In this document: positions 1 through 64,000 of the stretch, one piece after another | Numbering within the stretch: position 1 is the stretch's first letter | Layout: each line of letters opens with the position of its first letter | Assembly (NCBI GenBank): GCA_963676565.1 | Contig: OY781089.1 | Coordinates: forward strand, 1,760,001-1,824,000 | Source: Halarcobacter sp. | Lineage (GTDB): Bacteria; Campylobacterota; Campylobacteria; Campylobacterales; Arcobacteraceae | DNA length: 64,000 bases | Direction of reading: 5' to 3' | The notes under the pieces: generated by a model | What the model was told of the DNA's origin: nothing | The model's database searches: none | What the model saw: only the letters and a program-made list of their open reading frames with translations | Position numbers and translations under genes: made by a program

Positions 1-1550
1 AAAAAATTGAGAATATAAAAAATAATGAAAATATAGTTACCATTGAATATAAGGCATTAATGATAAATAAAAATGTTCTAGCTTCAGTTCAATATTTAAA
101 AAGATATGATTTATGGGTAATATCTCAAATAGAGAAAATTATCATAGAAGAGCAAATAAATAAGAAAATATTGATTATAAGTATATTTTTTGTAATAGTC
201 TTATTTATTTTTTATCTATTAATTAGAAGTATTGATAAATTTGAGATGAAGAAACAAAAAGCTCTTTATTATCAAGCAACCCATGATTATTTAACAAATT
301 TAAATAATCGTTTATATTTATCAAAAAATTTTGAAGAGAAAGAAATATTTGATGAGTACACACTATTTTTTATTGATTTAGATAATTTCAAAAACATAAA
401 TGATAACTATGGTCATGCTATTGGTGATTATATTCTTAAAGAAGTTGCTTCACGACTTAATTTTTTTAAAGAAGAAAGAGATATTCTAGCAAGAAACAGT
501 GGCGATGAATTTTTATTGATAAAAGAATCTATATGTAAAGATTATATTAATCAGATTGCTCAAAAGATTATTGATAAAATATCAGAGCCTTATTATATAC
601 AAAAATATAAGATTACTGTAGGTGTAAGTATTGGAATTGCACAATATCCAAGTGATGCTAAAAACTTTGATGAACTTAAAAGATATTCTGATATTGCAAT
701 GTATAAAGCAAAAAAAGTAAGAAATACATATTGTTTTTTTGAAGATTCAATTAAACATAAATATCTAAGAGATTCTTTAATTGAACAGGAATTAAAAAAT
801 GCAGTAACTAATAATGAGATATATTTAGTTTATCAACCACAAATAGATAAAAATGGTCTCCTTTTTGGTGTAGAGGCATTAGTTAGATGGGAAAATAAAA
901 AACTAGGAGTAGTCTCTCCAGATGAGTTTATTAAGATTGCAGAATCAACAGGTCAAATGGTTAATCTTGGAGAGTATATATTAAAAACTTCAATTAAAGA
1001 GATAAAAGAGATTCAAAGTTCACTAAATATATCTTTTCAATTATCTATTAACGTTTCAGTAAAACAATTTATGGAAATAGATTTTTATGATAAGTTTTTT
1101 AAAATAATAAATAAATATAATATTGATTATAAATATATAACTCTAGAAGTAACTGAGAATGTTTTTATTGAAGATTTAAAGTATATACTAGATTTATTGA
1201 GTAAATTGAAAACAAAAGGAATTAGAATTTCTCTTGATGATTTTGGTACAGGATATTCATCTTTAAGTTTATTGGGTAAATTACCAATTGATGAGCTTAA
1301 AATTGATAGAAGCTTTGTAGAAGATGTTTTATCTGATGTAAATTCAAGAAACATGATAAATGGTATTATATCAATTGGTAAAAAATTAGATTTGGAAGTT
1401 TTAGCAGAAGGTATTGAAACAATTGAACAAAAAGAGTTTTTACTCAAATCAAAATGCGATTTATTTCAAGGGTATTATTTTTCTAAACCTTTAAAAAAAG
1501 ATCAGCTAAAAGAATATGTAAAAGAAAATTTTAAAGATAAGGTATTTTAA
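1..1550 (+). CDS. Membrane-anchored GGDEF-EAL (diguanylate cyclase/phosphodiesterase) protein, 5' end outside window
   Basis: Frame is open from base 3. TM segment, then HDYLTNLNNR, IDLDNFK, SGDEF; EAL domain with EAL, DDFGTGYSS, LKIDRSF, AEGIE, QGY. Confidence 0.9.
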   Translation, partial: KIENIKNNENIVTIEYKALMINKNVLASVQYLKRYDLWVISQIEKIIIEEQINKKILIISIFFVIVLFIFYLLIRSIDKFEMKKQKALYYQATHDYLTNLNNRLYLSKNFEEKEIFDEYTLFFIDLDNFKNINDNYGHAIGDYILKEVASRLNFFKEERDILARNSGDEFLLIKESICKDYINQIAQKIIDKISEPYYIQKYKITVGVSIGIAQYPSDAKNFDELKRYSDIAMYKAKKVRNTYCFFEDSIKHKYLRDSLIEQELKNAVTNNEIYLVYQPQIDKNGLLFGVEALVRWENKKLGVVSPDEFIKIAESTGQMVNLGEYILKTSIKEIKEIQSSLNISFQLSINVSVKQFMEIDFYDKFFKIINKYNIDYKYITLEVTENVFIEDLKYILDLLSKLKTKGIRISLDDFGTGYSSLSLLGKLPIDELKIDRSFVEDVLSDVNSRNMINGIISIGKKLDLEVLAEGIETIEQKEFLLKSKCDLFQGYYFSKPLKKDQLKEYVKENFKDKVF

Positions 1551-2281
1551 TGATTAGATTAAATTGTGATATGGGTGAAAGCTTTGGTATTTGGAAGATG
1601 GGAAGAGATGAAGAGATAATGCCTTATATCCATCTTGCAAACTTAGCTTGTGGTTTCCATGCTTCAGATGCTGTTACAATGAATCGGTCAGTTGAACTTG
1701 CAAAAAAATACAATGTAACAATTGGAGCACACCCTTCTTATAATGATTTAATTGGTTTTGGAAGAAGAAGTATTCCTTGTTCTTTAGAGGAGATTAAATC
1801 TATTGTTTTATATCAATTAGGCGCATTAAATGCCTTTTGTAAATCCCATAGTACTTATGTATCTTATGTAAAACCCCATGGAGCTTTATATAATGATATG
1901 ATGAGAGATGAAAATATTTTTAAAGCAGTTCTTAATGCTATTTCTTCTTATGACAGAAATATAAAGTTAATGATTCTTTCAAAACAAGATAATGAAGCTT
2001 ACGCTTATACTGCAAAAATATATGGAATAGAATTAATCTATGAAATCTTTGCAGATAGAAACTACAATGATGATGGAACGCTAGTTTCAAGAGTACATCC
2101 AAATAGTGTTATAGAAGATGAATTAGATGTTTTACAAAGGATGAAAAACCTAATTGATAATGGTTATATTAATAGTATAAATGGAAACAAACTTTTTTTA
2201 AAAGCAGATACTATTTGTGTTCATGGTGATGGAAATAATGCTTTAAATTTTATAAGTGCATTACAAAAAGTAATTAATTAA
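1550..2281 (+). CDS. pxpA: 5-oxoprolinase subunit A (LamB/YcsF family)
   Basis: LNCDMGESFG, NLACGFHA, GAHP, YVKPHGALYN, FADRNY, TICVHGD motifs; TAATG overlap with the upstream gene. Confidence 0.95.
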   Translation: MIRLNCDMGESFGIWKMGRDEEIMPYIHLANLACGFHASDAVTMNRSVELAKKYNVTIGAHPSYNDLIGFGRRSIPCSLEEIKSIVLYQLGALNAFCKSHSTYVSYVKPHGALYNDMMRDENIFKAVLNAISSYDRNIKLMILSKQDNEAYAYTAKIYGIELIYEIFADRNYNDDGTLVSRVHPNSVIEDELDVLQRMKNLIDNGYINSINGNKLFLKADTICVHGDGNNALNFISALQKVIN

Positions 2282-2964
2282 TGATTATAAAAGTTGCATC
2301 TGTCGATTCTGTAATAATATATTTTGGTGAATTTATATCAAAAGATATATCAAATAAAGTAAAATCGGCTTATACATATTTAAAATCCTTAAAAAATGAT
2401 AGCTTTATAGAAATTATTCCCTCATATACATCTATTTTGATAAAGTATGATATCTTTAAGTATGATTTTTTTTCAATAACTAATTTTTTAAAAAATGAAT
2501 TAAAAGATGTAGAAAATAAAGATTTTACTTCAAATAAACTGATTGTTATAGATACTTTTTATTCAACAGAAGTTGGCTTTGATTTACAAGCAGTTGCCTC
2601 AAATGCAAATATTTCCATTGAAGAAGTTATTAAAATCCATAGCTCTAAAATTTATGATGTGTATACAATTGGTTTTTTACCAGGCTTTGCTTATTTAGCT
2701 TCTATCGATGAAAAAATTATCACCCCAAGATTAAAAACTCCAAGAAAGAAAATACCAAAAGGAAGTGTAGCTATTGCTGATTCTCAAACAGCCGTTTATC
2801 CATGTGATTCACCTGGAGGATGGAATATATTAGGTCGAACAACTTTTGAGTTTTTTGATAAAAATTTGGATGATTTAAGTCCAATTTGTATTAATTCAAA
2901 AATAAAGTTTAATCCAATATCAAAAGAAGAGTATCTTGCACAAGGTGGAAAAATTGAGTTTTAA
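2281..2964 (+). CDS. pxpB: 5-oxoprolinase subunit B (KipI/AHS1 family)
   Basis: IIPSY, GFLPGFAYL, PRLKTPR, SPGGWNILGRT; follows pxpA. Confidence 0.93.
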   Translation: MIIKVASVDSVIIYFGEFISKDISNKVKSAYTYLKSLKNDSFIEIIPSYTSILIKYDIFKYDFFSITNFLKNELKDVENKDFTSNKLIVIDTFYSTEVGFDLQAVASNANISIEEVIKIHSSKIYDVYTIGFLPGFAYLASIDEKIITPRLKTPRKKIPKGSVAIADSQTAVYPCDSPGGWNILGRTTFEFFDKNLDDLSPICINSKIKFNPISKEEYLAQGGKIEF

Positions 2965-3856
2965 AGTTTTAAATTCAGCTCTTTTAAGTTTGATTCAAGA
3001 TACTGGAAGGTTTTCATATTCACATTTAGGGGTCACAAATTCAGGATTTATGGATGAGTATGCTGCCTTTGCTTGTAATAAACTCCTTGATAATGATATA
3101 AAAGGGAATCTATTAGAAATCTCTTTCCCTAATTTACATTTAGAAGCTACAAAGGATACAACCCTTGCTATTACGGGTGCTTATTGTGAATTTTTTATTA
3201 ATGAAAAAGAAAAAAACACTTGGGCTAGCCATAAAATAAAAAAAGGTGATACTATAAGAATAGGAAAATTTAGAAGTGGACAAAGGGTTTATTTAGGAGT
3301 AAAAAATGGCTTTGTTTTAAAAAAAGAGTTTGGTAGTTTTTCAACAACATTAAAAGAGGGGTTTGGGAAAAAACTTGAAAAGAATTCTGTTTTGGATTTT
3401 GAAGAGTTTAAAGGGCTAGAATCTAAAAGATGGCATGAAAACTATTTACCAAAATATGATAAAGAATTAACACTTAGAGTTATCCTTTCTTATCAAGAAG
3501 ATTCTTTTTCAAAAGAAGCAAAAGAAGTTTTTTTTAATAATAAGTACAAAATTACATCTGACTTTAATAGAATGGCTTGCAAATTAGATGGAAAAGAGAT
3601 AAAGTCAAATATAAATGGAGTTATCTCTGAAGCGATAAGTTATGGTTCCATACAAATACCAACTGATGGGAAACCTATAGTTTTATTAAAAGAAGCACAA
3701 ACAATTGGAGGTTATCCAAAAATTGGGAGTGTCTTAAGTATTGATTGTTTCAAACTTGCTCAAATGAAAATTGGTGGGACTATTAACTTTAAAGAGATAT
3801 CAATTAATCATGCCCAAGAAAAATTAAAAAATTTTTATTCTATTTTTCTTTCTTAG
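2954..3856 (+). CDS. pxpC: 5-oxoprolinase subunit C (KipA/AHS2 family)
   Basis: IQDTGR, GQRVYL, NRMACKL, GSIQIP..G.PIVLL, QTIGGYPKIG. TTG start at 2954 after AGGTGG preferred over 2936. Confidence 0.92.
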   Translation: MSFKVLNSALLSLIQDTGRFSYSHLGVTNSGFMDEYAAFACNKLLDNDIKGNLLEISFPNLHLEATKDTTLAITGAYCEFFINEKEKNTWASHKIKKGDTIRIGKFRSGQRVYLGVKNGFVLKKEFGSFSTTLKEGFGKKLEKNSVLDFEEFKGLESKRWHENYLPKYDKELTLRVILSYQEDSFSKEAKEVFFNNKYKITSDFNRMACKLDGKEIKSNINGVISEAISYGSIQIPTDGKPIVLLKEAQTIGGYPKIGSVLSIDCFKLAQMKIGGTINFKEISINHAQEKLKNFYSIFLS

Positions 3857-4649
3857 CCTCAATATTTCTAACTAGGTTTGTTAAAATTTCATGAAAATTT
3901 TCATCTTTTTTCACCTTTGCCATTGAAAATTCAAAAGTAGGTTTTATTATAATCCCTGAGTTACTTTTTAAAGTTGTCCCAAAAAGTATATTTGAAATAT
4001 TATCAATCAAAGAAACAATTGAGGATATATCATCTTCATTAAAAGAGATTATAAATTTATTAGAAAGATACCTTGTAATTTCAAAATCTAAACCTTCCTC
4101 TTTTAGTTTTTCTTTTAAATAATTAGAAATATAAATCAATAAGTTGTTAGAGATTAGTGTATTGTAGGTACTTGCAATATACTCATAATCAGATACATCA
4201 ATTAATGCTATAAGTGCATCATTTTTAAATTTAGCATCTTTTGTTAAGTATTTATGATATAACCATTTTTTGTTGTTAGCTTTTGTTAAATAATCTTTAT
4301 ATATATTGTCAGTGATTAATTCTAATTCTTTTTTTAAATCGCCTATTTGATTATATAGATTCTTTAAAAGTAGGGTATTGTTCTCTTTAATTGCCTTTTG
4401 AGCATCGAGGGTTAATCCACTTGCTACATCAATAGTAGTAATTGCTTCATTTACATAGCTATTTATTGCATTAAATTCATCTATAATTAAATCACTTAAT
4501 TCTTTTTCAAAACTATTTTCATGAACATCAACTTCTGAAGTTTTTGCATGTTTGTCAAAGCATTGAAAATAAATAGATGGTAATATGATTTCATTTTTAA
4601 GAAGTTCATTAATTGTTGAATCGGTAATTTCTTTTAATTTAGTCTTCAT
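3840..4649 (-). CDS. Coiled-coil protein with degenerate GGDEF-like domain
   Basis: DYLTKANNK and ALIDV..Y resemble the GGDEF N-terminal motifs; signature replaced by RYLSNKF. Confidence 0.65.
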   Translation of the reverse strand: MKTKLKEITDSTINELLKNEIILPSIYFQCFDKHAKTSEVDVHENSFEKELSDLIIDEFNAINSYVNEAITTIDVASGLTLDAQKAIKENNTLLLKNLYNQIGDLKKELELITDNIYKDYLTKANNKKWLYHKYLTKDAKFKNDALIALIDVSDYEYIASTYNTLISNNLLIYISNYLKEKLKEEGLDFEITRYLSNKFIISFNEDDISSIVSLIDNISNILFGTTLKSNSGIIIKPTFEFSMAKVKKDENFHEILTNLVRNIEAKKEK

Positions 4650-5872
4650 TGTTTTTCTCTCTTTAGAATCTCATTTATCTCAACAGGTTTACCAATATAA
4701 TACCCCTGTGAATAGTGAATATTCAATGATTTTACATATCTTAATGTTTTTAAATCACTTACAAACTCCGCGACCACTTTAATATTTTGTTCCTTACAAA
4801 ATAGAGTTATACTTTTTACAAGGTTGTAGTAAATATCTTCATCAATTTTTTTTACTAAACTTCCATCTAGTTTGATATAGTCAGTATTAATATTTAAAAT
4901 ATGTTCATAATTTGAAAAACCTGAACCAAAATCATCTATGGCAATTTTTACATCAAATGCTTTTAAGTCATTAATAAAATCATTAACCAAATAAAAATTA
5001 TTGATTTTACTACTTTCTAATATCTCAATTGTTAAATAACTTCCCACATCATTATCTTTAATATTATTTATAATGAGGTTTTTCATTGAAGGGTTTAGTA
5101 TGTCGTTGTAATCTAAGTTTATATTTACATGGATTTTGTATTCTTTAATATAATTAATAACTTTTATAATAAGAATCTCCATTAATTTATTAAATAGTCT
5201 ATATTTTCTTGCTTTACTTAAAAATACTTGGGGTAATAATACATTTCCTCTTTGATCGTAAAGCCTCATTAAAGCTTCATATTTGACAATTTTTGAGGTT
5301 TTATTATCCATTATTGGTTGGAAAAAAGGTTCAACTTTCTTTTCTTTTATATTGTTTTGTAAGGTTGTAAGTAGTTCAGCATTTTCAAAATGATTTCTAT
5401 AAAGTCTTGAGTCATAATATAAAAAATGAATATAATTCATTTTGGCATTATGAAGTGCCTTTTCCGCATAAATTAATAAATCTTTATCTAAACCTTTTGA
5501 ACAACCAATTGTAACATCAAGATCGATTTCAATATCTGAGTTTAGAAGTTTATATTGTGCAGTTATAATATTATGAAATATAATATTTTTAACCTCTAAT
5601 ATATCCATCTCATCAAGTTCTTTATAAATAGTTAAGGTAAAAACATCCACATGGGTATTTTTGATTTCAACACAAACTTTTGAAGCTAGATATTTTAATA
5701 GGTCTTTTTTTATTTTATTTTTTAATAAAGATAATAGTTGTGAAAGAATATAGTCTCCATTTTTGAATCCATATAGTGCATTAATATCTTTCATGTATAA
5801 TATGTCAATAATGTAAATAGTCTTTGTATAATTTTTGTGGAAATGTTTACAAAGCCTTTGAAACAAGGACAT
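4646..5872 (-). CDS. EAL phosphodiesterase with degenerate N-terminal GGDEF domain
   Basis: PFFQPI, YEALMR, IEILES, IDDFGSGFSN, IKLDGSLV, VAEFV, SQGYY; GGDEF position reads THVDVF. Confidence 0.88.
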   Translation of the reverse strand: MSLFQRLCKHFHKNYTKTIYIIDILYMKDINALYGFKNGDYILSQLLSLLKNKIKKDLLKYLASKVCVEIKNTHVDVFTLTIYKELDEMDILEVKNIIFHNIITAQYKLLNSDIEIDLDVTIGCSKGLDKDLLIYAEKALHNAKMNYIHFLYYDSRLYRNHFENAELLTTLQNNIKEKKVEPFFQPIMDNKTSKIVKYEALMRLYDQRGNVLLPQVFLSKARKYRLFNKLMEILIIKVINYIKEYKIHVNINLDYNDILNPSMKNLIINNIKDNDVGSYLTIEILESSKINNFYLVNDFINDLKAFDVKIAIDDFGSGFSNYEHILNINTDYIKLDGSLVKKIDEDIYYNLVKSITLFCKEQNIKVVAEFVSDLKTLRYVKSLNIHYSQGYYIGKPVEINEILKREKQ

Positions 5873-6067
5873 TTTTTACCTTTATTATATAATTATTAAA
5901 TTAGTATATATAATTTAATCTTAAGAAATGTGCATAAAAAGTACAAAAACTATCAAATTCAAAAAAAAAGTTAAAATTGATCTTAGTAGATTATACAGTT
6001 TGTATAAAAGAGTTAGTTTTAATGATTTTTGGATAGAATTCATGAAAATTTAATTAAGGTATTTTAT

Positions 6068-6598
6068 TTGGAAGAAATTATCAAAGACTGGGGCTATTTG
6101 GCCTTGTTTTTATATTCATTTGGTGGAGGATTTGTAGGGCTTGTTGTAGCAGGTGTTTTATCTTTTGCTGGGGATTTAAATCTATTTATTTGTATGCTTG
6201 TCGCAGGTACATCAAATTTTATTGGGGATCAGTTTTTATTTTACATGGCAAGAAGTAATAAAGCCTATGCAAAAGATACAATGAAAAAGTTTGGAAGAAA
6301 AGTTGCTCTTGCGCATTTATGGATGAGAAAGTATGGTTCAACAGTAGTATTTTTTCAAAAATATATTTATGGAATTAAGACATTGATTCCTTTAGCAATG
6401 GGATTAACTAAGTACTCTTTTCAGAAGTTTACAATTTATAATATCTTTGCCTCAACCATTTGGGCAATTGTTATTGGTTATGCTAGTTTTATGATGGGTG
6501 AAGTTATTCTAACGTATGCAGAAGAGTATAAATATTACGGAGTTGGGGTAATATTACTTTTAGTTTTTGGTATCTCATATTATGTTAAAAGAATATAA
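6068..6598 (+). CDS. DedA family membrane protein
   Basis: WGYLALF, GDQFLFYMAR, KYIYGIKT..P..MG. TTG start at 6068 after AAGGT preferred. Confidence 0.85.
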   Translation: MEEIIKDWGYLALFLYSFGGGFVGLVVAGVLSFAGDLNLFICMLVAGTSNFIGDQFLFYMARSNKAYAKDTMKKFGRKVALAHLWMRKYGSTVVFFQKYIYGIKTLIPLAMGLTKYSFQKFTIYNIFASTIWAIVIGYASFMMGEVILTYAEEYKYYGVGVILLLVFGISYYVKRI

Positions 6599-7946
6599 CT
6601 TTTCTAAGGAGTTTTTAGAAAATATTAACTCTTTAGGATATACGCAACTAACAAAGATTCAATCTTTATCTTTACCCTTATCTTTAAAGAATGAAGATTT
6701 AATTGCCCAAGCAAAAACAGGTTCTGGAAAAACAGTCGCTTTTTCAATCCCCCTTGTACAAAAGCTTGATGTAAAAAAATATGAAATTCAGTCTTTAGTT
6801 TTGGCTCCTACTAGAGAATTGTCAAATCAAATAGCTAGTGAGATTAGAAAGTTAAGTCGACACATTCATAATGTAAAAGTTCTTTCTTTATGTGGAGGAA
6901 CACCTTTTAAACCTCAAGTTGCATCAATAGAGCATGGTGCTCACATTATAGTTGGGACTCCTGGTCGTATTTTACAACATATTCATGAAACAAAGATTGA
7001 TTTTTCTAATGTTGATACTTTAGTTTTGGATGAAGCAGATAAAATGCTTGATATGGGATTTCATGATGATATTATAAAAATTATAGACTCTTTACCTAAA
7101 CAAAGGCAAACTCTATTGTTTTCTGCAACATATGAAGAGAATATTGAAAATCTTTCAAAGGAGATTTTAAATAATCCAAAGTTTGTTAAAACTGATGATG
7201 TTCATGAAAAAGATATTATAAATCAAACTTTTTATGAAGTTGAATCAAGATTTAAAACCTCATTGATCCCTAATCTAATTTTACAAAATAATGCAAAATC
7301 TGTTTTAATTTTTTGTAATACAAAAATAAAATGTGAAGAGTTAGCAGATGAACTTCATTCTTATGGAATTGATGTTTTAACTTTACATTCAAATTTAGAA
7401 CAAAGGGATAGAGATGAGACTTTAATCTTATTTTCAAATAATTCCTATCCTGTTTTAATTGCAACAGATGTAGCTTCTAGAGGACTTCATATTGATGATA
7501 TTAACTTAGTTATAAATTATGATATTCCAAGGGATGAAAGTGTTTATACCCATAGAATAGGAAGAACAGCAAGAGCAGGGAAAAATGGTTTGGCTGTAAC
7601 ACTATTTGAAAAAGATGAATTTTTTAAAGTTGAACCTATAAAAGAAAAATTTGAAGAGATTAAATTTGAAGATTTTAAAGGTATTAAAACCTTTGAAGAT
7701 TATAAGATTGATTCAGAATTTAGGTCTTTAATTATCATTGGTGGAAAAAAACAAAAACTTCGAGCAGGTGACATTTTGGGTGCGTTAACAGCTGGAGTTG
7801 GTTTAAATAAAGATGATATTGGAAAGATTAATATTTTAGATTTTGTTTCATATGTAGCTATTAAAAAAGAGGTTTTGAAAAAAGCTTTAAATGGTTTAAC
7901 AAAAAGAAAAATCAAAAACAAAAGCTTTAAAGTTTTTGAAAAGTAA
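6582..7946 (+). CDS. dbpA: DEAD-box RNA helicase DbpA
   Basis: AKTGSGKT, PTREL, TPGR, DEAD, SAT, HRIGRTARAG and a C-terminal DbpA RNA-binding domain (GGKKQKLRAGDILGALT). Confidence 0.93.
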   Translation: MLKEYNFSKEFLENINSLGYTQLTKIQSLSLPLSLKNEDLIAQAKTGSGKTVAFSIPLVQKLDVKKYEIQSLVLAPTRELSNQIASEIRKLSRHIHNVKVLSLCGGTPFKPQVASIEHGAHIIVGTPGRILQHIHETKIDFSNVDTLVLDEADKMLDMGFHDDIIKIIDSLPKQRQTLLFSATYEENIENLSKEILNNPKFVKTDDVHEKDIINQTFYEVESRFKTSLIPNLILQNNAKSVLIFCNTKIKCEELADELHSYGIDVLTLHSNLEQRDRDETLILFSNNSYPVLIATDVASRGLHIDDINLVINYDIPRDESVYTHRIGRTARAGKNGLAVTLFEKDEFFKVEPIKEKFEEIKFEDFKGIKTFEDYKIDSEFRSLIIIGGKKQKLRAGDILGALTAGVGLNKDDIGKINILDFVSYVAIKKEVLKKALNGLTKRKIKNKSFKVFEK

Positions 7947-7992
7947 ATATGATAAGATTTCATCTTTAACATTAAAAAAGGATATATTTAAT

Positions 7993-8274
7993 ATGGCAAC
8001 AGCAACAGCAAGACACTTATTAGTTGAATCAGAAGAGTTATGTAACGAACTTAAACAAAGAATTGAAAATGGTGAAGATTTTGGTGCATTAGCACAAGAG
8101 TTTTCTCAATGTCCATCGGGAGCTAATGGTGGAGATTTAGGAAGATTTTCTCAAGGGCAAATGGTTCCTGAGTTTGATACAGTTGTATTTAATGACGCGG
8201 TAAATGTAGTTCATGGACCAGTGAAAACTGATTTTGGATACCATTTATTAGAGACTACTTCTAGAGAAGACTAA
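7993..8274 (+). CDS. ppiC: Parvulin-type peptidyl-prolyl isomerase
   Basis: ARHLLV, SQCPSG..GGDLG.F..GQMVPEF, GPVKTDFGYHL; ATG at 7993 after AAGGA. Confidence 0.93.
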   Translation: MATATARHLLVESEELCNELKQRIENGEDFGALAQEFSQCPSGANGGDLGRFSQGQMVPEFDTVVFNDAVNVVHGPVKTDFGYHLLETTSRED

Positions 8275-8287
8275 TTAAAAAAAGAGG

Positions 8288-8653
8288 TTAGCAAGCTTTA
8301 TCTTCTACCTCTTCTTCCCAAAGAATTGAAATTCCATACTCTTCATGAGGTATTGCATATTTAAAATATTCACTTCCACCTTTTTTACCATGTAATCTTA
8401 CTATTACTTGTTGTTCTTGTAAAAGTTTTTTCATCTCAAATTCAGAAAAACTTCTTTTGTTGTATCTTAAAAATGCATTTGAATATACTCTAAATCTACA
8501 GGTTGAATCAGCTGTGAAAACATATTGTTCACTATCATCATACTCTTTTCTTGCATTTTCACAAGAATAAAGTTTTATATTTTTACCCTTTACATTTATT
8601 TTTTTTGAGATTACTTTCCCTTCACAAAATGGACAATTTCCTAAAATTGACAT
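8288..8653 (-). CDS. Zn-ribbon protein resembling a stand-alone topoisomerase III C-terminal repeat
   Basis: LGNCPFCEG..YSCEN..CRFRV..SEFEMKKLL pattern; recognised by eye only. Confidence 0.5.
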   Translation of the reverse strand: MSILGNCPFCEGKVISKKINVKGKNIKLYSCENARKEYDDSEQYVFTADSTCRFRVYSNAFLRYNKRSFSEFEMKKLLQEQQVIVRLHGKKGGSEYFKYAIPHEEYGISILWEEEVEDKAC

Positions 8654-8744
8654 TTTTAGCCTTTTTATTTTAATTTTACAAAATTTTTTTTACTTTTATT
8701 TAAAATATTGCAATTTGAAATATTTTACTTAAGTTAAAATATAG

Positions 8745-8764
8745 TATACTGATAATTATTATTA
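8745..8764 (+). promoter_or_regulatory. -10 box (TATACT) overlapping a Fur-like 7-1-7 box
   Basis: TATACT at 8745-8750; TGATAAT-T-ATTATTA at 8750-8764, one mismatch to TGATAATnATTATCA. Confidence 0.65.
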
Positions 8765-8776
8765 AAAAGGAATTTT

Positions 8777-8896
8777 ATGGAAGATATTATTATATATGGT
8801 TTAGTTATTGTTTCTGTTGCTTATATTTTAATAAAAACTTTTAAAAAGAATGGAAGTTGTGGTTGTGGTGGAGATGGTAATTGTTCTAAAAAATAG
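8777..8896 (+). CDS. 39-aa FeoB-associated-type Cys-rich membrane peptide (absent from ORF track)
   Basis: AAGGA RBS; MEDIIIYGLVIVSVAYILIKTFKKNGSCGCGGDGNCSKK = one TM helix plus CGC..C tail. Confidence 0.85.
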   Translation: MEDIIIYGLVIVSVAYILIKTFKKNGSCGCGGDGNCSKK

Positions 8897-8912
8897 AATA
8901 AATTCTATTTTT
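8889..8912. terminator. Hairpin between convergent genes
   Basis: AAAAATAGAAT-AA-ATTCTATTTTT; AT-rich, so a weak stem. Confidence 0.45.
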
Positions 8913-10288
8913 TAGTTTCTTTTCTTTTCGAAAATTCTTTCTGTAAATTCAGCAAATTTACCCCTAACTGCTTTTTCAAGTTCTATTGCAAACATTGAAA
9001 TTTCAGGATGTTTTTCCCTTGTTTGCTTGAGCAAGGTAGTTAAACCATTGTTATACTTATTTAGATACAAGTTATCAATTTGTCTATTTGAACCAATAAC
9101 AATAGCCATACAAGATTCATCTAGTCTACTTAAAATTAATTGTGTTGTTTTTTCAGAAGAGTTTTGCCACTCATCCATAATAACAATTGCTTCAGAAAGA
9201 GTTCTACCTCTAGCTTCCCCTGGCCATAAAGTTTCAATACAATACCTTGAAGTAAGTTCAGCAATTTTTGAATCAATAGATTCTTTATTTTCTCTATTTT
9301 CACTTTTTTTTAGTTGTTTTTTAGCAACAAATTCTAAAGTGTCATAAAGTGCCATATTATAGATTCTAAATTTCTCTTCATTTCCAGCTAAATATCCAAC
9401 ATCAGCACCTTTATCAAGGGATTCAATGGAGTTTCTTACATAAACTATCTTGTCATAATGTCCTAAGTCAATCAATCTCATTGCACTTACCATTGACATA
9501 AGAGTTTTACCTGAGCCAGCTTTTGCATCGATTACCATTAATTCAAACATATCACTTAAAATTGCTTTCATAAAAAGTTTTTGTTTTAAATTTACAGGTT
9601 TAACTTGTAAGGCTTTAAAATCAGATTCATTTAGAAGTTGGATTCTCTCATTTACAATAATTGCATAAGTAGAGTTTCCATCTTCACTTTCAAAGGAGTA
9701 ACAAAAGTTTTCATTTGAGTACTCTTCATCAAACTTTCTAATATCTGCTCCATCAAGGGAGTTAAATACACTTGAGTCTAAACTTATTTTTTTCAAGAAT
9801 TCAAATTTAGGTACTGTAGATTTATCATCATGCAGAGTTTCTGCTTTAATACCTTTAAAAAGTGCAAAGGTTCTTGCATAGACATCAAGGGATAAAAACA
9901 GGGTTTGAGCACCTTTATAATAATCTTGTGCAATAGCTGCAACTTCAATAATACGTTTATCATTACTTTCACTAATATGAATTTGCTCAATTTCTGATTC
10001 ATATTGATCTTTAGAGATAATATGTAACATCATCTCATTATTATAAAGTTTTACAACTTTAAAGCCTAATTTGTAGTCAACCTCTTTGATTTTCATATTA
10101 GCAAGTAAACGAGCGAACTCTCTAGAATAATAACCTAACTCATTTGTCAGTTTCTTTTTGTCCTCTAATTCTAATAAAACTGTTTCTGGTATTACAATGG
10201 TGTTTGTGTTATTGTCAGATAATCTGTTCAAGTTTTGAACGTTTTGCAGGATAATATTAGTATCAATTACATATACTTTATCTTTCAT
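8912..10288 (-). CDS. PIN-PhoH fusion protein (PhoH2/YlaK type)
   Basis: PIN motif YVIDTNI..E.E.K..NDKRI..D; P-loop AKAGSGKT; RGRTL; DEWQN. Confidence 0.88.
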   Translation of the reverse strand: MKDKVYVIDTNIILQNVQNLNRLSDNNTNTIVIPETVLLELEDKKKLTNELGYYSREFARLLANMKIKEVDYKLGFKVVKLYNNEMMLHIISKDQYESEIEQIHISESNDKRIIEVAAIAQDYYKGAQTLFLSLDVYARTFALFKGIKAETLHDDKSTVPKFEFLKKISLDSSVFNSLDGADIRKFDEEYSNENFCYSFESEDGNSTYAIIVNERIQLLNESDFKALQVKPVNLKQKLFMKAILSDMFELMVIDAKAGSGKTLMSMVSAMRLIDLGHYDKIVYVRNSIESLDKGADVGYLAGNEEKFRIYNMALYDTLEFVAKKQLKKSENRENKESIDSKIAELTSRYCIETLWPGEARGRTLSEAIVIMDEWQNSSEKTTQLILSRLDESCMAIVIGSNRQIDNLYLNKYNNGLTTLLKQTREKHPEISMFAIELEKAVRGKFAEFTERIFEKKRN

Positions 10289-10341
10289 AGAAAAATTATA
10301 ACATTAAAAAGCTACAAGTTAACGACAAAATTGTATAATTA

Positions 10342-11271
10342 GTGATGCTAAAATTTAATAATCAAACAATGCTAGAAATTTTAAATATTCTAAAAAAAGA
10401 ATTAACTACCAAAAATTCAATCACCTTTGAAGTTTTGAACCCTGATAATTTTAATAATAAAGCTATTGGAGAAAATATTGAAATTTCAAATGCTGTTTAT
10501 ATATTTAGAGATTATAAATCGTGGATAGATTTAGCAGAAAAGCTTTTTTCTAAAATGTTAACACCAATTAAAGTTGATGAAAATATTGTTCAATTAACAT
10601 TTCAAAAACTAAATTTAAACGATAGTTTTCATAATGATGAACAAGATAAAGAAAAATATGGTAGCCAATCTTTATTTTCTAAAATCAATAAAAATGAAGA
10701 GCCTGAAATTTTATATTCATACTTACAAGCACTTAAAAATGTAAAAATTGAAAAAAGAGTTAGAGTTTTAAACCTTGGGGTAAATACAGGGGAAGAGTTT
10801 GAACTTATAAAAGAGTATTGTGATAATTTTAAAGATTTAGAATTAGTTGGAATAGATTATTCAGATACAGCCATACAAGCAGCAAAAGAAAAATTTAGAG
10901 ATGATAAAAACACTAAGTTTTTTGTTCACGATATTAATAGTTTAGATGAGCTTTCTTTAGGAACTTTTGATTTAATCATTACAATTGGGACTTTACAAAG
11001 TTGCAACTCAAATTTTAAAGAATTATTTATGAACATCATACAAAACTATTTAAAAAAAGATGGCTCTATGATACTTGGTTTCCCCAACTGTAGATGGCTT
11101 GAGGGTAAACCTATTTTCGGAGCAAAGGCTCCAAACTATAGCTTTTCAGAGATGAGTATTTTATTTAATGATGTTGTTTTTTGTAAAAAATACTTGCAAC
11201 AAAAAAAATTTAGAGTAACAATAACTGGTAAGTACTATATTTTTTTAACGGCAACTAGTATTAGAAAATAA
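10342..11271 (+). CDS. Class I SAM-dependent methyltransferase
   Basis: VLNLGVNTG, LVGIDYS, FDLIITIG motifs. Confidence 0.8.
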   Translation: MMLKFNNQTMLEILNILKKELTTKNSITFEVLNPDNFNNKAIGENIEISNAVYIFRDYKSWIDLAEKLFSKMLTPIKVDENIVQLTFQKLNLNDSFHNDEQDKEKYGSQSLFSKINKNEEPEILYSYLQALKNVKIEKRVRVLNLGVNTGEEFELIKEYCDNFKDLELVGIDYSDTAIQAAKEKFRDDKNTKFFVHDINSLDELSLGTFDLIITIGTLQSCNSNFKELFMNIIQNYLKKDGSMILGFPNCRWLEGKPIFGAKAPNYSFSEMSILFNDVVFCKKYLQQKKFRVTITGKYYIFLTATSIRK

Positions 11272-11323
11272 TTAGTTTAAATTATTTATTTTTAATTCTA
11301 GTTTTTTTTGATAAGGTTTCCCT

Positions 11324-12337
11324 ATGAAAAAAAACATATTAATAACATTACTTTTTATTTTACTCTTAAAATTAAACCTTTTCTCAAACGAAACGAATTA
11401 TTTATATAATAAAGATGCATCAAAACTAATAAAAGATTTAGTTAATAATCATGGTTTTAGTAAATCCTATTTGGATGAATTGTTTTCTAATGTTAAAGTT
11501 CAAAAATCTGCATTGAAATATTATACAAAAAAGAAAAAAAAAGATTTTGAGATTAAAAAAAAGTATCATGGAAGCTGGGATAGGTATGAAAAGAAACTTT
11601 TAGACCAAGAAAGAATTGAAGTAGGTGCAAAATTTATGAAAAAGAATAAAAAAGCACTAAATAAAGCCTATAAAAAATATGGAGTTCAACCTGAATATAT
11701 AGCTGCAATAATTGGAATAGAAAGTTATTATGGAAAATACAGTGGCGATTATCCTGTCTTTGATGCCTTAGCCACATTAAGTTTTGAAGAAAATAGAAGA
11801 AATGAATTTTTTAGAAATGAATTAAAAGAGTTTTTAATTTTAACAAAGAAAAACAAACAAAATCCAAAAAGTATTTATGGTTCTTTTGCTGGTGCCATAG
11901 GCTTGGCACAATTTATGCCAAGTAACTTTAAAAAACTTGCAATAGATTTTAACAATGATGGCATTGTTGATTTAGACAATGAAGAAGATGCCATAGGTAG
12001 TATCGCTAAATATTTTAATAAATCAGGTTGGAATAGAATGATCCCTGTTGCAACTAGAGTAAGTTATGAAGGTAAAAGATTTAATAGATTTAAAACTGGA
12101 TTTAAATATAAATATAAGCGTTCAAAACTAAAAGGGATACAACCTAAAGACAATAATTTCTATTATCCTAAGAAAGTTCATTTAATAAAACTTAATCGAT
12201 ATAAGTTTGATGAACTTTGGTATGGGACCAAAAATTTTTATGTGATTACAAGGTATAACCGCAGTAGTTATTATGCAATGGCAGTTTATAAATTAGCAAA
12301 GAAATTAAGAAAGGCTTATAGAAAAAAAAGTGTATAA
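11324..12337 (+). CDS. mltB: Lytic murein transglycosylase B
   Basis: IIGIESYYG, GSFAGAIGLAQFMPS, DFNNDG, NFYVITRYNRSSYYAMAV. Confidence 0.92.
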   Translation: MKKNILITLLFILLLKLNLFSNETNYLYNKDASKLIKDLVNNHGFSKSYLDELFSNVKVQKSALKYYTKKKKKDFEIKKKYHGSWDRYEKKLLDQERIEVGAKFMKKNKKALNKAYKKYGVQPEYIAAIIGIESYYGKYSGDYPVFDALATLSFEENRRNEFFRNELKEFLILTKKNKQNPKSIYGSFAGAIGLAQFMPSNFKKLAIDFNNDGIVDLDNEEDAIGSIAKYFNKSGWNRMIPVATRVSYEGKRFNRFKTGFKYKYKRSKLKGIQPKDNNFYYPKKVHLIKLNRYKFDELWYGTKNFYVITRYNRSSYYAMAVYKLAKKLRKAYRKKSV

Positions 12338-12371
12338 TACAAACTTTAAAATAAAAATATGAAGGAATAAA

Positions 12372-12926
12372 ATGAAAAATTTATTATTTAGTTTTAGTTT
12401 AGTTTTTGTAGCCTTATTTTTTGCTGCTTGTGAATCAGATGAAGCAAAAACAATAGTTGAAGATAATCGAAGTTTTGATGAGTTGAAAGAGAAAAGTAAT
12501 AAAACTTATACCCTTAATACAACAAGTGGTGAAAAAATTGTATTTAGAATTGAAGAAAATAAAATAACTTCTGAACAGTTAAATGGGAAAACTTTATTAA
12601 TAAACTTTTGGGCAACTTGGTGTAAACCTTGTGAAAAAGAGATTCCTGCATTTAATGAATTATATGAGAAGTATGGTGAGAATTTTGAAATTATTGGTGT
12701 GCTTTTTGAAAAAGATAAAGATCCAAAAGAGTTAGCAGATTTTATGGCTAGATTTAACATGAAGTTTCCTGTTACAGTAGGTGAAGAGAATTTTAGACTA
12801 GCAAAAACATTTGATGATGTAAAAATGGTTCCTGAATCATATCTATATGACAAAAATGGGAACTTTGTTAAAAATTACATTGGAGAAGTTGACCAAAAAG
12901 ACTTAGAAGAGTACTTAAAACAGTAA
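12372..12926 (+). CDS. TlpA-family thioredoxin-like lipoprotein
   Basis: Lipobox FAAC; INFWATWCKPC; cis-Pro VPES. Confidence 0.9.
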   Translation: MKNLLFSFSLVFVALFFAACESDEAKTIVEDNRSFDELKEKSNKTYTLNTTSGEKIVFRIEENKITSEQLNGKTLLINFWATWCKPCEKEIPAFNELYEKYGENFEIIGVLFEKDKDPKELADFMARFNMKFPVTVGEENFRLAKTFDDVKMVPESYLYDKNGNFVKNYIGEVDQKDLEEYLKQ

Positions 12927-12979
12927 TATCAGTAAAATTTTTGTATACTAGTAATTAAAAATAACTAAAAAGGTAACAT

Positions 12980-14194
12980 ATGTCAATATCAGAGTTTTTG
13001 TCAACAATAAAAGAATCACAGTTTAATATAGCTCAAATATATGATAAAGCACCAAATGAAACAATGATACTATTAGCAGTTATAGTTGTTGCAATTATTA
13101 TTGTATATTTTATTATTTCAAACTCAATAAAAGCTTCAAATACTGTAAAATTAGTAGAAAATATTTTAGATTCAAAAACTTATGATGAGATTGATAATAA
13201 GTTATCTATTTTAAGTAAAGAGCTTCCAAAAAGAGGGGTTAAAGTTACTGATGCTTTAAATGTTGTAAAGGAACATCTATTATTTAGAACCTCAAAATTA
13301 TTGGCAAATATGACAATTGCCCAAAAAATTGAAAAATACCAAGAGCTTTCAAAAAGATATTCTCAAATTGCCCAAGCCTCAAAGAAACAAAAAAATGAAG
13401 ATTTAGTTGTTTTTTATGAACAAAAATCAAAAGAATTAGTAGAAGTTAATTTAGCTGAAGAGATTGCTTATTATCTTGAAAATGTACATTTCAATGAAGA
13501 TGAAGTTGAAAATGTAAATGCTATAGTTAAATACGCAAACAGTATATCAAATCCTAAATCTATAATTGATCCAATGATTGAAACAATGAATAAGTTTAGT
13601 TATGGTTATAACATTGATTTATTTAGATTTATAGAGAAACTTACAAAAGAGGACTCTAAACAAGTTTTTGAAAATGCAAATGAAAAAATGGAAGAGTTAT
13701 TTAATAATGGTGATAAGGAAATCTCAATAATCATTTTGGATTATCTTCTTGAAAAAAATGAAAATCAAAAAGTTTATGATTATATTTCTACATTAAATAG
13801 AAAAAACTATTTGCAACAACTTCATGATTTATATTTCAATAAAAAAGATGATTTATATTTAGATTTAGCATTTATTGCAAATCCATTAAAAATAGATTCA
13901 GATTATAAAAGTTATTTAGATGAATCATTAACATCAAACTGGAGAGATTCTTCTCATATAGAATTTTTATCAAAATCTAAAGGTGTGCTTGAAGTTTTAG
14001 GTCACATGGAGTTTAGAACTTTAATTGAAAGAATTGATAATATAAAAGTTGAAACAGAAAATAGAAAAATGGTTGAAGAGGCATTATCTATTGCAAAAAG
14101 AGCTGAATCAATTGCCCTAGAAGCTAAGTCTTTAAACAAAAGACCTGTTATTATGACTCAAGCAACACAAGTAAAAAAAACTAGTGAGAATTGA
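12980..14194 (+). CDS. Hypothetical single-TM helical protein
   Basis: 404-aa ORF with RBS and one N-terminal hydrophobic segment; no motif recognised. Confidence 0.7.
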   Translation: MSISEFLSTIKESQFNIAQIYDKAPNETMILLAVIVVAIIIVYFIISNSIKASNTVKLVENILDSKTYDEIDNKLSILSKELPKRGVKVTDALNVVKEHLLFRTSKLLANMTIAQKIEKYQELSKRYSQIAQASKKQKNEDLVVFYEQKSKELVEVNLAEEIAYYLENVHFNEDEVENVNAIVKYANSISNPKSIIDPMIETMNKFSYGYNIDLFRFIEKLTKEDSKQVFENANEKMEELFNNGDKEISIIILDYLLEKNENQKVYDYISTLNRKNYLQQLHDLYFNKKDDLYLDLAFIANPLKIDSDYKSYLDESLTSNWRDSSHIEFLSKSKGVLEVLGHMEFRTLIERIDNIKVETENRKMVEEALSIAKRAESIALEAKSLNKRPVIMTQATQVKKTSEN

Positions 14195-14200
14195 TTTTAA

Positions 14201-14497
14201 ATGAGTGATTTTAATCCAGTATTTATAGTGTTTTTTTTAATTTTAGTTGCACTTGTTTTTTTAATATTTAAAAGAACGAACTCTAATTATAAACCTAGTT
14301 ATTTAAAAAAGCAAGAATTAGTAAAACAGTATGAATATGAGATGTTAAAATTAATATCAAAATATGAAAAAGAACCAGATATTTTAAAAGTTAAAAAAAT
14401 TGAGTTTTTAAAACAAGCAAGTAGTGAATTACACAATAATATATTTTTTGAAGATAAAGAAGCTAAAGCCTTAGTTCAGAAATTAGCATCTTTATAA
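14201..14497 (+). CDS. Hypothetical small membrane-anchored protein
   Basis: N-terminal TM helix; starts 6 nt after the upstream gene. Confidence 0.7.
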   Translation: MSDFNPVFIVFFLILVALVFLIFKRTNSNYKPSYLKKQELVKQYEYEMLKLISKYEKEPDILKVKKIEFLKQASSELHNNIFFEDKEAKALVQKLASL

Positions 14498-14503
14498 AAT
14501 AAA

Positions 14504-14535
14504 TAATTTAAGGTTGAAAATTCAACCTTAAATTA
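14504..14535. terminator. Probable bidirectional terminator
   Basis: Perfect IR TAATTTAAGGTTGAA-AA-TTCAACCTTAAATTA between convergent genes. Confidence 0.75.
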
Positions 14536-15000
14536 AAATTCTGCACTAGCTACCCAGTCTGCAGGCTCTTCAAGAAATATTACAATCTCCTCAAGAATTT
14601 TTTTATGTTTATCTTCTTCTTTTGCAATTTGTAAAAAGATTCTTTTTTCTCTTTCATCACTTAATTCTTCAGCTTTTTGGGCATAGAAATCATGAGACTC
14701 TACTTCTCTTGTTATTGCATCTTTATAAAATTGGATTTGTTCTTTATCAAAACTCACATTGTCTTTTTCTTCAATTAACGTTGTGAAAATTGTTTGTGTA
14801 TCAGTAACTAAATCTAATTTATCATAATCAATATTCTCTTTTTTAAGCATATTTTTAAATACATTATAGTGCTTAACCTCTTCATCAGCCAACATTGTAA
14901 AAATTCTCTTAAGACCAGGATTCGAGGCAGATGCTGCCATTTCTCTATAGTATGCTTCACCTTCTTTTTCTACTTTCATAGCGTACTCATATACATTCAT
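14533..15000 (-). CDS. Rubrerythrin/ferritin-like di-iron protein without a rubredoxin domain
   Basis: Two E...Y / EExxH repeats (DEEVKH, KEEDKH); no CxxC domain. Confidence 0.85.
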   Translation of the reverse strand: MNVYEYAMKVEKEGEAYYREMAASASNPGLKRIFTMLADEEVKHYNVFKNMLKKENIDYDKLDLVTDTQTIFTTLIEEKDNVSFDKEQIQFYKDAITREVESHDFYAQKAEELSDEREKRIFLQIAKEEDKHKKILEEIVIFLEEPADWVASAEF

Positions 15001-15077
15001 ACTTTTCCTTTTTGAATAAGATTTATTAATATAATATCATAAGTAAATAAAATTTACAAAATATTTTTTTACTTAAT

Positions 15078-15863
15078 TTATTCGTATGGACAAGGAACCG
15101 GTGGAATCTGTTTAAATGAGTTTTTTATTGCTTGATTTATAGAGTTTTTATATCTAGAAGTTTTTGGTGCAATCGCCGCAAACTGGATAAAGTCTTCACT
15201 CCATTGTAAAGTTTTTTCTTTTTTATAAACAAAAGCAATTTTTTTACCCATTTGTTTACATCTTAAATAAATAGTTTGTGCATAGTTGTTTATGAAAACA
15301 AATTCTTTAGCATTTATTTTTTCTCCCCATGCAAAAAATACAAACTTTCCACTTGGAACAAATTCTTGTGCATCAAAATACATAATATCTCTATCAAATT
15401 CAGTATTTTGATTTGAATTATATTTTTCTAAATCTGCATCAAATTTCATTAAAAGTGATGAAGCATCTATATTTTCTTCAACCAAATTAAATAAATTTTT
15501 TATTTCAACAAGTTTACCTTTATAATTTTCAGATAAAGCTTGTTTAAATACTGTAATGTAACCCTCTTGTTTTAGTTCAACATATTCATCAAATTTATCA
15601 AAATCTTGATCTAATAAATATTTATTTGAATCGTATCCTTCTGGAGTAACTAAAGGATTATATAAAAAAATTGTGCCAGCAATGTTTTTCTTTCTATCTT
15701 TATTTGTTTTTATCATTTGTTTTAATTCTTTTGCTGTAATCATCTCTTCATCATCATTAAAATAAAGATAACTAGAAGTTAAAAAAACCTCTTCGTATTT
15801 AGTTTCTAATATTCCAAAATATTGCATCTCTTTCCTTATAAGTATATTTGTAATAGTATCCAA
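15078..15863 (-). CDS. Hypothetical protein, possibly DUF1643-like
   Basis: IFLYNP, IKNLFN and VFFAWG motifs; start codon uncertain. Confidence 0.55.
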   Translation of the reverse strand: MDTITNILIRKEMQYFGILETKYEEVFLTSSYLYFNDDEEMITAKELKQMIKTNKDRKKNIAGTIFLYNPLVTPEGYDSNKYLLDQDFDKFDEYVELKQEGYITVFKQALSENYKGKLVEIKNLFNLVEENIDASSLLMKFDADLEKYNSNQNTEFDRDIMYFDAQEFVPSGKFVFFAWGEKINAKEFVFINNYAQTIYLRCKQMGKKIAFVYKKEKTLQWSEDFIQFAAIAPKTSRYKNSINQAIKNSFKQIPPVPCPYE

Positions 15864-16138
15864 ATTTTTTTTAAAAGTGTTCCACTGGATAAAAATTATC
15901 TCTAACCTTAAATAAGACTAAAATTATCCTATTTGTTTTTAAGGCATAAAACTCTTTAAGTCTATATTGATAAACTTTCAGTACATTAAAACAATTTGAT
16001 GTAAAACTACACAGCCAAAACCGCAATGTAAGTTGACAAAGTACTTATTTCTTCTCCTTCGCTTTTGTTAACTTCATTGCATATTTTCAAATCCCACTTA
16101 GTAAATTTAGATATAATATTTCTTTTTTAGGAAATAAT

Positions 16139-17257
16139 ATGAGATATGACAAAATGAGCTCTTTTATCGTAATGGATATTGTACGAGATGCTCAAAAATA
16201 CGATGATACAATACATTTTGAGATTGGACAACCTGATTTAAACCCAAGTTTAAAAGTGAAAAATAGTTTAAAAAAAGCCTTAGACGAGGACAAGTTTTCC
16301 TATACTGAATCTTTAGGATTATTTGAACTTAGGGAAAAAATTGTTCAACATTATAAAAAATCTTATGGTGTAAGTATTGACCCTTCACAGATATTATTAA
16401 CCCCAGGCACTTCCGGTGCTTTTTTAATTGCATATACTTTAACACTAAAAAAAGATGGGAAGTTAGGTCTTAGTGATCCATCATACCCTTGTTATAAAAA
16501 CTTTGCATATATGTTTGATATAGATCCAGTTTTTATGAATATAGATAAAACCACAAATTATGAATTAACAGTTGAACATTTAAAAAAAGAAAATATTGAT
16601 GCTCTTCAAATATCAAGTCCTAGTAATCCAACTGGTAATATTTACTCTAAAGAGAATTTAAAAGAGTTAATTGAATACTGTGATGAAAATGATATATTTT
16701 TTATATCAGATGAACTTTATCATGGGTTAGTTTATGAAAAAGAGGCAAATTGTGCTTTGGAATTTAGTGATAAGTCAATTGTAATCAATGGTTTTTCCAA
16801 ATATTTTTGTATGCCAGGAATGAGGTTAGGGTGGATTATTGTTCCTAAAAATTTAGTTAGAGAAGCAGAGATTATTGCTCAAAATATTTTTATTTCAGCT
16901 CCAACATTATCACAATATGCAGCTTTAGAAGCTTTTGATTATGAGTATTTAGAAAATATAAAAAATACTTTTAAAGAAAGAAGAGACTTTTTGTATAAAG
17001 AGCTAAATGATATATTTAAAATTGATGCAAAACCAGATGGGGCATTTTATCTTTGGGCAGATGTATCAAAATATTCAGATGATAGTTTTGCTTTTGCAAA
17101 AGAGTTACTAGAAAATATTCATATTGCTTCAACACCTGGAATTGATTTTGGAAGTAATAAAACAAATAAGTATTTAAGATTTGCATATACACGAGATATA
17201 AAGCATATGAAAGAGGGAATTGAAAGGTTAAAAAAATATTTACAAAGTAGAAAGTAG
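16139..17257 (+). CDS. PLP-dependent aminotransferase class I/II
   Basis: FEIGQPD, SPSNPTG, ISDELYH, NGFSKYFCMPGMRLGW, YLRFAY. Confidence 0.93.
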   Translation: MRYDKMSSFIVMDIVRDAQKYDDTIHFEIGQPDLNPSLKVKNSLKKALDEDKFSYTESLGLFELREKIVQHYKKSYGVSIDPSQILLTPGTSGAFLIAYTLTLKKDGKLGLSDPSYPCYKNFAYMFDIDPVFMNIDKTTNYELTVEHLKKENIDALQISSPSNPTGNIYSKENLKELIEYCDENDIFFISDELYHGLVYEKEANCALEFSDKSIVINGFSKYFCMPGMRLGWIIVPKNLVREAEIIAQNIFISAPTLSQYAALEAFDYEYLENIKNTFKERRDFLYKELNDIFKIDAKPDGAFYLWADVSKYSDDSFAFAKELLENIHIASTPGIDFGSNKTNKYLRFAYTRDIKHMKEGIERLKKYLQSRK

Positions 17258-17875
17258 TGAGTGTAACTCTTCTAATGATTTAATATAGTGTTGAGCCTTT
17301 GAAAAATCTTGAGTTTTAGTAAACTCATTGTGAACTATTATACAATCAATATTTGCACTAAAAGCAGAGATTAGTCCACGTTCTGAATCCTCAACAACTA
17401 CAACTTCATCTTTCTTTGCATTAAATAGTTCAAGACCTTTTAGATAAGGTTCAGGGTGGGGTTTTGCTTTTTTATAGTCTTCTACACATAATACAAACTC
17501 CATAAAATCAGTGATACCTCTATTTTTATGAATAATCTCAAAATCTTCTCGTCTTGAAGTTGTTACGATGCCCATTTTATAATGTTTGCTAAGTTTTTCT
17601 AATATTTTATGAATATTATCAATTGCAAGATTTTCTGTTTTTAGATACTCTTGATAATATACATCCCTTTGGTCTCTGGCAATATCAATTTGTTTTTTTG
17701 TAGCATTTGGTGCAGCTACCCAAACACCTTTACCATCAGTCATAAGTTTCATATATTGTTCAAAGCTTACATCCACATCAAAAAACTCTTTTAAAGCACG
17801 TTTGCTAGCCTTGTAGTATAGAGGTTCAGTTTCAACAAGGACCCCATCATTATCAAAAAGGATATATTTTTTCAA
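17240..17875 (-). CDS. HAD-superfamily phosphatase
   Basis: FDNDGVLVETE, KPHPEPY, VEDSERG. Confidence 0.9.
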   Translation of the reverse strand: MKKYILFDNDGVLVETEPLYYKASKRALKEFFDVDVSFEQYMKLMTDGKGVWVAAPNATKKQIDIARDQRDVYYQEYLKTENLAIDNIHKILEKLSKHYKMGIVTTSRREDFEIIHKNRGITDFMEFVLCVEDYKKAKPHPEPYLKGLELFNAKKDEVVVVEDSERGLISAFSANIDCIIVHNEFTKTQDFSKAQHYIKSLEELHSLLSTL

Positions 17876-17878
17876 ATC

Positions 17879-18286
17879 TTAGTTATCATCATACTTTTCA
17901 AACTCTTCATCATAAAAGCATCCAAGTTGACAATGGGTTACTTTAATATCAGAATTATTAATTGTTGAACCTACTTTTCTTAAGGTTGCACCTTTATCTC
18001 TTGCTGCATACCATGCAACTTCACATTCAACTTTTTTTGCTTTGTTGAAGTTTTCAGAAAGTTTGTTATAAATTTTATCGTCAAGGTCAGAAAACTGTAT
18101 CTTACCAAATACACCTAGTTCACAGTTTGTAATTTTAATATTCATTGATTTTGTGATAAAGTCCATATCTTTTGGCTTTACACCAATTAATCTTGCTACT
18201 TTAAAAGCTTTTAAGCAAGATAGTTTTCCTTCTTCATCCAAGTTAGTTAATAATAAGTCTTTTTGCGTCTCGTCTAATTGTTTCAT
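17879..18286 (-). CDS. Small protein with a duplicated Cys-containing domain
   Basis: Two repeats of C..A...A....(I/V)T.C(E/Q)LG.F. Confidence 0.7.
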   Translation of the reverse strand: MKQLDETQKDLLLTNLDEEGKLSCLKAFKVARLIGVKPKDMDFITKSMNIKITNCELGVFGKIQFSDLDDKIYNKLSENFNKAKKVECEVAWYAARDKGATLRKVGSTINNSDIKVTHCQLGCFYDEEFEKYDDN

Positions 18287-18545
18287 TTTTTTATATTATT
18301 GCCTTTTATAATACCTTAAAATTTTTTCGGATTATACTATTTAAAAGTTACATAAAAATAGCGAATGAGCGATTATACAATTTAATGGTGAAATTAAAGT
18401 GATTAATATGAATATTTTATGTAATTTTTATAAAAAAATAATATGGCGTGTAGAATCGTACTATTTTACAAAAGAATTATTAGTTTTCTTAATGAATATT
18501 TTTTGCTTTTAGTCTGAATTTATGAAATATAAAGTTGATAGTCTT

Positions 18546-19127
18546 TTAGCATTTTTTTAATGCTTCTAGTTCCCATTTGCTTTTTGGTGCAATATAGTTT
18601 TTAAAAGAATTATAAATTTTTTTTATATCATCACTTACAATTATTGCATCTAAATGCTCTTGACTAATAAAACCATTATGAACACAATTTTGTAAAAAAT
18701 CTAAGAATTTATCATAATATCCATTTACATTATAGAAAGCACAAGGCTTTTTATGTAATCCAATTTGAATATATGTAAAAATCTCACTAATCTCTTCTAA
18801 TGTTCCAAAACCACCAGGAAAGGCAATAAAAGCATCAGATAATTGTTCCATCTTCTCTTTTCTTTGCCTAATAGTATCAACCTTATATAGTTTTGTTATT
18901 GAAGTGTTTTCAATCTCTTTATATGCTAAATCATGGGTTATTACTCCAATGACTTGCATATTTAGTTCAATAGCAGTTTGAGATATTGTTCCCATTAAAC
19001 CAGCTTTACTACCACCATAAACAATTGCAGTATCAGTAGTTGAAAGAAACTCTATAGACTCCTTTGCTTTTATATTATAAATTTTATTATTCCCAAAAGA
19101 TGAACCACAATAAATAGCTATTTTCAT
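18546..19127 (-). CDS. LOG-family phosphoribohydrolase (TIGR00730-type)
   Basis: YCGSS, VYGG...GLMG, RK..M, FPGGFGTLEE. Confidence 0.92.
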   Translation of the reverse strand: MKIAIYCGSSFGNNKIYNIKAKESIEFLSTTDTAIVYGGSKAGLMGTISQTAIELNMQVIGVITHDLAYKEIENTSITKLYKVDTIRQRKEKMEQLSDAFIAFPGGFGTLEEISEIFTYIQIGLHKKPCAFYNVNGYYDKFLDFLQNCVHNGFISQEHLDAIIVSDDIKKIYNSFKNYIAPKSKWELEALKKC

Positions 19128-19321
19128 TAATACTCATTTCCTTCAATTAAATTATAAGAAAAATATTCAATTTCAGAATCTTCCACTTTATATCTTATCT
19201 CTATAGGTCTACAACAAACTTCACAATCATCAATTATAAATGATGAGCCTTGCGTTCCTAAGTCTAAAAGTACACTTATTCTTTGTCTGCAATATGGACA
19301 CTCAATAAATTTCTCAAACAT
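19127..19321 (-). CDS. CPXCG-motif Cys-rich small protein
   Basis: CPYC ... DDCEVCCRPI. Confidence 0.85.
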   Translation of the reverse strand: MFEKFIECPYCRQRISVLLDLGTQGSSFIIDDCEVCCRPIEIRYKVEDSEIEYFSYNLIEGNEY

Positions 19322-21809
19322 TTAAACTCTTATTTGTTTTATAAGGTTTAAACATAATTAATAATCTTGGTAATAAGAAAAGTGCTGATAAAAGAATTGT
19401 TGCCATTACAATTACTGTTAACAATCCAAAATATATAGTTGGAATAAGATTTGATAAAACTAAAATTGAAAAACCAACAATTACAACAAGTGAAGTATAA
19501 ACCATTGCGTATCCAATAGATTCATGGGCTCTTTTCATTGAATTTACATAATTGTGGTCTTTTTTAAACTCTTCATGGAATCTATGAATATAGTGAATTG
19601 TGTCATCCACTCCTATTCCAATAGAAATAGCAGCAATTGTAATAGTCATAATATCTAAAGGGATTGAAAGCCAACCCATTATTCCAAAGATTATAGATAT
19701 CGGTACAATGTTTGCTAAAATAGCAATAGATGCAATTACTAATGATCTAAATAAAATAAAGAACATAATAAATAAAATAATAACTACAAAACCAATTGTT
19801 TTAATTTGAGAATCAAAAAGTGATTGAAGCATGTTGTTATATAAAATCATAAGATTTGACAATCTAAACTCAACTGTGCTGTTATCAATAATATTAGGTA
19901 GATCTTTATTTATCTTTTTGATTAATTCATCACGTCTTAAATTAGGATTTGAATCAATTATTCTTGTACTAATTCTTGCTTCATTATTTTCAATATTAAT
20001 ATATGGATTTAAAATAATATCCTTATATTCTTCTGGTAATTCTTTATATAATAAAGCTAGGGTAAAACCATCTAAATCTTTACCTTCATTTAGAACTTTC
20101 CCTGTTTTTAAAAGTGTTGCTAGAGATGAAACTTTTCCAATTTGAGGATTCTTATCTAGATAATCATGAACTTTTGTAATAACATCCATTTTATCTTGAG
20201 TAAACCAGTATTTTTCATCATTTGCTGATTGGGCAAATTCTGCTTCAAAATCACCAAACCCATCATCAGCATTGGTAGTTTCTTTTTGTTGTTTTTCTTT
20301 CTTATTTGCATCAAATTTGATAATTACATCTAAAGGTGTAGTTCCACCTAATTTATTATCAATAACTTCCATACCTTTGTATATTTCTGTAGTTTTCTTA
20401 AAATAATTAATAAAACTATTTTCAACTTTTAGTTTCATAGCACCACTAATAGAAAATGCTAAAACTAAAATTGAAGCAATAATAATACTCCCACCTTGTT
20501 TCTCAACTGTATTTGAAATAAAACTCATATAAGTTGATTTATTACTACCTTTATCTTCTATTTTTATTTTCTTCATTAATATTAATAAAGCTGGGAATAC
20601 AAGAAATGATATTAATAGTGAGATAGCAATACCTGTACTCATCATCCAACCTAGATTTTTAACAGGTTGAATACCAGATAATACAAGAGAGCCAAAACCT
20701 GCTATTGTAGTAATAATTGCAAAAAATGATGGGTTGAATTTTGATAAAATAGTATTTATAACTAATTTATATTGGCTAGAGTTTTTATATTTAAAACTAA
20801 GTTCTCTATATCTTACAATTAGGTGTAAAACTATTGAGATTGTAATAATCAATTGTAAGGCAATAAAATTTGACGATATTACTGTAACTTCCCAGCCAAA
20901 TAAACCTAAAGTTCCTGTTGTTGAAATTACAGATAATGTACATATGATTAAAGGTAATAAAACCCATATAAATTGTCTAAAGATTATCCAAAGAATAATT
21001 GTTAATAAAACTACTAAGGTTGAGCCATAAATATATAAATCATTTTTAACAAAGCCGATGATGTCATCAGCTATCATACCTACACCACCTAGAAATAGTT
21101 TATCTTCATTGTTGTATTTTTTTAAAATAGTTCTGATTTCTTCAATATATAAGTGGTTTTGTTCCCTTTGAAAATCTCTATATTTTTTAAATTCAATACT
21201 AACTTTTTCTAATTGATTTAAGTCCTCTTTAGATGCTATATTTTCTCTTTTTTTTGTTAGAAGGGCATTTCTTTTTTCTAATAGTTCAAAATATTTAGTA
21301 TCGCTTTTAAGATTTAGAACAACAGCAGTTGTAGTAAAATCAGAACTTACAAGTGAATCTTTATAAAGCTCAGATTCTAAAAACTCTTTTTTTACCAAAT
21401 TTTTATCAAAATCACTATTTTCAATTGTTCTTACGCCATCTACAAGCTTTCTTAATTCTTGAACAGGAGATTGTAATAATGGAACATTTAAAATCGATGT
21501 GATGTTATCTACATTTTGAATCTGTTTTAAGTCTTTAGTTAGACTTTTTAAAGTTTCAATACTTTCATTTGATAATAAATCATTTTTAGGTTTATATGTT
21601 ACAACTAGGTAATCAGGGGTATAGTATCTTTTTGTAACTTCTCTAGAAAATTTTAAATCTTTATCATCATCAAGAAGAAGTGTTTCTGATGAAGCATCTA
21701 TTTGAAGTTTTGTTGAGTAAAAGCCTAAGAAACAAACACCAATTAAAACTAAAATTAAAATTTTTAATGGGTGTTTGATAATGTAAGTATCATAAAACTT
21801 TTTTATCAT
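19314..21809 (-). CDS. MMPL/RND family transporter
   Basis: Two periplasmic domains each followed by a TM bundle; GIGVDDTIH motif. Confidence 0.9.
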   Translation of the reverse strand: MIKKFYDTYIIKHPLKILILVLIGVCFLGFYSTKLQIDASSETLLLDDDKDLKFSREVTKRYYTPDYLVVTYKPKNDLLSNESIETLKSLTKDLKQIQNVDNITSILNVPLLQSPVQELRKLVDGVRTIENSDFDKNLVKKEFLESELYKDSLVSSDFTTTAVVLNLKSDTKYFELLEKRNALLTKKRENIASKEDLNQLEKVSIEFKKYRDFQREQNHLYIEEIRTILKKYNNEDKLFLGGVGMIADDIIGFVKNDLYIYGSTLVVLLTIILWIIFRQFIWVLLPLIICTLSVISTTGTLGLFGWEVTVISSNFIALQLIITISIVLHLIVRYRELSFKYKNSSQYKLVINTILSKFNPSFFAIITTIAGFGSLVLSGIQPVKNLGWMMSTGIAISLLISFLVFPALLILMKKIKIEDKGSNKSTYMSFISNTVEKQGGSIIIASILVLAFSISGAMKLKVENSFINYFKKTTEIYKGMEVIDNKLGGTTPLDVIIKFDANKKEKQQKETTNADDGFGDFEAEFAQSANDEKYWFTQDKMDVITKVHDYLDKNPQIGKVSSLATLLKTGKVLNEGKDLDGFTLALLYKELPEEYKDIILNPYINIENNEARISTRIIDSNPNLRRDELIKKINKDLPNIIDNSTVEFRLSNLMILYNNMLQSLFDSQIKTIGFVVIILFIMFFILFRSLVIASIAILANIVPISIIFGIMGWLSIPLDIMTITIAAISIGIGVDDTIHYIHRFHEEFKKDHNYVNSMKRAHESIGYAMVYTSLVVIVGFSILVLSNLIPTIYFGLLTVIVMATILLSALFLLPRLLIMFKPYKTNKSLNV

Positions 21810-22390
21810 TTATTTGAATTGTTTTTATCTTTTAAAAAACTTAGTAATTCTTCAAAGGTTTTATCCTTTAAGAAGCCAGAAAATTGCTTTCTATATGTTT
21901 GAATTATACTAACTCCTAATAAATCAACATCATAAATAAGCCAACTATCTTTACTTTTTTCATAAAATTTGTAATTTATTTGATATTTTTCTTCTTTACC
22001 AACTAATTGAGTTCTTAAAATAATTCTATTTGCTTTAGGTTGTTCTTTACCTAAAATTTCTACTAATTCATCTGTGTATAAATCAAGTTTTTCAACATAT
22101 GAGTTTTTTAATTTTTCAGTAAATGTTTTAACAAAATCCTCTTTTTTCTCTTTTGAAAGAAGATTCCATTCTTTACCTAATGATAATCTTGACATTAATT
22201 CATAATCAAATATCGGATCCATTAAATTTATAATCTCTTCAGATTTTTTTTCTTTTGGCATATTTGAGTCTTTTAATATCATTAAAACTTTATCAATAGT
22301 ATTTCCCATTTGAGCATCAATATTATCTTTTTTAAAGTTTGCATATGTAAAGTTTAAAACTAAAAGTAATGAAAATAAAATTTTATACAT
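21806..22390 (-). CDS. mlaC: MlaC/Ttg2D phospholipid-binding protein
   Basis: FDYELMSRLSLG..W, WLIYDV...GVSIIQTYRKQF. Confidence 0.88.
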   Translation of the reverse strand: MYKILFSLLLVLNFTYANFKKDNIDAQMGNTIDKVLMILKDSNMPKEKKSEEIINLMDPIFDYELMSRLSLGKEWNLLSKEKKEDFVKTFTEKLKNSYVEKLDLYTDELVEILGKEQPKANRIILRTQLVGKEEKYQINYKFYEKSKDSWLIYDVDLLGVSIIQTYRKQFSGFLKDKTFEELLSFLKDKNNSNK

Positions 22391-22393
22391 CTA

Positions 22394-23236
22394 TTATTCC
22401 TTAATTTGCTTTTCTCTATTTTGATTGTAAACATCTCTTAAAAATGGGTATAAATCTATTGCATCTTTTTTTAGGTTTTCATATTGTCCTAACATTAATG
22501 ATGTACTATTTATAACATCTACACTTTTAATTGCAAAAGTTTGACCCATATTTTCTGGAATTTTGTATTTTAAATCTCCTGAACTGTTAAGTGGACTAAC
22601 ATATCCATCTGCAACTAATCCAAAAATGTCTCTAACATTTGATGGACCATAAATTGGAAGAACTATATGAGTTCCACCTCCAAAACCATAATATGCTAAG
22701 GTTTGACCGAAGTCCTCATCCCTCTTGTTTAAATTGTAATCTTTTGCAACATCCATAAAACCTAATACACCAACAGTAGAATTTATTAAAAATCTTCCTG
22801 TCTCTTCTGCTGCATAATCAAATTTGAATTGTAAAATATTATTTATTAATCGTATAGGAAATGTGATATTTTCAAAAAAGTTTGAAATTCCAACTCTTGC
22901 AGTTTCAGGAACTACATTTGCATAAGCTCTTGCCGTTGGGTCCAATAGATTAGTATATAATTTATCGTTAAAAGTTGTCATTAATCTGTTGTAAGATTCA
23001 AAAGGATCAGAAATCTCTTTTTCTTCTTTAAATTCAGAAAGGAAATCTTCTTTGTCATTTGAAGTATTTTGTTCTTGAACTTTTACAAATTTATCTTTAC
23101 TAAAATAAACGTAAGTAACCCTTTGGTCCTCAGGTACTGCTTCAAACTTCAAGTCAGAAGTAACTCTATAATGGTTTGTTACACTACATGCGTTAAATGT
23201 AACAATTATAAATAAGAAAATAATAAAACTCTTCAT
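22394..23236 (-). CDS. mlaA: VacJ/MlaA lipoprotein
   Basis: Lipobox FNAC; DPFESYNR, RFLINST.G..G, EDFGQTL, VLP.YGPSNVRD. Confidence 0.92.
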   Translation of the reverse strand: MKSFIIFLFIIVTFNACSVTNHYRVTSDLKFEAVPEDQRVTYVYFSKDKFVKVQEQNTSNDKEDFLSEFKEEKEISDPFESYNRLMTTFNDKLYTNLLDPTARAYANVVPETARVGISNFFENITFPIRLINNILQFKFDYAAEETGRFLINSTVGVLGFMDVAKDYNLNKRDEDFGQTLAYYGFGGGTHIVLPIYGPSNVRDIFGLVADGYVSPLNSSGDLKYKIPENMGQTFAIKSVDVINSTSLMLGQYENLKKDAIDLYPFLRDVYNQNREKQIKE

Positions 23237-23370
23237 TTGTTTATGGCCTTGCGTGTGTATTATTGTGTGCGAATTAAGATAATAACTAAAAAAAATAAAA
23301 AAATAGCTTAAAATTTTTATGTGAATTTTAATAATAATTTATTGATTTATTCTACTTTTAATTACAATCT

Positions 23371-23379
23371 TGTTATAAT
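23371..23379 (+). promoter_or_regulatory. Extended -10 promoter of yebC
   Basis: TGTTATAAT about 32 nt before the ATG; GGAG RBS. Confidence 0.6.
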
Positions 23380-23411
23380 CCCGAAATTTTAGAAATTATT
23401 GGAGATTTTTA

Positions 23412-24122
23412 ATGGGTAGAGCCTTTGAATATAGAAAAGCAGCTAAGATGAAAAGATGGGGAGCAATGTCGAGAGTATTCCCTAAACTTGCAAAAGCAAT
23501 TGAAATTGCAGCAAAAGCAGGTGGTGGTGATCCAGAGATGAACTCAGCACTTAGAACTGCTATATTAAATGCAAAAGCTGAAAATATGCCAAAAACAAAT
23601 ATTGATGCAGCTATTAAAAGAGCTACAGGAAAAGATGCAGCAAACTATACTGATGTGAATTTTGAAGGTAAAGGTCCTCATGGTGTTTTAGTTTTCGTTG
23701 AGACTGCAACTGATAATAATACTAGAACTGTGGCAAATGTAAAAATGCATTTTAATAAAAATGGTGGTCAAGTAGTACCAACTGGTTCTTTAGAGTTTTT
23801 CTTTGATAGAAAAGCAATTTTTGAATTTAATAAACCAGAAAATATGGATTTAGAAGAGTTAGAGTTAGAATTAATTGATGCAGGTCTTGAAGAGATTGAA
23901 GAGGAAGATGGAGTTGTTTTAGTTACAGCTGAATATACTGATTTTGGAGCATTAAACAAAGCATTTGAAGATATGGGTATTGAGCTTACAAAAGCTGAGT
24001 TAAAAAGAATTCCAAATAATCCACAAGAATTTACAGAAGAACAACAAGAAGAGATTGGGAAACTTTTAGAAAAGCTTGAAGATGACGATGACGTTCAAGC
24101 TGTTTATACTAACATAGCATAA
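23412..24122 (+). CDS. yebC: YebC/PmpR family protein
   Basis: [12 protein letters not shown]-like [28 protein letters not shown]. Confidence 0.93.
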
Positions 24123-24148
24123 AAAAGATAGAGTTTTCTCTATCTTTT
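24123..24148. terminator. Bidirectional terminator
   Basis: AAAAGATAGAG-TTTT-CTCTATCTTTT between convergent genes. Confidence 0.75.
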
Positions 24149-24962
24149 AATTTATTTTTTCCCCTAAAATATTTTTATTTAAATTTATATCTTTTCTTTC
24201 TATTGGTTTTTTATTCATTTCAATTTTAGCAATGGCATTTTTTATATTATTTATTCTTGTTTTTGAACTTGGGTGTGTTGATAAAAACTCTATATTCTCT
24301 TTTTTACCTTTACTCATATTTTGCCAAAAATTTAAAGCTTCATGAACATTATATCCTGCTTCATGCATAAGATATATTCCTATTTCATCTGCTTCATTCT
24401 CTTGCATCCTTCCATACGGTAATAAAACCCCATATTGAGCACCTAAGCCATATGCAATATTAAAAGATTGTGATAGATGAGGAGCTTTAGAACCAATTAT
24501 TATATTTCCTACTAATTGTACTCCTTGTGCAACCATTCCTGTACTCATCCTCTCTGCTCCATGTCTTGCTAAAGCATGAGCAATCTCATGGGACATAACA
24601 GTTGCTAATTGATCGTCATTTTTAGCAACTTCTAATATTCCAGTATAAACAACAACTTTTCCTCCAGGTAAACAAAATGCATTTTTTGCATCATTTTTAA
24701 CTAAGTTAAATTCCCAATTATAATCACTTCTATCAATTATATTAGCAATTCTTTGTCCAATTCTTTTAACTCTTCTTGAATCTATTGTATTAGTAATTAC
24801 TTCTGATTTTTTTAATGTTTCTTTATAAGATTGTTCACCTAAAGCTAATTCTTGAGATTGTGACAATAAAATCATTTGATTTCTTTTTGTATAAGGTGTT
24901 TTACTAGTACACCCTGAAATAAGAATTAATATAGTAATTAGTATAAATAAACTTCTTTTCAT
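24147..24962 (-). CDS. M48 family Zn metallopeptidase lipoprotein
   Basis: Lipobox ISGC; NAFCLPGG; HEIAH; ENEAD; LSTHPS. Confidence 0.92.
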   Translation of the reverse strand: MKRSLFILITILILISGCTSKTPYTKRNQMILLSQSQELALGEQSYKETLKKSEVITNTIDSRRVKRIGQRIANIIDRSDYNWEFNLVKNDAKNAFCLPGGKVVVYTGILEVAKNDDQLATVMSHEIAHALARHGAERMSTGMVAQGVQLVGNIIIGSKAPHLSQSFNIAYGLGAQYGVLLPYGRMQENEADEIGIYLMHEAGYNVHEALNFWQNMSKGKKENIEFLSTHPSSKTRINNIKNAIAKIEMNKKPIERKDINLNKNILGEKIN

Positions 24963-24964
24963 TA

Positions 24965-25753
24965 TTATCCTTTAGTTATTTTAAAATCTGTCATCTCTCC
25001 AACAATATCACCAAATAAGACTACATCTTTTAATATAGCCATACTACAAAAACCTTCATTGTTTAGTGATAAAAATAGTTCACCTTTTTCACTTCCAAAG
25101 ATTTTTTGATTTATGTAAACAATAAGTTTTTTCTCTTTTTCTTTTTTCATTGTTTTATTTATTTGATTAGTTTTATTTTTTGAAGGGATTAATAAATCAA
25201 TTTTTCCATCTTTTTTATTAGCCCCTATGGCACTAAAGGTATAATTTTTTTCATATTTGAATTCTATTAGTTCATTTAAATTGAAAAATAGTGACAATAA
25301 ATCATTTTTTGTAAAGAATTTTAGTTCTTCTGTATATTCATTGTAAAAAGGTTCTTCTTGAAATTTTAGTTCATTATTAACACTTTTTTTGATACCTTCA
25401 TTTATAGTTTTAACTACAATTTTTTTATTCTCATAATCAAATGTATACTCTTTTATTCTTGATTTATAATTGCTTTTTTTAATTTTAATAAACTTTTTAG
25501 GGATAAATCTATTATTAATAAATCTACCTGTACTTTTATATATTTCAGTTCTATTATTAGTCAAAATTTTTGCCATACCTATAGTTTGAGCTTCAATTTT
25601 AATCTCATACTCATCTTTATTGTAAGTTAATTTTGCATTTGCAATACCCAAATCTAAAAATGAACCATAAGTTATTGAGTAGTTTGCTTCAATTGTTTTG
25701 GCAAAAAGTATGCTATTGGTAAATATTAATAATAAAGTAATAAATCTTTTCAT
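24965..25753 (-). CDS. Secreted protein, DUF3108-like
   Basis: Signal peptide, beta-rich sequence, NDLLSLFF motif. Confidence 0.55.
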   Translation of the reverse strand: MKRFITLLLIFTNSILFAKTIEANYSITYGSFLDLGIANAKLTYNKDEYEIKIEAQTIGMAKILTNNRTEIYKSTGRFINNRFIPKKFIKIKKSNYKSRIKEYTFDYENKKIVVKTINEGIKKSVNNELKFQEEPFYNEYTEELKFFTKNDLLSLFFNLNELIEFKYEKNYTFSAIGANKKDGKIDLLIPSKNKTNQINKTMKKEKEKKLIVYINQKIFGSEKGELFLSLNNEGFCSMAILKDVVLFGDIVGEMTDFKITKG

Positions 25754-25791
25754 AACAAATTATATCACAGGCTTTGTAGAAAAAATGTGAA

Positions 25792-26235
25792 TTATCTTTT
25801 TTTTATCACATAAACTCCCTCAAAATCTAAACAAAGTTTTCCATCTTCTATAATTTCTCCTTTAATTCTCAAAGATGAACTATTCTTTTCTTTCATTTTC
25901 TTTTCAAAAAGTTTTATTTGCTCTTTTGAAGGTAAGTATGTTTTACATTCAAAATCTTTTGTAATGGGTGCTTTATATGATATATTACTTTTTATTATTG
26001 CAATCATGCTATTTTCCAAATCTAATTTAGAAGCTTCTAAATAACATACACACCAAGCAGAAATAGTGACAATTGTATTTAAACTTCCAGCAAAACCTGT
26101 ACCTTTGTCATTAATATTTGGTTCTAAAGGAGCTTTTGTAATTAAGCTATCATCATTTAATTCTTCAAGTGTTAATTGCATATATTTTGTCATAGGTATT
26201 TCATTGTGAAGTTTTTCTTCAAGTTTTTTTAACAT
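25792..26235 (-). CDS. YiiD-type hotdog-fold thioesterase domain protein
   Basis: LHNEIPMTKYM, APLEPNINDKGTGFAGSL, ISYKAPI. Confidence 0.85.
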   Translation of the reverse strand: MLKKLEEKLHNEIPMTKYMQLTLEELNDDSLITKAPLEPNINDKGTGFAGSLNTIVTISAWCVCYLEASKLDLENSMIAIIKSNISYKAPITKDFECKTYLPSKEQIKLFEKKMKEKNSSSLRIKGEIIEDGKLCLDFEGVYVIKKR

Positions 26236-26553
26236 TTTAATCTCCTGATTATTTTATTATACAAAAATATATATAGTAAGATATGTACAATCTAAATTTT
26301 CATTGTACTAAAATTGTACAATCAAATTTAAAAAATCATCATAAAAGATTTAAACTTAAAAACAAAGATTAGATTTTGTTTTTAATTAATAGCAATTGTA
26401 TGTACTTATAGTAATAATGAGTAGAAATTGTATTACTTTTAGTAACTTTTATTTTAATTGTAAAAAATTGTATCCGCATTTACAAAAATTGTACATTCAA
26501 GCAAATAAACATTATGCTATACTAGTGCTACAAAATTACTAGGAGAAATCTAT

Positions 26554-29130
26554 ATGAGTTTATTAGCTACTTATAAAGCACATACACAAGAGAGATTAAA
26601 TGAGGGTGGATTACCACCACTAGCTTTAACTGCAGAAGAAACGGCAGAGCTAGTTGAATTATTAAAAGCAGATACTGTTGAGGAAGCAGATTACTGTTTA
26701 GAATTATTCAAAAATAAAATTAATCCAGGTGTTGATGATGCAGCATATGTAAAAGCTGCATTTTTAAATGATATTGTACAAGGAAATGTAACATGTTCAG
26801 TAATTTCAAAAGCTGAAGCAGTTGAGATTCTTGGAACTATGATGGGTGGATTTAATGTTACTCCATTAATCGAAGCTCTAAAAGTTGAAGAGGTTGCAGA
26901 AATTGCAGCTACACAATTAAAAAACACTATCTTAGTATACGATGCATTCAATGATGTAAAAGATTTAATGGATGCTGGAAATGAAAAAGCAAAAGAAGTA
27001 ATTGAATCATGGGCAAACGCTGAGTGGTTCACAAATAAACCAGCTTTAGAAGAAGAAATCAAATTAACTGTTTACAAAATTCCTGGTGAAACAAATACAG
27101 ATGATTTATCTCCTGCAACTGTTGCCTTTACAAGACCAGATATTCCATTACATGCAACTGCAATGTTACAATCTAGAATGGAAAATCCACTAGAAACTAT
27201 GGAAGAATTAAGAGCTAAAGGTAACCCATTAGCATACGTTGGGGACGTTGTTGGTACAGGTTCTTCTAGAAAATCAGGTATTAACTCAGTTCAATGGCAC
27301 ATGGGTAGAGATATTCCAGGTGTTCCAAATAAAAGAACTGGTGGTGTTGTAATTGGTTCTATTATTGCTCCAATTTTCTTCAATACTGCAGAAGATTCAG
27401 GATGTTTACCAATTGAAGCTCCAGTTGATGAATTAGAAACTGGTGATGAAATTATTGTAAAACCATATGCTGGACAAATCCTTAAAAATGGTGAAGTAGT
27501 ATCTGAGTTTAAATTAGCTCCAAATACAATGACTGATGAGATGAGAGCAGGGGGAAGAATCCCTTTAATTATTGGTAAAGGTTTAACTGCAAAAGCTAGA
27601 GAGACTTTAGGTTTAGGTGCATCTGATATGTTCATTACACCTGAGCAACCAGCAGATTCAGGTAAAGGATTCTCTCAAGCACAAAAAATGGTTGGACGTG
27701 CTTGTGGTATGGAAGGTGTTAGACCAGGTATGTATGTTGAGCCAATCGCAACAACTGTTGGATCACAAGATACAACTGGACCTATGACAAGAGATGAGAT
27801 TAAAGAGCTTGCAGCACTTAGCTTTGGTGCTGATATGGTTATGCAATCATTTTGTCACACAGCTGCTTACCCAAAACCAGCAGATATTAAATTAAGACAC
27901 ACTTTACCAGATTTCATCAACTCAAGAGGTGGTGTTACACTTAAGCCAGGTGATGGTGTTATTCACTCATGGTTAAATAGATTATGTTTACCAGATACAG
28001 TTGGAACTGGTGGAGATTCTCACACAAGATTCCCAATTGGTATCTCTTTTCCAGCTGGTTCTGGTCTTATTGCATTCGCAGGTGTTACTGGTATGATGCC
28101 ATTAACTATGCCAGAATCTGTATTAGTTAAATTTAAAGGTGAAATGCAACCAGGAATTACTTTAAGAGATTTAGTTAACGCTATTCCATATCAAGCAATT
28201 CAAGATGGTTTATTAACTGTTCCTAAGAAAAATAAAAAGAATGTTTTTGCTGGTACAATTATTGAAATCCAAGGTTTACCAGATTTAAAAGTTGAGCAAG
28301 CATTTGAGTTATCTGATGCAGCAGCAGAAAGATCAGCAGCAGCTTGTTCTGTTCAATTAAACAAAGAACCAATTATTGAATACTTATCTTCAAATATCGC
28401 TTTAATTGAAAAAATGATTGAAGAGGGTTATGAAGATGCTAGAACTCTTCAAAGAAGAGCTGACAAAATGAAAGAATGGTTAGCAAATCCAGAATTAATT
28501 GAGCCAGATGCAGATGCTGAATATAAAGCAGTAATAGAAATTGACTTAAATACAATTACTGAACCAATCTTAGCTTGTCCAAACGATCCAGATGATGTTG
28601 CTACAATTTCTGAAATTTTAGCTGATGATTCTAGACCTAAGAAAATAGAAGAGGTATTTGTTGGTTCTTGTATGACTAACATTGGTCTTTTCAGAGCTTT
28701 AGGTGAAGTTCTTAAAGGTGAGGGTGAAGTTCCTGCTAAATTATGGGTTGCTCCTCCAACAAAAATGGATGAAGCACAATTAACTGAAGAGGGTTATTAT
28801 GCAATTTTTGCAGCAGCTGGTGCAAGATTAGAAATCCCTGGATGTTCTTTATGTATGGGTAACCAAGCACAAGTGAGTGAAGGATCAGTTGTATTCTCTA
28901 CTTCTACAAGAAACTTTGATAATAGACTTGGTAAAAACTCTAAAGTATATTTAGGTTCTGCTGAAATGGCTGCAGTATCTGCATTACTAGGAAGACTTCC
29001 AACTGTTGAAGAATATATGGAAATTGTACCTAAGAAAATTACAGCTGAAAACAAAGATGGTGTTTACAAATACTTAAACTTCCATCAAGTTTCAACTGAT
29101 CACTTAACTACATTAGTTACTTCAAGATAA
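26554..29130 (+). CDS. acnB: Aconitate hydratase B
   Basis: [65 protein letters not shown]. Confidence 0.98.
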
Positions 29131-29133
29131 TGA

Positions 29134-29158
29134 AAACTCAAGCTTTAAGCTTGAGTTT
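29134..29158 (+). terminator. Hairpin after acnB
   Basis: AAACTCAAGCTT-T-AAGCTTGAGTTT; only a short U-tract. Confidence 0.6.
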
Positions 29159-29160
29159 CC

Positions 29161-29172
29161 ATGAATATTCAT
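29161..29172. promoter_or_regulatory. Candidate TetR operator, copy 1
   Basis: Perfect palindrome ATGAATATTCAT about 22 nt upstream of a TATAAT box preceding tetR. Confidence 0.7.
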
Positions 29173-29235
29173 TTACTATTTATCTTTTTAATAATATAAT
29201 TTGAAAGTTTAGTAAGTTCCTCAAAAGGATTAATT

Positions 29236-29826
29236 GTGTCTGCAAAAGAAGAAAAAAAGAATAATATTATAGAAAACTCTTTGAAGCTTTTTTCAAAAAA
29301 TGGTTTTTATAATACAACAATCCCAGATATTGCAAAAGCTATGAAAATGAGTGTTGGTAATATGTATAACTACTTCAAGTCAAAAGAAGAGTTAGCTAAA
29401 TATGCCATAAAATACTCAACTAATGTATTAGCAATAGAGTTAAGAGAGATAAATCAAATGGATATCTCTTCAAAAGATAAAATCTTTGAGTTTACAAAGA
29501 AATATCTTGAAAATGTAAAAGAATCTCCAGAAGTGATTGAATATTTCTTAAGGGTTTATCTATCAAATAGAGAAGTTTTTGGTGATGGATGTGAAGGTTT
29601 TCTTTGTGTTAGTGATTTTGTTACTGAAGTTATGATTTTACTTGATGAAGGTGCTGCTAAGAAGGAGTTTAGACAACAAAATTTCTTCCCTGCATTTGGT
29701 ATGATCATGGGAGCATTAGGTGGATTTGCTTTTCTTACAGGTGAAAAGGTTTTAGATAAAGATGTAATGGATTACGCAGATGAAGTTGCAGAAAATATCT
29801 ATAGAGCTTTAAAGTATGAAGACTAA
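29236..29826 (+). CDS. TetR/AcrR family regulator
   Basis: LFSKNGFYNTTIPDIAKAMKMSVGNMYNYFKSKEEL helix-turn-helix; overlaps the hydrogenase small-subunit start. Confidence 0.95.
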   Translation: MSAKEEKKNNIIENSLKLFSKNGFYNTTIPDIAKAMKMSVGNMYNYFKSKEELAKYAIKYSTNVLAIELREINQMDISSKDKIFEFTKKYLENVKESPEVIEYFLRVYLSNREVFGDGCEGFLCVSDFVTEVMILLDEGAAKKEFRQQNFFPAFGMIMGALGGFAFLTGEKVLDKDVMDYADEVAENIYRALKYED

Positions 29827-30709
29827 TAACAAACCTAAAGTTTTATGGTTTCAAGCAGTAACTTGCAATGGAAATACCCATTCACTTTTAAGTGCTAACG
29901 AAAATAGGTTAGCACTTTTTTTTAAATCTTTTGATTTGATTTTTCATCCCTCTTTAAGTGTAGATGTATCATTAAAAGAAATTGTAAATTCAAATGAGCA
30001 GATTGACTTTTTATTAGTTGAGGGTGCAATAAGTAAAGATGAAAAATTTTTTACTATTTCAGATTCTACTACTTATGATTTATTCAATAAGCTTATCAAA
30101 AAAAGCAAGTATGTTGTTGCTGTTGGCTCATGTGCTTCTTATGGTGGTTTACATCAAAAATTTGAGCATAATGATTCAATAAAAGGTCTTCAAGATTCCC
30201 TTGAAACTGAAAATCTATATATTTTAAAACATCCAATTGTAAACATTACAGGATGTCCAGTTCATCCTGAATGGATATTTCAAACACTATTTGCATTAAA
30301 ACATAATGGGAAAATTGCCTTAGATGAATTAGGTCGTCCAAAAGAGTTATATTATGGTTTGGCCCATCATGGATGCACTAGGAATGAATATTTTGAATGG
30401 AAAGTTGAGGGTTCATTTGGGGCGAAAGAGGGATGTTTATTTTACGAGCAAGGGTGTCGAGGACCTATGACACACTCAAATTGTAATAAAGTATTGTGGA
30501 ATGATGTTAGCACTAAAACAAGAGCAGGAATGCCTTGTATTGGCTGTACAGAATTTGATTTCCCTCGGGATAATATGTTTGAGACTAAAAAAAATATTGG
30601 TATCCCAGATGAAGTACCACTTGGAATAAATAAAAGAGCTTATCTATCAATAACTGGTATTGCAAAAACTTTCAAGATAGAAAGACTTCATAAAAAGTTA
30701 ATTGACTAA
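29816..30709 (+). CDS. Cytoplasmic [NiFe]-hydrogenase small subunit (group 2d-like)
   Basis: No Tat peptide or TM tail; TCNGN, GSCASYGG, GCPVHP, HHGCTR, GCLF, GCRGP, CN, PCIGC. Confidence 0.9.
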   Translation: MKTNNKPKVLWFQAVTCNGNTHSLLSANENRLALFFKSFDLIFHPSLSVDVSLKEIVNSNEQIDFLLVEGAISKDEKFFTISDSTTYDLFNKLIKKSKYVVAVGSCASYGGLHQKFEHNDSIKGLQDSLETENLYILKHPIVNITGCPVHPEWIFQTLFALKHNGKIALDELGRPKELYYGLAHHGCTRNEYFEWKVEGSFGAKEGCLFYEQGCRGPMTHSNCNKVLWNDVSTKTRAGMPCIGCTEFDFPRDNMFETKKNIGIPDEVPLGINKRAYLSITGIAKTFKIERLHKKLID

Positions 30710-31348
30710 TTTAATCTTTTTATTTTTTGAACTTAAATAAATTTTAGTCCATTTGTAGTTACTCAAATTTTTTATATCAGATAAAATATCTATCTCTTTA
30801 TTATTTAAATCAATTGTTTCTAAAGTATGTAAAACTAAAATATCATCTCTTTTGGTTAAGGGTAAAATCTCTTTATTTATACTATCTAAAATAAATAGAT
30901 CAGAGTATGAATTTTCTTGATAACCTAAAACCAAATGGTATTCATTGTTATGAAGATTGTGTATCACTGAAAGTTTTGATTCCTCAACACCTAATTCAAT
31001 CAAAGTAAAATATTTGGCAATAACAAAATCTTCACAATCTCCTGCACCTTTAATTATAAACTCTTTTCTAGTAGCCCAATAATCTTTTTTGTTGTAAATG
31101 GTTTCATCACTTACATATGGATAAGTATTATAAAAATCATTAACCTCATTTAATTTTATAAAGTCATCATCTACGTCTTTTAATGATTTTTTTAATAGCA
31201 TCAAATCATTTATTCTATCAAAGATGATATTTTTTTGTGATGAGTGAGATATTTTAATAAAATCTTCATCTGTAATTTTTAAATCTTCTAATGTTGAAGA
31301 AAAGAGTAAAGTTGTAGTCAATAATGTAATTAGGAATAAGTTTTTCAT
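30698..31348 (-). CDS. LapG-like transglutaminase-like cysteine protease (BTLCP, C93)
   Basis: Signal peptide; VNDFYN..Y.SD, DYWAT, GDCEDFVIAKYFTL, HLVL, ILDS (Cys-His-Asp triad). Confidence 0.9.
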   Translation of the reverse strand: MKNLFLITLLTTTLLFSSTLEDLKITDEDFIKISHSSQKNIIFDRINDLMLLKKSLKDVDDDFIKLNEVNDFYNTYPYVSDETIYNKKDYWATRKEFIIKGAGDCEDFVIAKYFTLIELGVEESKLSVIHNLHNNEYHLVLGYQENSYSDLFILDSINKEILPLTKRDDILVLHTLETIDLNNKEIDILSDIKNLSNYKWTKIYLSSKNKKIKLVN

Positions 31349-31399
31349 TGGTGAATTATAATCAATTTATGATAAAATCACAACTTGTGAAAGGGAAAT

Positions 31400-32755
31400 A
31401 TGAAAACAGTTGACTTAGTAGAAAGAATTGAAGGGGAAGCAAAACTTGTTTGCTCTTGGGATGATGGAATTATTACAGATACAAAAATTAAGTTTTTGAA
31501 TTTTAGAGGTTTTGAATTTATCTTAGAAGGAAAACCTGTACTTGATGCACTAGTTTATACACCTAGAATTTGTGGAATTTGTGGTCAAGCACACCTAAAA
31601 GCAACTGTTGACGCCCTTGAAAATGCCTATGAAAACATAGGTGAAGAATTAACTGTAACAAATAAAGCAAAACTGTTAAGAGAAATTGGTCTAAATATTG
31701 AGATGATTGATTCACATATTAAATGGTTTTATCTATTTATTATGCCTGATATGACAAAACTTTCTAAAAAAGAATATTCAGGGTATGAGCCATTCTCAGG
31801 TAAGAAGTGGTTAAAAGGAACTTCAATAGCTAGTGAGATTATAAAATCCCTTGCAATTATTGGTGGTCAGTGGCCACATACTTCTTATATGATACCAGGA
31901 GGGGTTATGAGTGACCCTACACTTTTAGATTTAGTTACTATGGAAAATTATCTTGATAATGCTATTAGGTTTTTTGAAGAGGATTTTGCAGGAGTTTCAC
32001 TTGATGAATATTTGTCTTTTAATAGTGAATCAGATTTAGAAAAAATTGGCTTAGATTTAAAAGATTTTATTGATATTAGTTTTGAAAATGATTTTCATAA
32101 TATTGGAAAAGCATATAATAGATTTATTGCCCTAACAAATTCTCCTTCTTTTAAAGCAGGTAAAAAAAATAAAAGATTAAACACTAATTTAGATTTTAAA
32201 AATATTTGTGAAGATAGCAAATATACATTTAATGTTGATTCAAATGAGGAATCAAAGGAAGCTTATGGCTGGGCAAAAAATGTTAAATATGCAAATAATT
32301 TTTATGAAACGGGACCACTTGCAAGAGCTGTAATAAATGAAAGAAAATTTATCTCTAAGTTAAATAAAAAATTTGATGATTCTGTTTTAACAAGGGTACT
32401 AGCTAGAATGGATGAGTTTGCATACTTAATACAAGAAACAAAAAAATTAATAAAACAAATTGATATATCTGAACAAAGTTTTATTAAACCAAAATTCACA
32501 TTTAACATGGTAGATGAAGTAATAGGTGTATCCTCTGTTGAAGCAACAAGAGGCTCTTTATATCATGAAGTAAAAATTAAATATGGAAAAATTGATTCAT
32601 ATAATGTAATTACTCCAACTGTATGGAATTTAGGTCCTGGAGATAAAGATAATTATTCAATTGCACAAAAAGCAATTATAGGAAATGATTCAATTGAAAA
32701 AGCAAAAATTATATTAAGAAGTTTTGATGTGTGTTCTGTATGCACAACTCATTAA
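31400..32755 (+). CDS. Cytoplasmic [NiFe]-hydrogenase large subunit (group 2d-like)
   Basis: ERIEGE; L1 PRICGICGQAH; L2 RSFDVCSVCTTH followed directly by a stop (no cleavable extension). Confidence 0.92.
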   Translation: MKTVDLVERIEGEAKLVCSWDDGIITDTKIKFLNFRGFEFILEGKPVLDALVYTPRICGICGQAHLKATVDALENAYENIGEELTVTNKAKLLREIGLNIEMIDSHIKWFYLFIMPDMTKLSKKEYSGYEPFSGKKWLKGTSIASEIIKSLAIIGGQWPHTSYMIPGGVMSDPTLLDLVTMENYLDNAIRFFEEDFAGVSLDEYLSFNSESDLEKIGLDLKDFIDISFENDFHNIGKAYNRFIALTNSPSFKAGKKNKRLNTNLDFKNICEDSKYTFNVDSNEESKEAYGWAKNVKYANNFYETGPLARAVINERKFISKLNKKFDDSVLTRVLARMDEFAYLIQETKKLIKQIDISEQSFIKPKFTFNMVDEVIGVSSVEATRGSLYHEVKIKYGKIDSYNVITPTVWNLGPGDKDNYSIAQKAIIGNDSIEKAKIILRSFDVCSVCTTH

Positions 32756-32914
32756 TTAAAAATTGTGTTAATAGGTAACACTTTAAATATAAAATTAAAC
32801 TTAAAAAGTAACTCTTAAAATTATCATAGAAAATAGACAAAATTAGTCTTATTTTCTCCTAACTCCAACAAAAACGACACTTTTGTGTCACAAATCCCTT
32901 TTTTCGGCAACTTT

Positions 32915-32926
32915 ATGAATATTCAT
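32915..32926. promoter_or_regulatory. Candidate TetR operator, copy 2
   Basis: ATGAATATTCAT upstream of hydA1. Confidence 0.7.
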
Positions 32927-32989
32927 TCAATTTTTTTAGTTTAAAAAATTAAGTTTCAGCTAAGTCTAAACGCGTTAATTTACAATTAA

Positions 32990-33009
32990 TTAAATGAATA
33001 TTCATTTAA
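32990..33009. promoter_or_regulatory. Candidate TetR operator, copy 3 (20-bp perfect palindrome)
   Basis: TTAAATGAATATTCATTTAA ending 28 nt before the hydA1 ATG. Confidence 0.75.
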
Positions 33010-33037
33010 ATAAGACTTTTGGACTAAGGAGCGGTAT

Positions 33038-34282
33038 ATGGTTGATTCTCATGATATGGTAAAAAAAGTTTTTACCACCAATTCTTCAAGAATTGATACA
33101 AATAAAGGTGATGCATACTATAACAATTTGTTTGAACAGGCAAAGGCAAGGTTAAGCGCATTAAAAAAACAACCACCACTAAAAGATGTTGATATTATTG
33201 ACGTTGTAGAGAGTGAAGGTGTAGATAGAAGAGATTTCATGAAGTGGGCAAGTGCAACAACAGCAACACTTATGTTACCTCCTATGTTTACTCCACTTGT
33301 TGCAGAAGCTACAGAGCTTATGAATAGAGTTCCTGTTATTTGGATTGAGTTACAAGATTGTGCAGGAAATTCAGAAGCAATTTTAAGGTCTGCAACTCCA
33401 ACTGTTGATGATCTAATTTTCGATGTTTTATCTTTAGAATATCATCATACACTTCAAGCAGCATCTGGTCATCAAGCAGAAGCTCAACTTGAAGATGCAG
33501 TTCATCATTTTAAAGGAAAATATTTACTTTTTGTTGAAGGTGCTATTCCTACAGCAATGAATGGTGGTTATGGAACAATTGGACCTAGTGGTGAAACTTA
33601 TATTGATAACTTAAAAAGATTATCAAATGACGCAGCAGCAGTTGTAGCAGTTGGTACATGTGCAACATTTGGTGGAATCCCTGCAGCTGCTCCAAATCCA
33701 ACAGGTGCAGTTGGTGTTATGGATATTGTAAAGGGTAAACCTATTATAAATATTCCAGCATGTCCAGCTAATCCAGCAAATATGGTTGGGGTTGTATTAC
33801 ACTATGTTTTAACAGGACAAATTCCTGAGTTAGACTCACTACTTAGACCAAAATTTGCATTTGGTTATAGAATCCATGATAACTGTGAAAGAAGAGCACA
33901 CTTTGATGCTGGTGAATTTGTTGAAGAGTGGGGAGATGTTGGAGCACAAAACAACTTCTGTTTATATAAAATGGGTTGTAAAGGTCCTATGACTTTTAAC
34001 AACTGTTCAATTATTAGATATAACGAAGGTGCAAACTGGCCTATTGGAGTTGGTCGAGGATGTATTGGATGTTCAGAACCTGATTTTTGGGATAAATATG
34101 CTTATGAAAGACCAATGGCTGGAGCTAATATTAAAGCACCAACTGGTGGAGTAGAAAAAACTGTAGATGAGTTTGGTCTTGGATTATTAACAGCAACGGC
34201 AATTGGTATTGGTGTACATGCAGTTACAAGTGCAGCAATTGGAAAAAAATCAGAACATAAACATAGTGAAGATGGAGAATAA
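33038..34282 (+). CDS. hydA: Membrane-bound uptake [NiFe]-hydrogenase 1 small subunit (group 1b-like)
   Basis: Tat motif DRRDFMK; QDCAGN; GTCATFGG; CP; HDNCER; CLYKMGCKGP; GCIGC; C-terminal TM helix with His. Confidence 0.93.
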   Translation: MVDSHDMVKKVFTTNSSRIDTNKGDAYYNNLFEQAKARLSALKKQPPLKDVDIIDVVESEGVDRRDFMKWASATTATLMLPPMFTPLVAEATELMNRVPVIWIELQDCAGNSEAILRSATPTVDDLIFDVLSLEYHHTLQAASGHQAEAQLEDAVHHFKGKYLLFVEGAIPTAMNGGYGTIGPSGETYIDNLKRLSNDAAAVVAVGTCATFGGIPAAAPNPTGAVGVMDIVKGKPIINIPACPANPANMVGVVLHYVLTGQIPELDSLLRPKFAFGYRIHDNCERRAHFDAGEFVEEWGDVGAQNNFCLYKMGCKGPMTFNNCSIIRYNEGANWPIGVGRGCIGCSEPDFWDKYAYERPMAGANIKAPTGGVEKTVDEFGLGLLTATAIGIGVHAVTSAAIGKKSEHKHSEDGE

Positions 34283-34284
34283 GA

Positions 34285-36021
34285 ATGAGTAAACATGTAG
34301 TAATTGACCCAATAACAAGAATTGAGGGACACTTAAGAATAGAAGCAGTGATTGATGAGAATAATGTAATCACTGAGGCTTTCAGTTCTTCAACTATGTT
34401 TAGAGGTATTGAAACAATCTTACAAGGTAGAGATCCAAGAGACTGTGGTCTTTTAGCTATGAGAATCTGTGGTGTTTGTACAGGTACTCACTATCAAAGA
34501 TCAATTGAGGCTGTTGAACATGCATTTGATGTAACAATTCCAAAAAATGCTAGACTTGTTAGAAATCTAATGCAAGGTGCATTATATTTACATGACCACG
34601 TTGTTCACTTCTATCACTTACATGCTTTAGATTTTGTTGATATTACAAAAGCTTTAGAAGCAGATCCAAAGAAAACAGTAGAGGAAGCTCAAAAATGGGC
34701 AAAACTTTCAGGTCAAAGATCTTGGAAAGCAAGTGAAGATACTTTTATTGAAGTTCAAGAAAGAGTTACTAAATATGTAAAACAAGGAAGACTTGGTATT
34801 TTTGGAAACGCTTATTGGGGATCAAAAGCATATAAGCTAACTCCTGAGCAAAATCTAATTGGTTTATATCACTATTTAGAAGCACTTGAGCTACAAAGAA
34901 GAATAGCGAAGGCTCAAGCAATTTTTGGTGGTAAAAACCCACATCCACAATCGATTGTTGTTGGTGGTGTAACTTGTGTTCAAGATTTAAAAAATCCTGC
35001 TAGAATTGCTGAATTTAAAGATATTATTCAATTAGCACAAAAATTTATTAAAGAAGCTTATCTTCCAGATATTTATATGGCTGGGACTATGTATGCAGAT
35101 GAAGCATTAGCTGGAATTGGTGGAGGTTTAGGAAACTTCATGTCTTATGGTGACTTTAGATTAGATGATTTACCATTCTATGAATCTTCTAAATTATTCC
35201 CAAGTGGAATAGTAATGAACAAAGATTTATCTAAAGTTTATGAATTAGATCAAACTAAAATCACAGAAGATGTAACACATGCTTGGTATGAAGGTAATAC
35301 AAACCTACACCCTTATGATGGTGTTACTCATCCAAAATATACTGGTTTTGCTAAAAAAGAAAATAATATTGCCTACTTAGATACAGAAGGTAAATATTCT
35401 TGGATTAAATCACCATTATATGATGATGAAAGAATGGAAGTAGGTCCATTGGCAAGAATGGTTGTAGGAGTTGCAAAAGGTGATGAGAGAATTACCAAGT
35501 ATGTTACAACATTCTTAAAAAATGGAAACTTACCAACAAAAGTTTTATTCTCAACAATTGGTAGAACAGCGGCAAGAGCTATTGAATCTGAAATGATGGC
35601 TGATGAGATTATAAAATGGTGTGATGAACTTGCAGTTAATGTTGCTTCAGGAGACTTATCTACATGGACTGAGTTTGATTTTGATAAAGTTTCTAAAGAT
35701 ACTCAAGGTTTTGGTATGGCAGAAGCTCCAAGAGGTGGTTTAGGTCACTGGGTAAAAATTAAAGATGGAAAAGTAGAAAACTATCAAGCTGTTGTTCCAT
35801 CTACTTGGAATGCAGCACCAAAAGATTATAAAGGTAGACTTGGAGCATATGAGGCATCTTTAATAGGTACTCCTGTAGTTAATCCAGATGAGCCATTAGA
35901 GATTATTAGAACAGTTCATAGTTTTGACCCTTGTATTGCATGTGCAGTTCACATTGTAGATACAAATGGTAAAGAATTAGCAGTTTATAAAGTAGATCCA
36001 ATAGGAGGAAGCTGTGCCTAA
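34285..36021 (+). CDS. hydB: Uptake hydrogenase 1 large subunit
   Basis: DPITRIEGH; RICGVC; FDPCIACAVH plus C-terminal extension. Confidence 0.96.
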   Translation: MSKHVVIDPITRIEGHLRIEAVIDENNVITEAFSSSTMFRGIETILQGRDPRDCGLLAMRICGVCTGTHYQRSIEAVEHAFDVTIPKNARLVRNLMQGALYLHDHVVHFYHLHALDFVDITKALEADPKKTVEEAQKWAKLSGQRSWKASEDTFIEVQERVTKYVKQGRLGIFGNAYWGSKAYKLTPEQNLIGLYHYLEALELQRRIAKAQAIFGGKNPHPQSIVVGGVTCVQDLKNPARIAEFKDIIQLAQKFIKEAYLPDIYMAGTMYADEALAGIGGGLGNFMSYGDFRLDDLPFYESSKLFPSGIVMNKDLSKVYELDQTKITEDVTHAWYEGNTNLHPYDGVTHPKYTGFAKKENNIAYLDTEGKYSWIKSPLYDDERMEVGPLARMVVGVAKGDERITKYVTTFLKNGNLPTKVLFSTIGRTAARAIESEMMADEIIKWCDELAVNVASGDLSTWTEFDFDKVSKDTQGFGMAEAPRGGLGHWVKIKDGKVENYQAVVPSTWNAAPKDYKGRLGAYEASLIGTPVVNPDEPLEIIRTVHSFDPCIACAVHIVDTNGKELAVYKVDPIGGSCA

Positions 36022-36727
36022 AATGAAACGGGTTATGAGAATGACTCCAATGATGCGAACCATTCACTGGGTGAATGCGATTTGCATGGTTGTTGCAGTC
36101 ATAACCGGTCTTTACATAGGATATCCATACTATCAAACATTAATTGCTGATCCAGCAGTTGACAAATATGTGATGGCGTGGAATAGATGGGGGCATTTTA
36201 TTGCAGCAATTATTTTTGATGTTTCTGCAATTTTAATTGGTTATTTATATCTTTTTTCAAGATTTGAAAAACCATATAAAAAGATTTTGCCAACTAAGAA
36301 AAATTTTATTGAGTTTTGTGAAGTATTTTTTAACCTACTTACTTTTAATAGAAGAAAAAAGTTTGATTCAACATATAGTGATTCTTATAACATTATGTTT
36401 TTTACACTTTTTCATATTCTATTGGTATTTATGTTATTAACGGGACTTCAATTATATGTTCATGGTTTAGCATCTGGACATAGTTCTATTGGAGCTTGGT
36501 GGCCATGGCTGTTACATTTTATGACAGATTGGACATTAGATGTATTTGGTGGGAATATGGGTGTTAGAATTGCACACCATACAGCTATGTATTTGATTTT
36601 AATGTGGGTAATGTCTCATATATATTATCAAATATGGAGAACTATCTTCTGGAGAGAAGGTGATATTAATATCGTATTTGGTGGTTATAAATTTGCAAAT
36701 AAATCATCAAAAGGTGAAGATAAGTAG
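36014..36727 (+). CDS. hydC: Hydrogenase 1 cytochrome b subunit
   Basis: RTIHW; four TM helices with heme-ligand His (WGHF, AHH, SHIY). Confidence 0.9.
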   Translation: MPKMKRVMRMTPMMRTIHWVNAICMVVAVITGLYIGYPYYQTLIADPAVDKYVMAWNRWGHFIAAIIFDVSAILIGYLYLFSRFEKPYKKILPTKKNFIEFCEVFFNLLTFNRRKKFDSTYSDSYNIMFFTLFHILLVFMLLTGLQLYVHGLASGHSSIGAWWPWLLHFMTDWTLDVFGGNMGVRIAHHTAMYLILMWVMSHIYYQIWRTIFWREGDINIVFGGYKFANKSSKGEDK

Positions 36728-36749
36728 TAAGTTTATACAAAATTGACAC

Positions 36750-36785
36750 AATAGGCTGTAGTTTTAGCTACAGCCTATTTTTTTT
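36750..36785 (+). terminator. Intrinsic terminator after hydC1
   Basis: AATAGGCTGTAG-N6-CTACAGCCTATT followed by a T-run. Confidence 0.85.
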
Positions 36786-36827
36786 CTTATAATATAAGAA
36801 TATGAGAATTTAAAGCTAGGAAAATTG

Positions 36828-37403
36828 ATGAGAAATATTGTAATTGGTGTTGGAAATGTACTATTTAAAGATGAAGGTGTAGGTATTTTTGCATCTAAAT
36901 ATTTAGAAAAAAACTATGACTTTGAAGGTGATTTAGAAATTATTGAGGGTGGGACTTTAGGTTTTAAACTTATGACATATTTCCAAGAATATGATAATGT
37001 AATCATTTTAGATACAGTTTCAATTGAGGATAAGCCAGGTGAGATTTTTAGATTACCATCTGACGTATTACTTGGACTTGGACAATATAGAAAAACAGCC
37101 CATGAAGTTGAGATTATTGAGATGCTTGAGATAGTATCTGTTTTAGATAGCCATGCAGAGGTAACTATTTTAGGAATAGTTCCAGAAGATATAGTAAGTG
37201 TAGAAATTGGACTTACTAAAAAAATTGAAGATAGATTTGAAGAGTTTATTTTACAAACTATAAAAGAACTTGATAGTATAGGTGTAAAAGCAGTTAAAAA
37301 AGATAATAAAAGTGTAAAAGATATAGGACTTCAATTAATTGGAAGTTATAATGGGGAGCATTTAAATAGAATCCCAAATGAGGAAGATACAACATGGAGT
37401 TAA
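36828..37403 (+). CDS. hydD: Hydrogenase maturation endopeptidase 1
   Basis: GVGNVLFKDEGVG, EGGTLG, ILD, TAHE. Confidence 0.92.
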   Translation: MRNIVIGVGNVLFKDEGVGIFASKYLEKNYDFEGDLEIIEGGTLGFKLMTYFQEYDNVIILDTVSIEDKPGEIFRLPSDVLLGLGQYRKTAHEVEIIEMLEIVSVLDSHAEVTILGIVPEDIVSVEIGLTKKIEDRFEEFILQTIKELDSIGVKAVKKDNKSVKDIGLQLIGSYNGEHLNRIPNEEDTTWS

Positions 37404-38929
37404 TTTATAAGATAAATTTCAATAGTACAAATTTTTATTTTAAAGATATAATTGATTGTTTAATAAAAGAATCTCAAGTTTTGGCACAAACAAAAATGTA
37501 TAAAGGCTTTATTCTTATTATTTGTAATGATACACAAGAAAATATAGAAGTATTTTTCAAAATCTTAGAGCAGAAACTTCCTTTATCAATCTTTTTAGAA
37601 AGTGCAGAAGTTATTGAGTCTTTTAATTATAATGATTATGAAGAATTGGAAGATAAAGATGTTAAAATTAATCTTTCTTTATTAACTAATGATGAGATTA
37701 AAACTATTATAACTGAAAATAATATAGATTTTACAAACGATATAGAAAAGATAAAAGATGGTGGAGTATCTAGGTTTGAAACCCACAATGGGTTAAAAGA
37801 TATCTTTTTACCTTCTGTTGAAAATAGAGAATTTTTTGAAAAAAAAGGTAAAGAGGTTAAACTTTTAATTACAGATATAAATTCACTTACAAACTTAGTT
37901 GAAATCTCACAAAAAGATTTACAACTTCTTTGCTCAATTGAAAGACCTTTAATTAAGTTAAAGTTTAAACTTTTACAAAATTCAAAGGGTGAATATTCAA
38001 GTACTAGATTTATACATGCAAAAATCCCAGATGATAAAGAAACACTACTATTTGCTGATGCATTAAAAAAACATGGAATCAATGCTGTTTTATATGTAAA
38101 TGATGATGTTTATCAAGATGGACTAAAGTTAAGTTATAATGAAAAACAAAATATTATAACTCATGGGGAAAAAGGGATTTTTCCAAAGTATGATTATCAA
38201 TTAAATAGACAGGTTAATTCTTCTGCAGATTTTTTTGAAGAGTATGGTTCTGTATTTAAAGCTTCAATTGCACAATTAAATAAAAGAGTAGTACCAACTA
38301 TTGGTATTTATTTTTCATATGAAAGTGATGAATCAGCAATTAAAATAAATGTTCCTACAGTTGGAGAGAAAGATGTGATTCTTATTCCAAATGTGGTAAA
38401 TAATGTAGAAAATTGTTTAGAAGATATTGCATCAATAGATGAACATTGTGAGAGGTTGATTTCTAATTATAAAGATAAATTTCCACAATATTTTGAAAAA
38501 GAGTTTATAAATAAAGATGTGGATGGTTTTGAATCAATTCTAAATTTATTAGCTTATATGTTAGGCATGAGAAATAGAAAACAGTTTGAAGATACAGCTT
38601 TAATGTTTGGTGGTAAAAGTGGTCTACAAGTTGATATGAAAATTATGCAAATTGATGGGAAAAACTACTTAGACTATAGAAGAGTTATCCAAAGTATAAT
38701 GAGTTATAAAATGGCAGACGTAGATGAAACTATGTTAGCATATTCATTTTATGAATCTTTGGTAGACTTTATAGAAGAAAATATATCAAAAATATCTGAA
38801 GAGATTAAGGCAAAAGATTTAATCCTTTGTGGAAACATGTTCTCTAACTCAATACTACTATCTAAATTAGATAAAAAACTAAGTAATATCAATATTCTTA
38901 TCCCTAAAGAATATCCAATAGACTTATAA
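37394..38929 (+). CDS. HydE-like hydrogenase accessory protein 1 (degenerate HypF-like)
   Basis: Follows hydD; LPLSIFL, SIERP, SYKMADVD...LAYSFYESL, ILCGNMFSN; shares these blocks with 43435-45048. Confidence 0.7.
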   Translation: MELIYKINFNSTNFYFKDIIDCLIKESQVLAQTKMYKGFILIICNDTQENIEVFFKILEQKLPLSIFLESAEVIESFNYNDYEELEDKDVKINLSLLTNDEIKTIITENNIDFTNDIEKIKDGGVSRFETHNGLKDIFLPSVENREFFEKKGKEVKLLITDINSLTNLVEISQKDLQLLCSIERPLIKLKFKLLQNSKGEYSSTRFIHAKIPDDKETLLFADALKKHGINAVLYVNDDVYQDGLKLSYNEKQNIITHGEKGIFPKYDYQLNRQVNSSADFFEEYGSVFKASIAQLNKRVVPTIGIYFSYESDESAIKINVPTVGEKDVILIPNVVNNVENCLEDIASIDEHCERLISNYKDKFPQYFEKEFINKDVDGFESILNLLAYMLGMRNRKQFEDTALMFGGKSGLQVDMKIMQIDGKNYLDYRRVIQSIMSYKMADVDETMLAYSFYESLVDFIEENISKISEEIKAKDLILCGNMFSNSILLSKLDKKLSNINILIPKEYPIDL

Positions 38930-38958
38930 TAAAAATATAATCAAAAGTAAACTTAACA

Positions 38959-39001
38959 CAAAAGAGAATTATTAGTTTATCTAATAATTCTCTTTTTTTT
39001 T
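38959..39001 (+). terminator. Intrinsic terminator after hydE1
   Basis: AAAAGAGAATTATTAG-TTTAT-CTAATAATTCTCTTTT plus T-run. Confidence 0.8.
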
Positions 39002-39200
39002 AAATCCATATAATAAATTATAATTATGTAAATTTTATGTAAAAAAAATGTATTGAATGTTTGTCTACATGGGCATTTGTGACATTAATATGACATTTAT
39101 AAAAGAGAAAAGAATTATAATTTCAAATAAATTTAATAAAAAGATTATAATTTTAGTTAAAGTTAAGTTTAAGTCATGTAAGATTTGTTAAGTTAAACAA

Positions 39201-39216
39201 AAATGAATGTTCATTT
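39201..39216. promoter_or_regulatory. Candidate TetR operator, copy 4
   Basis: AAATGAATGTTCATTT (one mismatch) upstream of hydA2; weaker ATGAATGTTTAT at 39273-39284. Confidence 0.65.
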
Positions 39217-39303
39217 GTTAATAGAATTTGTAAGTTTAATTTAAACTTACTTAAATGATGCTTTTATTATGAATGAATGTTTATTAATCGAAAGGAAAAA
39301 AGA

Positions 39304-40470
39304 GTGAAAGATTTAGGTTTATTTCAACAGCTCTCTCAAAGATTAGAGAAACTTGAAAAATTACCAAAAATGGATGAGTCAAAATCTATCCCTAAGGTAT
39401 TAGAAGAAAAAGGTATCTCAAGAAGAGATTTTATGAAGTGGGCAACTGCTGTTACTGCAATGTTAGCATTACCAGGTAACTTTACTCCACTTGTTGCAAA
39501 AGCTGCTGAGTTAAGTGATAGACTGCCTGTAATTTGGTTACATATGGCAGAGTGTACGGGATGTTCTGAATCATTATTAAGAACAGATGCACCAACTATT
39601 GATTCATTAATTTTTGATTTTATTTCATTACAATATCATGAAACATTAATGGCAAGTGCAGGTTGGCAAGCAGAAGATAATTTAGAACATGCAATCGAAA
39701 AATATAAGGGTAACTATATTTTAATGGTTGAAGGTGGAATTCCACAAGGTCAAAATGATTTTTATTTAACAATTGGTGGAAAAGGTCACACAGGTGAACA
39801 TTCTGCAAAACATGCATCTGAACATGCAAAAGCTATTTTTGCTATTGGTACATGTTCTTCATTTGGTGGTGTTCAAGCTGCAATTCCAAATCCAACAGGA
39901 GCAGTTGCTCTTTCAAAAATCACTGATAAACCAGTGATTAATGTTCCAGGATGTCCTCCAAGTGAGAAAAATATTGTTGGTACATTATTACACTTTATTT
40001 TATTTGGAACACTTCCAGCTTTAGATGCATATAATAGACCAAAATGGGCTTATGGACTTAGAATTCACGACTTATGTGAAAGAAGAGGTCACTTTGATGC
40101 AGGTGAATTTGTAGAAGAATTTGGTGATGAAGGTGCTAAAAAAGGTTACTGTTTATATAAAGTAGGTTGTAAAGGACCTTATACTTTTAATAACTGTGGT
40201 AAAAATAGATTTAACCAACATACTTCTTGGCCAATTCAAGCAGGTCACGGATGTATTGGATGTTCTGAACCAGATTTCTGGGATACTATGGGACCATTTG
40301 AAGAGCCAGTTGCAGATAGATTATATAACACAGTATTTGGTGGTCTTGGAGCAGATGCAACAGCCGATAAGGTTGGAACTGGATTATTAGCTGTAACTGG
40401 TATTGGTATAGCAGCACACGCAGCACTATCAACATTTAGAAAACCAAGAACAGAAGAAGAGGAACATTAA
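39304..40470 (+). CDS. hydA: Membrane-bound uptake [NiFe]-hydrogenase 2 small subunit (canonical group 1b)
   Basis: SRRDFMK Tat motif; HMAECTGCSES; GCPP; HDLCER; C-terminal TM. GTG start at 39304 after AAGGA preferred. Confidence 0.95.
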   Translation: MKDLGLFQQLSQRLEKLEKLPKMDESKSIPKVLEEKGISRRDFMKWATAVTAMLALPGNFTPLVAKAAELSDRLPVIWLHMAECTGCSESLLRTDAPTIDSLIFDFISLQYHETLMASAGWQAEDNLEHAIEKYKGNYILMVEGGIPQGQNDFYLTIGGKGHTGEHSAKHASEHAKAIFAIGTCSSFGGVQAAIPNPTGAVALSKITDKPVINVPGCPPSEKNIVGTLLHFILFGTLPALDAYNRPKWAYGLRIHDLCERRGHFDAGEFVEEFGDEGAKKGYCLYKVGCKGPYTFNNCGKNRFNQHTSWPIQAGHGCIGCSEPDFWDTMGPFEEPVADRLYNTVFGGLGADATADKVGTGLLAVTGIGIAAHAALSTFRKPRTEEEEH

Positions 40471-40471
40471 G

Positions 40472-42202
40472 ATGGCAAATAAAAGAGTAATAGTAGACCC
40501 AATTACAAGAATTGAAGGACACTTAAGAATTGAGGTTGAAGTTGATGAAAATAATGTAATTCAAAATGCTTTTTCTTCAGCAACTTTATGGAGAGGACTT
40601 GAAACTATTGTAAAAAATAGAGATCCAAGGGATGCAGGTTTTCTTATGGGAAGAATTTGTGGTGTTTGTACATACTCTCACTACAGAGCTGGAATTGAAG
40701 CTGTTGAAGATGCATTAGGGATTCAAATCCCATTAAATGCACAATTAACAAGATCATTAATGAATCAAGCATTATTTATCCATGACCACCCAGTACATTT
40801 TTATCATTTACATGGACTTGACTGGTGTGATGTTGTTTCAGCACTTGATGCAGATCCTGCACTTGCTGCTAAAGAAGCTTTTAAATATGCTAAATATCCT
40901 GTTGCAGCAGGAGAAGGTGATTTATTAAAAGTAAAAGATAAATTAAAAGCTTTTGTTGATAAAGGTGATTTAGGACCATTTGCTAATGCATATTGGGGAC
41001 ATAGTACTTTTAGATTAACACCTGAGCAAAATTTAATTGTAGCTTCTCACTATCTTAAAGCTTTAGAAATTCAAAGAACTGCTGCACAATTAATGGCAAT
41101 CTTTGGTGGTAAACAACCACACCCTCAAAGTTTAACTGTTGGTGGTGTAACTTGTATTATGGACTTATTAGATCCTAGTAGAATGGGTGAGTTCTTAGTT
41201 AAGTTTAAAGAGGTTGCAAACTTTGTAGAAAATGCTTATTATGCAGATATTAAAATGGCTGGTGCAGCATATATAACTGAACCAACTGTAACTGCTGAAG
41301 CTGGTGTAATGAACTTTATGGCACATAATACTATGCAATTAAATCAAACAGAACATTTATTTGATGCAGGTATTATATTAAATGGTGACCTTACAAAAGT
41401 TTATGAGATTGATGAGAGTTTAATTACAGAAGAAGCTACTCACGCATGGTATGAAGATGATGAACCTTTACATCCATATGATGGTAGAACAAATCCAAAA
41501 TATACTGGTTTACAAGATAGAATGACAGTTGGACCTGAAGGTGAAGATGTTGCTTCTAAATCAGTAGATGATAAAGGTAAATATTCTTGGATTAAATCAC
41601 CTCGATATGATGGTAAAGCAATGGAAGTTGGACCTTTAGCATCAATGTTAGTTTCATATGCAAAAGGGAATCCAAAAATTAAAAAAATTGTTGATGATTT
41701 CTTAGGCGAAACAGGATTACCTGCGGCTGCATTATTCACAACTTTAGGTAGAACAGCAGCTAGATGTTTACAAACTAAAGCAATTATTGACCATGGATTA
41801 GAAACATTTAATACATTAATTGAAAATTTAAAGGTAGACCAAGAAACTTGTGCTCCATATTCTATTGATAAAAATAAAGAGTATAAAGGAAGATTTATTG
41901 GCGATGTTCCAAGAGGTATGTTATCTCACTGGGTTAGAATCAAAAATGGTGTAATTGAAAACTACCAAGCTGTTGTTCCTTCAACATGGAATGCTGGTCC
42001 TGAAGATTCAAAAGGGATTAAAGGTCCTTATGAAGCTAATTTAATTGGTATGAAAGTTCAAGATGTTTCTCAACCATTAGAAATTATTAGAGTTATTCAT
42101 AGTATGGATCCTTGTATTGCTTGTGCTGTTCATGTAATGGATGTAAAAGGGAACGATTTAGGTGTTTATAAAGTAGACCCTATGTATGGAACTAGCTGCT
42201 AG
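40472..42202 (+). CDS. hydB: Uptake hydrogenase 2 large subunit
   Basis: DPITRIEGH; RICGVCTYSH; MDPCIACAVH plus extension. Confidence 0.96.
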   Translation: MANKRVIVDPITRIEGHLRIEVEVDENNVIQNAFSSATLWRGLETIVKNRDPRDAGFLMGRICGVCTYSHYRAGIEAVEDALGIQIPLNAQLTRSLMNQALFIHDHPVHFYHLHGLDWCDVVSALDADPALAAKEAFKYAKYPVAAGEGDLLKVKDKLKAFVDKGDLGPFANAYWGHSTFRLTPEQNLIVASHYLKALEIQRTAAQLMAIFGGKQPHPQSLTVGGVTCIMDLLDPSRMGEFLVKFKEVANFVENAYYADIKMAGAAYITEPTVTAEAGVMNFMAHNTMQLNQTEHLFDAGIILNGDLTKVYEIDESLITEEATHAWYEDDEPLHPYDGRTNPKYTGLQDRMTVGPEGEDVASKSVDDKGKYSWIKSPRYDGKAMEVGPLASMLVSYAKGNPKIKKIVDDFLGETGLPAAALFTTLGRTAARCLQTKAIIDHGLETFNTLIENLKVDQETCAPYSIDKNKEYKGRFIGDVPRGMLSHWVRIKNGVIENYQAVVPSTWNAGPEDSKGIKGPYEANLIGMKVQDVSQPLEIIRVIHSMDPCIACAVHVMDVKGNDLGVYKVDPMYGTSC

Positions 42203-42211
42203 GAGCAAATT

Positions 42212-42886
42212 ATGATAAAAAAACATTATGAATTTTCGTATTGGCTAAGAATCACTCACTGGGTGAGAGCCCTTGCAATAGTAATTTTAACAGTATCGGG
42301 TTTTTATATAGCATATCCATTTATATCACCTGCTCACTCTGGTGGTGAGCCTGTGTTATTTTTAAATGCTTTATTTAGATCTTGGCATGTTATTTTTGGA
42401 TTTATGTTAATTGCTGTTACAATTGGAAAATTTTATTTATTTATTTTTGATAAACAAAGTAAACCTGAAAGAGATTCTTTTTGGGATTTTATTAATCCTA
42501 AAGTTTGGATTCAACAAATTGGGTATTATTTGTTAATCACAAAGCACCCTCATGGAAAAGGTGTTTATAACCCACTTCAGTTTATGGCTTATGTTGGGGT
42601 GTATGTAGCAATTGTTATGATCTCATTAACAGGATTAATCCTTTATGTTCATGTATATCATGAAGGTATGGGTGGTTTTTTGTTTGATTTTATGCGATCA
42701 TTAGAAGTAATGATGGGCGGTTTAGCGTTTGTTAGAGAGTTACACCACATTTTTATGTGGATTTTCATAATCTTCTTACCTATTCACGTATATCTTGCAG
42801 TATTTAACTCTGTACATGGAAAACAAGGAGCAATGGACTCTATTATTTCTGGTTACAGATGGGTAAAAGAGGATACAAAGCACTAA
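42212..42886 (+). CDS. hydC: Hydrogenase 2 cytochrome b subunit
   Basis: RITHWVRA, SWH, YNPLQ, RELHH, IHVY. Confidence 0.93.
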   Translation: MIKKHYEFSYWLRITHWVRALAIVILTVSGFYIAYPFISPAHSGGEPVLFLNALFRSWHVIFGFMLIAVTIGKFYLFIFDKQSKPERDSFWDFINPKVWIQQIGYYLLITKHPHGKGVYNPLQFMAYVGVYVAIVMISLTGLILYVHVYHEGMGGFLFDFMRSLEVMMGGLAFVRELHHIFMWIFIIFLPIHVYLAVFNSVHGKQGAMDSIISGYRWVKEDTKH

Positions 42887-42887
42887 T

Positions 42888-43451
42888 ATGAATATATTAA
42901 TTTTAGGAATAGGAAATATCCTATTCCAAGATGAAGGAATTGGAGCTCATTTTATTCATTATCTTGATGAAAAATATGAGTACAGTTCTGATAAACATAC
43001 TATTAGTATTGTTGATGGTGGAACATTAGCCCACAGGCTAATTCCACTCATCATCAAATATGATAAAGTTTTTGTTGTTGATTGTATTGACGCATTAGAT
43101 TCAAAACCTGGTGATATTTATTTTTTTGATTATTTAAAAGCTCCTGCGGAAGTTGATTGGCAAGGTAGTGCCCATGAACTTGAGATGCTTCAAACTTTAA
43201 ATATGATTAAAATGAATGGAGACTTACCAAGTACAAATGTTCTTGGAATTATCCCTAAAAGAATTGCCGATGATACTACTTTTGAATTAAGTGAAGAGAT
43301 TATAAAAGCTATTCCTACAATGGAAAATACAATAATCAATGCAATAAAAGATTTAGGTGTAAATGTTTCACTTAGAAATGAAAATTTATCAATCATTGAA
43401 ATAGCTAACAGCTCATATAAAAGAGAGATTATAAATGGTCCTGCAATATAA
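42888..43451 (+). CDS. hydD: Hydrogenase maturation endopeptidase 2
   Basis: GIGNILFQDEGIG, DGGTLA, VDC, SAHE. Confidence 0.93.
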   Translation: MNILILGIGNILFQDEGIGAHFIHYLDEKYEYSSDKHTISIVDGGTLAHRLIPLIIKYDKVFVVDCIDALDSKPGDIYFFDYLKAPAEVDWQGSAHELEMLQTLNMIKMNGDLPSTNVLGIIPKRIADDTTFELSEEIIKAIPTMENTIINAIKDLGVNVSLRNENLSIIEIANSSYKREIINGPAI

Positions 43452-45048
43452 ATTTAAGTATACATCTAACAATAATAGTTTAATAACTATTTTAGATAAT
43501 ATTTTAGCAAAAAAAGAAACCACTTATAATCTTTATAAAGAGGATGATTTTCTTTTTTTATATGTAGATGATGAAGAAGAAAAACTATTAAAAATTTCAG
43601 ATGAAATATCAACTGAACTTCCTATGTCAATATTTTTGGAAGATTATACATTAGAAGTTGTGCCACAGTTTCCAATTGTCAACTATCAATATACTCCTGA
43701 TAGTCTCAGAAAGTCTTACTGTTCAAATTGTTTAACCAAAGTAGAAAATAATGAGTCTAAATTTTTCTACGACCCCTTTTTAAATTGTGAAATTTGTGGT
43801 ACAACTTGTGATGTAGAAAAAATAGAAATAAGTTCAAAAGATGAAGAGTTTACTTACTCAAACTATAAAGAGTTTTTTGAAAAACTTGCATTAGCAATCT
43901 CTTCAAATAAAAAAGTAAAAATAAATAATTATGTATTTACAAAGTTTAAAAAACTTGAAAAAGAAAATGAAAAAATACTTTGTACAAATCTTGATAAATT
44001 GCCAAATATTGTAGTTGGTTCAAAGCAAAAGATTGCGCTTTTATTAAGTTTAGAAAAACCAACAATCTGTTTTAATGTAAACGCTATATATAAAACAAAC
44101 AATAATTGCTTAGTTAATAAAGTTGATATTAAAGCACCTTGGAATATTTTTTATCATCTATTAGCAAAAGAACTTTTAGCTTTAAATATAGATTTTGTAA
44201 AGTTTGAAGAGGATGAAGATTTTGATTTAGAAATCAATTTTAATGATATCGAAAACAAGACAAAAATATCAGTAACTCAAAGTAAGATACATTTTTTAGA
44301 AAATAGTTTTTATGATAAAGCTTTAGATGAGTTATATAATAAATTTGATGAAAAAGCAAAATCACAATTTATGGTTTTATTAAGTGAAAATAAGTTATTC
44401 GAAAAATCTATAATCAACATCTATGCCTCATCTAAATATGATATGGCGATATCTTTATATTCTCCAAAAATTGATGGTGTTGTTGATTTAGTATCTTTTA
44501 AAATGCCAAAAAGTGTTAATGAGATTTTTGAAGGTATCAAAAAAGAAGAAAATGGTGAAAGATTATTAGAAAATTTCAAAAATAAATTTGAAAAAGAGTA
44601 TGAAAATGCTTTAAATTCAGATATCTCTTTTATTAAAGATTGTTCTTTAAATTCATTATTAAAAATACCTGGAACTATTTTAGGAATAGATAATATTTAT
44701 AAAGATGCTTCAAGTGCCTTACTTCAAAAAGGCCCAAGATTAGATTTTAAAATTATAAATAAAGAGAAACTATTTAATAAAGAGTTTGATTTTATTAAAC
44801 TTGTAAAAAGTGGAATTAGTTTTAAACTTGCAGGGGTAGATAAAAAAACTTTAGCCTTAGGATATGTAGAGAGTTTTATCTATTTCTTATCTGATCTAAT
44901 TGATGATGTTAATGAAAACTTTCCTATTGATGGAATATCTTTAAGTGGTGATTTAATAGCAGATGAATTTTTCAATAAAATCTTAAAATTAGCATTAACA
45001 ACAAACTTTAAATTATATTACAATAAGGATTTTCCAATACAATTATAA
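43435..45048 (+). CDS. HydE-like hydrogenase accessory protein 2
   Basis: Follows hydD2; LPMSIFL, two CxxC (CSNC, CEIC), SLEKP, KGPRLDF, SFKLAGVD...LALGYVES. Confidence 0.72.
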   Translation: MVLQYKFKYTSNNNSLITILDNILAKKETTYNLYKEDDFLFLYVDDEEEKLLKISDEISTELPMSIFLEDYTLEVVPQFPIVNYQYTPDSLRKSYCSNCLTKVENNESKFFYDPFLNCEICGTTCDVEKIEISSKDEEFTYSNYKEFFEKLALAISSNKKVKINNYVFTKFKKLEKENEKILCTNLDKLPNIVVGSKQKIALLLSLEKPTICFNVNAIYKTNNNCLVNKVDIKAPWNIFYHLLAKELLALNIDFVKFEEDEDFDLEINFNDIENKTKISVTQSKIHFLENSFYDKALDELYNKFDEKAKSQFMVLLSENKLFEKSIINIYASSKYDMAISLYSPKIDGVVDLVSFKMPKSVNEIFEGIKKEENGERLLENFKNKFEKEYENALNSDISFIKDCSLNSLLKIPGTILGIDNIYKDASSALLQKGPRLDFKIINKEKLFNKEFDFIKLVKSGISFKLAGVDKKTLALGYVESFIYFLSDLIDDVNENFPIDGISLSGDLIADEFFNKILKLALTTNFKLYYNKDFPIQL

Positions 45049-45068
45049 AAAAACTAATTTGGAAAAGA

Positions 45069-47300
45069 ATGAAATCTATACAAATACAAGTAAAGGGTAT
45101 TGTTCAAGGTGTTGGATTTAGACCATATGTTTATAATTTAGCTTTAAAAAATAAGCTTTTTGGCTGGGTAAATAATGATGATCAAGGTGTAAATATCGTA
45201 TTAGAGGGTGATGAGTTAAATCTTGAGAGTTTTTTAGATACTTTAAAAAACTCCCCACCACCCCTTGCTAAAATAGATTCTATTACAATTGAAGAAAAAA
45301 AACTCCAAAATTTTAAAAGTTTTGAAATAATTGAGAGTAAAACTACTTCAAATAAATCTACTATTATTAGTCCTGATATGGCTATTTGTGATGATTGTAT
45401 TGAGGATATAAATAATCCTGAAAACTTTAGATATGAATATGCACTTACAAATTGTACAAATTGTGGACCTAGATATTCAATTATAAATACAGTTCCCTAT
45501 GATAGATGTAATACTTCAATGGCTAAATTTAAAATGTGTTCTAAATGTGAAGAGGAGTACAAAAATCCATTAAATAGAAGATATCATGCACAACCAGTTT
45601 CTTGTGAGGTTTGTGGTCCTAAAATTGCTTTATTTAATAATAAGAATGAACAATTATCAAAAGATATTCAAAGTATAATTGATATAGCACAAAAGATTAA
45701 AGAAGGTTCAATAGTCGCAATAAAAGGTTTAGGTGGCTTTCATTTAGTTTGTAATGCTTTAGATGATAATGCAGTATATGAATTAAGAACTAGGAAAAAT
45801 AGACCAACAAAACCCTTTGCTGTAATGTTTAAAAATCTTGAGCAAATAAAAAATCACACATTATTAACTAAAAAAGAAGAAGAGATTATAACTTCAAAAG
45901 AAAAACCAATTACATTAGTTAAAACAAAAAATATTAATAAAACAAAATTAAGTAAATATATTGCCCCAAATATTGATAGACTTGGTTGTTTTATTGCTTA
46001 TACTCCATTACATCATCTATTATTTAAATATTTAGATACTCCTATAGTTGCAACAAGTGCAAACTTATCAGATGAACCAATATTAAGGTTCAAAGATGAA
46101 GTTATAGAAAAATTAGGTGGTGTAGTAGATTTCATACTTGATTTTGATAGAGATATAATAAATGCCTGTGATGATTCTGTAGTTCAAGTTGCAAATGATG
46201 ATATCCTAGTTTTAAGAAATGCAAGGGGATATGCTCCAACAAGTTTGAAACTTTCTAAAAAAACTAATAAAAAAATTTTAGCCCTTGGTGCAAATCAAAA
46301 ATCAACAATAGCTTTGGCTTTTGAAGATAATCTAATTTTATCGCCTCATATTGGAGATTTAGGTTCAATAACTTCAATAGAATACTTTAATAGGACAATT
46401 GAGACTTTTAAAAGGTTTTATGATTTTGAACCTGATTTAATAGTTTGTGATAAGCATCCAAATTATGAAAGTTCAAAATGGGCAAGAGAACAAGATATTA
46501 AAGTAGTAGAGATACAACACCATTATTCTCATGTTTTATCAACTATGGCAGAATACAATTTAGATGAAAAAGTTTTAGCTTTTTCATTTGATGGAACTGG
46601 CTTTGGGGATGATGGAAATATTTGGGGTGGTGAAGTTTTTATTGCTACAAATAAAGAGTATGAAAGGGTTTATCATTTAAACTATTTTAAACTTTTAGGA
46701 GGAGAAAAATCAATTAAAGAGCCAAAAAGAGTCGCTTTATCTTTACTTTTTGATTGTTTTTCATTGGATGAAGTTTTAAATTTAAATAATCCAACAGTAA
46801 ATGCTTTTTCCCAAAGTGAAATAAAAATCATGTATACCATGTGGCAAAAGGGATTAAATGCCCCAAAAACTAGCTCAATGGGTAGAGTTTTTGATGCAAT
46901 AGCAAGTTTATGTGATATCTCACAAACTCAAAGTTATGAAGGGGAAACCGGTTTGCAAATAGAAATGGCTTATGATGAATCATTTAAAGAGGCATATTCC
47001 TATGAAATAAAAGATGGAAAAATTGATTTTTTAAAAGCTATTAAAGAGATAATTAAAGATAAAGATAAAAAATTAGTTTGTAGTAAATTTTTAAATATGT
47101 TAGTTGAATTGATCTCTCAAATATCAAAAAAACATAATGATTTACCGATTATATTGACAGGTGGGGTTTTCCAAAATAAGACTTTATTACAGTTAGTAAG
47201 TAAAAGACTTGAAAAAGAGAATAGAAGGTATTATTATTCAAAAAAGATACCACTAAATGATGGTGGTATCTCTATTGGGCAAGTTTATTTTATGCTATAG
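45069..47300 (+). CDS. hypF: Carbamoyltransferase HypF
   Basis: GIVQGVGFRP; Zn fingers CDDC..CTNCGPR, CSKC..CEVCGP; KGLGGFHL; QHHYSH; DGTGFG; NDGGISIGQ. Confidence 0.97.
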   Translation: MKSIQIQVKGIVQGVGFRPYVYNLALKNKLFGWVNNDDQGVNIVLEGDELNLESFLDTLKNSPPPLAKIDSITIEEKKLQNFKSFEIIESKTTSNKSTIISPDMAICDDCIEDINNPENFRYEYALTNCTNCGPRYSIINTVPYDRCNTSMAKFKMCSKCEEEYKNPLNRRYHAQPVSCEVCGPKIALFNNKNEQLSKDIQSIIDIAQKIKEGSIVAIKGLGGFHLVCNALDDNAVYELRTRKNRPTKPFAVMFKNLEQIKNHTLLTKKEEEIITSKEKPITLVKTKNINKTKLSKYIAPNIDRLGCFIAYTPLHHLLFKYLDTPIVATSANLSDEPILRFKDEVIEKLGGVVDFILDFDRDIINACDDSVVQVANDDILVLRNARGYAPTSLKLSKKTNKKILALGANQKSTIALAFEDNLILSPHIGDLGSITSIEYFNRTIETFKRFYDFEPDLIVCDKHPNYESSKWAREQDIKVVEIQHHYSHVLSTMAEYNLDEKVLAFSFDGTGFGDDGNIWGGEVFIATNKEYERVYHLNYFKLLGGEKSIKEPKRVALSLLFDCFSLDEVLNLNNPTVNAFSQSEIKIMYTMWQKGLNAPKTSSMGRVFDAIASLCDISQTQSYEGETGLQIEMAYDESFKEAYSYEIKDGKIDFLKAIKEIIKDKDKKLVCSKFLNMLVELISQISKKHNDLPIILTGGVFQNKTLLQLVSKRLEKENRRYYYSKKIPLNDGGISIGQVYFML

Positions 47301-47589
47301 ATTCTTTTGGTTTAACCTTTTTTTCTATAAAAAAGGCACCAAAAGGGATTAGTGATAAAACAAAAAGTTGGAAAACAAAGCCAACATCCCAAGATTTTCT
47401 TAATTTTGTTTCAAATAAAGATACCATAAAAATTATAAACAAAACTCCATGAATCATACCAAAGACTTTAACAGGATAAGGATTCTCTCCAATATATTTT
47501 ACAGGCATAGCTATAAAAACTAAAAGTAAATAAGATAATCCCTCAATTGCAGAAATAACTCTAAAACGGCTTAACGCATCTTTTATCAT
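47290..47589 (-). CDS. DUF3817-like small membrane protein
   Basis: FRV....EGLSYLLL..IAMP.KY, GMIHG.LF, SLIPFG.F. Confidence 0.8.
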   Translation of the reverse strand: MIKDALSRFRVISAIEGLSYLLLVFIAMPVKYIGENPYPVKVFGMIHGVLFIIFMVSLFETKLRKSWDVGFVFQLFVLSLIPFGAFFIEKKVKPKESIA

Positions 47590-47699
47590 AATAAATTCCC
47601 TAAAATTTTTTGCAATTATATATAAATTTATTTATATTTTCTTTAGTTTTTAATCTTGTTATTTTTATTAACTGTTTTTAAATTTTTCTTTTTAAATTT

Positions 47700-48359
47700 T
47701 CATTTATATTTATAAAAAATAGTTTTTAATATCTCAATTTGTTTATTTTGTAAGTAAGTGAATTTAAACTCACACTCTTTTAGATAATAAAAGAAATTGC
47801 TTTCATTTACCCCTTTATATTTTTTTAAATTCTCTTCTAAGTATTTCCAAAAAACATTTAGTGGAGTTGAGTAAGAGTATTGGGAGTAGATTCTATGCCA
47901 CTTCAAATATTTTTCAAACTCCTTATCATCTTCTATTGTGTTATGTCTTGGAAGTTTTGGCATTAATAAAGTGAAAATTCTTTTGTTTGAATAAAAACCT
48001 AAGATATTTATAGCATTATAAAGGGATCTCTTTTTATTCTTTTTTTCTCTATTTGTAAAATAGTAAAACTCTTCATATGAACTATTATCATTTATACTAT
48101 TATAATGTTCATTCTCTAAAAAATTTGCAATCAACTTTCTAAAAAACATATATCTGTTTTGAACAGTTCTATAATTAATTTTAAGTATTTTAGCACATCT
48201 ATTAGCACTTATATTATTACAAAAAAATTCAATTATTCTGTGATCAGTTTCAATTTTTCTTGTAGAGAATTTTCTATTACATGAACTACATTTTTTATAA
48301 TTATCTTGAAGATTATAAAGTCTTTTTGAATCACAATAGGGACAATATTTAATTTCCAT
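47700..48359 (-). CDS. IS1595-family transposase-derived protein, catalytic residues apparently lost
   Basis: Zn ribbon CPYC..CSSC, HTH-like region, C-terminal FW..L.KYKGV...FFYYLKECEFKF; no terminal inverted repeats seen. Confidence 0.75.
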   Translation of the reverse strand: MEIKYCPYCDSKRLYNLQDNYKKCSSCNRKFSTRKIETDHRIIEFFCNNISANRCAKILKINYRTVQNRYMFFRKLIANFLENEHYNSINDNSSYEEFYYFTNREKKNKKRSLYNAINILGFYSNKRIFTLLMPKLPRHNTIEDDKEFEKYLKWHRIYSQYSYSTPLNVFWKYLEENLKKYKGVNESNFFYYLKECEFKFTYLQNKQIEILKTIFYKYK

Positions 48360-48528
48360 TTTAAAACCATCTTTAATATTTTTATATTTAAAAGAATAAC
48401 TTAATATAACTAATAGTTTACTTGTTCTAAAAATACATAAGATGTGCTTACTATTAGTTTGAATAAAGTTTCATTAGACTACACTTTCTAAAATGAACAA
48501 TAATTCACAAGAATTTAAAGGATAATAT

Positions 48529-49332
48529 ATGTGTAAAGATTGCGGTTGTACAATAGCAGGTGATGCTCATCACCATCATCATGATCATGACCATTCACAC
48601 AGTCATGACCATTCTCACCCAGAAGGTAGTGCTTCACATCAAGCAGCTCATGAAACTCTTCATCATAACCCACAACTAAATGATGCAAAAACAGTTTCTG
48701 TAATTCAAAAAATATTAGATAAAAATGACCATGAAGCAGCTCACAATAGAGCTCATTTTGATAGTCATAAAGTTTTAGGAATAAATCTTATGTCAAGTCC
48801 TGGAAGTGGTAAAACAACACTTTTAGAACATATGGCTGATATTGCTGACTTTAAATATGGAGTTGTTGAAGGTGATTTAGAAACTAATAGAGATGCAGAT
48901 AGATTAATTGCAAAAGATATTAAAGCTGTTCAAATTCAAACAGGAAGTGCCTGTCATTTAGATGCATTTATGGTTCACAAAGGATTACATGATATGCCTT
49001 TAGATGATTTAGATGTATGTTTTGTTGAAAATGTAGGTAATCTTGTATGTCCTGCATCTTATGATGTTGGAACTCATTTAAACATTGTATTGGTTAGTAT
49101 TCCTGAAGGTGAAGATAAAATTGCTAAATATCCAGTTATGTTTAGAGCCGCAGATTTAATTCTTTTTACAAAAACAGATCTACTTCCTTATTTTGAATAT
49201 GATTTAGAAAAAGAGAAAGAAACAGCTAGAAAACTAAAACCAAACGTAGATATTTTGGAAGTTTCAACAAAAGATGAAGCGAGTTTAAAAGCTGTTGTTG
49301 AGTGGATTAATTTTAAAAGGAGAATGAGATAA
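48529..49332 (+). CDS. hypB: Hydrogenase nickel-incorporation GTPase
   Basis: CKDCGC, His-rich tract, SSPGSGKTT, CHLDA, ENVGNLVCP, TKTD. Confidence 0.97.
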   Translation: MCKDCGCTIAGDAHHHHHDHDHSHSHDHSHPEGSASHQAAHETLHHNPQLNDAKTVSVIQKILDKNDHEAAHNRAHFDSHKVLGINLMSSPGSGKTTLLEHMADIADFKYGVVEGDLETNRDADRLIAKDIKAVQIQTGSACHLDAFMVHKGLHDMPLDDLDVCFVENVGNLVCPASYDVGTHLNIVLVSIPEGEDKIAKYPVMFRAADLILFTKTDLLPYFEYDLEKEKETARKLKPNVDILEVSTKDEASLKAVVEWINFKRRMR

Positions 49333-49613
49333 TGTGTCTTTCTATACCTTCTAAAATTAAAAAAATAGACAAAGAAAATAATGTATGTACTGTTGATACT
49401 ATGGGAGTTGAGAGAAATGCTTCTTTAGATTTAATTGACCAACCAGTAGAAGTTGGAGATTATGTATTAATTCACATAGGTTTTGCAATGAATAAAATTG
49501 ATGAAAATGATGCTTTAGAATCCTTAGCTATTTATCGTGAAATAATCGAAAAAATGGAAGAAGAGGATAGGCAACAAGCAATTTTAGATGGGGATAATTG
49601 CCCTAATAGGTGA
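49332..49613 (+). CDS. hypC: Hydrogenase chaperone HypC
   Basis: MCLSIP; VGDYVLIHIGFAM. Confidence 0.96.
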   Translation: MCLSIPSKIKKIDKENNVCTVDTMGVERNASLDLIDQPVEVGDYVLIHIGFAMNKIDENDALESLAIYREIIEKMEEEDRQQAILDGDNCPNR

Positions 49614-49620
49614 GAAAAAT

Positions 49621-50754
49621 ATGAGTGAATTAAAATTAAAAGATCTTTACGATGGATTTCGTGATCCTAAAACAGTAAAAGCTTTAAAATCTTTGGTTGA
49701 TAAAGAAGCTTCAAAAATTGATAAAACAATTAGGGTTATGGAAGTTTGTGGTGGACATACTCATACTATTATGAAATACGGTATTAACCAATTGATGCCA
49801 GAAAATGTAGAGTTTATTCATGGTCCAGGTTGTCCTGTATGTGTAATGCCTAAAGAAAGAATCGACCATGCATATATTTTATCTTTACAAGATGATGTAA
49901 TTCTTGTAACTTTAGGGGATATGATTAAAGTTCCTGGTTCAAAGGGAAGTTTACAAGATGCAAGAAGTAAAGGTGCTGATGTAAGATTTGTTTACTCACC
50001 ACTGGATACAATTAAAATAGCACAAGAAAACCCAAATAAGAAAATTATCTTTTTTGCAATAGGTTTTGAAACTACTACACCTATGACAGCTGCACTACTT
50101 GAACATGTTACAAAAAATAAAATTGAAAATGTATATTTTCATATAAATCATATAACAGTTCCAGAACCTATGAGAGCCTTACTTGATAGTGATGATTGTA
50201 AGATTGATGCTTTTATAGGTCCTTCTCATGTGAGTGTAATAACAGGTAGTAAAATCTACCAAGAGTTTATTGATATATATAATAAGCCAGTTGTTGTAAG
50301 TGGTTTTGAACCAGTTGATGTTATGCAATCAATTTTAAGTATTCTAAAGCAGTTTAGTGAAAATAGATGTGAATTAGAAACACAGTATTCAAGAGCTGTA
50401 TCTTATGATGGTAACTTAGCTGCACAAAAATTAATTGATAAGTATTTTGAAAAAGCTGAACATTTTAGATGGAGAGGATTAGGTGATATTGCTGATTCTG
50501 CACTAAAACTAAGAGATGAATATTCTTCAATTGATGCAGAGATTATATATAAAGATATTTTACCAACTCAAAAAATTGATGACCATAAACTTTGTATTTG
50601 TGGAAGTATTATGCGAGGAGTTGCAAAACCACATGAATGTAGTGTATTTGGAACAGCATGTAAACCAAGTTCTCCATTGGGTTCTTGTATGGTTAGTAGT
50701 GAAGGTGCTTGTAGTGCATACTACAAGTATGGGAACCTTCTACAAAAAAAGTAA
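49621..50754 (+). CDS. hypD: Hydrogenase maturation protein HypD
   Basis: MEVCGGHTH, GPGCPVC, GFETT, PSHVS, CMVSSEGAC; ATG at 49621 preferred. Confidence 0.97.
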   Translation: MSELKLKDLYDGFRDPKTVKALKSLVDKEASKIDKTIRVMEVCGGHTHTIMKYGINQLMPENVEFIHGPGCPVCVMPKERIDHAYILSLQDDVILVTLGDMIKVPGSKGSLQDARSKGADVRFVYSPLDTIKIAQENPNKKIIFFAIGFETTTPMTAALLEHVTKNKIENVYFHINHITVPEPMRALLDSDDCKIDAFIGPSHVSVITGSKIYQEFIDIYNKPVVVSGFEPVDVMQSILSILKQFSENRCELETQYSRAVSYDGNLAAQKLIDKYFEKAEHFRWRGLGDIADSALKLRDEYSSIDAEIIYKDILPTQKIDDHKLCICGSIMRGVAKPHECSVFGTACKPSSPLGSCMVSSEGACSAYYKYGNLLQKK

Positions 50755-50766
50755 AAAAGGATTGAT

Positions 50767-51762
50767 ATGAAAACAGTTACATTAGCCCATGGAAATGGTG
50801 GACAAGAAAATAATGAACTCATATCAAAGGTTTTTTATAAAGCTTTTAAAAATGATATTTTAGAAAAAAGTGAAGATGCTGCAGTTATCCAAAATGGTAC
50901 ATTGGCTTTTTCAACTGATTCTTTTACAGTTAGTCCAATAGAGTTCGCTGGTGCAGATATTGGAAAACTAGCAGTTTGTGGAACTTGTAATGACTTAGCT
51001 ATGATGGGGGCAAAACCAAAATATTTAACTTGTAGTGTTATTATTGAAGAGGGTTTCGAAGTTGAAACATTAAAAAGAATTGTAAATAGTATGAAAATAG
51101 AATTGGAAAAAAATGGCGCTCATGTTGTTTCTGGAGATACAAAAGTGGTACCACGAGGAAGTGTTGATAAAATTTTTATAAATACAACTGGAATTGGTGA
51201 AATTAAACAAAAAGGTATCTCTTCAAATAATATTTTAGAAGATGATGTGATTATTGTTTCAAATTCAGTTGGAAAACATGGTGCAACAATATTTGCAGCA
51301 AGAGAAGGTATTGATTTCTCATCTTCATTGGAATCGGATTGTGCTTCTCTTTGGCCAGTTGTAGAAAAACTTATTGAAAGTGGTATAAAAATTAGAGCCT
51401 TAAGAGATGCAACAAGAGGTGGTGTTAGTGCTGTACTTAATGAGTGGGCAAAGCAATCAAATATCTGTGTTGAAATTGATGAAGAAAAGATTCCCGTAAC
51501 TGATGAGGTTAATGGAGTTTGTGAAATGCTTGGCTTTGAAGCATTAAGTTTAGCAAATGAGGGTACCTTTGTCATGGCTATTTCAAAAGACCAAGTTGAA
51601 AAAGCAATGGATATTTTAAAATCGATTGATACTTCAAAAGAAGCAACTATTCTTGGAACAGTAAGTTCTAAACATCTAGGAAAAGTTGTGTTAAACTCTC
51701 CTTGGGGTACAGCTAGATTTATTGATTTGCCAACTGGTGAATTGTTACCAAGGATTTGTTAA
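50767..51762 (+). CDS. hypE: Carbamoyl dehydratase HypE
   Basis: AHGNGG, STDSF, GDTKVV, RDATRGG, ANEG, C-terminal PRIC. Confidence 0.97.
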   Translation: MKTVTLAHGNGGQENNELISKVFYKAFKNDILEKSEDAAVIQNGTLAFSTDSFTVSPIEFAGADIGKLAVCGTCNDLAMMGAKPKYLTCSVIIEEGFEVETLKRIVNSMKIELEKNGAHVVSGDTKVVPRGSVDKIFINTTGIGEIKQKGISSNNILEDDVIIVSNSVGKHGATIFAAREGIDFSSSLESDCASLWPVVEKLIESGIKIRALRDATRGGVSAVLNEWAKQSNICVEIDEEKIPVTDEVNGVCEMLGFEALSLANEGTFVMAISKDQVEKAMDILKSIDTSKEATILGTVSSKHLGKVVLNSPWGTARFIDLPTGELLPRIC

Positions 51763-52103
51763 TGCATGAGTACTCAATAGTTCAATCTTTATTAGAAACA
51801 TGTGAAGAACATGCAAGACAAAATGACTCAAAACAAGTGACAAAAGTAATTGTTAAAATTGGAGTTTTATCTGGAGTAGAACCAGATTTACTTCAAACTG
51901 CCTTTGATACTTTTAAAGAAAAGACTGTTTGTGATGGTGCAGAATTTATTATTAATCATCAAAAAGTAGTCATTTCCTGTACTAATTGCCAAGAAGAATC
52001 TACATTAGAAAAACATGAATTTTCTTGTCCTAAATGTGAATCTACTCAAGTGAAAGTTATTGATGGTGAAGATATGTATTTAATGTCCCTTGAAATGGAA
52101 TAG
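51762..52103 (+). CDS. hypA: Nickel metallochaperone HypA
   Basis: MHE at 51762; CTNC..CPKC. Confidence 0.96.
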   Translation: MHEYSIVQSLLETCEEHARQNDSKQVTKVIVKIGVLSGVEPDLLQTAFDTFKEKTVCDGAEFIINHQKVVISCTNCQEESTLEKHEFSCPKCESTQVKVIDGEDMYLMSLEME

Positions 52104-52240
52104 CCTATAAGCCCCCAAAATATGGGATTTAGTAAAAGTATAAATAACAAATTCCTCTAAAATGTAGTATATTTTAATATCATTTGTAGTATATTTTTTA
52201 CCGATTTAAATTTTTTAAAGCTTTAATATCAGGATAGTAT

Positions 52241-53785
52241 ATGACTCAAGAAGAATTAGCTTCATTACAAAAAAAGATTGATGAATCATTAGATACAAAA
52301 GATATTAATGAAATAAACAAAATCATTTCAGAAATTGAAAATAATATTGATTCAATAGATGATTTACATATGAAAACCAATTTATATTATTTGTTAGGAA
52401 ATTGCTATCGTGAGTTACACGATATTAAAAATGATGAAGATAATTCTACTATCTGGCATTATGAACAAAAGAATTTATTTAAAAGTATTTATTTTTATAG
52501 AAAATCAATAAGTGAAGAAAAATTTGAAGACTTTCAACTGCAATTGAAAGTGGGTCTTTTAACAAATCTTGCAAATTCCTTTAGTCATTATGGGAGACCT
52601 ATTGAAGCATTAAGATATTATAATCTTGCATTACTTGAAGATAAAAAAGAAAAAGTTTTAAAGAATAATAGCTATTTATATCCAAACTATTTTATGCTAT
52701 TGGCTAATAAAGGATGGTGTTTTCAAAACTATTCTAAGATAATATACGATAATTCTCATTCCCATTTACTTAACAAAGAGGCATATAGTTTTTTTCAAAA
52801 AGCAATTAAAAAGGTAGCTTTTTTTATTGAAAATACTAATTATGAATTTAGTTATGACTATTATAAGGAATTTAAAAATATTTTAGAAAGTAATTGTACT
52901 AGTTTAGAAAAATTTTATGGATTAGATTTTTTAAATAAAGATGAAAACTATAATGAGTACGAACTTTCAGAAAATGAAAATGAATCAAAATATCAAAAAT
53001 GGTGTTTACTTAATCAATTATATTTAAATCCAATGAATGATTTAGGAAATATAAATATTGCTGCACACGATATATTAGGATTACCAAATTTAAAAACTCC
53101 AATAAAAAATGGTTTTCCAATTTATATAACTTATTTCAATCAAATAAAACAAGAATTTATATTTAATAGAAGTCTTTTATTTGAAGGATTAAACAAGTTA
53201 ACTGAAAATTTTTATGATAATGATAAGAATATAATTGATGATTTTGATTATAACTTGTTTAATATGGATATTGAAAAAATTAAAATTGTATTTAGAGGCT
53301 TTTATGGTTTATTTGACAAAATTGCATATTTATTAAATGAATATTTGGAGTTAGGTTGGGATGATAGAAATATTGATTTTAATAAAATTTGGAAAAACCC
53401 AAATAACAAAAAACAATTAAGTTTAAAGCTTTTAAGTTTAGAGAATTATGCAATTAGAGGATTATATTTAATTAATAAAGATATATCATTTAATACTGAT
53501 GAAGAATTTGAGCAATCATTAGAACCTTATTCTAAAGATATGGCAAAAATAAGAAATCATTTGGAACATAAATTTTTAATGGTGAAGATTCTTAAACCTA
53601 TTAGAGATAATGATAGGGAGAGAAAATATTATCAAATCATAGAAGATGAATTAATTGAAAAAACAATAAGACTTGCTCAACTTGCAAGAGAAGCAATAAT
53701 TTATACTTCATTAGCAATTTACATTGAAGAAGAAAAAAAATATAAAGATGAATTAGTAATAGAACGGAAGTTAAATATTTATTAA
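52241..53785 (+). CDS. TPR-like plus HEPN domain protein (LA2681-family-like), candidate defence RNase
   Basis: Helical TPR-like N-terminus; LYLNPMND, FNQIKQEF, LFDKIAY.LN.Y, and RxxxxH motif RNHLEH. Confidence 0.78.
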   Translation: MTQEELASLQKKIDESLDTKDINEINKIISEIENNIDSIDDLHMKTNLYYLLGNCYRELHDIKNDEDNSTIWHYEQKNLFKSIYFYRKSISEEKFEDFQLQLKVGLLTNLANSFSHYGRPIEALRYYNLALLEDKKEKVLKNNSYLYPNYFMLLANKGWCFQNYSKIIYDNSHSHLLNKEAYSFFQKAIKKVAFFIENTNYEFSYDYYKEFKNILESNCTSLEKFYGLDFLNKDENYNEYELSENENESKYQKWCLLNQLYLNPMNDLGNINIAAHDILGLPNLKTPIKNGFPIYITYFNQIKQEFIFNRSLLFEGLNKLTENFYDNDKNIIDDFDYNLFNMDIEKIKIVFRGFYGLFDKIAYLLNEYLELGWDDRNIDFNKIWKNPNNKKQLSLKLLSLENYAIRGLYLINKDISFNTDEEFEQSLEPYSKDMAKIRNHLEHKFLMVKILKPIRDNDRERKYYQIIEDELIEKTIRLAQLAREAIIYTSLAIYIEEEKKYKDELVIERKLNIY

Positions 53786-53906
53786 TAATAACTAAAAAAA
53801 GTGAATAGTAGTATATGTTTTTTATGAATGTCGTATAAATTAGTAGTTTTTCTTATAATTTTGAATATTTAAAGAAACAAATCCCTTAACAAAAGGAATT
53901 AAAGAT

Positions 53907-53954
53907 ATGTTTACATCAGTTGATATGTTTCTTATGAGCTTGGAGATGGAATAA
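53907..53954 (+). pseudogene. Duplicated hypA 3'-terminal fragment
   Basis: Encodes MFTSVDMFLMSLEME*, versus the hypA end DGEDMYLMSLEME*. Confidence 0.75.
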
Positions 53955-54046
53955 CTTAAGAAAGAAAATTAAAAAATACAATTAATATATAACTATCATG
54001 TTATTTTGTTATAATAATTGCCAAAGTGCCTAATAAAGGGTTCTCT

Positions 54047-55951
54047 ATGAGCAAAATAACATTAAAAAAACTTATATATAAAAATTATTTAAAAACAGCA
54101 TTAACTTCAATCTTATTTATTGAAATTATGCTTGTTTTTTTATATTTTAGTTCAAATAAAAGGGTTGTTAATTCAACTGTTGATTTTGCATTAAACGACT
54201 TGAAATTAAGTGTTTTAGATAGAGTTAATTCCACAACCTCTATTATTAATGAAAAATTTAACAACCTTGAAAATCAAGCAGCTCTTTTACAAAATGAACA
54301 TCAAAACTTCTTTTTATATAAAGATAATATAACTATAAATAATAAACCAAAGTTTGGTTTTGCATCTAATGGAATGTATTATAAAACTGAAAATAATGGA
54401 GGTTCATCAGTTGTAGTCTCAAAAAATACAACAATTGATAAAAACTTAAAAGATAAACTTACAAAAACAGAGATTTTTGATAAAAACTTTAAATCTATAG
54501 TTAGTAACAATAAAATAGTAGAAGCTGTATACTTTAATTCATATGATGATATTTGTAGATATTATCCATTTTTAGAAGATAGTTTTAATGTTTTCCCCTC
54601 TGATATAAAAATGGAAAACTATAATTTTTATTATGAAGCTGATAAAAAACATAATCCTAAAAAAGAACCAGTATGGACTGATGTTTATTTAGATCCTGCA
54701 GGTAAAGGTTGGATGATTAGTTTAATTGCACCTATTTATAAAAATGACTTTTTAGAAGGTGTAACTGGAATTGATGTAACACTATCTACAATTATTGATA
54801 CTCTTTTGAGTCTTAAACTTCCTTTTGATGGCTCATCAATGATATTGAATAAAGATGGAGATATTGTTGTAATGGGTGAAAAAATGGAAGGTTTTTTGAA
54901 AATAAAAGAAAACTACACATATGATTACAAAAATAAAAAAATTGAAAAAACAGTCTTAAAAAATGACAAAAGCAACATACTTAATTATAAAGATAAAAAT
55001 TTTGTGGAAGTATTAAAAAATGTAATTGGGAATAAATCATATCCCTATGAAATTACTTTAAATGAAAAAAAATATATGTTATTTATTAAAAAAATTGAGA
55101 TTACCGATTGGTTTTTAATTTCACTTATTCCAGAAGAAAATATTATATCCGAGGTAAAAAAACTAGAAGAGCAAAATCTATATTTAGGATATTTTATTAT
55201 TGGTTTTATTATAGTCTTTTATATTTTGTTCTTTATATATTTATATAAAAAAGCAAAAAACTTTGTAGAAACAATAAATAATCCTCTTTTAAAAATAGTA
55301 TATTTTACAAAATTCCTTGGAAGTAAAAAAAATATAAAGCAATTAGAACATTGCGGAATAGAAGAGATTGATTCTTTAAATGACAACTTTAATAATCTTG
55401 CCCAAGAATTAGATAAAAGAACAAAAAGACTTATTCAATCTGAAAGTAAAAGAAAAGAGAATGAAAAACTTGCAAATACGGATCAACTAACAAAGGTTTA
55501 TAATAGAAGATTTTTAGAAGATTTTTCAAATCGTTATATGAAAATTGTAAAAAGAGAACATAATACTTTATCTTTATTACTTATTGATATAGATGATTTT
55601 AAAACTGTAAATGATACTTATGGTCATGATGTTGGTGATAGGGTAATCAAACTTTTAGTTAAAAGACTTAAAACAAGTATACGAGATAATGATATTATTG
55701 TTAGACTTGGTGGTGATGAATTTTTAGTTTTACTTCCAAGTACACCCCTTGAAAATGCCAAAAAAGTTGGTAAAAAAATTTTAGATGTAGTAAATTCTTT
55801 AAATGAATTTGAAAATGAAGAACTTAAATTTACTATAACAATAGGTTCATCAGAGTATAAAAAAAGTGATTTACATATCAATGAAATGATCAATAGAGCT
55901 GATAATGCTTTGTATAAAGCAAAAAAACTTGGGAAAAATCAGGTTATATAG
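54047..55951 (+). CDS. Cache-domain sensor diguanylate cyclase
   Basis: Two TMs around a Cache-like domain (WTDVYLDPAGKGWMIS..P, GVTGIDV); RDND and GGDEF. ATG at 54047 preferred. Confidence 0.9.
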   Translation: MSKITLKKLIYKNYLKTALTSILFIEIMLVFLYFSSNKRVVNSTVDFALNDLKLSVLDRVNSTTSIINEKFNNLENQAALLQNEHQNFFLYKDNITINNKPKFGFASNGMYYKTENNGGSSVVVSKNTTIDKNLKDKLTKTEIFDKNFKSIVSNNKIVEAVYFNSYDDICRYYPFLEDSFNVFPSDIKMENYNFYYEADKKHNPKKEPVWTDVYLDPAGKGWMISLIAPIYKNDFLEGVTGIDVTLSTIIDTLLSLKLPFDGSSMILNKDGDIVVMGEKMEGFLKIKENYTYDYKNKKIEKTVLKNDKSNILNYKDKNFVEVLKNVIGNKSYPYEITLNEKKYMLFIKKIEITDWFLISLIPEENIISEVKKLEEQNLYLGYFIIGFIIVFYILFFIYLYKKAKNFVETINNPLLKIVYFTKFLGSKKNIKQLEHCGIEEIDSLNDNFNNLAQELDKRTKRLIQSESKRKENEKLANTDQLTKVYNRRFLEDFSNRYMKIVKREHNTLSLLLIDIDDFKTVNDTYGHDVGDRVIKLLVKRLKTSIRDNDIIVRLGGDEFLVLLPSTPLENAKKVGKKILDVVNSLNEFENEELKFTITIGSSEYKKSDLHINEMINRADNALYKAKKLGKNQVI

Positions 55952-56048
55952 AACTATTTTTTTACAACTTTTTTATAATTTATACACAATTTATCAAAAT
56001 TTTTTGTTTTTATATGCTAATATTTAATATATTTTTTAAGGAGTGTGA

Positions 56049-57164
56049 ATGAAAAAATTAATTAGTTTAGCTGTTGCTTCTGCATTAACTTGTGGAATTG
56101 CATTAGCAAAAGAGGTTAAAGTTGGTGCTGTAATGCCTATGTCTGGACCACTTGCAGCTTATGGACAAGTTACATATTTAGGTTTGGAATTAGCGAATAA
56201 ATTACAACCAACATTAGCTAATGGTGATACAGTGAAAATTGTATTAGTAGATAATAAAGGTGATAAGGTTGAAACTGCAACTGCAACAACAAGACTTATC
56301 TCTTCTGATAAAGTTACTGCTATTTTAGGAGCTTTAACATCAACAAATACTGCTCAAACAATTGCAATTGCTGACAAGAAAAAAGTACCTGTTATTGCTT
56401 CTGTTGCAACTAATGATAAATTAACTGCAAAAAGAGAATATGCAAATAGAGTTTGTTTTACTGACTCTTTCCAAGGTGAAGTTGTTGCAAATTATGCAAA
56501 AGATCAAGGTTACAAAACTGCAGTTGTTATTGTTGACCAAGCACAAGTATATTCTTTAGGTCTTGCAAAAGCTTTCCAAAAAGCATTCAAGAAAAATGGT
56601 GGGAAACTACTTAAAAAGATTATGGTAACTTCAGGAGATAAAGATTTTAAAGCTGTTGTTTCTCAAGTTAAATCATTAAATCCTGATTTTATGTTCTTAC
56701 CTTTATATCACCCAGAAGCATCAATGATTGCTAGACAATCTAAACAATTAGGTCTTTCTAAACCAATGTTTAGTGGTGATGGTGTTGCAAACCAAACATT
56801 TATTGATTTAGGTGGAGATTCTGTTGAAGGGTATATGTTTACAGACTTCTTTGATTATTCAAATCCTCCATCAAAAAAATCAGCTGATTTCGTTGCTTTC
56901 CATGAAAAAGAGACTGGTAAAAAAGAGATGAATTCATTTACTGCATTAGGAGCAGATACTTATAATGTATTAATTGCTGCAATGAACAGATGTGAAGATC
57001 CAACTGACTCAGTATGCGTAAACAAAGAGATTAAAAATACAACAAACTTTGATGGTGTATCTGGTTCAATTACTATAGATAAAGATGGTAATGCAACTAG
57101 ATCGGCAGTTATCAAAGAGATTAAAGAAGGAAAAGCAGGCTTCAAAGCTACTGTTAATCCATAA
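56049..57164 (+). CDS. livJ: Branched-chain amino acid ABC transporter substrate-binding protein (LivJ/LivK)
   Basis: Signal peptide; VGAVMPMSGPLAAYGQ; RVCFTDSFQG; operon context. Confidence 0.88.
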   Translation: MKKLISLAVASALTCGIALAKEVKVGAVMPMSGPLAAYGQVTYLGLELANKLQPTLANGDTVKIVLVDNKGDKVETATATTRLISSDKVTAILGALTSTNTAQTIAIADKKKVPVIASVATNDKLTAKREYANRVCFTDSFQGEVVANYAKDQGYKTAVVIVDQAQVYSLGLAKAFQKAFKKNGGKLLKKIMVTSGDKDFKAVVSQVKSLNPDFMFLPLYHPEASMIARQSKQLGLSKPMFSGDGVANQTFIDLGGDSVEGYMFTDFFDYSNPPSKKSADFVAFHEKETGKKEMNSFTALGADTYNVLIAAMNRCEDPTDSVCVNKEIKNTTNFDGVSGSITIDKDGNATRSAVIKEIKEGKAGFKATVNP

Positions 57165-57183
57165 TTAGTTTTTTATTGTTTAT

Positions 57184-57218
57184 AAAGTCTAGCAAGCTTT
57201 TTGCTAGACTTTTTTTTT
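57184..57218 (+). terminator. Terminator or mRNA-stabilising hairpin after livJ
   Basis: AAAGTCTAGCAA-GCTTT-TTGCTAGACTTT plus T-run; a second hairpin follows at about 57223-57269. Confidence 0.75.
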
Positions 57219-57297
57219 ATCTTTTTATCATAAGAAAAGTAAAAGACTATTTCTTTTCTTATGGTAAAAGTTTTTTAATTAAATTTTTGGAGACTTA

Positions 57298-58194
57298 ATG
57301 GATATTTTAACGTTTATGCAACAAATGGTAAATGGGTTCTCTTTAGGATCTATGTATGCCTTGATTGCAATAGGTTATACAATGGTATACGGTGTATTAA
57401 GGTTAATAAACTTTGCACATGGTGATATTATGATGGTTGGTGCCTTTTTAGGTTATTTATTTATGGCTGTATTTGAATTGCCATTTGCATTTTCAATTCT
57501 TTTAGCTGTTGGTATTTCAGCTGCTTTAGGTATGTTAATGGACAAAATTGCCTATAAACCTTTAAGGGAAGCTCCAAAAATTTCATTACTTATTACAGCA
57601 ATTGGTATCTCATTTTTTTTAGAAAATGCTTTTACTGTTTTTGCAGGTGGTGTTCCAAGAGCATTTCCAGTTCCTGCTTATATGGAAAATATCTTTAATG
57701 TTGCTGGTATTACTTTTTCAGTTTCATCTGTTGCAGTTCCTGTTGTAACACTTATTTTATTATCTGCAATTTTATATGTTTTATATAAAACAAAATATGG
57801 TATGGCAATTCGTGCACTTTCATTTGATATTAAAACTGTAAACTTAATGGGTGTTGATGCTAATATGATTATTGCAATTGTTTTTGCACTAGGATCAGCA
57901 CTTGCTGCAGTTGGAGGTTTATTTTGGGCTATTAATTATCCTTCTGTTGAACCTATGATGGGAGTTTTAGTTGGACTTAAAGCTTTCGCTGCTGCTGTTG
58001 TTGGTGGAATTGGTTCAGTAACGGGTGCAGTTTTAGGTGGATTTATTATTGGCTTTACTGAAGTTGTAGTTATTGCATTTTTCCCAGAACTTGGTGGATA
58101 TAAGGATGCCTTTGCCTTTGTCTTTTTAATTCTAGTATTATTATTTAAACCAACTGGAATTATGGGTGAAGATTTAGAAAAGAGTAGGTTTTAA
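57298..58194 (+). CDS. livH: BCAA ABC permease LivH
   Basis: GSMYALIAIGYTMVYGVLRLINFAHGD; KAFAAAVVGGIGS. Confidence 0.95.
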   Translation: MDILTFMQQMVNGFSLGSMYALIAIGYTMVYGVLRLINFAHGDIMMVGAFLGYLFMAVFELPFAFSILLAVGISAALGMLMDKIAYKPLREAPKISLLITAIGISFFLENAFTVFAGGVPRAFPVPAYMENIFNVAGITFSVSSVAVPVVTLILLSAILYVLYKTKYGMAIRALSFDIKTVNLMGVDANMIIAIVFALGSALAAVGGLFWAINYPSVEPMMGVLVGLKAFAAAVVGGIGSVTGAVLGGFIIGFTEVVVIAFFPELGGYKDAFAFVFLILVLLFKPTGIMGEDLEKSRF

Positions 58195-58196
58195 TT

Positions 58197-59243
58197 ATGA
58201 TAGAAGATAAAATATTTACAAAACAAAGATTAATTAATCTTGCAATTATAATTACTGCAATTTGGTTTACATGGTTTGCTCAAAACTTTTTTGATGAATA
58301 TACAGTTAGAATTATCAACAATGTTGCGATTTTTATAATTTTAGCAGTTTCATATAACCTAATTAATGGGGTTACTGGACAGTTTTCACTAGAACCAAAT
58401 GGTTTTGTAGCAATTGGTGCTTATGTAGTTGCAATTTTAACAGTTGATGCAGAAGGGATGCTTTATCAATATGATATTGAAGACCCATCAGAATGGATTC
58501 TTGCTATGCAAGCAGAGTTTATTTGGGCCTTATTACTTGCTGGTATTATCTCTGCACTTTTAGCACTATCTTTATCTTTCCCTGTATTTAGAGTAAGGGG
58601 AGATTATCTTGCTATTGTTACACTTGGATTTGGTTTTATTATTAGAATTTTAGCTATTAATAACCCACACATTACAAATGGTTCACTTGGAATTAATGAT
58701 ATCCCTGAATTTTCAAATCTATATTGGACTGGTGGAGCTGCTATTATAACAGTAATGGCCATATTAAATATTATATATTCAAAATATGGACGTGCTATGA
58801 AAGCGGTTAGGGATGATGAAGATGCAGCTACAGCTATGGGTGTTAATACTTTTAAGATAAAAACTTTAGCTTTTACAACTTCAGCATTCTTTGAAGGTAT
58901 TGGTGGTGGTTTATTAGCTGCATTATTAACATCAATTTCACCTGATTTATTTACATTCTTCTTAACATTCCAATTATTAATTATAATTGTTTTAGGTGGT
59001 CTTGGAAGTACAACTGGAGCAATTTTAGGAACTATTTTTGTGATGGCTGGTTTAGAATGGATGAGATTCTTAGATGAACCAATGAATCTATTTGGTTATG
59101 AAACAGAAGGACTTCCTGGAATGAGAATGGTTGTATTCTCTCTTATTTTAATTATTGTAATGCTTTTTGCAAGAGAAGGACTGATGGGTAAAAAAGAACT
59201 TTTCGAATTGAAGTTCTTTAAAAAGAAAAAGGATGTTAAATGA
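58197..59243 (+). CDS. livM: BCAA ABC permease LivM
   Basis: GVTGQFSL, RVRGDYLAIVTLGF, AVRDDEDAA, VLGGLGS. Confidence 0.94.
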   Translation: MIEDKIFTKQRLINLAIIITAIWFTWFAQNFFDEYTVRIINNVAIFIILAVSYNLINGVTGQFSLEPNGFVAIGAYVVAILTVDAEGMLYQYDIEDPSEWILAMQAEFIWALLLAGIISALLALSLSFPVFRVRGDYLAIVTLGFGFIIRILAINNPHITNGSLGINDIPEFSNLYWTGGAAIITVMAILNIIYSKYGRAMKAVRDDEDAATAMGVNTFKIKTLAFTTSAFFEGIGGGLLAALLTSISPDLFTFFLTFQLLIIIVLGGLGSTTGAILGTIFVMAGLEWMRFLDEPMNLFGYETEGLPGMRMVVFSLILIIVMLFAREGLMGKKELFELKFFKKKKDVK

Positions 59244-60007
59244 TTTTAGAAGTATGTAACGTAACAAAAAAATTTGGTGGTGTTACAGCTATAAAAGATA
59301 CATCTTTTCATGTAAATGCCAAAGAAATTTATGGTTTAATTGGTCCAAATGGTGCTGGTAAAACTACAATGTTTAATATCATTACTGGAAATTATGAGCC
59401 AACTGATGGGCAAATAAAATTTCATGGACAAAGAATTGATGGAATTAAACCCCATAAAATTGTACATAGAGGAATAGCTAGAACATTTCAAAATATTAGA
59501 TTATTTACTTCAATGACTGTACTAGAGAATATTTTGATTGGCTTTGATTATCAAGCAGAGTACACTTACTTAGAAGCTATTTTAAGATTACCTAGGTTTT
59601 TTAAAGAGGAAAAAAGAGTTAAAAAAAGAGCTATAGAGATTATGGAAGTACTTGGAATTGCAGATTATGCCAATGAAATGGCAACTTCTCTTTCATATGG
59701 ACAGCAAAGAAAAGTAGAAATTGCAAGAGCATTAGCTGCTTCTCCTCAGCTTCTTTTATTAGATGAACCAGCTGCTGGTATGAACCCTCAAGAAACTGAT
59801 GAACTAGCAGAGCTTTTCTTTAAAATTAGGGATGAGTTTGATGTTACAATTTTATTAATTGAACATGATATGAAGTTTGTAAATAAACTATGTGATAGAG
59901 TTATGGTTTTAGATTATGGAAAAACAATCTTTGAGGGTGATATTAAAGATGCAATTAAAGATGAAGAAGTTATAAGAGCTTACCTTGGAGATTTTAAACA
60001 TGCTTAG
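59240..60007 (+). CDS. livG: BCAA ABC ATPase LivG
   Basis: GPNGAGKTT, ARTFQNIRLF, LSYGQQR, LDEPAAG, IEHDM. Confidence 0.95.
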   Translation: MILEVCNVTKKFGGVTAIKDTSFHVNAKEIYGLIGPNGAGKTTMFNIITGNYEPTDGQIKFHGQRIDGIKPHKIVHRGIARTFQNIRLFTSMTVLENILIGFDYQAEYTYLEAILRLPRFFKEEKRVKKRAIEIMEVLGIADYANEMATSLSYGQQRKVEIARALAASPQLLLLDEPAAGMNPQETDELAELFFKIRDEFDVTILLIEHDMKFVNKLCDRVMVLDYGKTIFEGDIKDAIKDEEVIRAYLGDFKHA

Positions 60008-60695
60008 TGTAAAGAATTTAGAAGTATTTTACGGTTTAATTAAAGCTGTAAAGGGAGTTGATTTTGAAGTAAAAGCTGGACAAATTGTTTCACTTATTGG
60101 AAGTAATGGTGCAGGAAAAACTTCTACACTTCAATCAATTGTAAATGATGTAAAGAAAACAGGTGAGATTATTTTTAATGATTTAGATATCTCAAATCAC
60201 AAAACCCATAAAATTATAAAAGAGGGTATATCTTTAGTTCCAGAAGGAAGAAGAGTTTTCCAAAACTTAACAATTGAAGAGAATCTTAGAATGGGTGCTT
60301 TTAATCAAGATGAACTTTATGAAGAGTATCAAGAAAGAATGTTTAAATTGTTTCCACGACTTATTGATAAAAAAGGTCAATTAGGTGGAACAATGAGTGG
60401 TGGGGAACAACAAATGCTTGCAATTGCAAGGGCTTTAATGTCTTCTCCAAAACTTTTGATGCTTGATGAACCTTCACTTGGACTTGCCCCTAAAATCGTA
60501 GGTGAATTATTTGAAACAATAGTTAAGTTAAAAGAGGATGGAATTACTATTTTATTAGTAGAACAAAACGCCTTTGCTGCTTTAGAAATTTCAAATTATG
60601 CCTATGTTTTAGAAAATGGGAAAGTGGCTTTAGAAGATGATGCCAAAAATTTAATTACTTCAGATGAAATAAGAAAAAAATATTTAGGTGGATAA
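60000..60695 (+). CDS. livF: BCAA ABC ATPase LivF
   Basis: GSNGAGKT, VPEGRRVF, MSGGEQQ, LDEPSLGLAP, VEQN; ATG at 60000. Confidence 0.95.
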   Translation: MLSVKNLEVFYGLIKAVKGVDFEVKAGQIVSLIGSNGAGKTSTLQSIVNDVKKTGEIIFNDLDISNHKTHKIIKEGISLVPEGRRVFQNLTIEENLRMGAFNQDELYEEYQERMFKLFPRLIDKKGQLGGTMSGGEQQMLAIARALMSSPKLLMLDEPSLGLAPKIVGELFETIVKLKEDGITILLVEQNAFAALEISNYAYVLENGKVALEDDAKNLITSDEIRKKYLGG

Positions 60696-60710
60696 TCCAT
60701 CTAAATATTT
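60678..60710 (+). terminator. Hairpin spanning the livF stop codon
   Basis: AAATATTTAGGTGGA-TAA-TCCATCTAAATATTT. Confidence 0.6.
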
Positions 60711-60772
60711 GCTATTTAACAAATATTAACCTTTTTAAAATATAATACGATTACAAACTTATTAGGAAAACT

Positions 60773-61174
60773 ATGCTTTTAATGAAATTAAAACCAAAAG
60801 AAAAATTTGCATTTTTACAACTTGCCCACTATTTAGCAAGAATTGATAATGATTATGGAGAAAAAGAAGAAGAGATAATCTTAGAATACTGTGCAGAAAT
60901 GGGAATTGAAAATGACAACGACTTTGAAATTGAGTATTTTTCTTTAGAAGATACATTAGAAACATTTAAATCTAAAAAAAGTAAAAAGATAGTTGTTATG
61001 GAATTAATGATTTTAATCCATGCAGATGATAGATTTGATATACAGGAAAAAGCTTTAATTTCGCAGATAAATGACACATTTCAATTATCAAGTGAAAATT
61101 TAGAATTTTGCTCATCATGGGGAAAAGGTGTTGCAGCCTTGTATGCTCAGGGCAAACTTTTTATTCATGGATAG
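60773..61174 (+). CDS. TerB-like domain protein
   Basis: Two A.(I/A)D.....E repeats (ARIDNDYGEKE, HADDRFDIQE). Confidence 0.6.
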   Translation: MLLMKLKPKEKFAFLQLAHYLARIDNDYGEKEEEIILEYCAEMGIENDNDFEIEYFSLEDTLETFKSKKSKKIVVMELMILIHADDRFDIQEKALISQINDTFQLSSENLEFCSSWGKGVAALYAQGKLFIHG

Positions 61175-61237
61175 TTAATTGTTTTAATTTTTATATTTAA
61201 ATAATTTTACTAGGATAAATTAGATAGAATACCTACT

Positions 61238-61441
61238 ATGGAAATCATCGAGAAATTAAATTTAAAAATTGATAAGCTAGTACATGAATATGAACTCTTA
61301 AAAAGAGAGAATAATATGTTGCGTCAAGATTTAGAAGATTTGAAAAATAAAAACGATGAATTGGAAAGAAATAATCAAGATATGCTTTTAAGAATTGATA
61401 GTACTTTAACCTTTGTAGAGGCTAAACACATTGCAAAATAA
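61238..61441 (+). CDS. ZapB-like coiled-coil protein
   Basis: 67-aa heptad pattern LNLKIDKLVHEYELLKRENNMLR. Confidence 0.6.
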   Translation: MEIIEKLNLKIDKLVHEYELLKRENNMLRQDLEDLKNKNDELERNNQDMLLRIDSTLTFVEAKHIAK

Positions 61442-61640
61442 ACTCACTTTTCATATTAATAATATGGCTTATACAATTGTTGTTGATGAAAAGATAGAAA
61501 AAGAGATAAGAAAATATCTTGAACCTGATAAAAACTCTGATACAAGAGAGCTATTAGCTGCATATATCAGACTTGCTCAAGAGTATACAATTTTCAAAGA
61601 AGAGTTAGAACAGATTTCAGAAAAAATACCAAAACTTTAA
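61431..61640 (+). CDS. ZapA-like small protein
   Basis: Beta hairpin (LTFHINNMAYTI) plus helices; directly follows the ZapB-like gene. Confidence 0.45.
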   Translation: MQNKLTFHINNMAYTIVVDEKIEKEIRKYLEPDKNSDTRELLAAYIRLAQEYTIFKEELEQISEKIPKL

Positions 61641-61642
61641 TT

Positions 61643-62074
61643 ATGAAAAAAGCTTTTTCTTTATTTGAGATAATTATTGTAATTTTGATTATCTCAATAG
61701 TCTCAACTTTTTTAATTATAAAAACATCATCAAGTATAGAGTTTACAAATAAAACATCTGTTAAAGGTGATATCTCTTTAATAAGAAGTTCTTTATCAAA
61801 AGAAAACTCAAAAAATATCCTTAGTGGTGATGATTATATTTCAAAGCTTGATGATGCAAATATAGATGAGGAAAAAAGTTTATTGTTTTCAAATATTTTA
61901 GATAAACCCTTAATCTCAACAAATAGTTTAAAAAAAGAGATTGGAAAGTGGATTAAAAGCTCCTCTACAAAATATAAGATTTACATTACAAATGAACAAT
62001 ACTTAGAATTTGAATTTATAAATAATAGTTTTAAATGTCTAAATAGTATTGAATTATGCAAGGATTTTGAGTGA
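61643..62074 (+). CDS. Prepilin-type (pseudopilin) protein
   Basis: MKKA-FSLFEIIIVILII type IV pilin-like N-terminus with Glu5. Confidence 0.82.
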   Translation: MKKAFSLFEIIIVILIISIVSTFLIIKTSSSIEFTNKTSVKGDISLIRSSLSKENSKNILSGDDYISKLDDANIDEEKSLLFSNILDKPLISTNSLKKEIGKWIKSSSTKYKIYITNEQYLEFEFINNSFKCLNSIELCKDFE

Positions 62075-63918
62075 ATTATTATGAAGTAAGTTTTTTAAAG
62101 TCACCCTTAAACCCTTTGACATATGAAAGTTTAGAAGAGATAAAAGTTGGTACAAAGGTTTTAGTTCCCCTTGGCAATAGAAAAAAACAAACTCCTGCAG
62201 TTGTAATAAAAAAAGTTGCTAAACCTGATTTTAAATGTGTAAAGATTTTAGAGGTTTTACCTTTTTATTATGATGAAAAGATGTTTGAAATTGCAAAATT
62301 TATATCTCAATATTATGTATGTTCATTTGGTGAAGCCTTAAGTGTTTATGTTCCCTTTGATGAAAATATAAAAGAGGAAGAAAACAAAATTGAATTTGAT
62401 TCTAAAATCTGCTTATCTAAAGAACAAGAAAAAGCATTTGCTTTTTGTCAAGAGAAAAAACAAGCTTTACTTTTTGCAAATACAGGAAGTGGAAAAACAG
62501 AAATCTATATTAAAACCATTGAAAAAGTTTTAAATGAAAATGGCAATGCAATTTTATTGATGCCTGAAATCTCTTTAAGTCCACAAATGCAAAAGCGTTT
62601 AGAAAAAGTATTTGGAGAAAGTGTTGCTATTTGGCATTCAAAAATCACAAAGAAGAAAAAAGAAAAAATTCTTGAAGGAATCTATAAAGGGGAAATAAAA
62701 TTAGTTGCAGGTGCTAGATCAGCTTTATTTTTACCCTTTAAAAACCTAAAACTGATAGTTGTAGATGAAGAGCACGATGAATCATATAAAAGTGATTCTA
62801 AACCAAGATATAATGCAAAAGATTTATCTTTGTATATTGCAAAAAAGTTTGATATCAATCTTATCTTAGGAAGTGCAACAGCATCTATCTCTTCTTTTCA
62901 TAAATTGCCTTTTTATAGATTAAAAGAAACTTTTTTTGAAACAAAAAAACAATTAACATTTGATGATTCCTCAACAGAATTATCAAATTTAATCTTAAAT
63001 AAAATTGCAAATGTTTTAGAAAATAAAAACCAAGTTATTGTATTTTTACCAACAAGGGCAAATTTTAAATATCAAATTTGCACTTCCTGCGGAAAATCAG
63101 TTGAATGTCCATATTGTTCAGTTTCAATGAGTTTACATAAAAATGATTTAGCCTTAAAATGTCATTATTGTGGATATGCTCAAAAAATTCCTGAACAATG
63201 CCCTTCTTGTAATAATGGGATAATTCATAATATAAGAGTTGGAACAGCAGAGGTTGAAGAGAGACTAAAAGAGTTTTTCCCTGAAAAAATCATAAAAAGA
63301 TTTGATAGAGATGAGATAAAAACAGATAGCAAATTAAGAAAAGTTTTAAATGATTTTAATGCAAATAAAATAGATATTTTAGTTGGTACACAAATGCTTT
63401 CAAAAGGGCATGATTATCATAATGTAAAACTTGCAGTTGTTTTAGGAATTGATTCAGTTTTAAATATGAGCTCATATAAAGCAAGGGAGAGAGCCTTATC
63501 TTTACTTATTCAAATATCAGGAAGAAGTGGTAGAAAAGGTGAGGGTGAAGTGATAATTCAAACACAAAATGAAGATTTATTAAGTTATTACTTACAAGAG
63601 TGTGATTATGAAGATTTCTTAAACCAAGAATTAGAATTTCGAGAAGGACTTTATCCACCTTTTATTAAAATGGCTAAGGTTATTTTTGCCCATGAAAATG
63701 GTTTAAAAGTAAAAGAGGAATTGGATAAATATGTAAAGATTTTAAAAGAGTATGAAGATATAGAAGTTGTTGGCTTTGGACAAAGTCCTATTTTTAAAAT
63801 GGCAAATAAATATCGATATGAAATTATACTTCGTTCACCAACGGCTAAGGCTCTTTTAGTTGCTCTTCACTCAATTAATTCAACTATGGCAACAATAGAT
63901 ATGGATAGCTCTTTTTAA
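62071..63918 (+). CDS. priA: Primosomal protein N'
   Basis: NTGSGKTE, PEISL, GARSALF, DEEHD, GSAT, four CxxC pairs, GTQMLSKGHD, QISGRSGR. Confidence 0.97.
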   Translation: MNYYEVSFLKSPLNPLTYESLEEIKVGTKVLVPLGNRKKQTPAVVIKKVAKPDFKCVKILEVLPFYYDEKMFEIAKFISQYYVCSFGEALSVYVPFDENIKEEENKIEFDSKICLSKEQEKAFAFCQEKKQALLFANTGSGKTEIYIKTIEKVLNENGNAILLMPEISLSPQMQKRLEKVFGESVAIWHSKITKKKKEKILEGIYKGEIKLVAGARSALFLPFKNLKLIVVDEEHDESYKSDSKPRYNAKDLSLYIAKKFDINLILGSATASISSFHKLPFYRLKETFFETKKQLTFDDSSTELSNLILNKIANVLENKNQVIVFLPTRANFKYQICTSCGKSVECPYCSVSMSLHKNDLALKCHYCGYAQKIPEQCPSCNNGIIHNIRVGTAEVEERLKEFFPEKIIKRFDRDEIKTDSKLRKVLNDFNANKIDILVGTQMLSKGHDYHNVKLAVVLGIDSVLNMSSYKARERALSLLIQISGRSGRKGEGEVIIQTQNEDLLSYYLQECDYEDFLNQELEFREGLYPPFIKMAKVIFAHENGLKVKEELDKYVKILKEYEDIEVVGFGQSPIFKMANKYRYEIILRSPTAKALLVALHSINSTMATIDMDSSF

Positions 63919-63987
63919 GTTTATTAACTTAGCTTTTGGTGAAATTTAAGTATAATCCACAAAAAATTTTTAAAAGGATAACTAGGA

Positions 63988-64000
63988 ATGGCATTTACAA
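63988..64000 (+). CDS. Probable start of the next gene, truncated by the window edge
   Basis: TATAAT at 63951, AAGGA RBS, ATG GCA TTT ACA. Confidence 0.45.

Follow-up and report, generated by a model that had tools for sequence, protein, structure and literature searches.

A TetR-family protein coupled to a group 2d-type [NiFe]-hydrogenase and a TGAAT-N4-ATTCA operator: a candidate H2-uptake regulon in Campylobacterota and Aquificota

The tetR-hua locus

The window analysed here is a 64,000-nucleotide stretch of the Halarcobacter sp. genome, and its features are listed in Table 1. The first gene, tetR, encodes a TetR-family protein for which we coin the provisional name HuaR. It overlaps huaS by 11 bp. 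As the preliminary description had it, the small subunit encoded by huaS is Tat-less: no TAT match is found there, while HydA1 and HydA2 both match TAT. The large subunit was likewise read correctly as ending at CTTH. The C-terminus is ...CSVCTTH, and since huaL ends at this histidine, its product has no C-terminal extension to cleave. Neither a histidine kinase gene nor an NtrC-type gene is present in the cluster, as had been noted. The LapG-like gene that splits huaS and huaL on the minus strand is present in only one (L037) of 36 fetched loci and does not belong to the conserved tetR-huaS-huaL module.

Table 1. Genes and candidate operator sites in the window (window coordinates)
Feature	Position	Strand	Remarks
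Operator before tetR	29161..29175	.	ATGAATATTCAT as N0, or TGAAT-ATTC-ATTTA as N4 with 1 mismatch
tetR (HuaR)	29236..29826	+	GTG start, 196 aa; PF00440 at 7.6e-14
huaS, small subunit of cytoplasmic group 2d-type [NiFe]-hydrogenase	29816..30709	+	PF01058 and PF14720; no TAT_signal; aligned
LapG-like transglutaminase-like cysteine protease gene	30698..31348	-	PF06035 at 1.3e-12; NF045674 at 9.7e-32, under its curated cut-off
huaL, large subunit	31400..32755	+	C-terminus ...CSVCTTH; aligned
Distal hydA1 operator	32915..32929	.	N0 12-mer plus perfect N4 site TGAATATTCATTCA (32916-32929)
Proximal hydA1 operator	32990..33009	.	Palindrome TTAAATGAATATTCATTTAA, centre ~39 bp 5' of ATG
hydA1-hydB1-hydC1-hydD1 and HypF-C-like gene, Tat-exported uptake hydrogenase operon 1	33038..38929	+	Pfam, NCBIfam
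Distal hydA2 operator	39203..39214	.	ATGAATGTTCAT
Proximal hydA2 operator	39270..39287	.	TGAATGAATGTTTA, or TGAAT-GTTT-ATTAA as N4 with 1 mismatch
hydA2-hydB2-hydC2-hydD2 and HypF-like gene, uptake hydrogenase operon 2	39277..45048	+	Pfam
Two 1-mismatch N4 sites before hypB	48460..48507	.	TGAATAAAGTTTCA at 48460, TGAACAATAATTCA at 48494
hypB, nickel-insertion GTPase, first of downstream hyp genes	48529..49332	+	PF02492

The best promoter match near tetR is TTTACT-17-TATAAT (29172-29200), from a scan whose 24 matches overall do not exceed the shuffle mean of 26.1. The tetR operator abuts or overlaps the -35-like TTTACT. A block ATGAAnnTTCATTyACTATTAA, about 65 bp 5' of tetR, is kept in most loci of the same genus. 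The site at 39273 overlaps the longest-ORF ATG of hydA2 at 39277; translation probably begins at the GTG at 39304, preceded by an AGGA.

The operator motif

The palindrome ATGAATATTCAT occurs at 29161, 32915 and 32994 in the window, against 0.03 expected copies, and none of 100 shuffles reached three. The form ATGAAYRTTCAT picks up 39203 as well (four found, 0.08 expected), and ATGAATGTTTAT is located at 39273. All five positions given in the preliminary description are thus borne out with counts far above chance, and so are the extension of the second hydA1 site to a perfect 20-bp palindrome and the pairing of sites at each hyd operon, with measured spacings of 79 bp and 70 bp.

The proposed genome-wide scan was run on 3,340,668 bp of 28.4% GC. 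The exact 12-mer has five copies (1.5-2.2 expected from Markov models), three of them within the hydrogenase cluster. ATGAATRTTYAT has 13 copies, eight within ORFs and five outside, every one of the latter in the cluster; intergenic status here depends on our own crude ORF calling, which covers 93% of the genome. The conserved half-sites are TGAAT and ATTCA. They are mostly spaced by 4 bp (N4) and abut (N0) at hydA1 in the genus of Halarcobacter. The unit of the motif is TGAAT-N4-ATTCA, and the 12-mer represents either its N0 form or an overlap of two N4 sites. Of the 12 perfect N4 sites in the genome, 11 fall within the roughly 7% of sequence that lies outside ORFs. Half-site spacings of 1-3 and 5-16 give only 0-2 copies outside ORFs each, and spacing 0 gives 6 of 20. 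With one mismatch allowed, 39 of 281 N4 sites lie outside ORFs, as against 3-5% for other spacings. Perfect N4 sites precede hydA1, nrfHA, a Tat Mo-oxidoreductase gene, a Tat flavoprotein gene and others in this genome, and hypB has two 1-mismatch N4 sites upstream. The 12-mer first put forward as the regulon motif is therefore real and conserved, but it is only one form of TGAAT-N4-ATTCA.

Conservation of the module and of its sites

In all 36 fetched loci of the family, tetR lies immediately 5' of huaS-huaL; the same holds for 22 of 23 loci of other Campylobacterota families, and the order recurs in several Aquificota records. Among 151 family genomes, 92 have both tetR and hua, three have tetR alone (one a pseudogene) and one has huaL alone, at a contig edge. 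In 301 genomes of the phylum, 49 of 49 with huaL also have TetR. In three Aquificota genomes tetR is unlinked, and a huaL homolog is found at another locus. On these sequences, the module ranges over Campylobacterota and Aquificota.

Footprinting of orthologous promoters, also proposed earlier, finds the proximal hydA1 site kept in 31 of the 34 fetched family loci that have hydA1 (12-mer, at most one mismatch), and at the remaining three the N4 form is present, with 0, 0 and 1 mismatch; these and the following counts cover kin, and related genomes are not independent samples. The N0 core with at most one mismatch is present in 25/25 group-A loci having hydA1. The tetR-promoter site is more lineage-specific, with at most one mismatch in 16/27 group-A loci and a perfect form in only 3/10 group-B loci. 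Named public records carrying a TetR ortholog have 40 hynA genes; a perfect N4 site lies within 150 bp 5' of 27 of these, and an N4 site with at most one mismatch or a perfect N0 core 5' of 39. Across 520,085 bp, contigs of 46-57% GC included, there are 44 perfect N4 sites, and the hynA upstream regions (6,400 bp) account for 33 of them. In TetR-positive genomes nrfH has a perfect site in 23/30 and a 1-mismatch site in 5/30. Perfect N4 sites stand 31-33 bp 5' of hypB in four related genomes, and perfect N4 sites also occur upstream of hypB in two other families and one Aquificales record. In five genomes of other families, with 2-5 perfect sites each, sites precede hynA, hypB or a tetR paralog in four.

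The motif tracks TetR. Family genomes without a detected TetR have N4 sites (at most one mismatch) in 0/13 hydA promoters, and the nrfH site is found in 0/4 TetR-less genomes. A TetR ortholog is found in 0/90 genomes of one further family (f2) and 0/124 of another (f3), and 0/5 of their genomes show the operator before hydA. In a comparison inside one genus, five TetR-positive genomes have 50 perfect sites, 30 of them outside long open frames, and five TetR-less ones have 18, with 3 outside; the absence of TetR in genomes of genus g11 may reflect a single loss that also took other genes. The preliminary claim of one palindrome before tetR and both uptake operons, tied to TetR, holds in that the palindrome is present there and absent from hydA promoters of TetR-less relatives, but both the motif (TGAAT-N4-ATTCA) and the target set (hypB, nrfHA and other respiratory genes) are wider than it allowed.

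The HuaR protein

Across 125 distinct orthologs, conservation of the recognition helix and of Cys119 and Cys124, the residues of a Cys-x4-Cys loop, is at least 98%. The AF2 model has a pLDDT of 88.6, and its sole low-confidence stretch is the Cys loop. The PDB fold neighbours of the model are TetR proteins. Among the nearest are the FadR-type regulators of Bacillus (3whb, 3whc and 5gp9, TM ~0.75-0.78), whose box has TGAATGA half-sites. HuaR shows no sign of their acyl-CoA pocket, and its NCBIfam match to NF053878 is weak (3.1e-10, far under cut-off). Tandem or extra tetR paralogs are seen in L167, G221, G281 and G306.

Discussion

We read these data as a regulon over H2 uptake and respiratory sinks, formed by HuaR and its operator with HuaSL as the likely signal source, and give this whole reading a probability of about 0.6. 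On comparative grounds, a HuaR dimer very probably binds the operator through the inverted TGAAT/ATTCA half-sites. At hydA1 in this genus, two overlapping N4 sites would yield the ATGAATATTCAT palindrome, and paired sites would permit cooperative binding. The sites stand ~15-80 bp 5' of hydA1, hydA2, hypB and nrfH, counted to the start codon, and tetR carries one at its -35 region; because they sit so close, we infer repression by promoter occlusion as the default reading. Such a regulon would tie H2 uptake (two Tat-exported hydrogenases and maturation genes) to electron sinks, chiefly nitrite ammonification and in this genome also the Tat Mo-oxidoreductase and Tat flavoprotein. The input would enter through the Cys-x4-Cys loop of the regulatory domain, which might act as a thiol switch or bind a metal or Fe-S cluster. 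The signal most likely comes from HuaSL, which would report H2 or the cytoplasmic redox state to HuaR, since tetR is translationally coupled to this extension-less group 2d enzyme and both are gained and lost together. The near-perfect co-occurrence, the operon fusion, the Cys pair and published expression data suggest this sensor role; signalling from HuaSL to HuaR itself stays tentative, at somewhat under even odds. An operator before uptake, maturation and nitrite-reductase genes in two phyla points to a simple H2 or redox switch, so far undescribed.

The regulon could be real and bound by HuaR with HuaSL not its sensor, which we hold to be rather unlikely. HuaR would then be a sensor in its own right, its Cys pair or a pocket responding to oxygen or oxidants, to nickel or to a small ligand, for instance an acyl-CoA, and HuaSL would be a co-transcribed enzyme, for example a maker of low-potential reductant. 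Thiol-based TetR sensors such as NemR and RcrR are a precedent, and the targets are oxygen-sensitive or anaerobic respiratory enzymes. At two loci, L245 and L255, tetR lacks huaSL as a neighbour; in L245, an Aquificaceae record, the order is hypB-tetR-hydA with a perfect site 44 bp 5' of hydA. A metabolic role has been offered for this hydrogenase in the available text of PMC5357620. Nevertheless, the overlapping genes and their near-perfect co-occurrence in two phyla exceed what an unrelated enzyme would lead one to expect. Nickel as the signal would suit hypB and the Ni-enzymes but not nrfHA, the Mo enzymes and the chemoreceptor genes, and the acyl-CoA-binding FadR folds are set against an identity of at most 19% (17-18% for 3whb, 3whc and 5gp9).

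It is improbable that another regulator, such as a CRP/FNR-family protein, binds the motif and that TetR represses only huaSL, as print suggests. TGAAT-N4-ATTCA does resemble the 5-4-5 layout of FNR-type boxes, it stands at many respiratory genes as a global anaerobic regulator's sites would, and the nrf region has two CRP/FNR genes nearby. However, homologs of the one used as query occur in 5/5 TetR-less and 5/5 TetR-positive genomes, with two matches each, and so do not track the motif. The motif goes with tetR into Aquificota and GC-rich genomes and precedes tetR and a tetR paralog, and the TetR recognition helix varies as little as the half-site does. Chance palindromes without function might be expected in intergenic DNA of a genome of 28% GC, the motif being AT-rich, but this origin is ruled out for practical purposes by the 0/100 shuffles, the outside-ORF enrichment at N4 and N0 only, and the two-phylum conservation that includes contigs of 50-57% GC.

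The HuaR-HuaSL pair invites comparison with H2 sensing in Ralstonia, Rhodobacter and Bradyrhizobium, which uses a regulatory hydrogenase (HoxBC/HupUV), a histidine kinase (HoxJ/HupT) and an NtrC-type regulator (HoxA/HupR). HoxBC/HupUV and HuaSL are both cytoplasmic Tat-less [NiFe]-hydrogenases without a large-subunit extension, their genes adjoin that of a regulator of uptake hydrogenases, and both appear to be expressed at low levels. In contrast, HuaSL is of 2d rather than 2b type, a TetR protein of one-component type serves as DNA-binding partner in place of the cascade, and the regulon extends to nrfHA and other reductases. HuaR shares with NemR and RcrR the TetR fold and conserved regulatory-domain cysteines that could gate DNA binding, but its pair is C-x4-C in a loop, its gene stands in one operon with hydrogenase genes rather than with detoxification genes, and profile searches find a sequence relationship at family level only.

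In the available text of PMC12286921, RNA-seq of A. butzleri hDNRA1 shows that H2 raises transcripts of both hynAB sets and of nrfA and lowers those of hua. This agreement is weak evidence, because 1191 of 2260 genes changed. A simple scheme with a single repressor freeing all targets does not predict the opposite course of hua; since no operator is found before tetR in the fetched loci of A. butzleri's genus-level group, hua may respond through something else. Our literature search found neither the operator nor the regulon, although a TetR-like gene upstream of hupSL is already in print. In Sulfurospirillum multivorans, where hupSL has the same gene arrangement as tetR-huaS-huaL, a "TetR-like transcriptional repressor" 5' of hupSL was suggested as its local repressor (Goris 2014, cited in Kruse 2017, PMC5357620); in what the search returned of that literature, the operator, the hyn/hyp/nrf link, the Cys pair and the phylum-wide distribution are not found. 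In the Sulfurospirillum records L222, L228, L231, L236 and L241, the operator and hynA come next after tetR-huaS-huaL. In this genus hupL transcripts are given as very low or undetected and HupSL as missing from proteomes (available portions of PMC5357620 and PMC6242987), which fits a low-abundance regulatory role. Within the same phylum, uptake hydrogenase regulation in Helicobacter pylori relies on other regulators and boxes, with metal-dependent control of hydABC by Fur and NikR, as the accessible part of PMC6682613 describes.

The tetR-hydrogenase gene cluster

The 196-aa regulator TetR (provisional label HuaR) is encoded next to a hydrogenase, HuaSL, and two Tat-exported uptake hydrogenases (see table). 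The overlap of tetR with the gene of a Tat-less small subunit and the C-terminus of the partner large subunit are as the preliminary description gave them. TAT_signal is absent from HuaS and present in both HydA1 and HydA2, so HuaS is predicted to be cytoplasmic, as expected for a group 2d Hua [NiFe]-hydrogenase. In the HuaL alignment (A3), the Ni-Fe cysteine motifs R56-x-C58-G-I-C61 and D443-x-C445-S-V-C448 are invariant, and HuaL terminates at H451 with no C-terminal extension. The placement of HuaL in group 2d ('Aquificae-type', Hua) is supported indirectly, by the names huaSL and group 2d given to the genes just upstream of hynA in A. butzleri (PMC12286921) and by HuaSL orthologs that are also present in Aquificota records.

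The extension-less large subunit and the Tat-less small subunit are common to HuaSL and the group 2b H2-sensing hydrogenases. However, a group 2b system has a partner histidine kinase and an NtrC-type regulator, whereas the regulator adjacent to HuaSL is TetR. From 26.5 to 49.3 kb the window has no such kinase or NtrC-type gene, which bears out the earlier statement that the pair is missing from the cluster; the HuaSL cluster is therefore not a member of the group 2b regulatory systems, whatever its working.

Genes and operons of the cluster, in window coordinates
Feature	Position	Strand	Remark
tetR, TetR-family regulator (PF00440)	29236-29826	+	overlaps huaS by 11 bp
huaS, Tat-less hydrogenase small subunit	29816-30709		
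LapG-like gene	30698-31348	-	separates small- and large-subunit genes
huaL, partner large subunit	31400-32755		C-terminus ...CSVCTTH
Tat-exported uptake hydrogenase operon 1	33038-38929		
Tat-exported uptake hydrogenase operon 2	39277-45048		then hypF, hypB
full-length hypF	45069-47300		

HuaS has an N-terminal C-x-x-C motif (columns 17-22 of its alignment, A2), whose cysteine pair we take to be ligands of the proximal Fe-S cluster. The second cysteine is Asn in most rows (TCNGN) and Asp in L158 and L159, and is kept as Cys only in loci L161, L163, L166 and L168; because of this replacement, the proximal cluster of HuaS may be unusual. The huaS-huaL junction is a recurrent insertion point for unrelated genes, in the window and in loci L034, L052, L055, L057, L059, L213 and L215. 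In the window it holds the opposite-strand LapG-like protease gene; the gap is 8.7 kb in L034 and about 1.2 kb in four loci of the more distant ortholog group B (the L052 gap has a 398-aa ORF), and the Aquificales record L215 carries a pair of 66-aa and 138-aa ORFs there. The identity of these genes varies from lineage to lineage, and we rejected them as parts of the system. Large genes close both uptake operons (37394-38929, 511 aa; 43435-45048, 537 aa). They resemble only the C-terminal Kae1-like part of HypF (PF22521, 1.5e-08) or nothing, and are extra to the full hypF.

Operator sites and their general form

The 12-mer palindrome ATGAATATTCAT occurs at 29161, 32915 and 32994 of the window, 3 matches against 0.03 expected, and none of 100 shuffles reached 3. 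A further match is found at 39203 when Y/R is allowed at the centre, ATGAATGTTTAT lies at 39273 by hydA2, and 32990-33009 is a perfect 20-bp palindrome. Palindromes upstream of tetR and both uptake-hydrogenase operons are thus present where they had been reported. The longest hydA2 ORF opens with an ATG that the 39273 site overlaps; translation probably begins instead at the GTG at 39304, which is preceded by AGGA. In the whole genome (3.34 Mb, 28.4% GC) the exact 12-mer has 5 copies, 3 of them in the cluster, against a Markov expectation of 1.5-2.2. ATGAATRTTYAT has 13 genome matches, and the 5 outside ORFs all fall within this cluster, by our own crude ORF calls (3136 ORFs covering 93% of the genome).

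For comparison, 36 loci around TetR orthologs were fetched from the same family. The orthologs fall into group A, 76-98% identical to the window protein, and group B, 52-57% identical. The order tetR, small subunit, large subunit is kept in 36/36 loci and is followed by hydA1 (34) or a hydA2-type gene (2). Of the 34 loci with hydA1, 31 carry the 12-mer, exact or with one mismatch, 22-44 bp upstream of that gene. In the three misses and group B, the conserved part is the pair of half-sites TGAAT and ATTCA with four variable bases between them (N4). Group-B hydA1 sites have a perfect N4 in 8/10 and one mismatch in the other 2, and group-A hydA2 sites a perfect N4 in 14 of 19 loci. Even the group-A hydA1 site TAAATGAATATTCATTTA, with abutting half-sites (N0), is readable as two overlapping one-mismatch N4 sites with a 4-bp offset. 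It follows from this comparison of sequences that the operator is more general than the 12-mer, which is a special form that dominates locally.

Genome-wide specificity and candidate regulon

TGAAT-N4-ATTCA has 12 copies in the genome and 11 of them are outside ORFs, while about 7% of the genome is non-ORF DNA. When the half-sites are set 1-3 or 5-16 bp apart, 0-2 copies per spacing lie outside ORFs, and at spacing 0 the count is 6/20; no other arrangement of the same five letters shows an N4-like enrichment outside ORFs in the whole genome. One-mismatch N4 sites are outside ORFs in 39 of 281 cases, compared with 3-5% at other spacings. The enrichment of the 12-mer stands, but the 12-mer is not the whole motif.

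Perfect N4 sites adjoin hydA1, nrfH-nrfA (cytochrome c552 nitrite reductase), genes for a Tat molybdopterin oxidoreductase and a Tat FAD flavoprotein, a chemoreceptor gene, selA and a gene for a SLAC1/TehA-type transporter. One more, at G000:C1:740597 of the genome, is 117 bp upstream of a sigma-54 activator gene with a GAF domain (740714-742261), a hint that TetR may head a regulatory cascade. Upstream of hypB there are two sites with one mismatch each (48460 and 48494). The proposal of a TetR regulon over both uptake hydrogenases thus appears right in its core, with motif and regulon drawn too narrowly. Between hypF and hypB there is also a 219-aa ORF (47700-48359, minus strand) whose N-terminus bears a Cys-rich motif and whose sole match, to IS1595 transposase, is faint and falls below cut-off (E 1.9e-04); the hypB operators are located between it and hypB.

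The operator follows the tetR gene

Among 151 genomes of the family, 92 have tetR and huaL, 3 have tetR only (one broken by two stops) and 1 has huaL only (at a contig edge). Among 301 genomes of the phylum, 49 of 49 with huaL have a TetR ortholog (TetR+), none has huaL only and 3 have tetR only; of these three, one has huaL beside tetR at a looser threshold, one has a broken tetR and one is unexplained. The genomes are mutually related, so these co-occurrence counts, like the promoter counts that follow, overstate the number of independent events.

Within 150 bp of hydA, an N4 that is perfect or has one mismatch is found in 0/13 family loci from genomes where no TetR was found (TetR-less), a fourteenth being excluded as its contig starts inside huaL and the genome has the module. 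In two families no TetR match was found in any of 90 and 124 genomes, and the operator is absent before hydA in five genomes of these families. Upstream of nrfH, a perfect N4 is present in 23 of 30 TetR+ family genomes, in most cases with its centre 51-82 bp from the start, and 5 more have one mismatch; the site is present in 0/4 TetR-less family genomes with nrfH. At about 33 bp upstream of hydA, the TetR-less locus L072 keeps ATGAATATTTAC where TetR+ relatives have the operator, and three more TetR-less relatives have TTATTAATATTTAC at the equivalent place. These look like decaying relics after loss of tetR-huaSL.

The 5-4-5 layout of the motif recalls FNR-type boxes and the genome has two CRP/FNR-type genes, so a CRP/FNR regulator could be the owner of the motif. 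This was examined in one genus-level group that contains both kinds of genome. With one protein as query, two CRP/FNR homologs each are found in 5/5 TetR-less and 5/5 TetR+ genomes. However, the five complete TetR-less genomes hold 18 perfect N4 sites with 3 outside long open frames, a distribution without enrichment despite the homologs, whereas the five TetR+ genomes hold 50 with 30 outside long open frames. Those 30 precede hydA-type genes, hypB (4 genomes), nrfH-like genes (3), a sulfite-oxidase-type Mo enzyme gene (3 genomes), chemoreceptor genes and others. The CRP/FNR proteins, present in both kinds of genome alike, thus do not follow the motif, and no other DNA-binding gene travels with the cluster. 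On the comparative evidence, we consider TetR to be very probably the binder of the operator, with a probability of about 0.85.

Conservation beyond the family

TetR orthologs with 51-60% identity are present in eight more families of the phylum, and in 22 of the 23 loci from these families tetR is directly upstream of huaS and huaL. Five complete genomes of other families have only 2-5 perfect N4 sites each, and in 4/5 of them these lie upstream of hynA, of hypB or of a paralog of tetR. Among named public genomes, a scan gives TetR orthologs 50-86% identical in Campylobacterota (Arcobacter, Halarcobacter, Aliarcobacter, Poseidonibacter, Sulfurospirillum, Sulfurimonas, Sulfurovum, Sulfuricurvum and Nautiliaceae records) and in Aquificota (Persephonella, Aquificales, Hydrogenothermaceae, Aquificaceae and Ca. 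Pampinifervens).

The named-record set comprises 52 loci (520 kb) with 40 hynA genes that have at least 150 bp upstream, together 6.4 kb of upstream sequence. Within 150 bp upstream of hynA, 27/40 have a perfect N4, and 39/40 have either an N4 that is perfect or off by one base or else a perfect N0 core; 33 of the 44 perfect N4 sites of the 520 kb sit in these 6.4 kb. Contigs of 46-57% GC are included, and on these AT richness does not account for the motif. In several loci the sites come in pairs, 44-45 bp from each other. Two Aquificaceae records have tetR between hypB and hydA with no huaSL adjoining, and in one of them a perfect N4 is 44 bp before hydA; a huaL homolog is found elsewhere in both genomes and in a third genome with unlinked tetR. 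The conservation expected by the preliminary description extends to hydA1/hynA promoters in Arcobacteraceae, other Campylobacterota and Aquificota records.

Some genomes of other families (L167, G221, G281, G306) have two to four tetR paralogs with 47-58% identity, in tandem in L167. One of those in G221 is itself preceded, 67 bp from its start, by a perfect TGAATATTCATTCA site.

The TetR protein

Residues 11-55 of TetR match PF00440 (E 7.6e-14, 51.7 bits against a cut-off of 24). The AF2 model has nine helices with pLDDT 88.6, and Foldseek gives 333 PDB matches at E<=0.001, the listed ones being overwhelmingly TetR-family regulators with TM up to 0.81. TetR thus carries the HTH and, in the model, the all-helical two-domain fold of its family. 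By sequence, a PDB search gives only HTH-level similarity, the best being IcaR at 2.7e-08. The palindromic operator co-occurs with the tetR gene, and dimer binding and signal release are predicted as family traits. Among 125 distinct orthologs from both phyla, the recognition-helix region MSVGNxYNYFxSKEELAK is nearly invariant. Such a helix together with an invariant half-site is the pattern expected when regulator and operator are conserved as a pair. A Bacillus FadR box, presumably with TGAATGA half-sites, was dropped as evidence.

A second stretch, YFLRV(Y/F)LxNRE(V/I)FxxGCEGxxCV, is nearly invariant in the same orthologs. Its Cys119 and Cys124 are invariant in 76/76 sequences and at least 98% conserved in the 125, and conserved regulatory-domain cysteines of this kind are expected of a thiol-switch or metal/Fe-S-sensing TetR protein. 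The cysteine loop is the only part unplaced by structure prediction (pLDDT ~51) and might be a cofactor site, a thiol switch or a partner-docking loop. A complex prediction of HuaL, HuaS and TetR (alignments A3, A2 and A1) scored 0.17 against a mark of 0.32, which counts neither way.

Proposed H2 signalling

A promoter scan of 29000-33100 gives 24 matches against a shuffle mean of 26.1, and the tetR match serves as a positional hint only; inspection by eye showed no sigma-54-type promoter upstream of hydA1. The tetR operator sits where the best match to a promoter for this gene has its -35-like hexamer, and operators are ~15-80 bp from the start codons of hydA1, hydA2, hypB and nrfH. From these positions, TetR would probably repress by promoter occlusion, and the paired sites would allow cooperativity.

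In A. butzleri hDNRA1 supplied with H2, the hynAB sets are up 3.7/2.3- and 6.2/4.2-fold, nrfA is up 4.0-fold and huaSL are down (PMC12286921). The three risen gene sets carry conserved operators here, which is weak evidence for an H2-responsive regulon since 1191 of 2260 genes changed in that experiment; its searchable supplement has no mention of 'TetR'. Under a simple model with one repressor, huaSL would not be expected to fall. No operator was found before tetR in the genus-level group of A. butzleri, so hua may be controlled differently there. In Sulfurospirillum, according to excerpts of two papers, hupL transcripts are very low or undetected and HupSL is absent from proteomes (PMC5357620, PMC6242987), an abundance that fits a regulatory protein better than a bulk enzyme.

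HuaSL could supply an H2 or redox signal through the cysteine loop of TetR, a step to which we give somewhat under even odds. Electrons or a redox-dependent contact would pass from HuaSL to the Cys-x4-Cys loop, and TetR would then turn on the uptake of H2, the maturation of hydrogenases and electron sinks to match, e.g. nitrite ammonification. The full pathway, with group 2d enzymes as H2 sensors rather than bulk metabolic enzymes and HuaSL signalling directly to a one-component TetR, is more tentative still. If true, it would be H2 signalling without a kinase or phosphorelay, common to Campylobacterota and Aquificota, probably by gene transfer.

In excerpts of the literature the role of group 2d is a matter of guesses: reductant for carbon fixation or H2 sensing (PMC5357620, PMC7952632). 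For these 'group II' enzymes, H2 sensing or activity when H2 is scarce has been a matter of speculation (PMC7952632). The consulted part of Kruse et al. 2017 (PMC5357620) places a 'TetR-like transcriptional repressor' directly upstream of hupSL in S. multivorans and suggests that it might repress that enzyme. We found no description of the operator, regulon, Cys pair or two-phylum distribution in the literature searched, subscription journals being outside the search. A defined regulator, operator and regulon would give the sensing role of group 2d hydrogenases a concrete output. Free-living Campylobacterota are said, in the consulted part of one paper, to lack ArcAB and FNR, and a HuaR-type regulon may fill a gap in their poorly known respiratory regulation. 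The candidate regulon ties H2 oxidation to nitrite ammonification and could explain the H2-dependent DNRA transcriptome of A. butzleri. As a short, well-delimited sequence that two phyla conserve, the operator could serve to pick out genes likely to respond to H2 in vent, sediment and host-associated genomes.

Four RNA runs that carry the same species label have 0 reads over 28900-40500 and are no test of expression. In DNA runs labelled with another organism, B (study P2), 93-94% of sampled words from 28900-33200 are found; therefore, a near-identical bacterium turns up in the sequencing of organism B.
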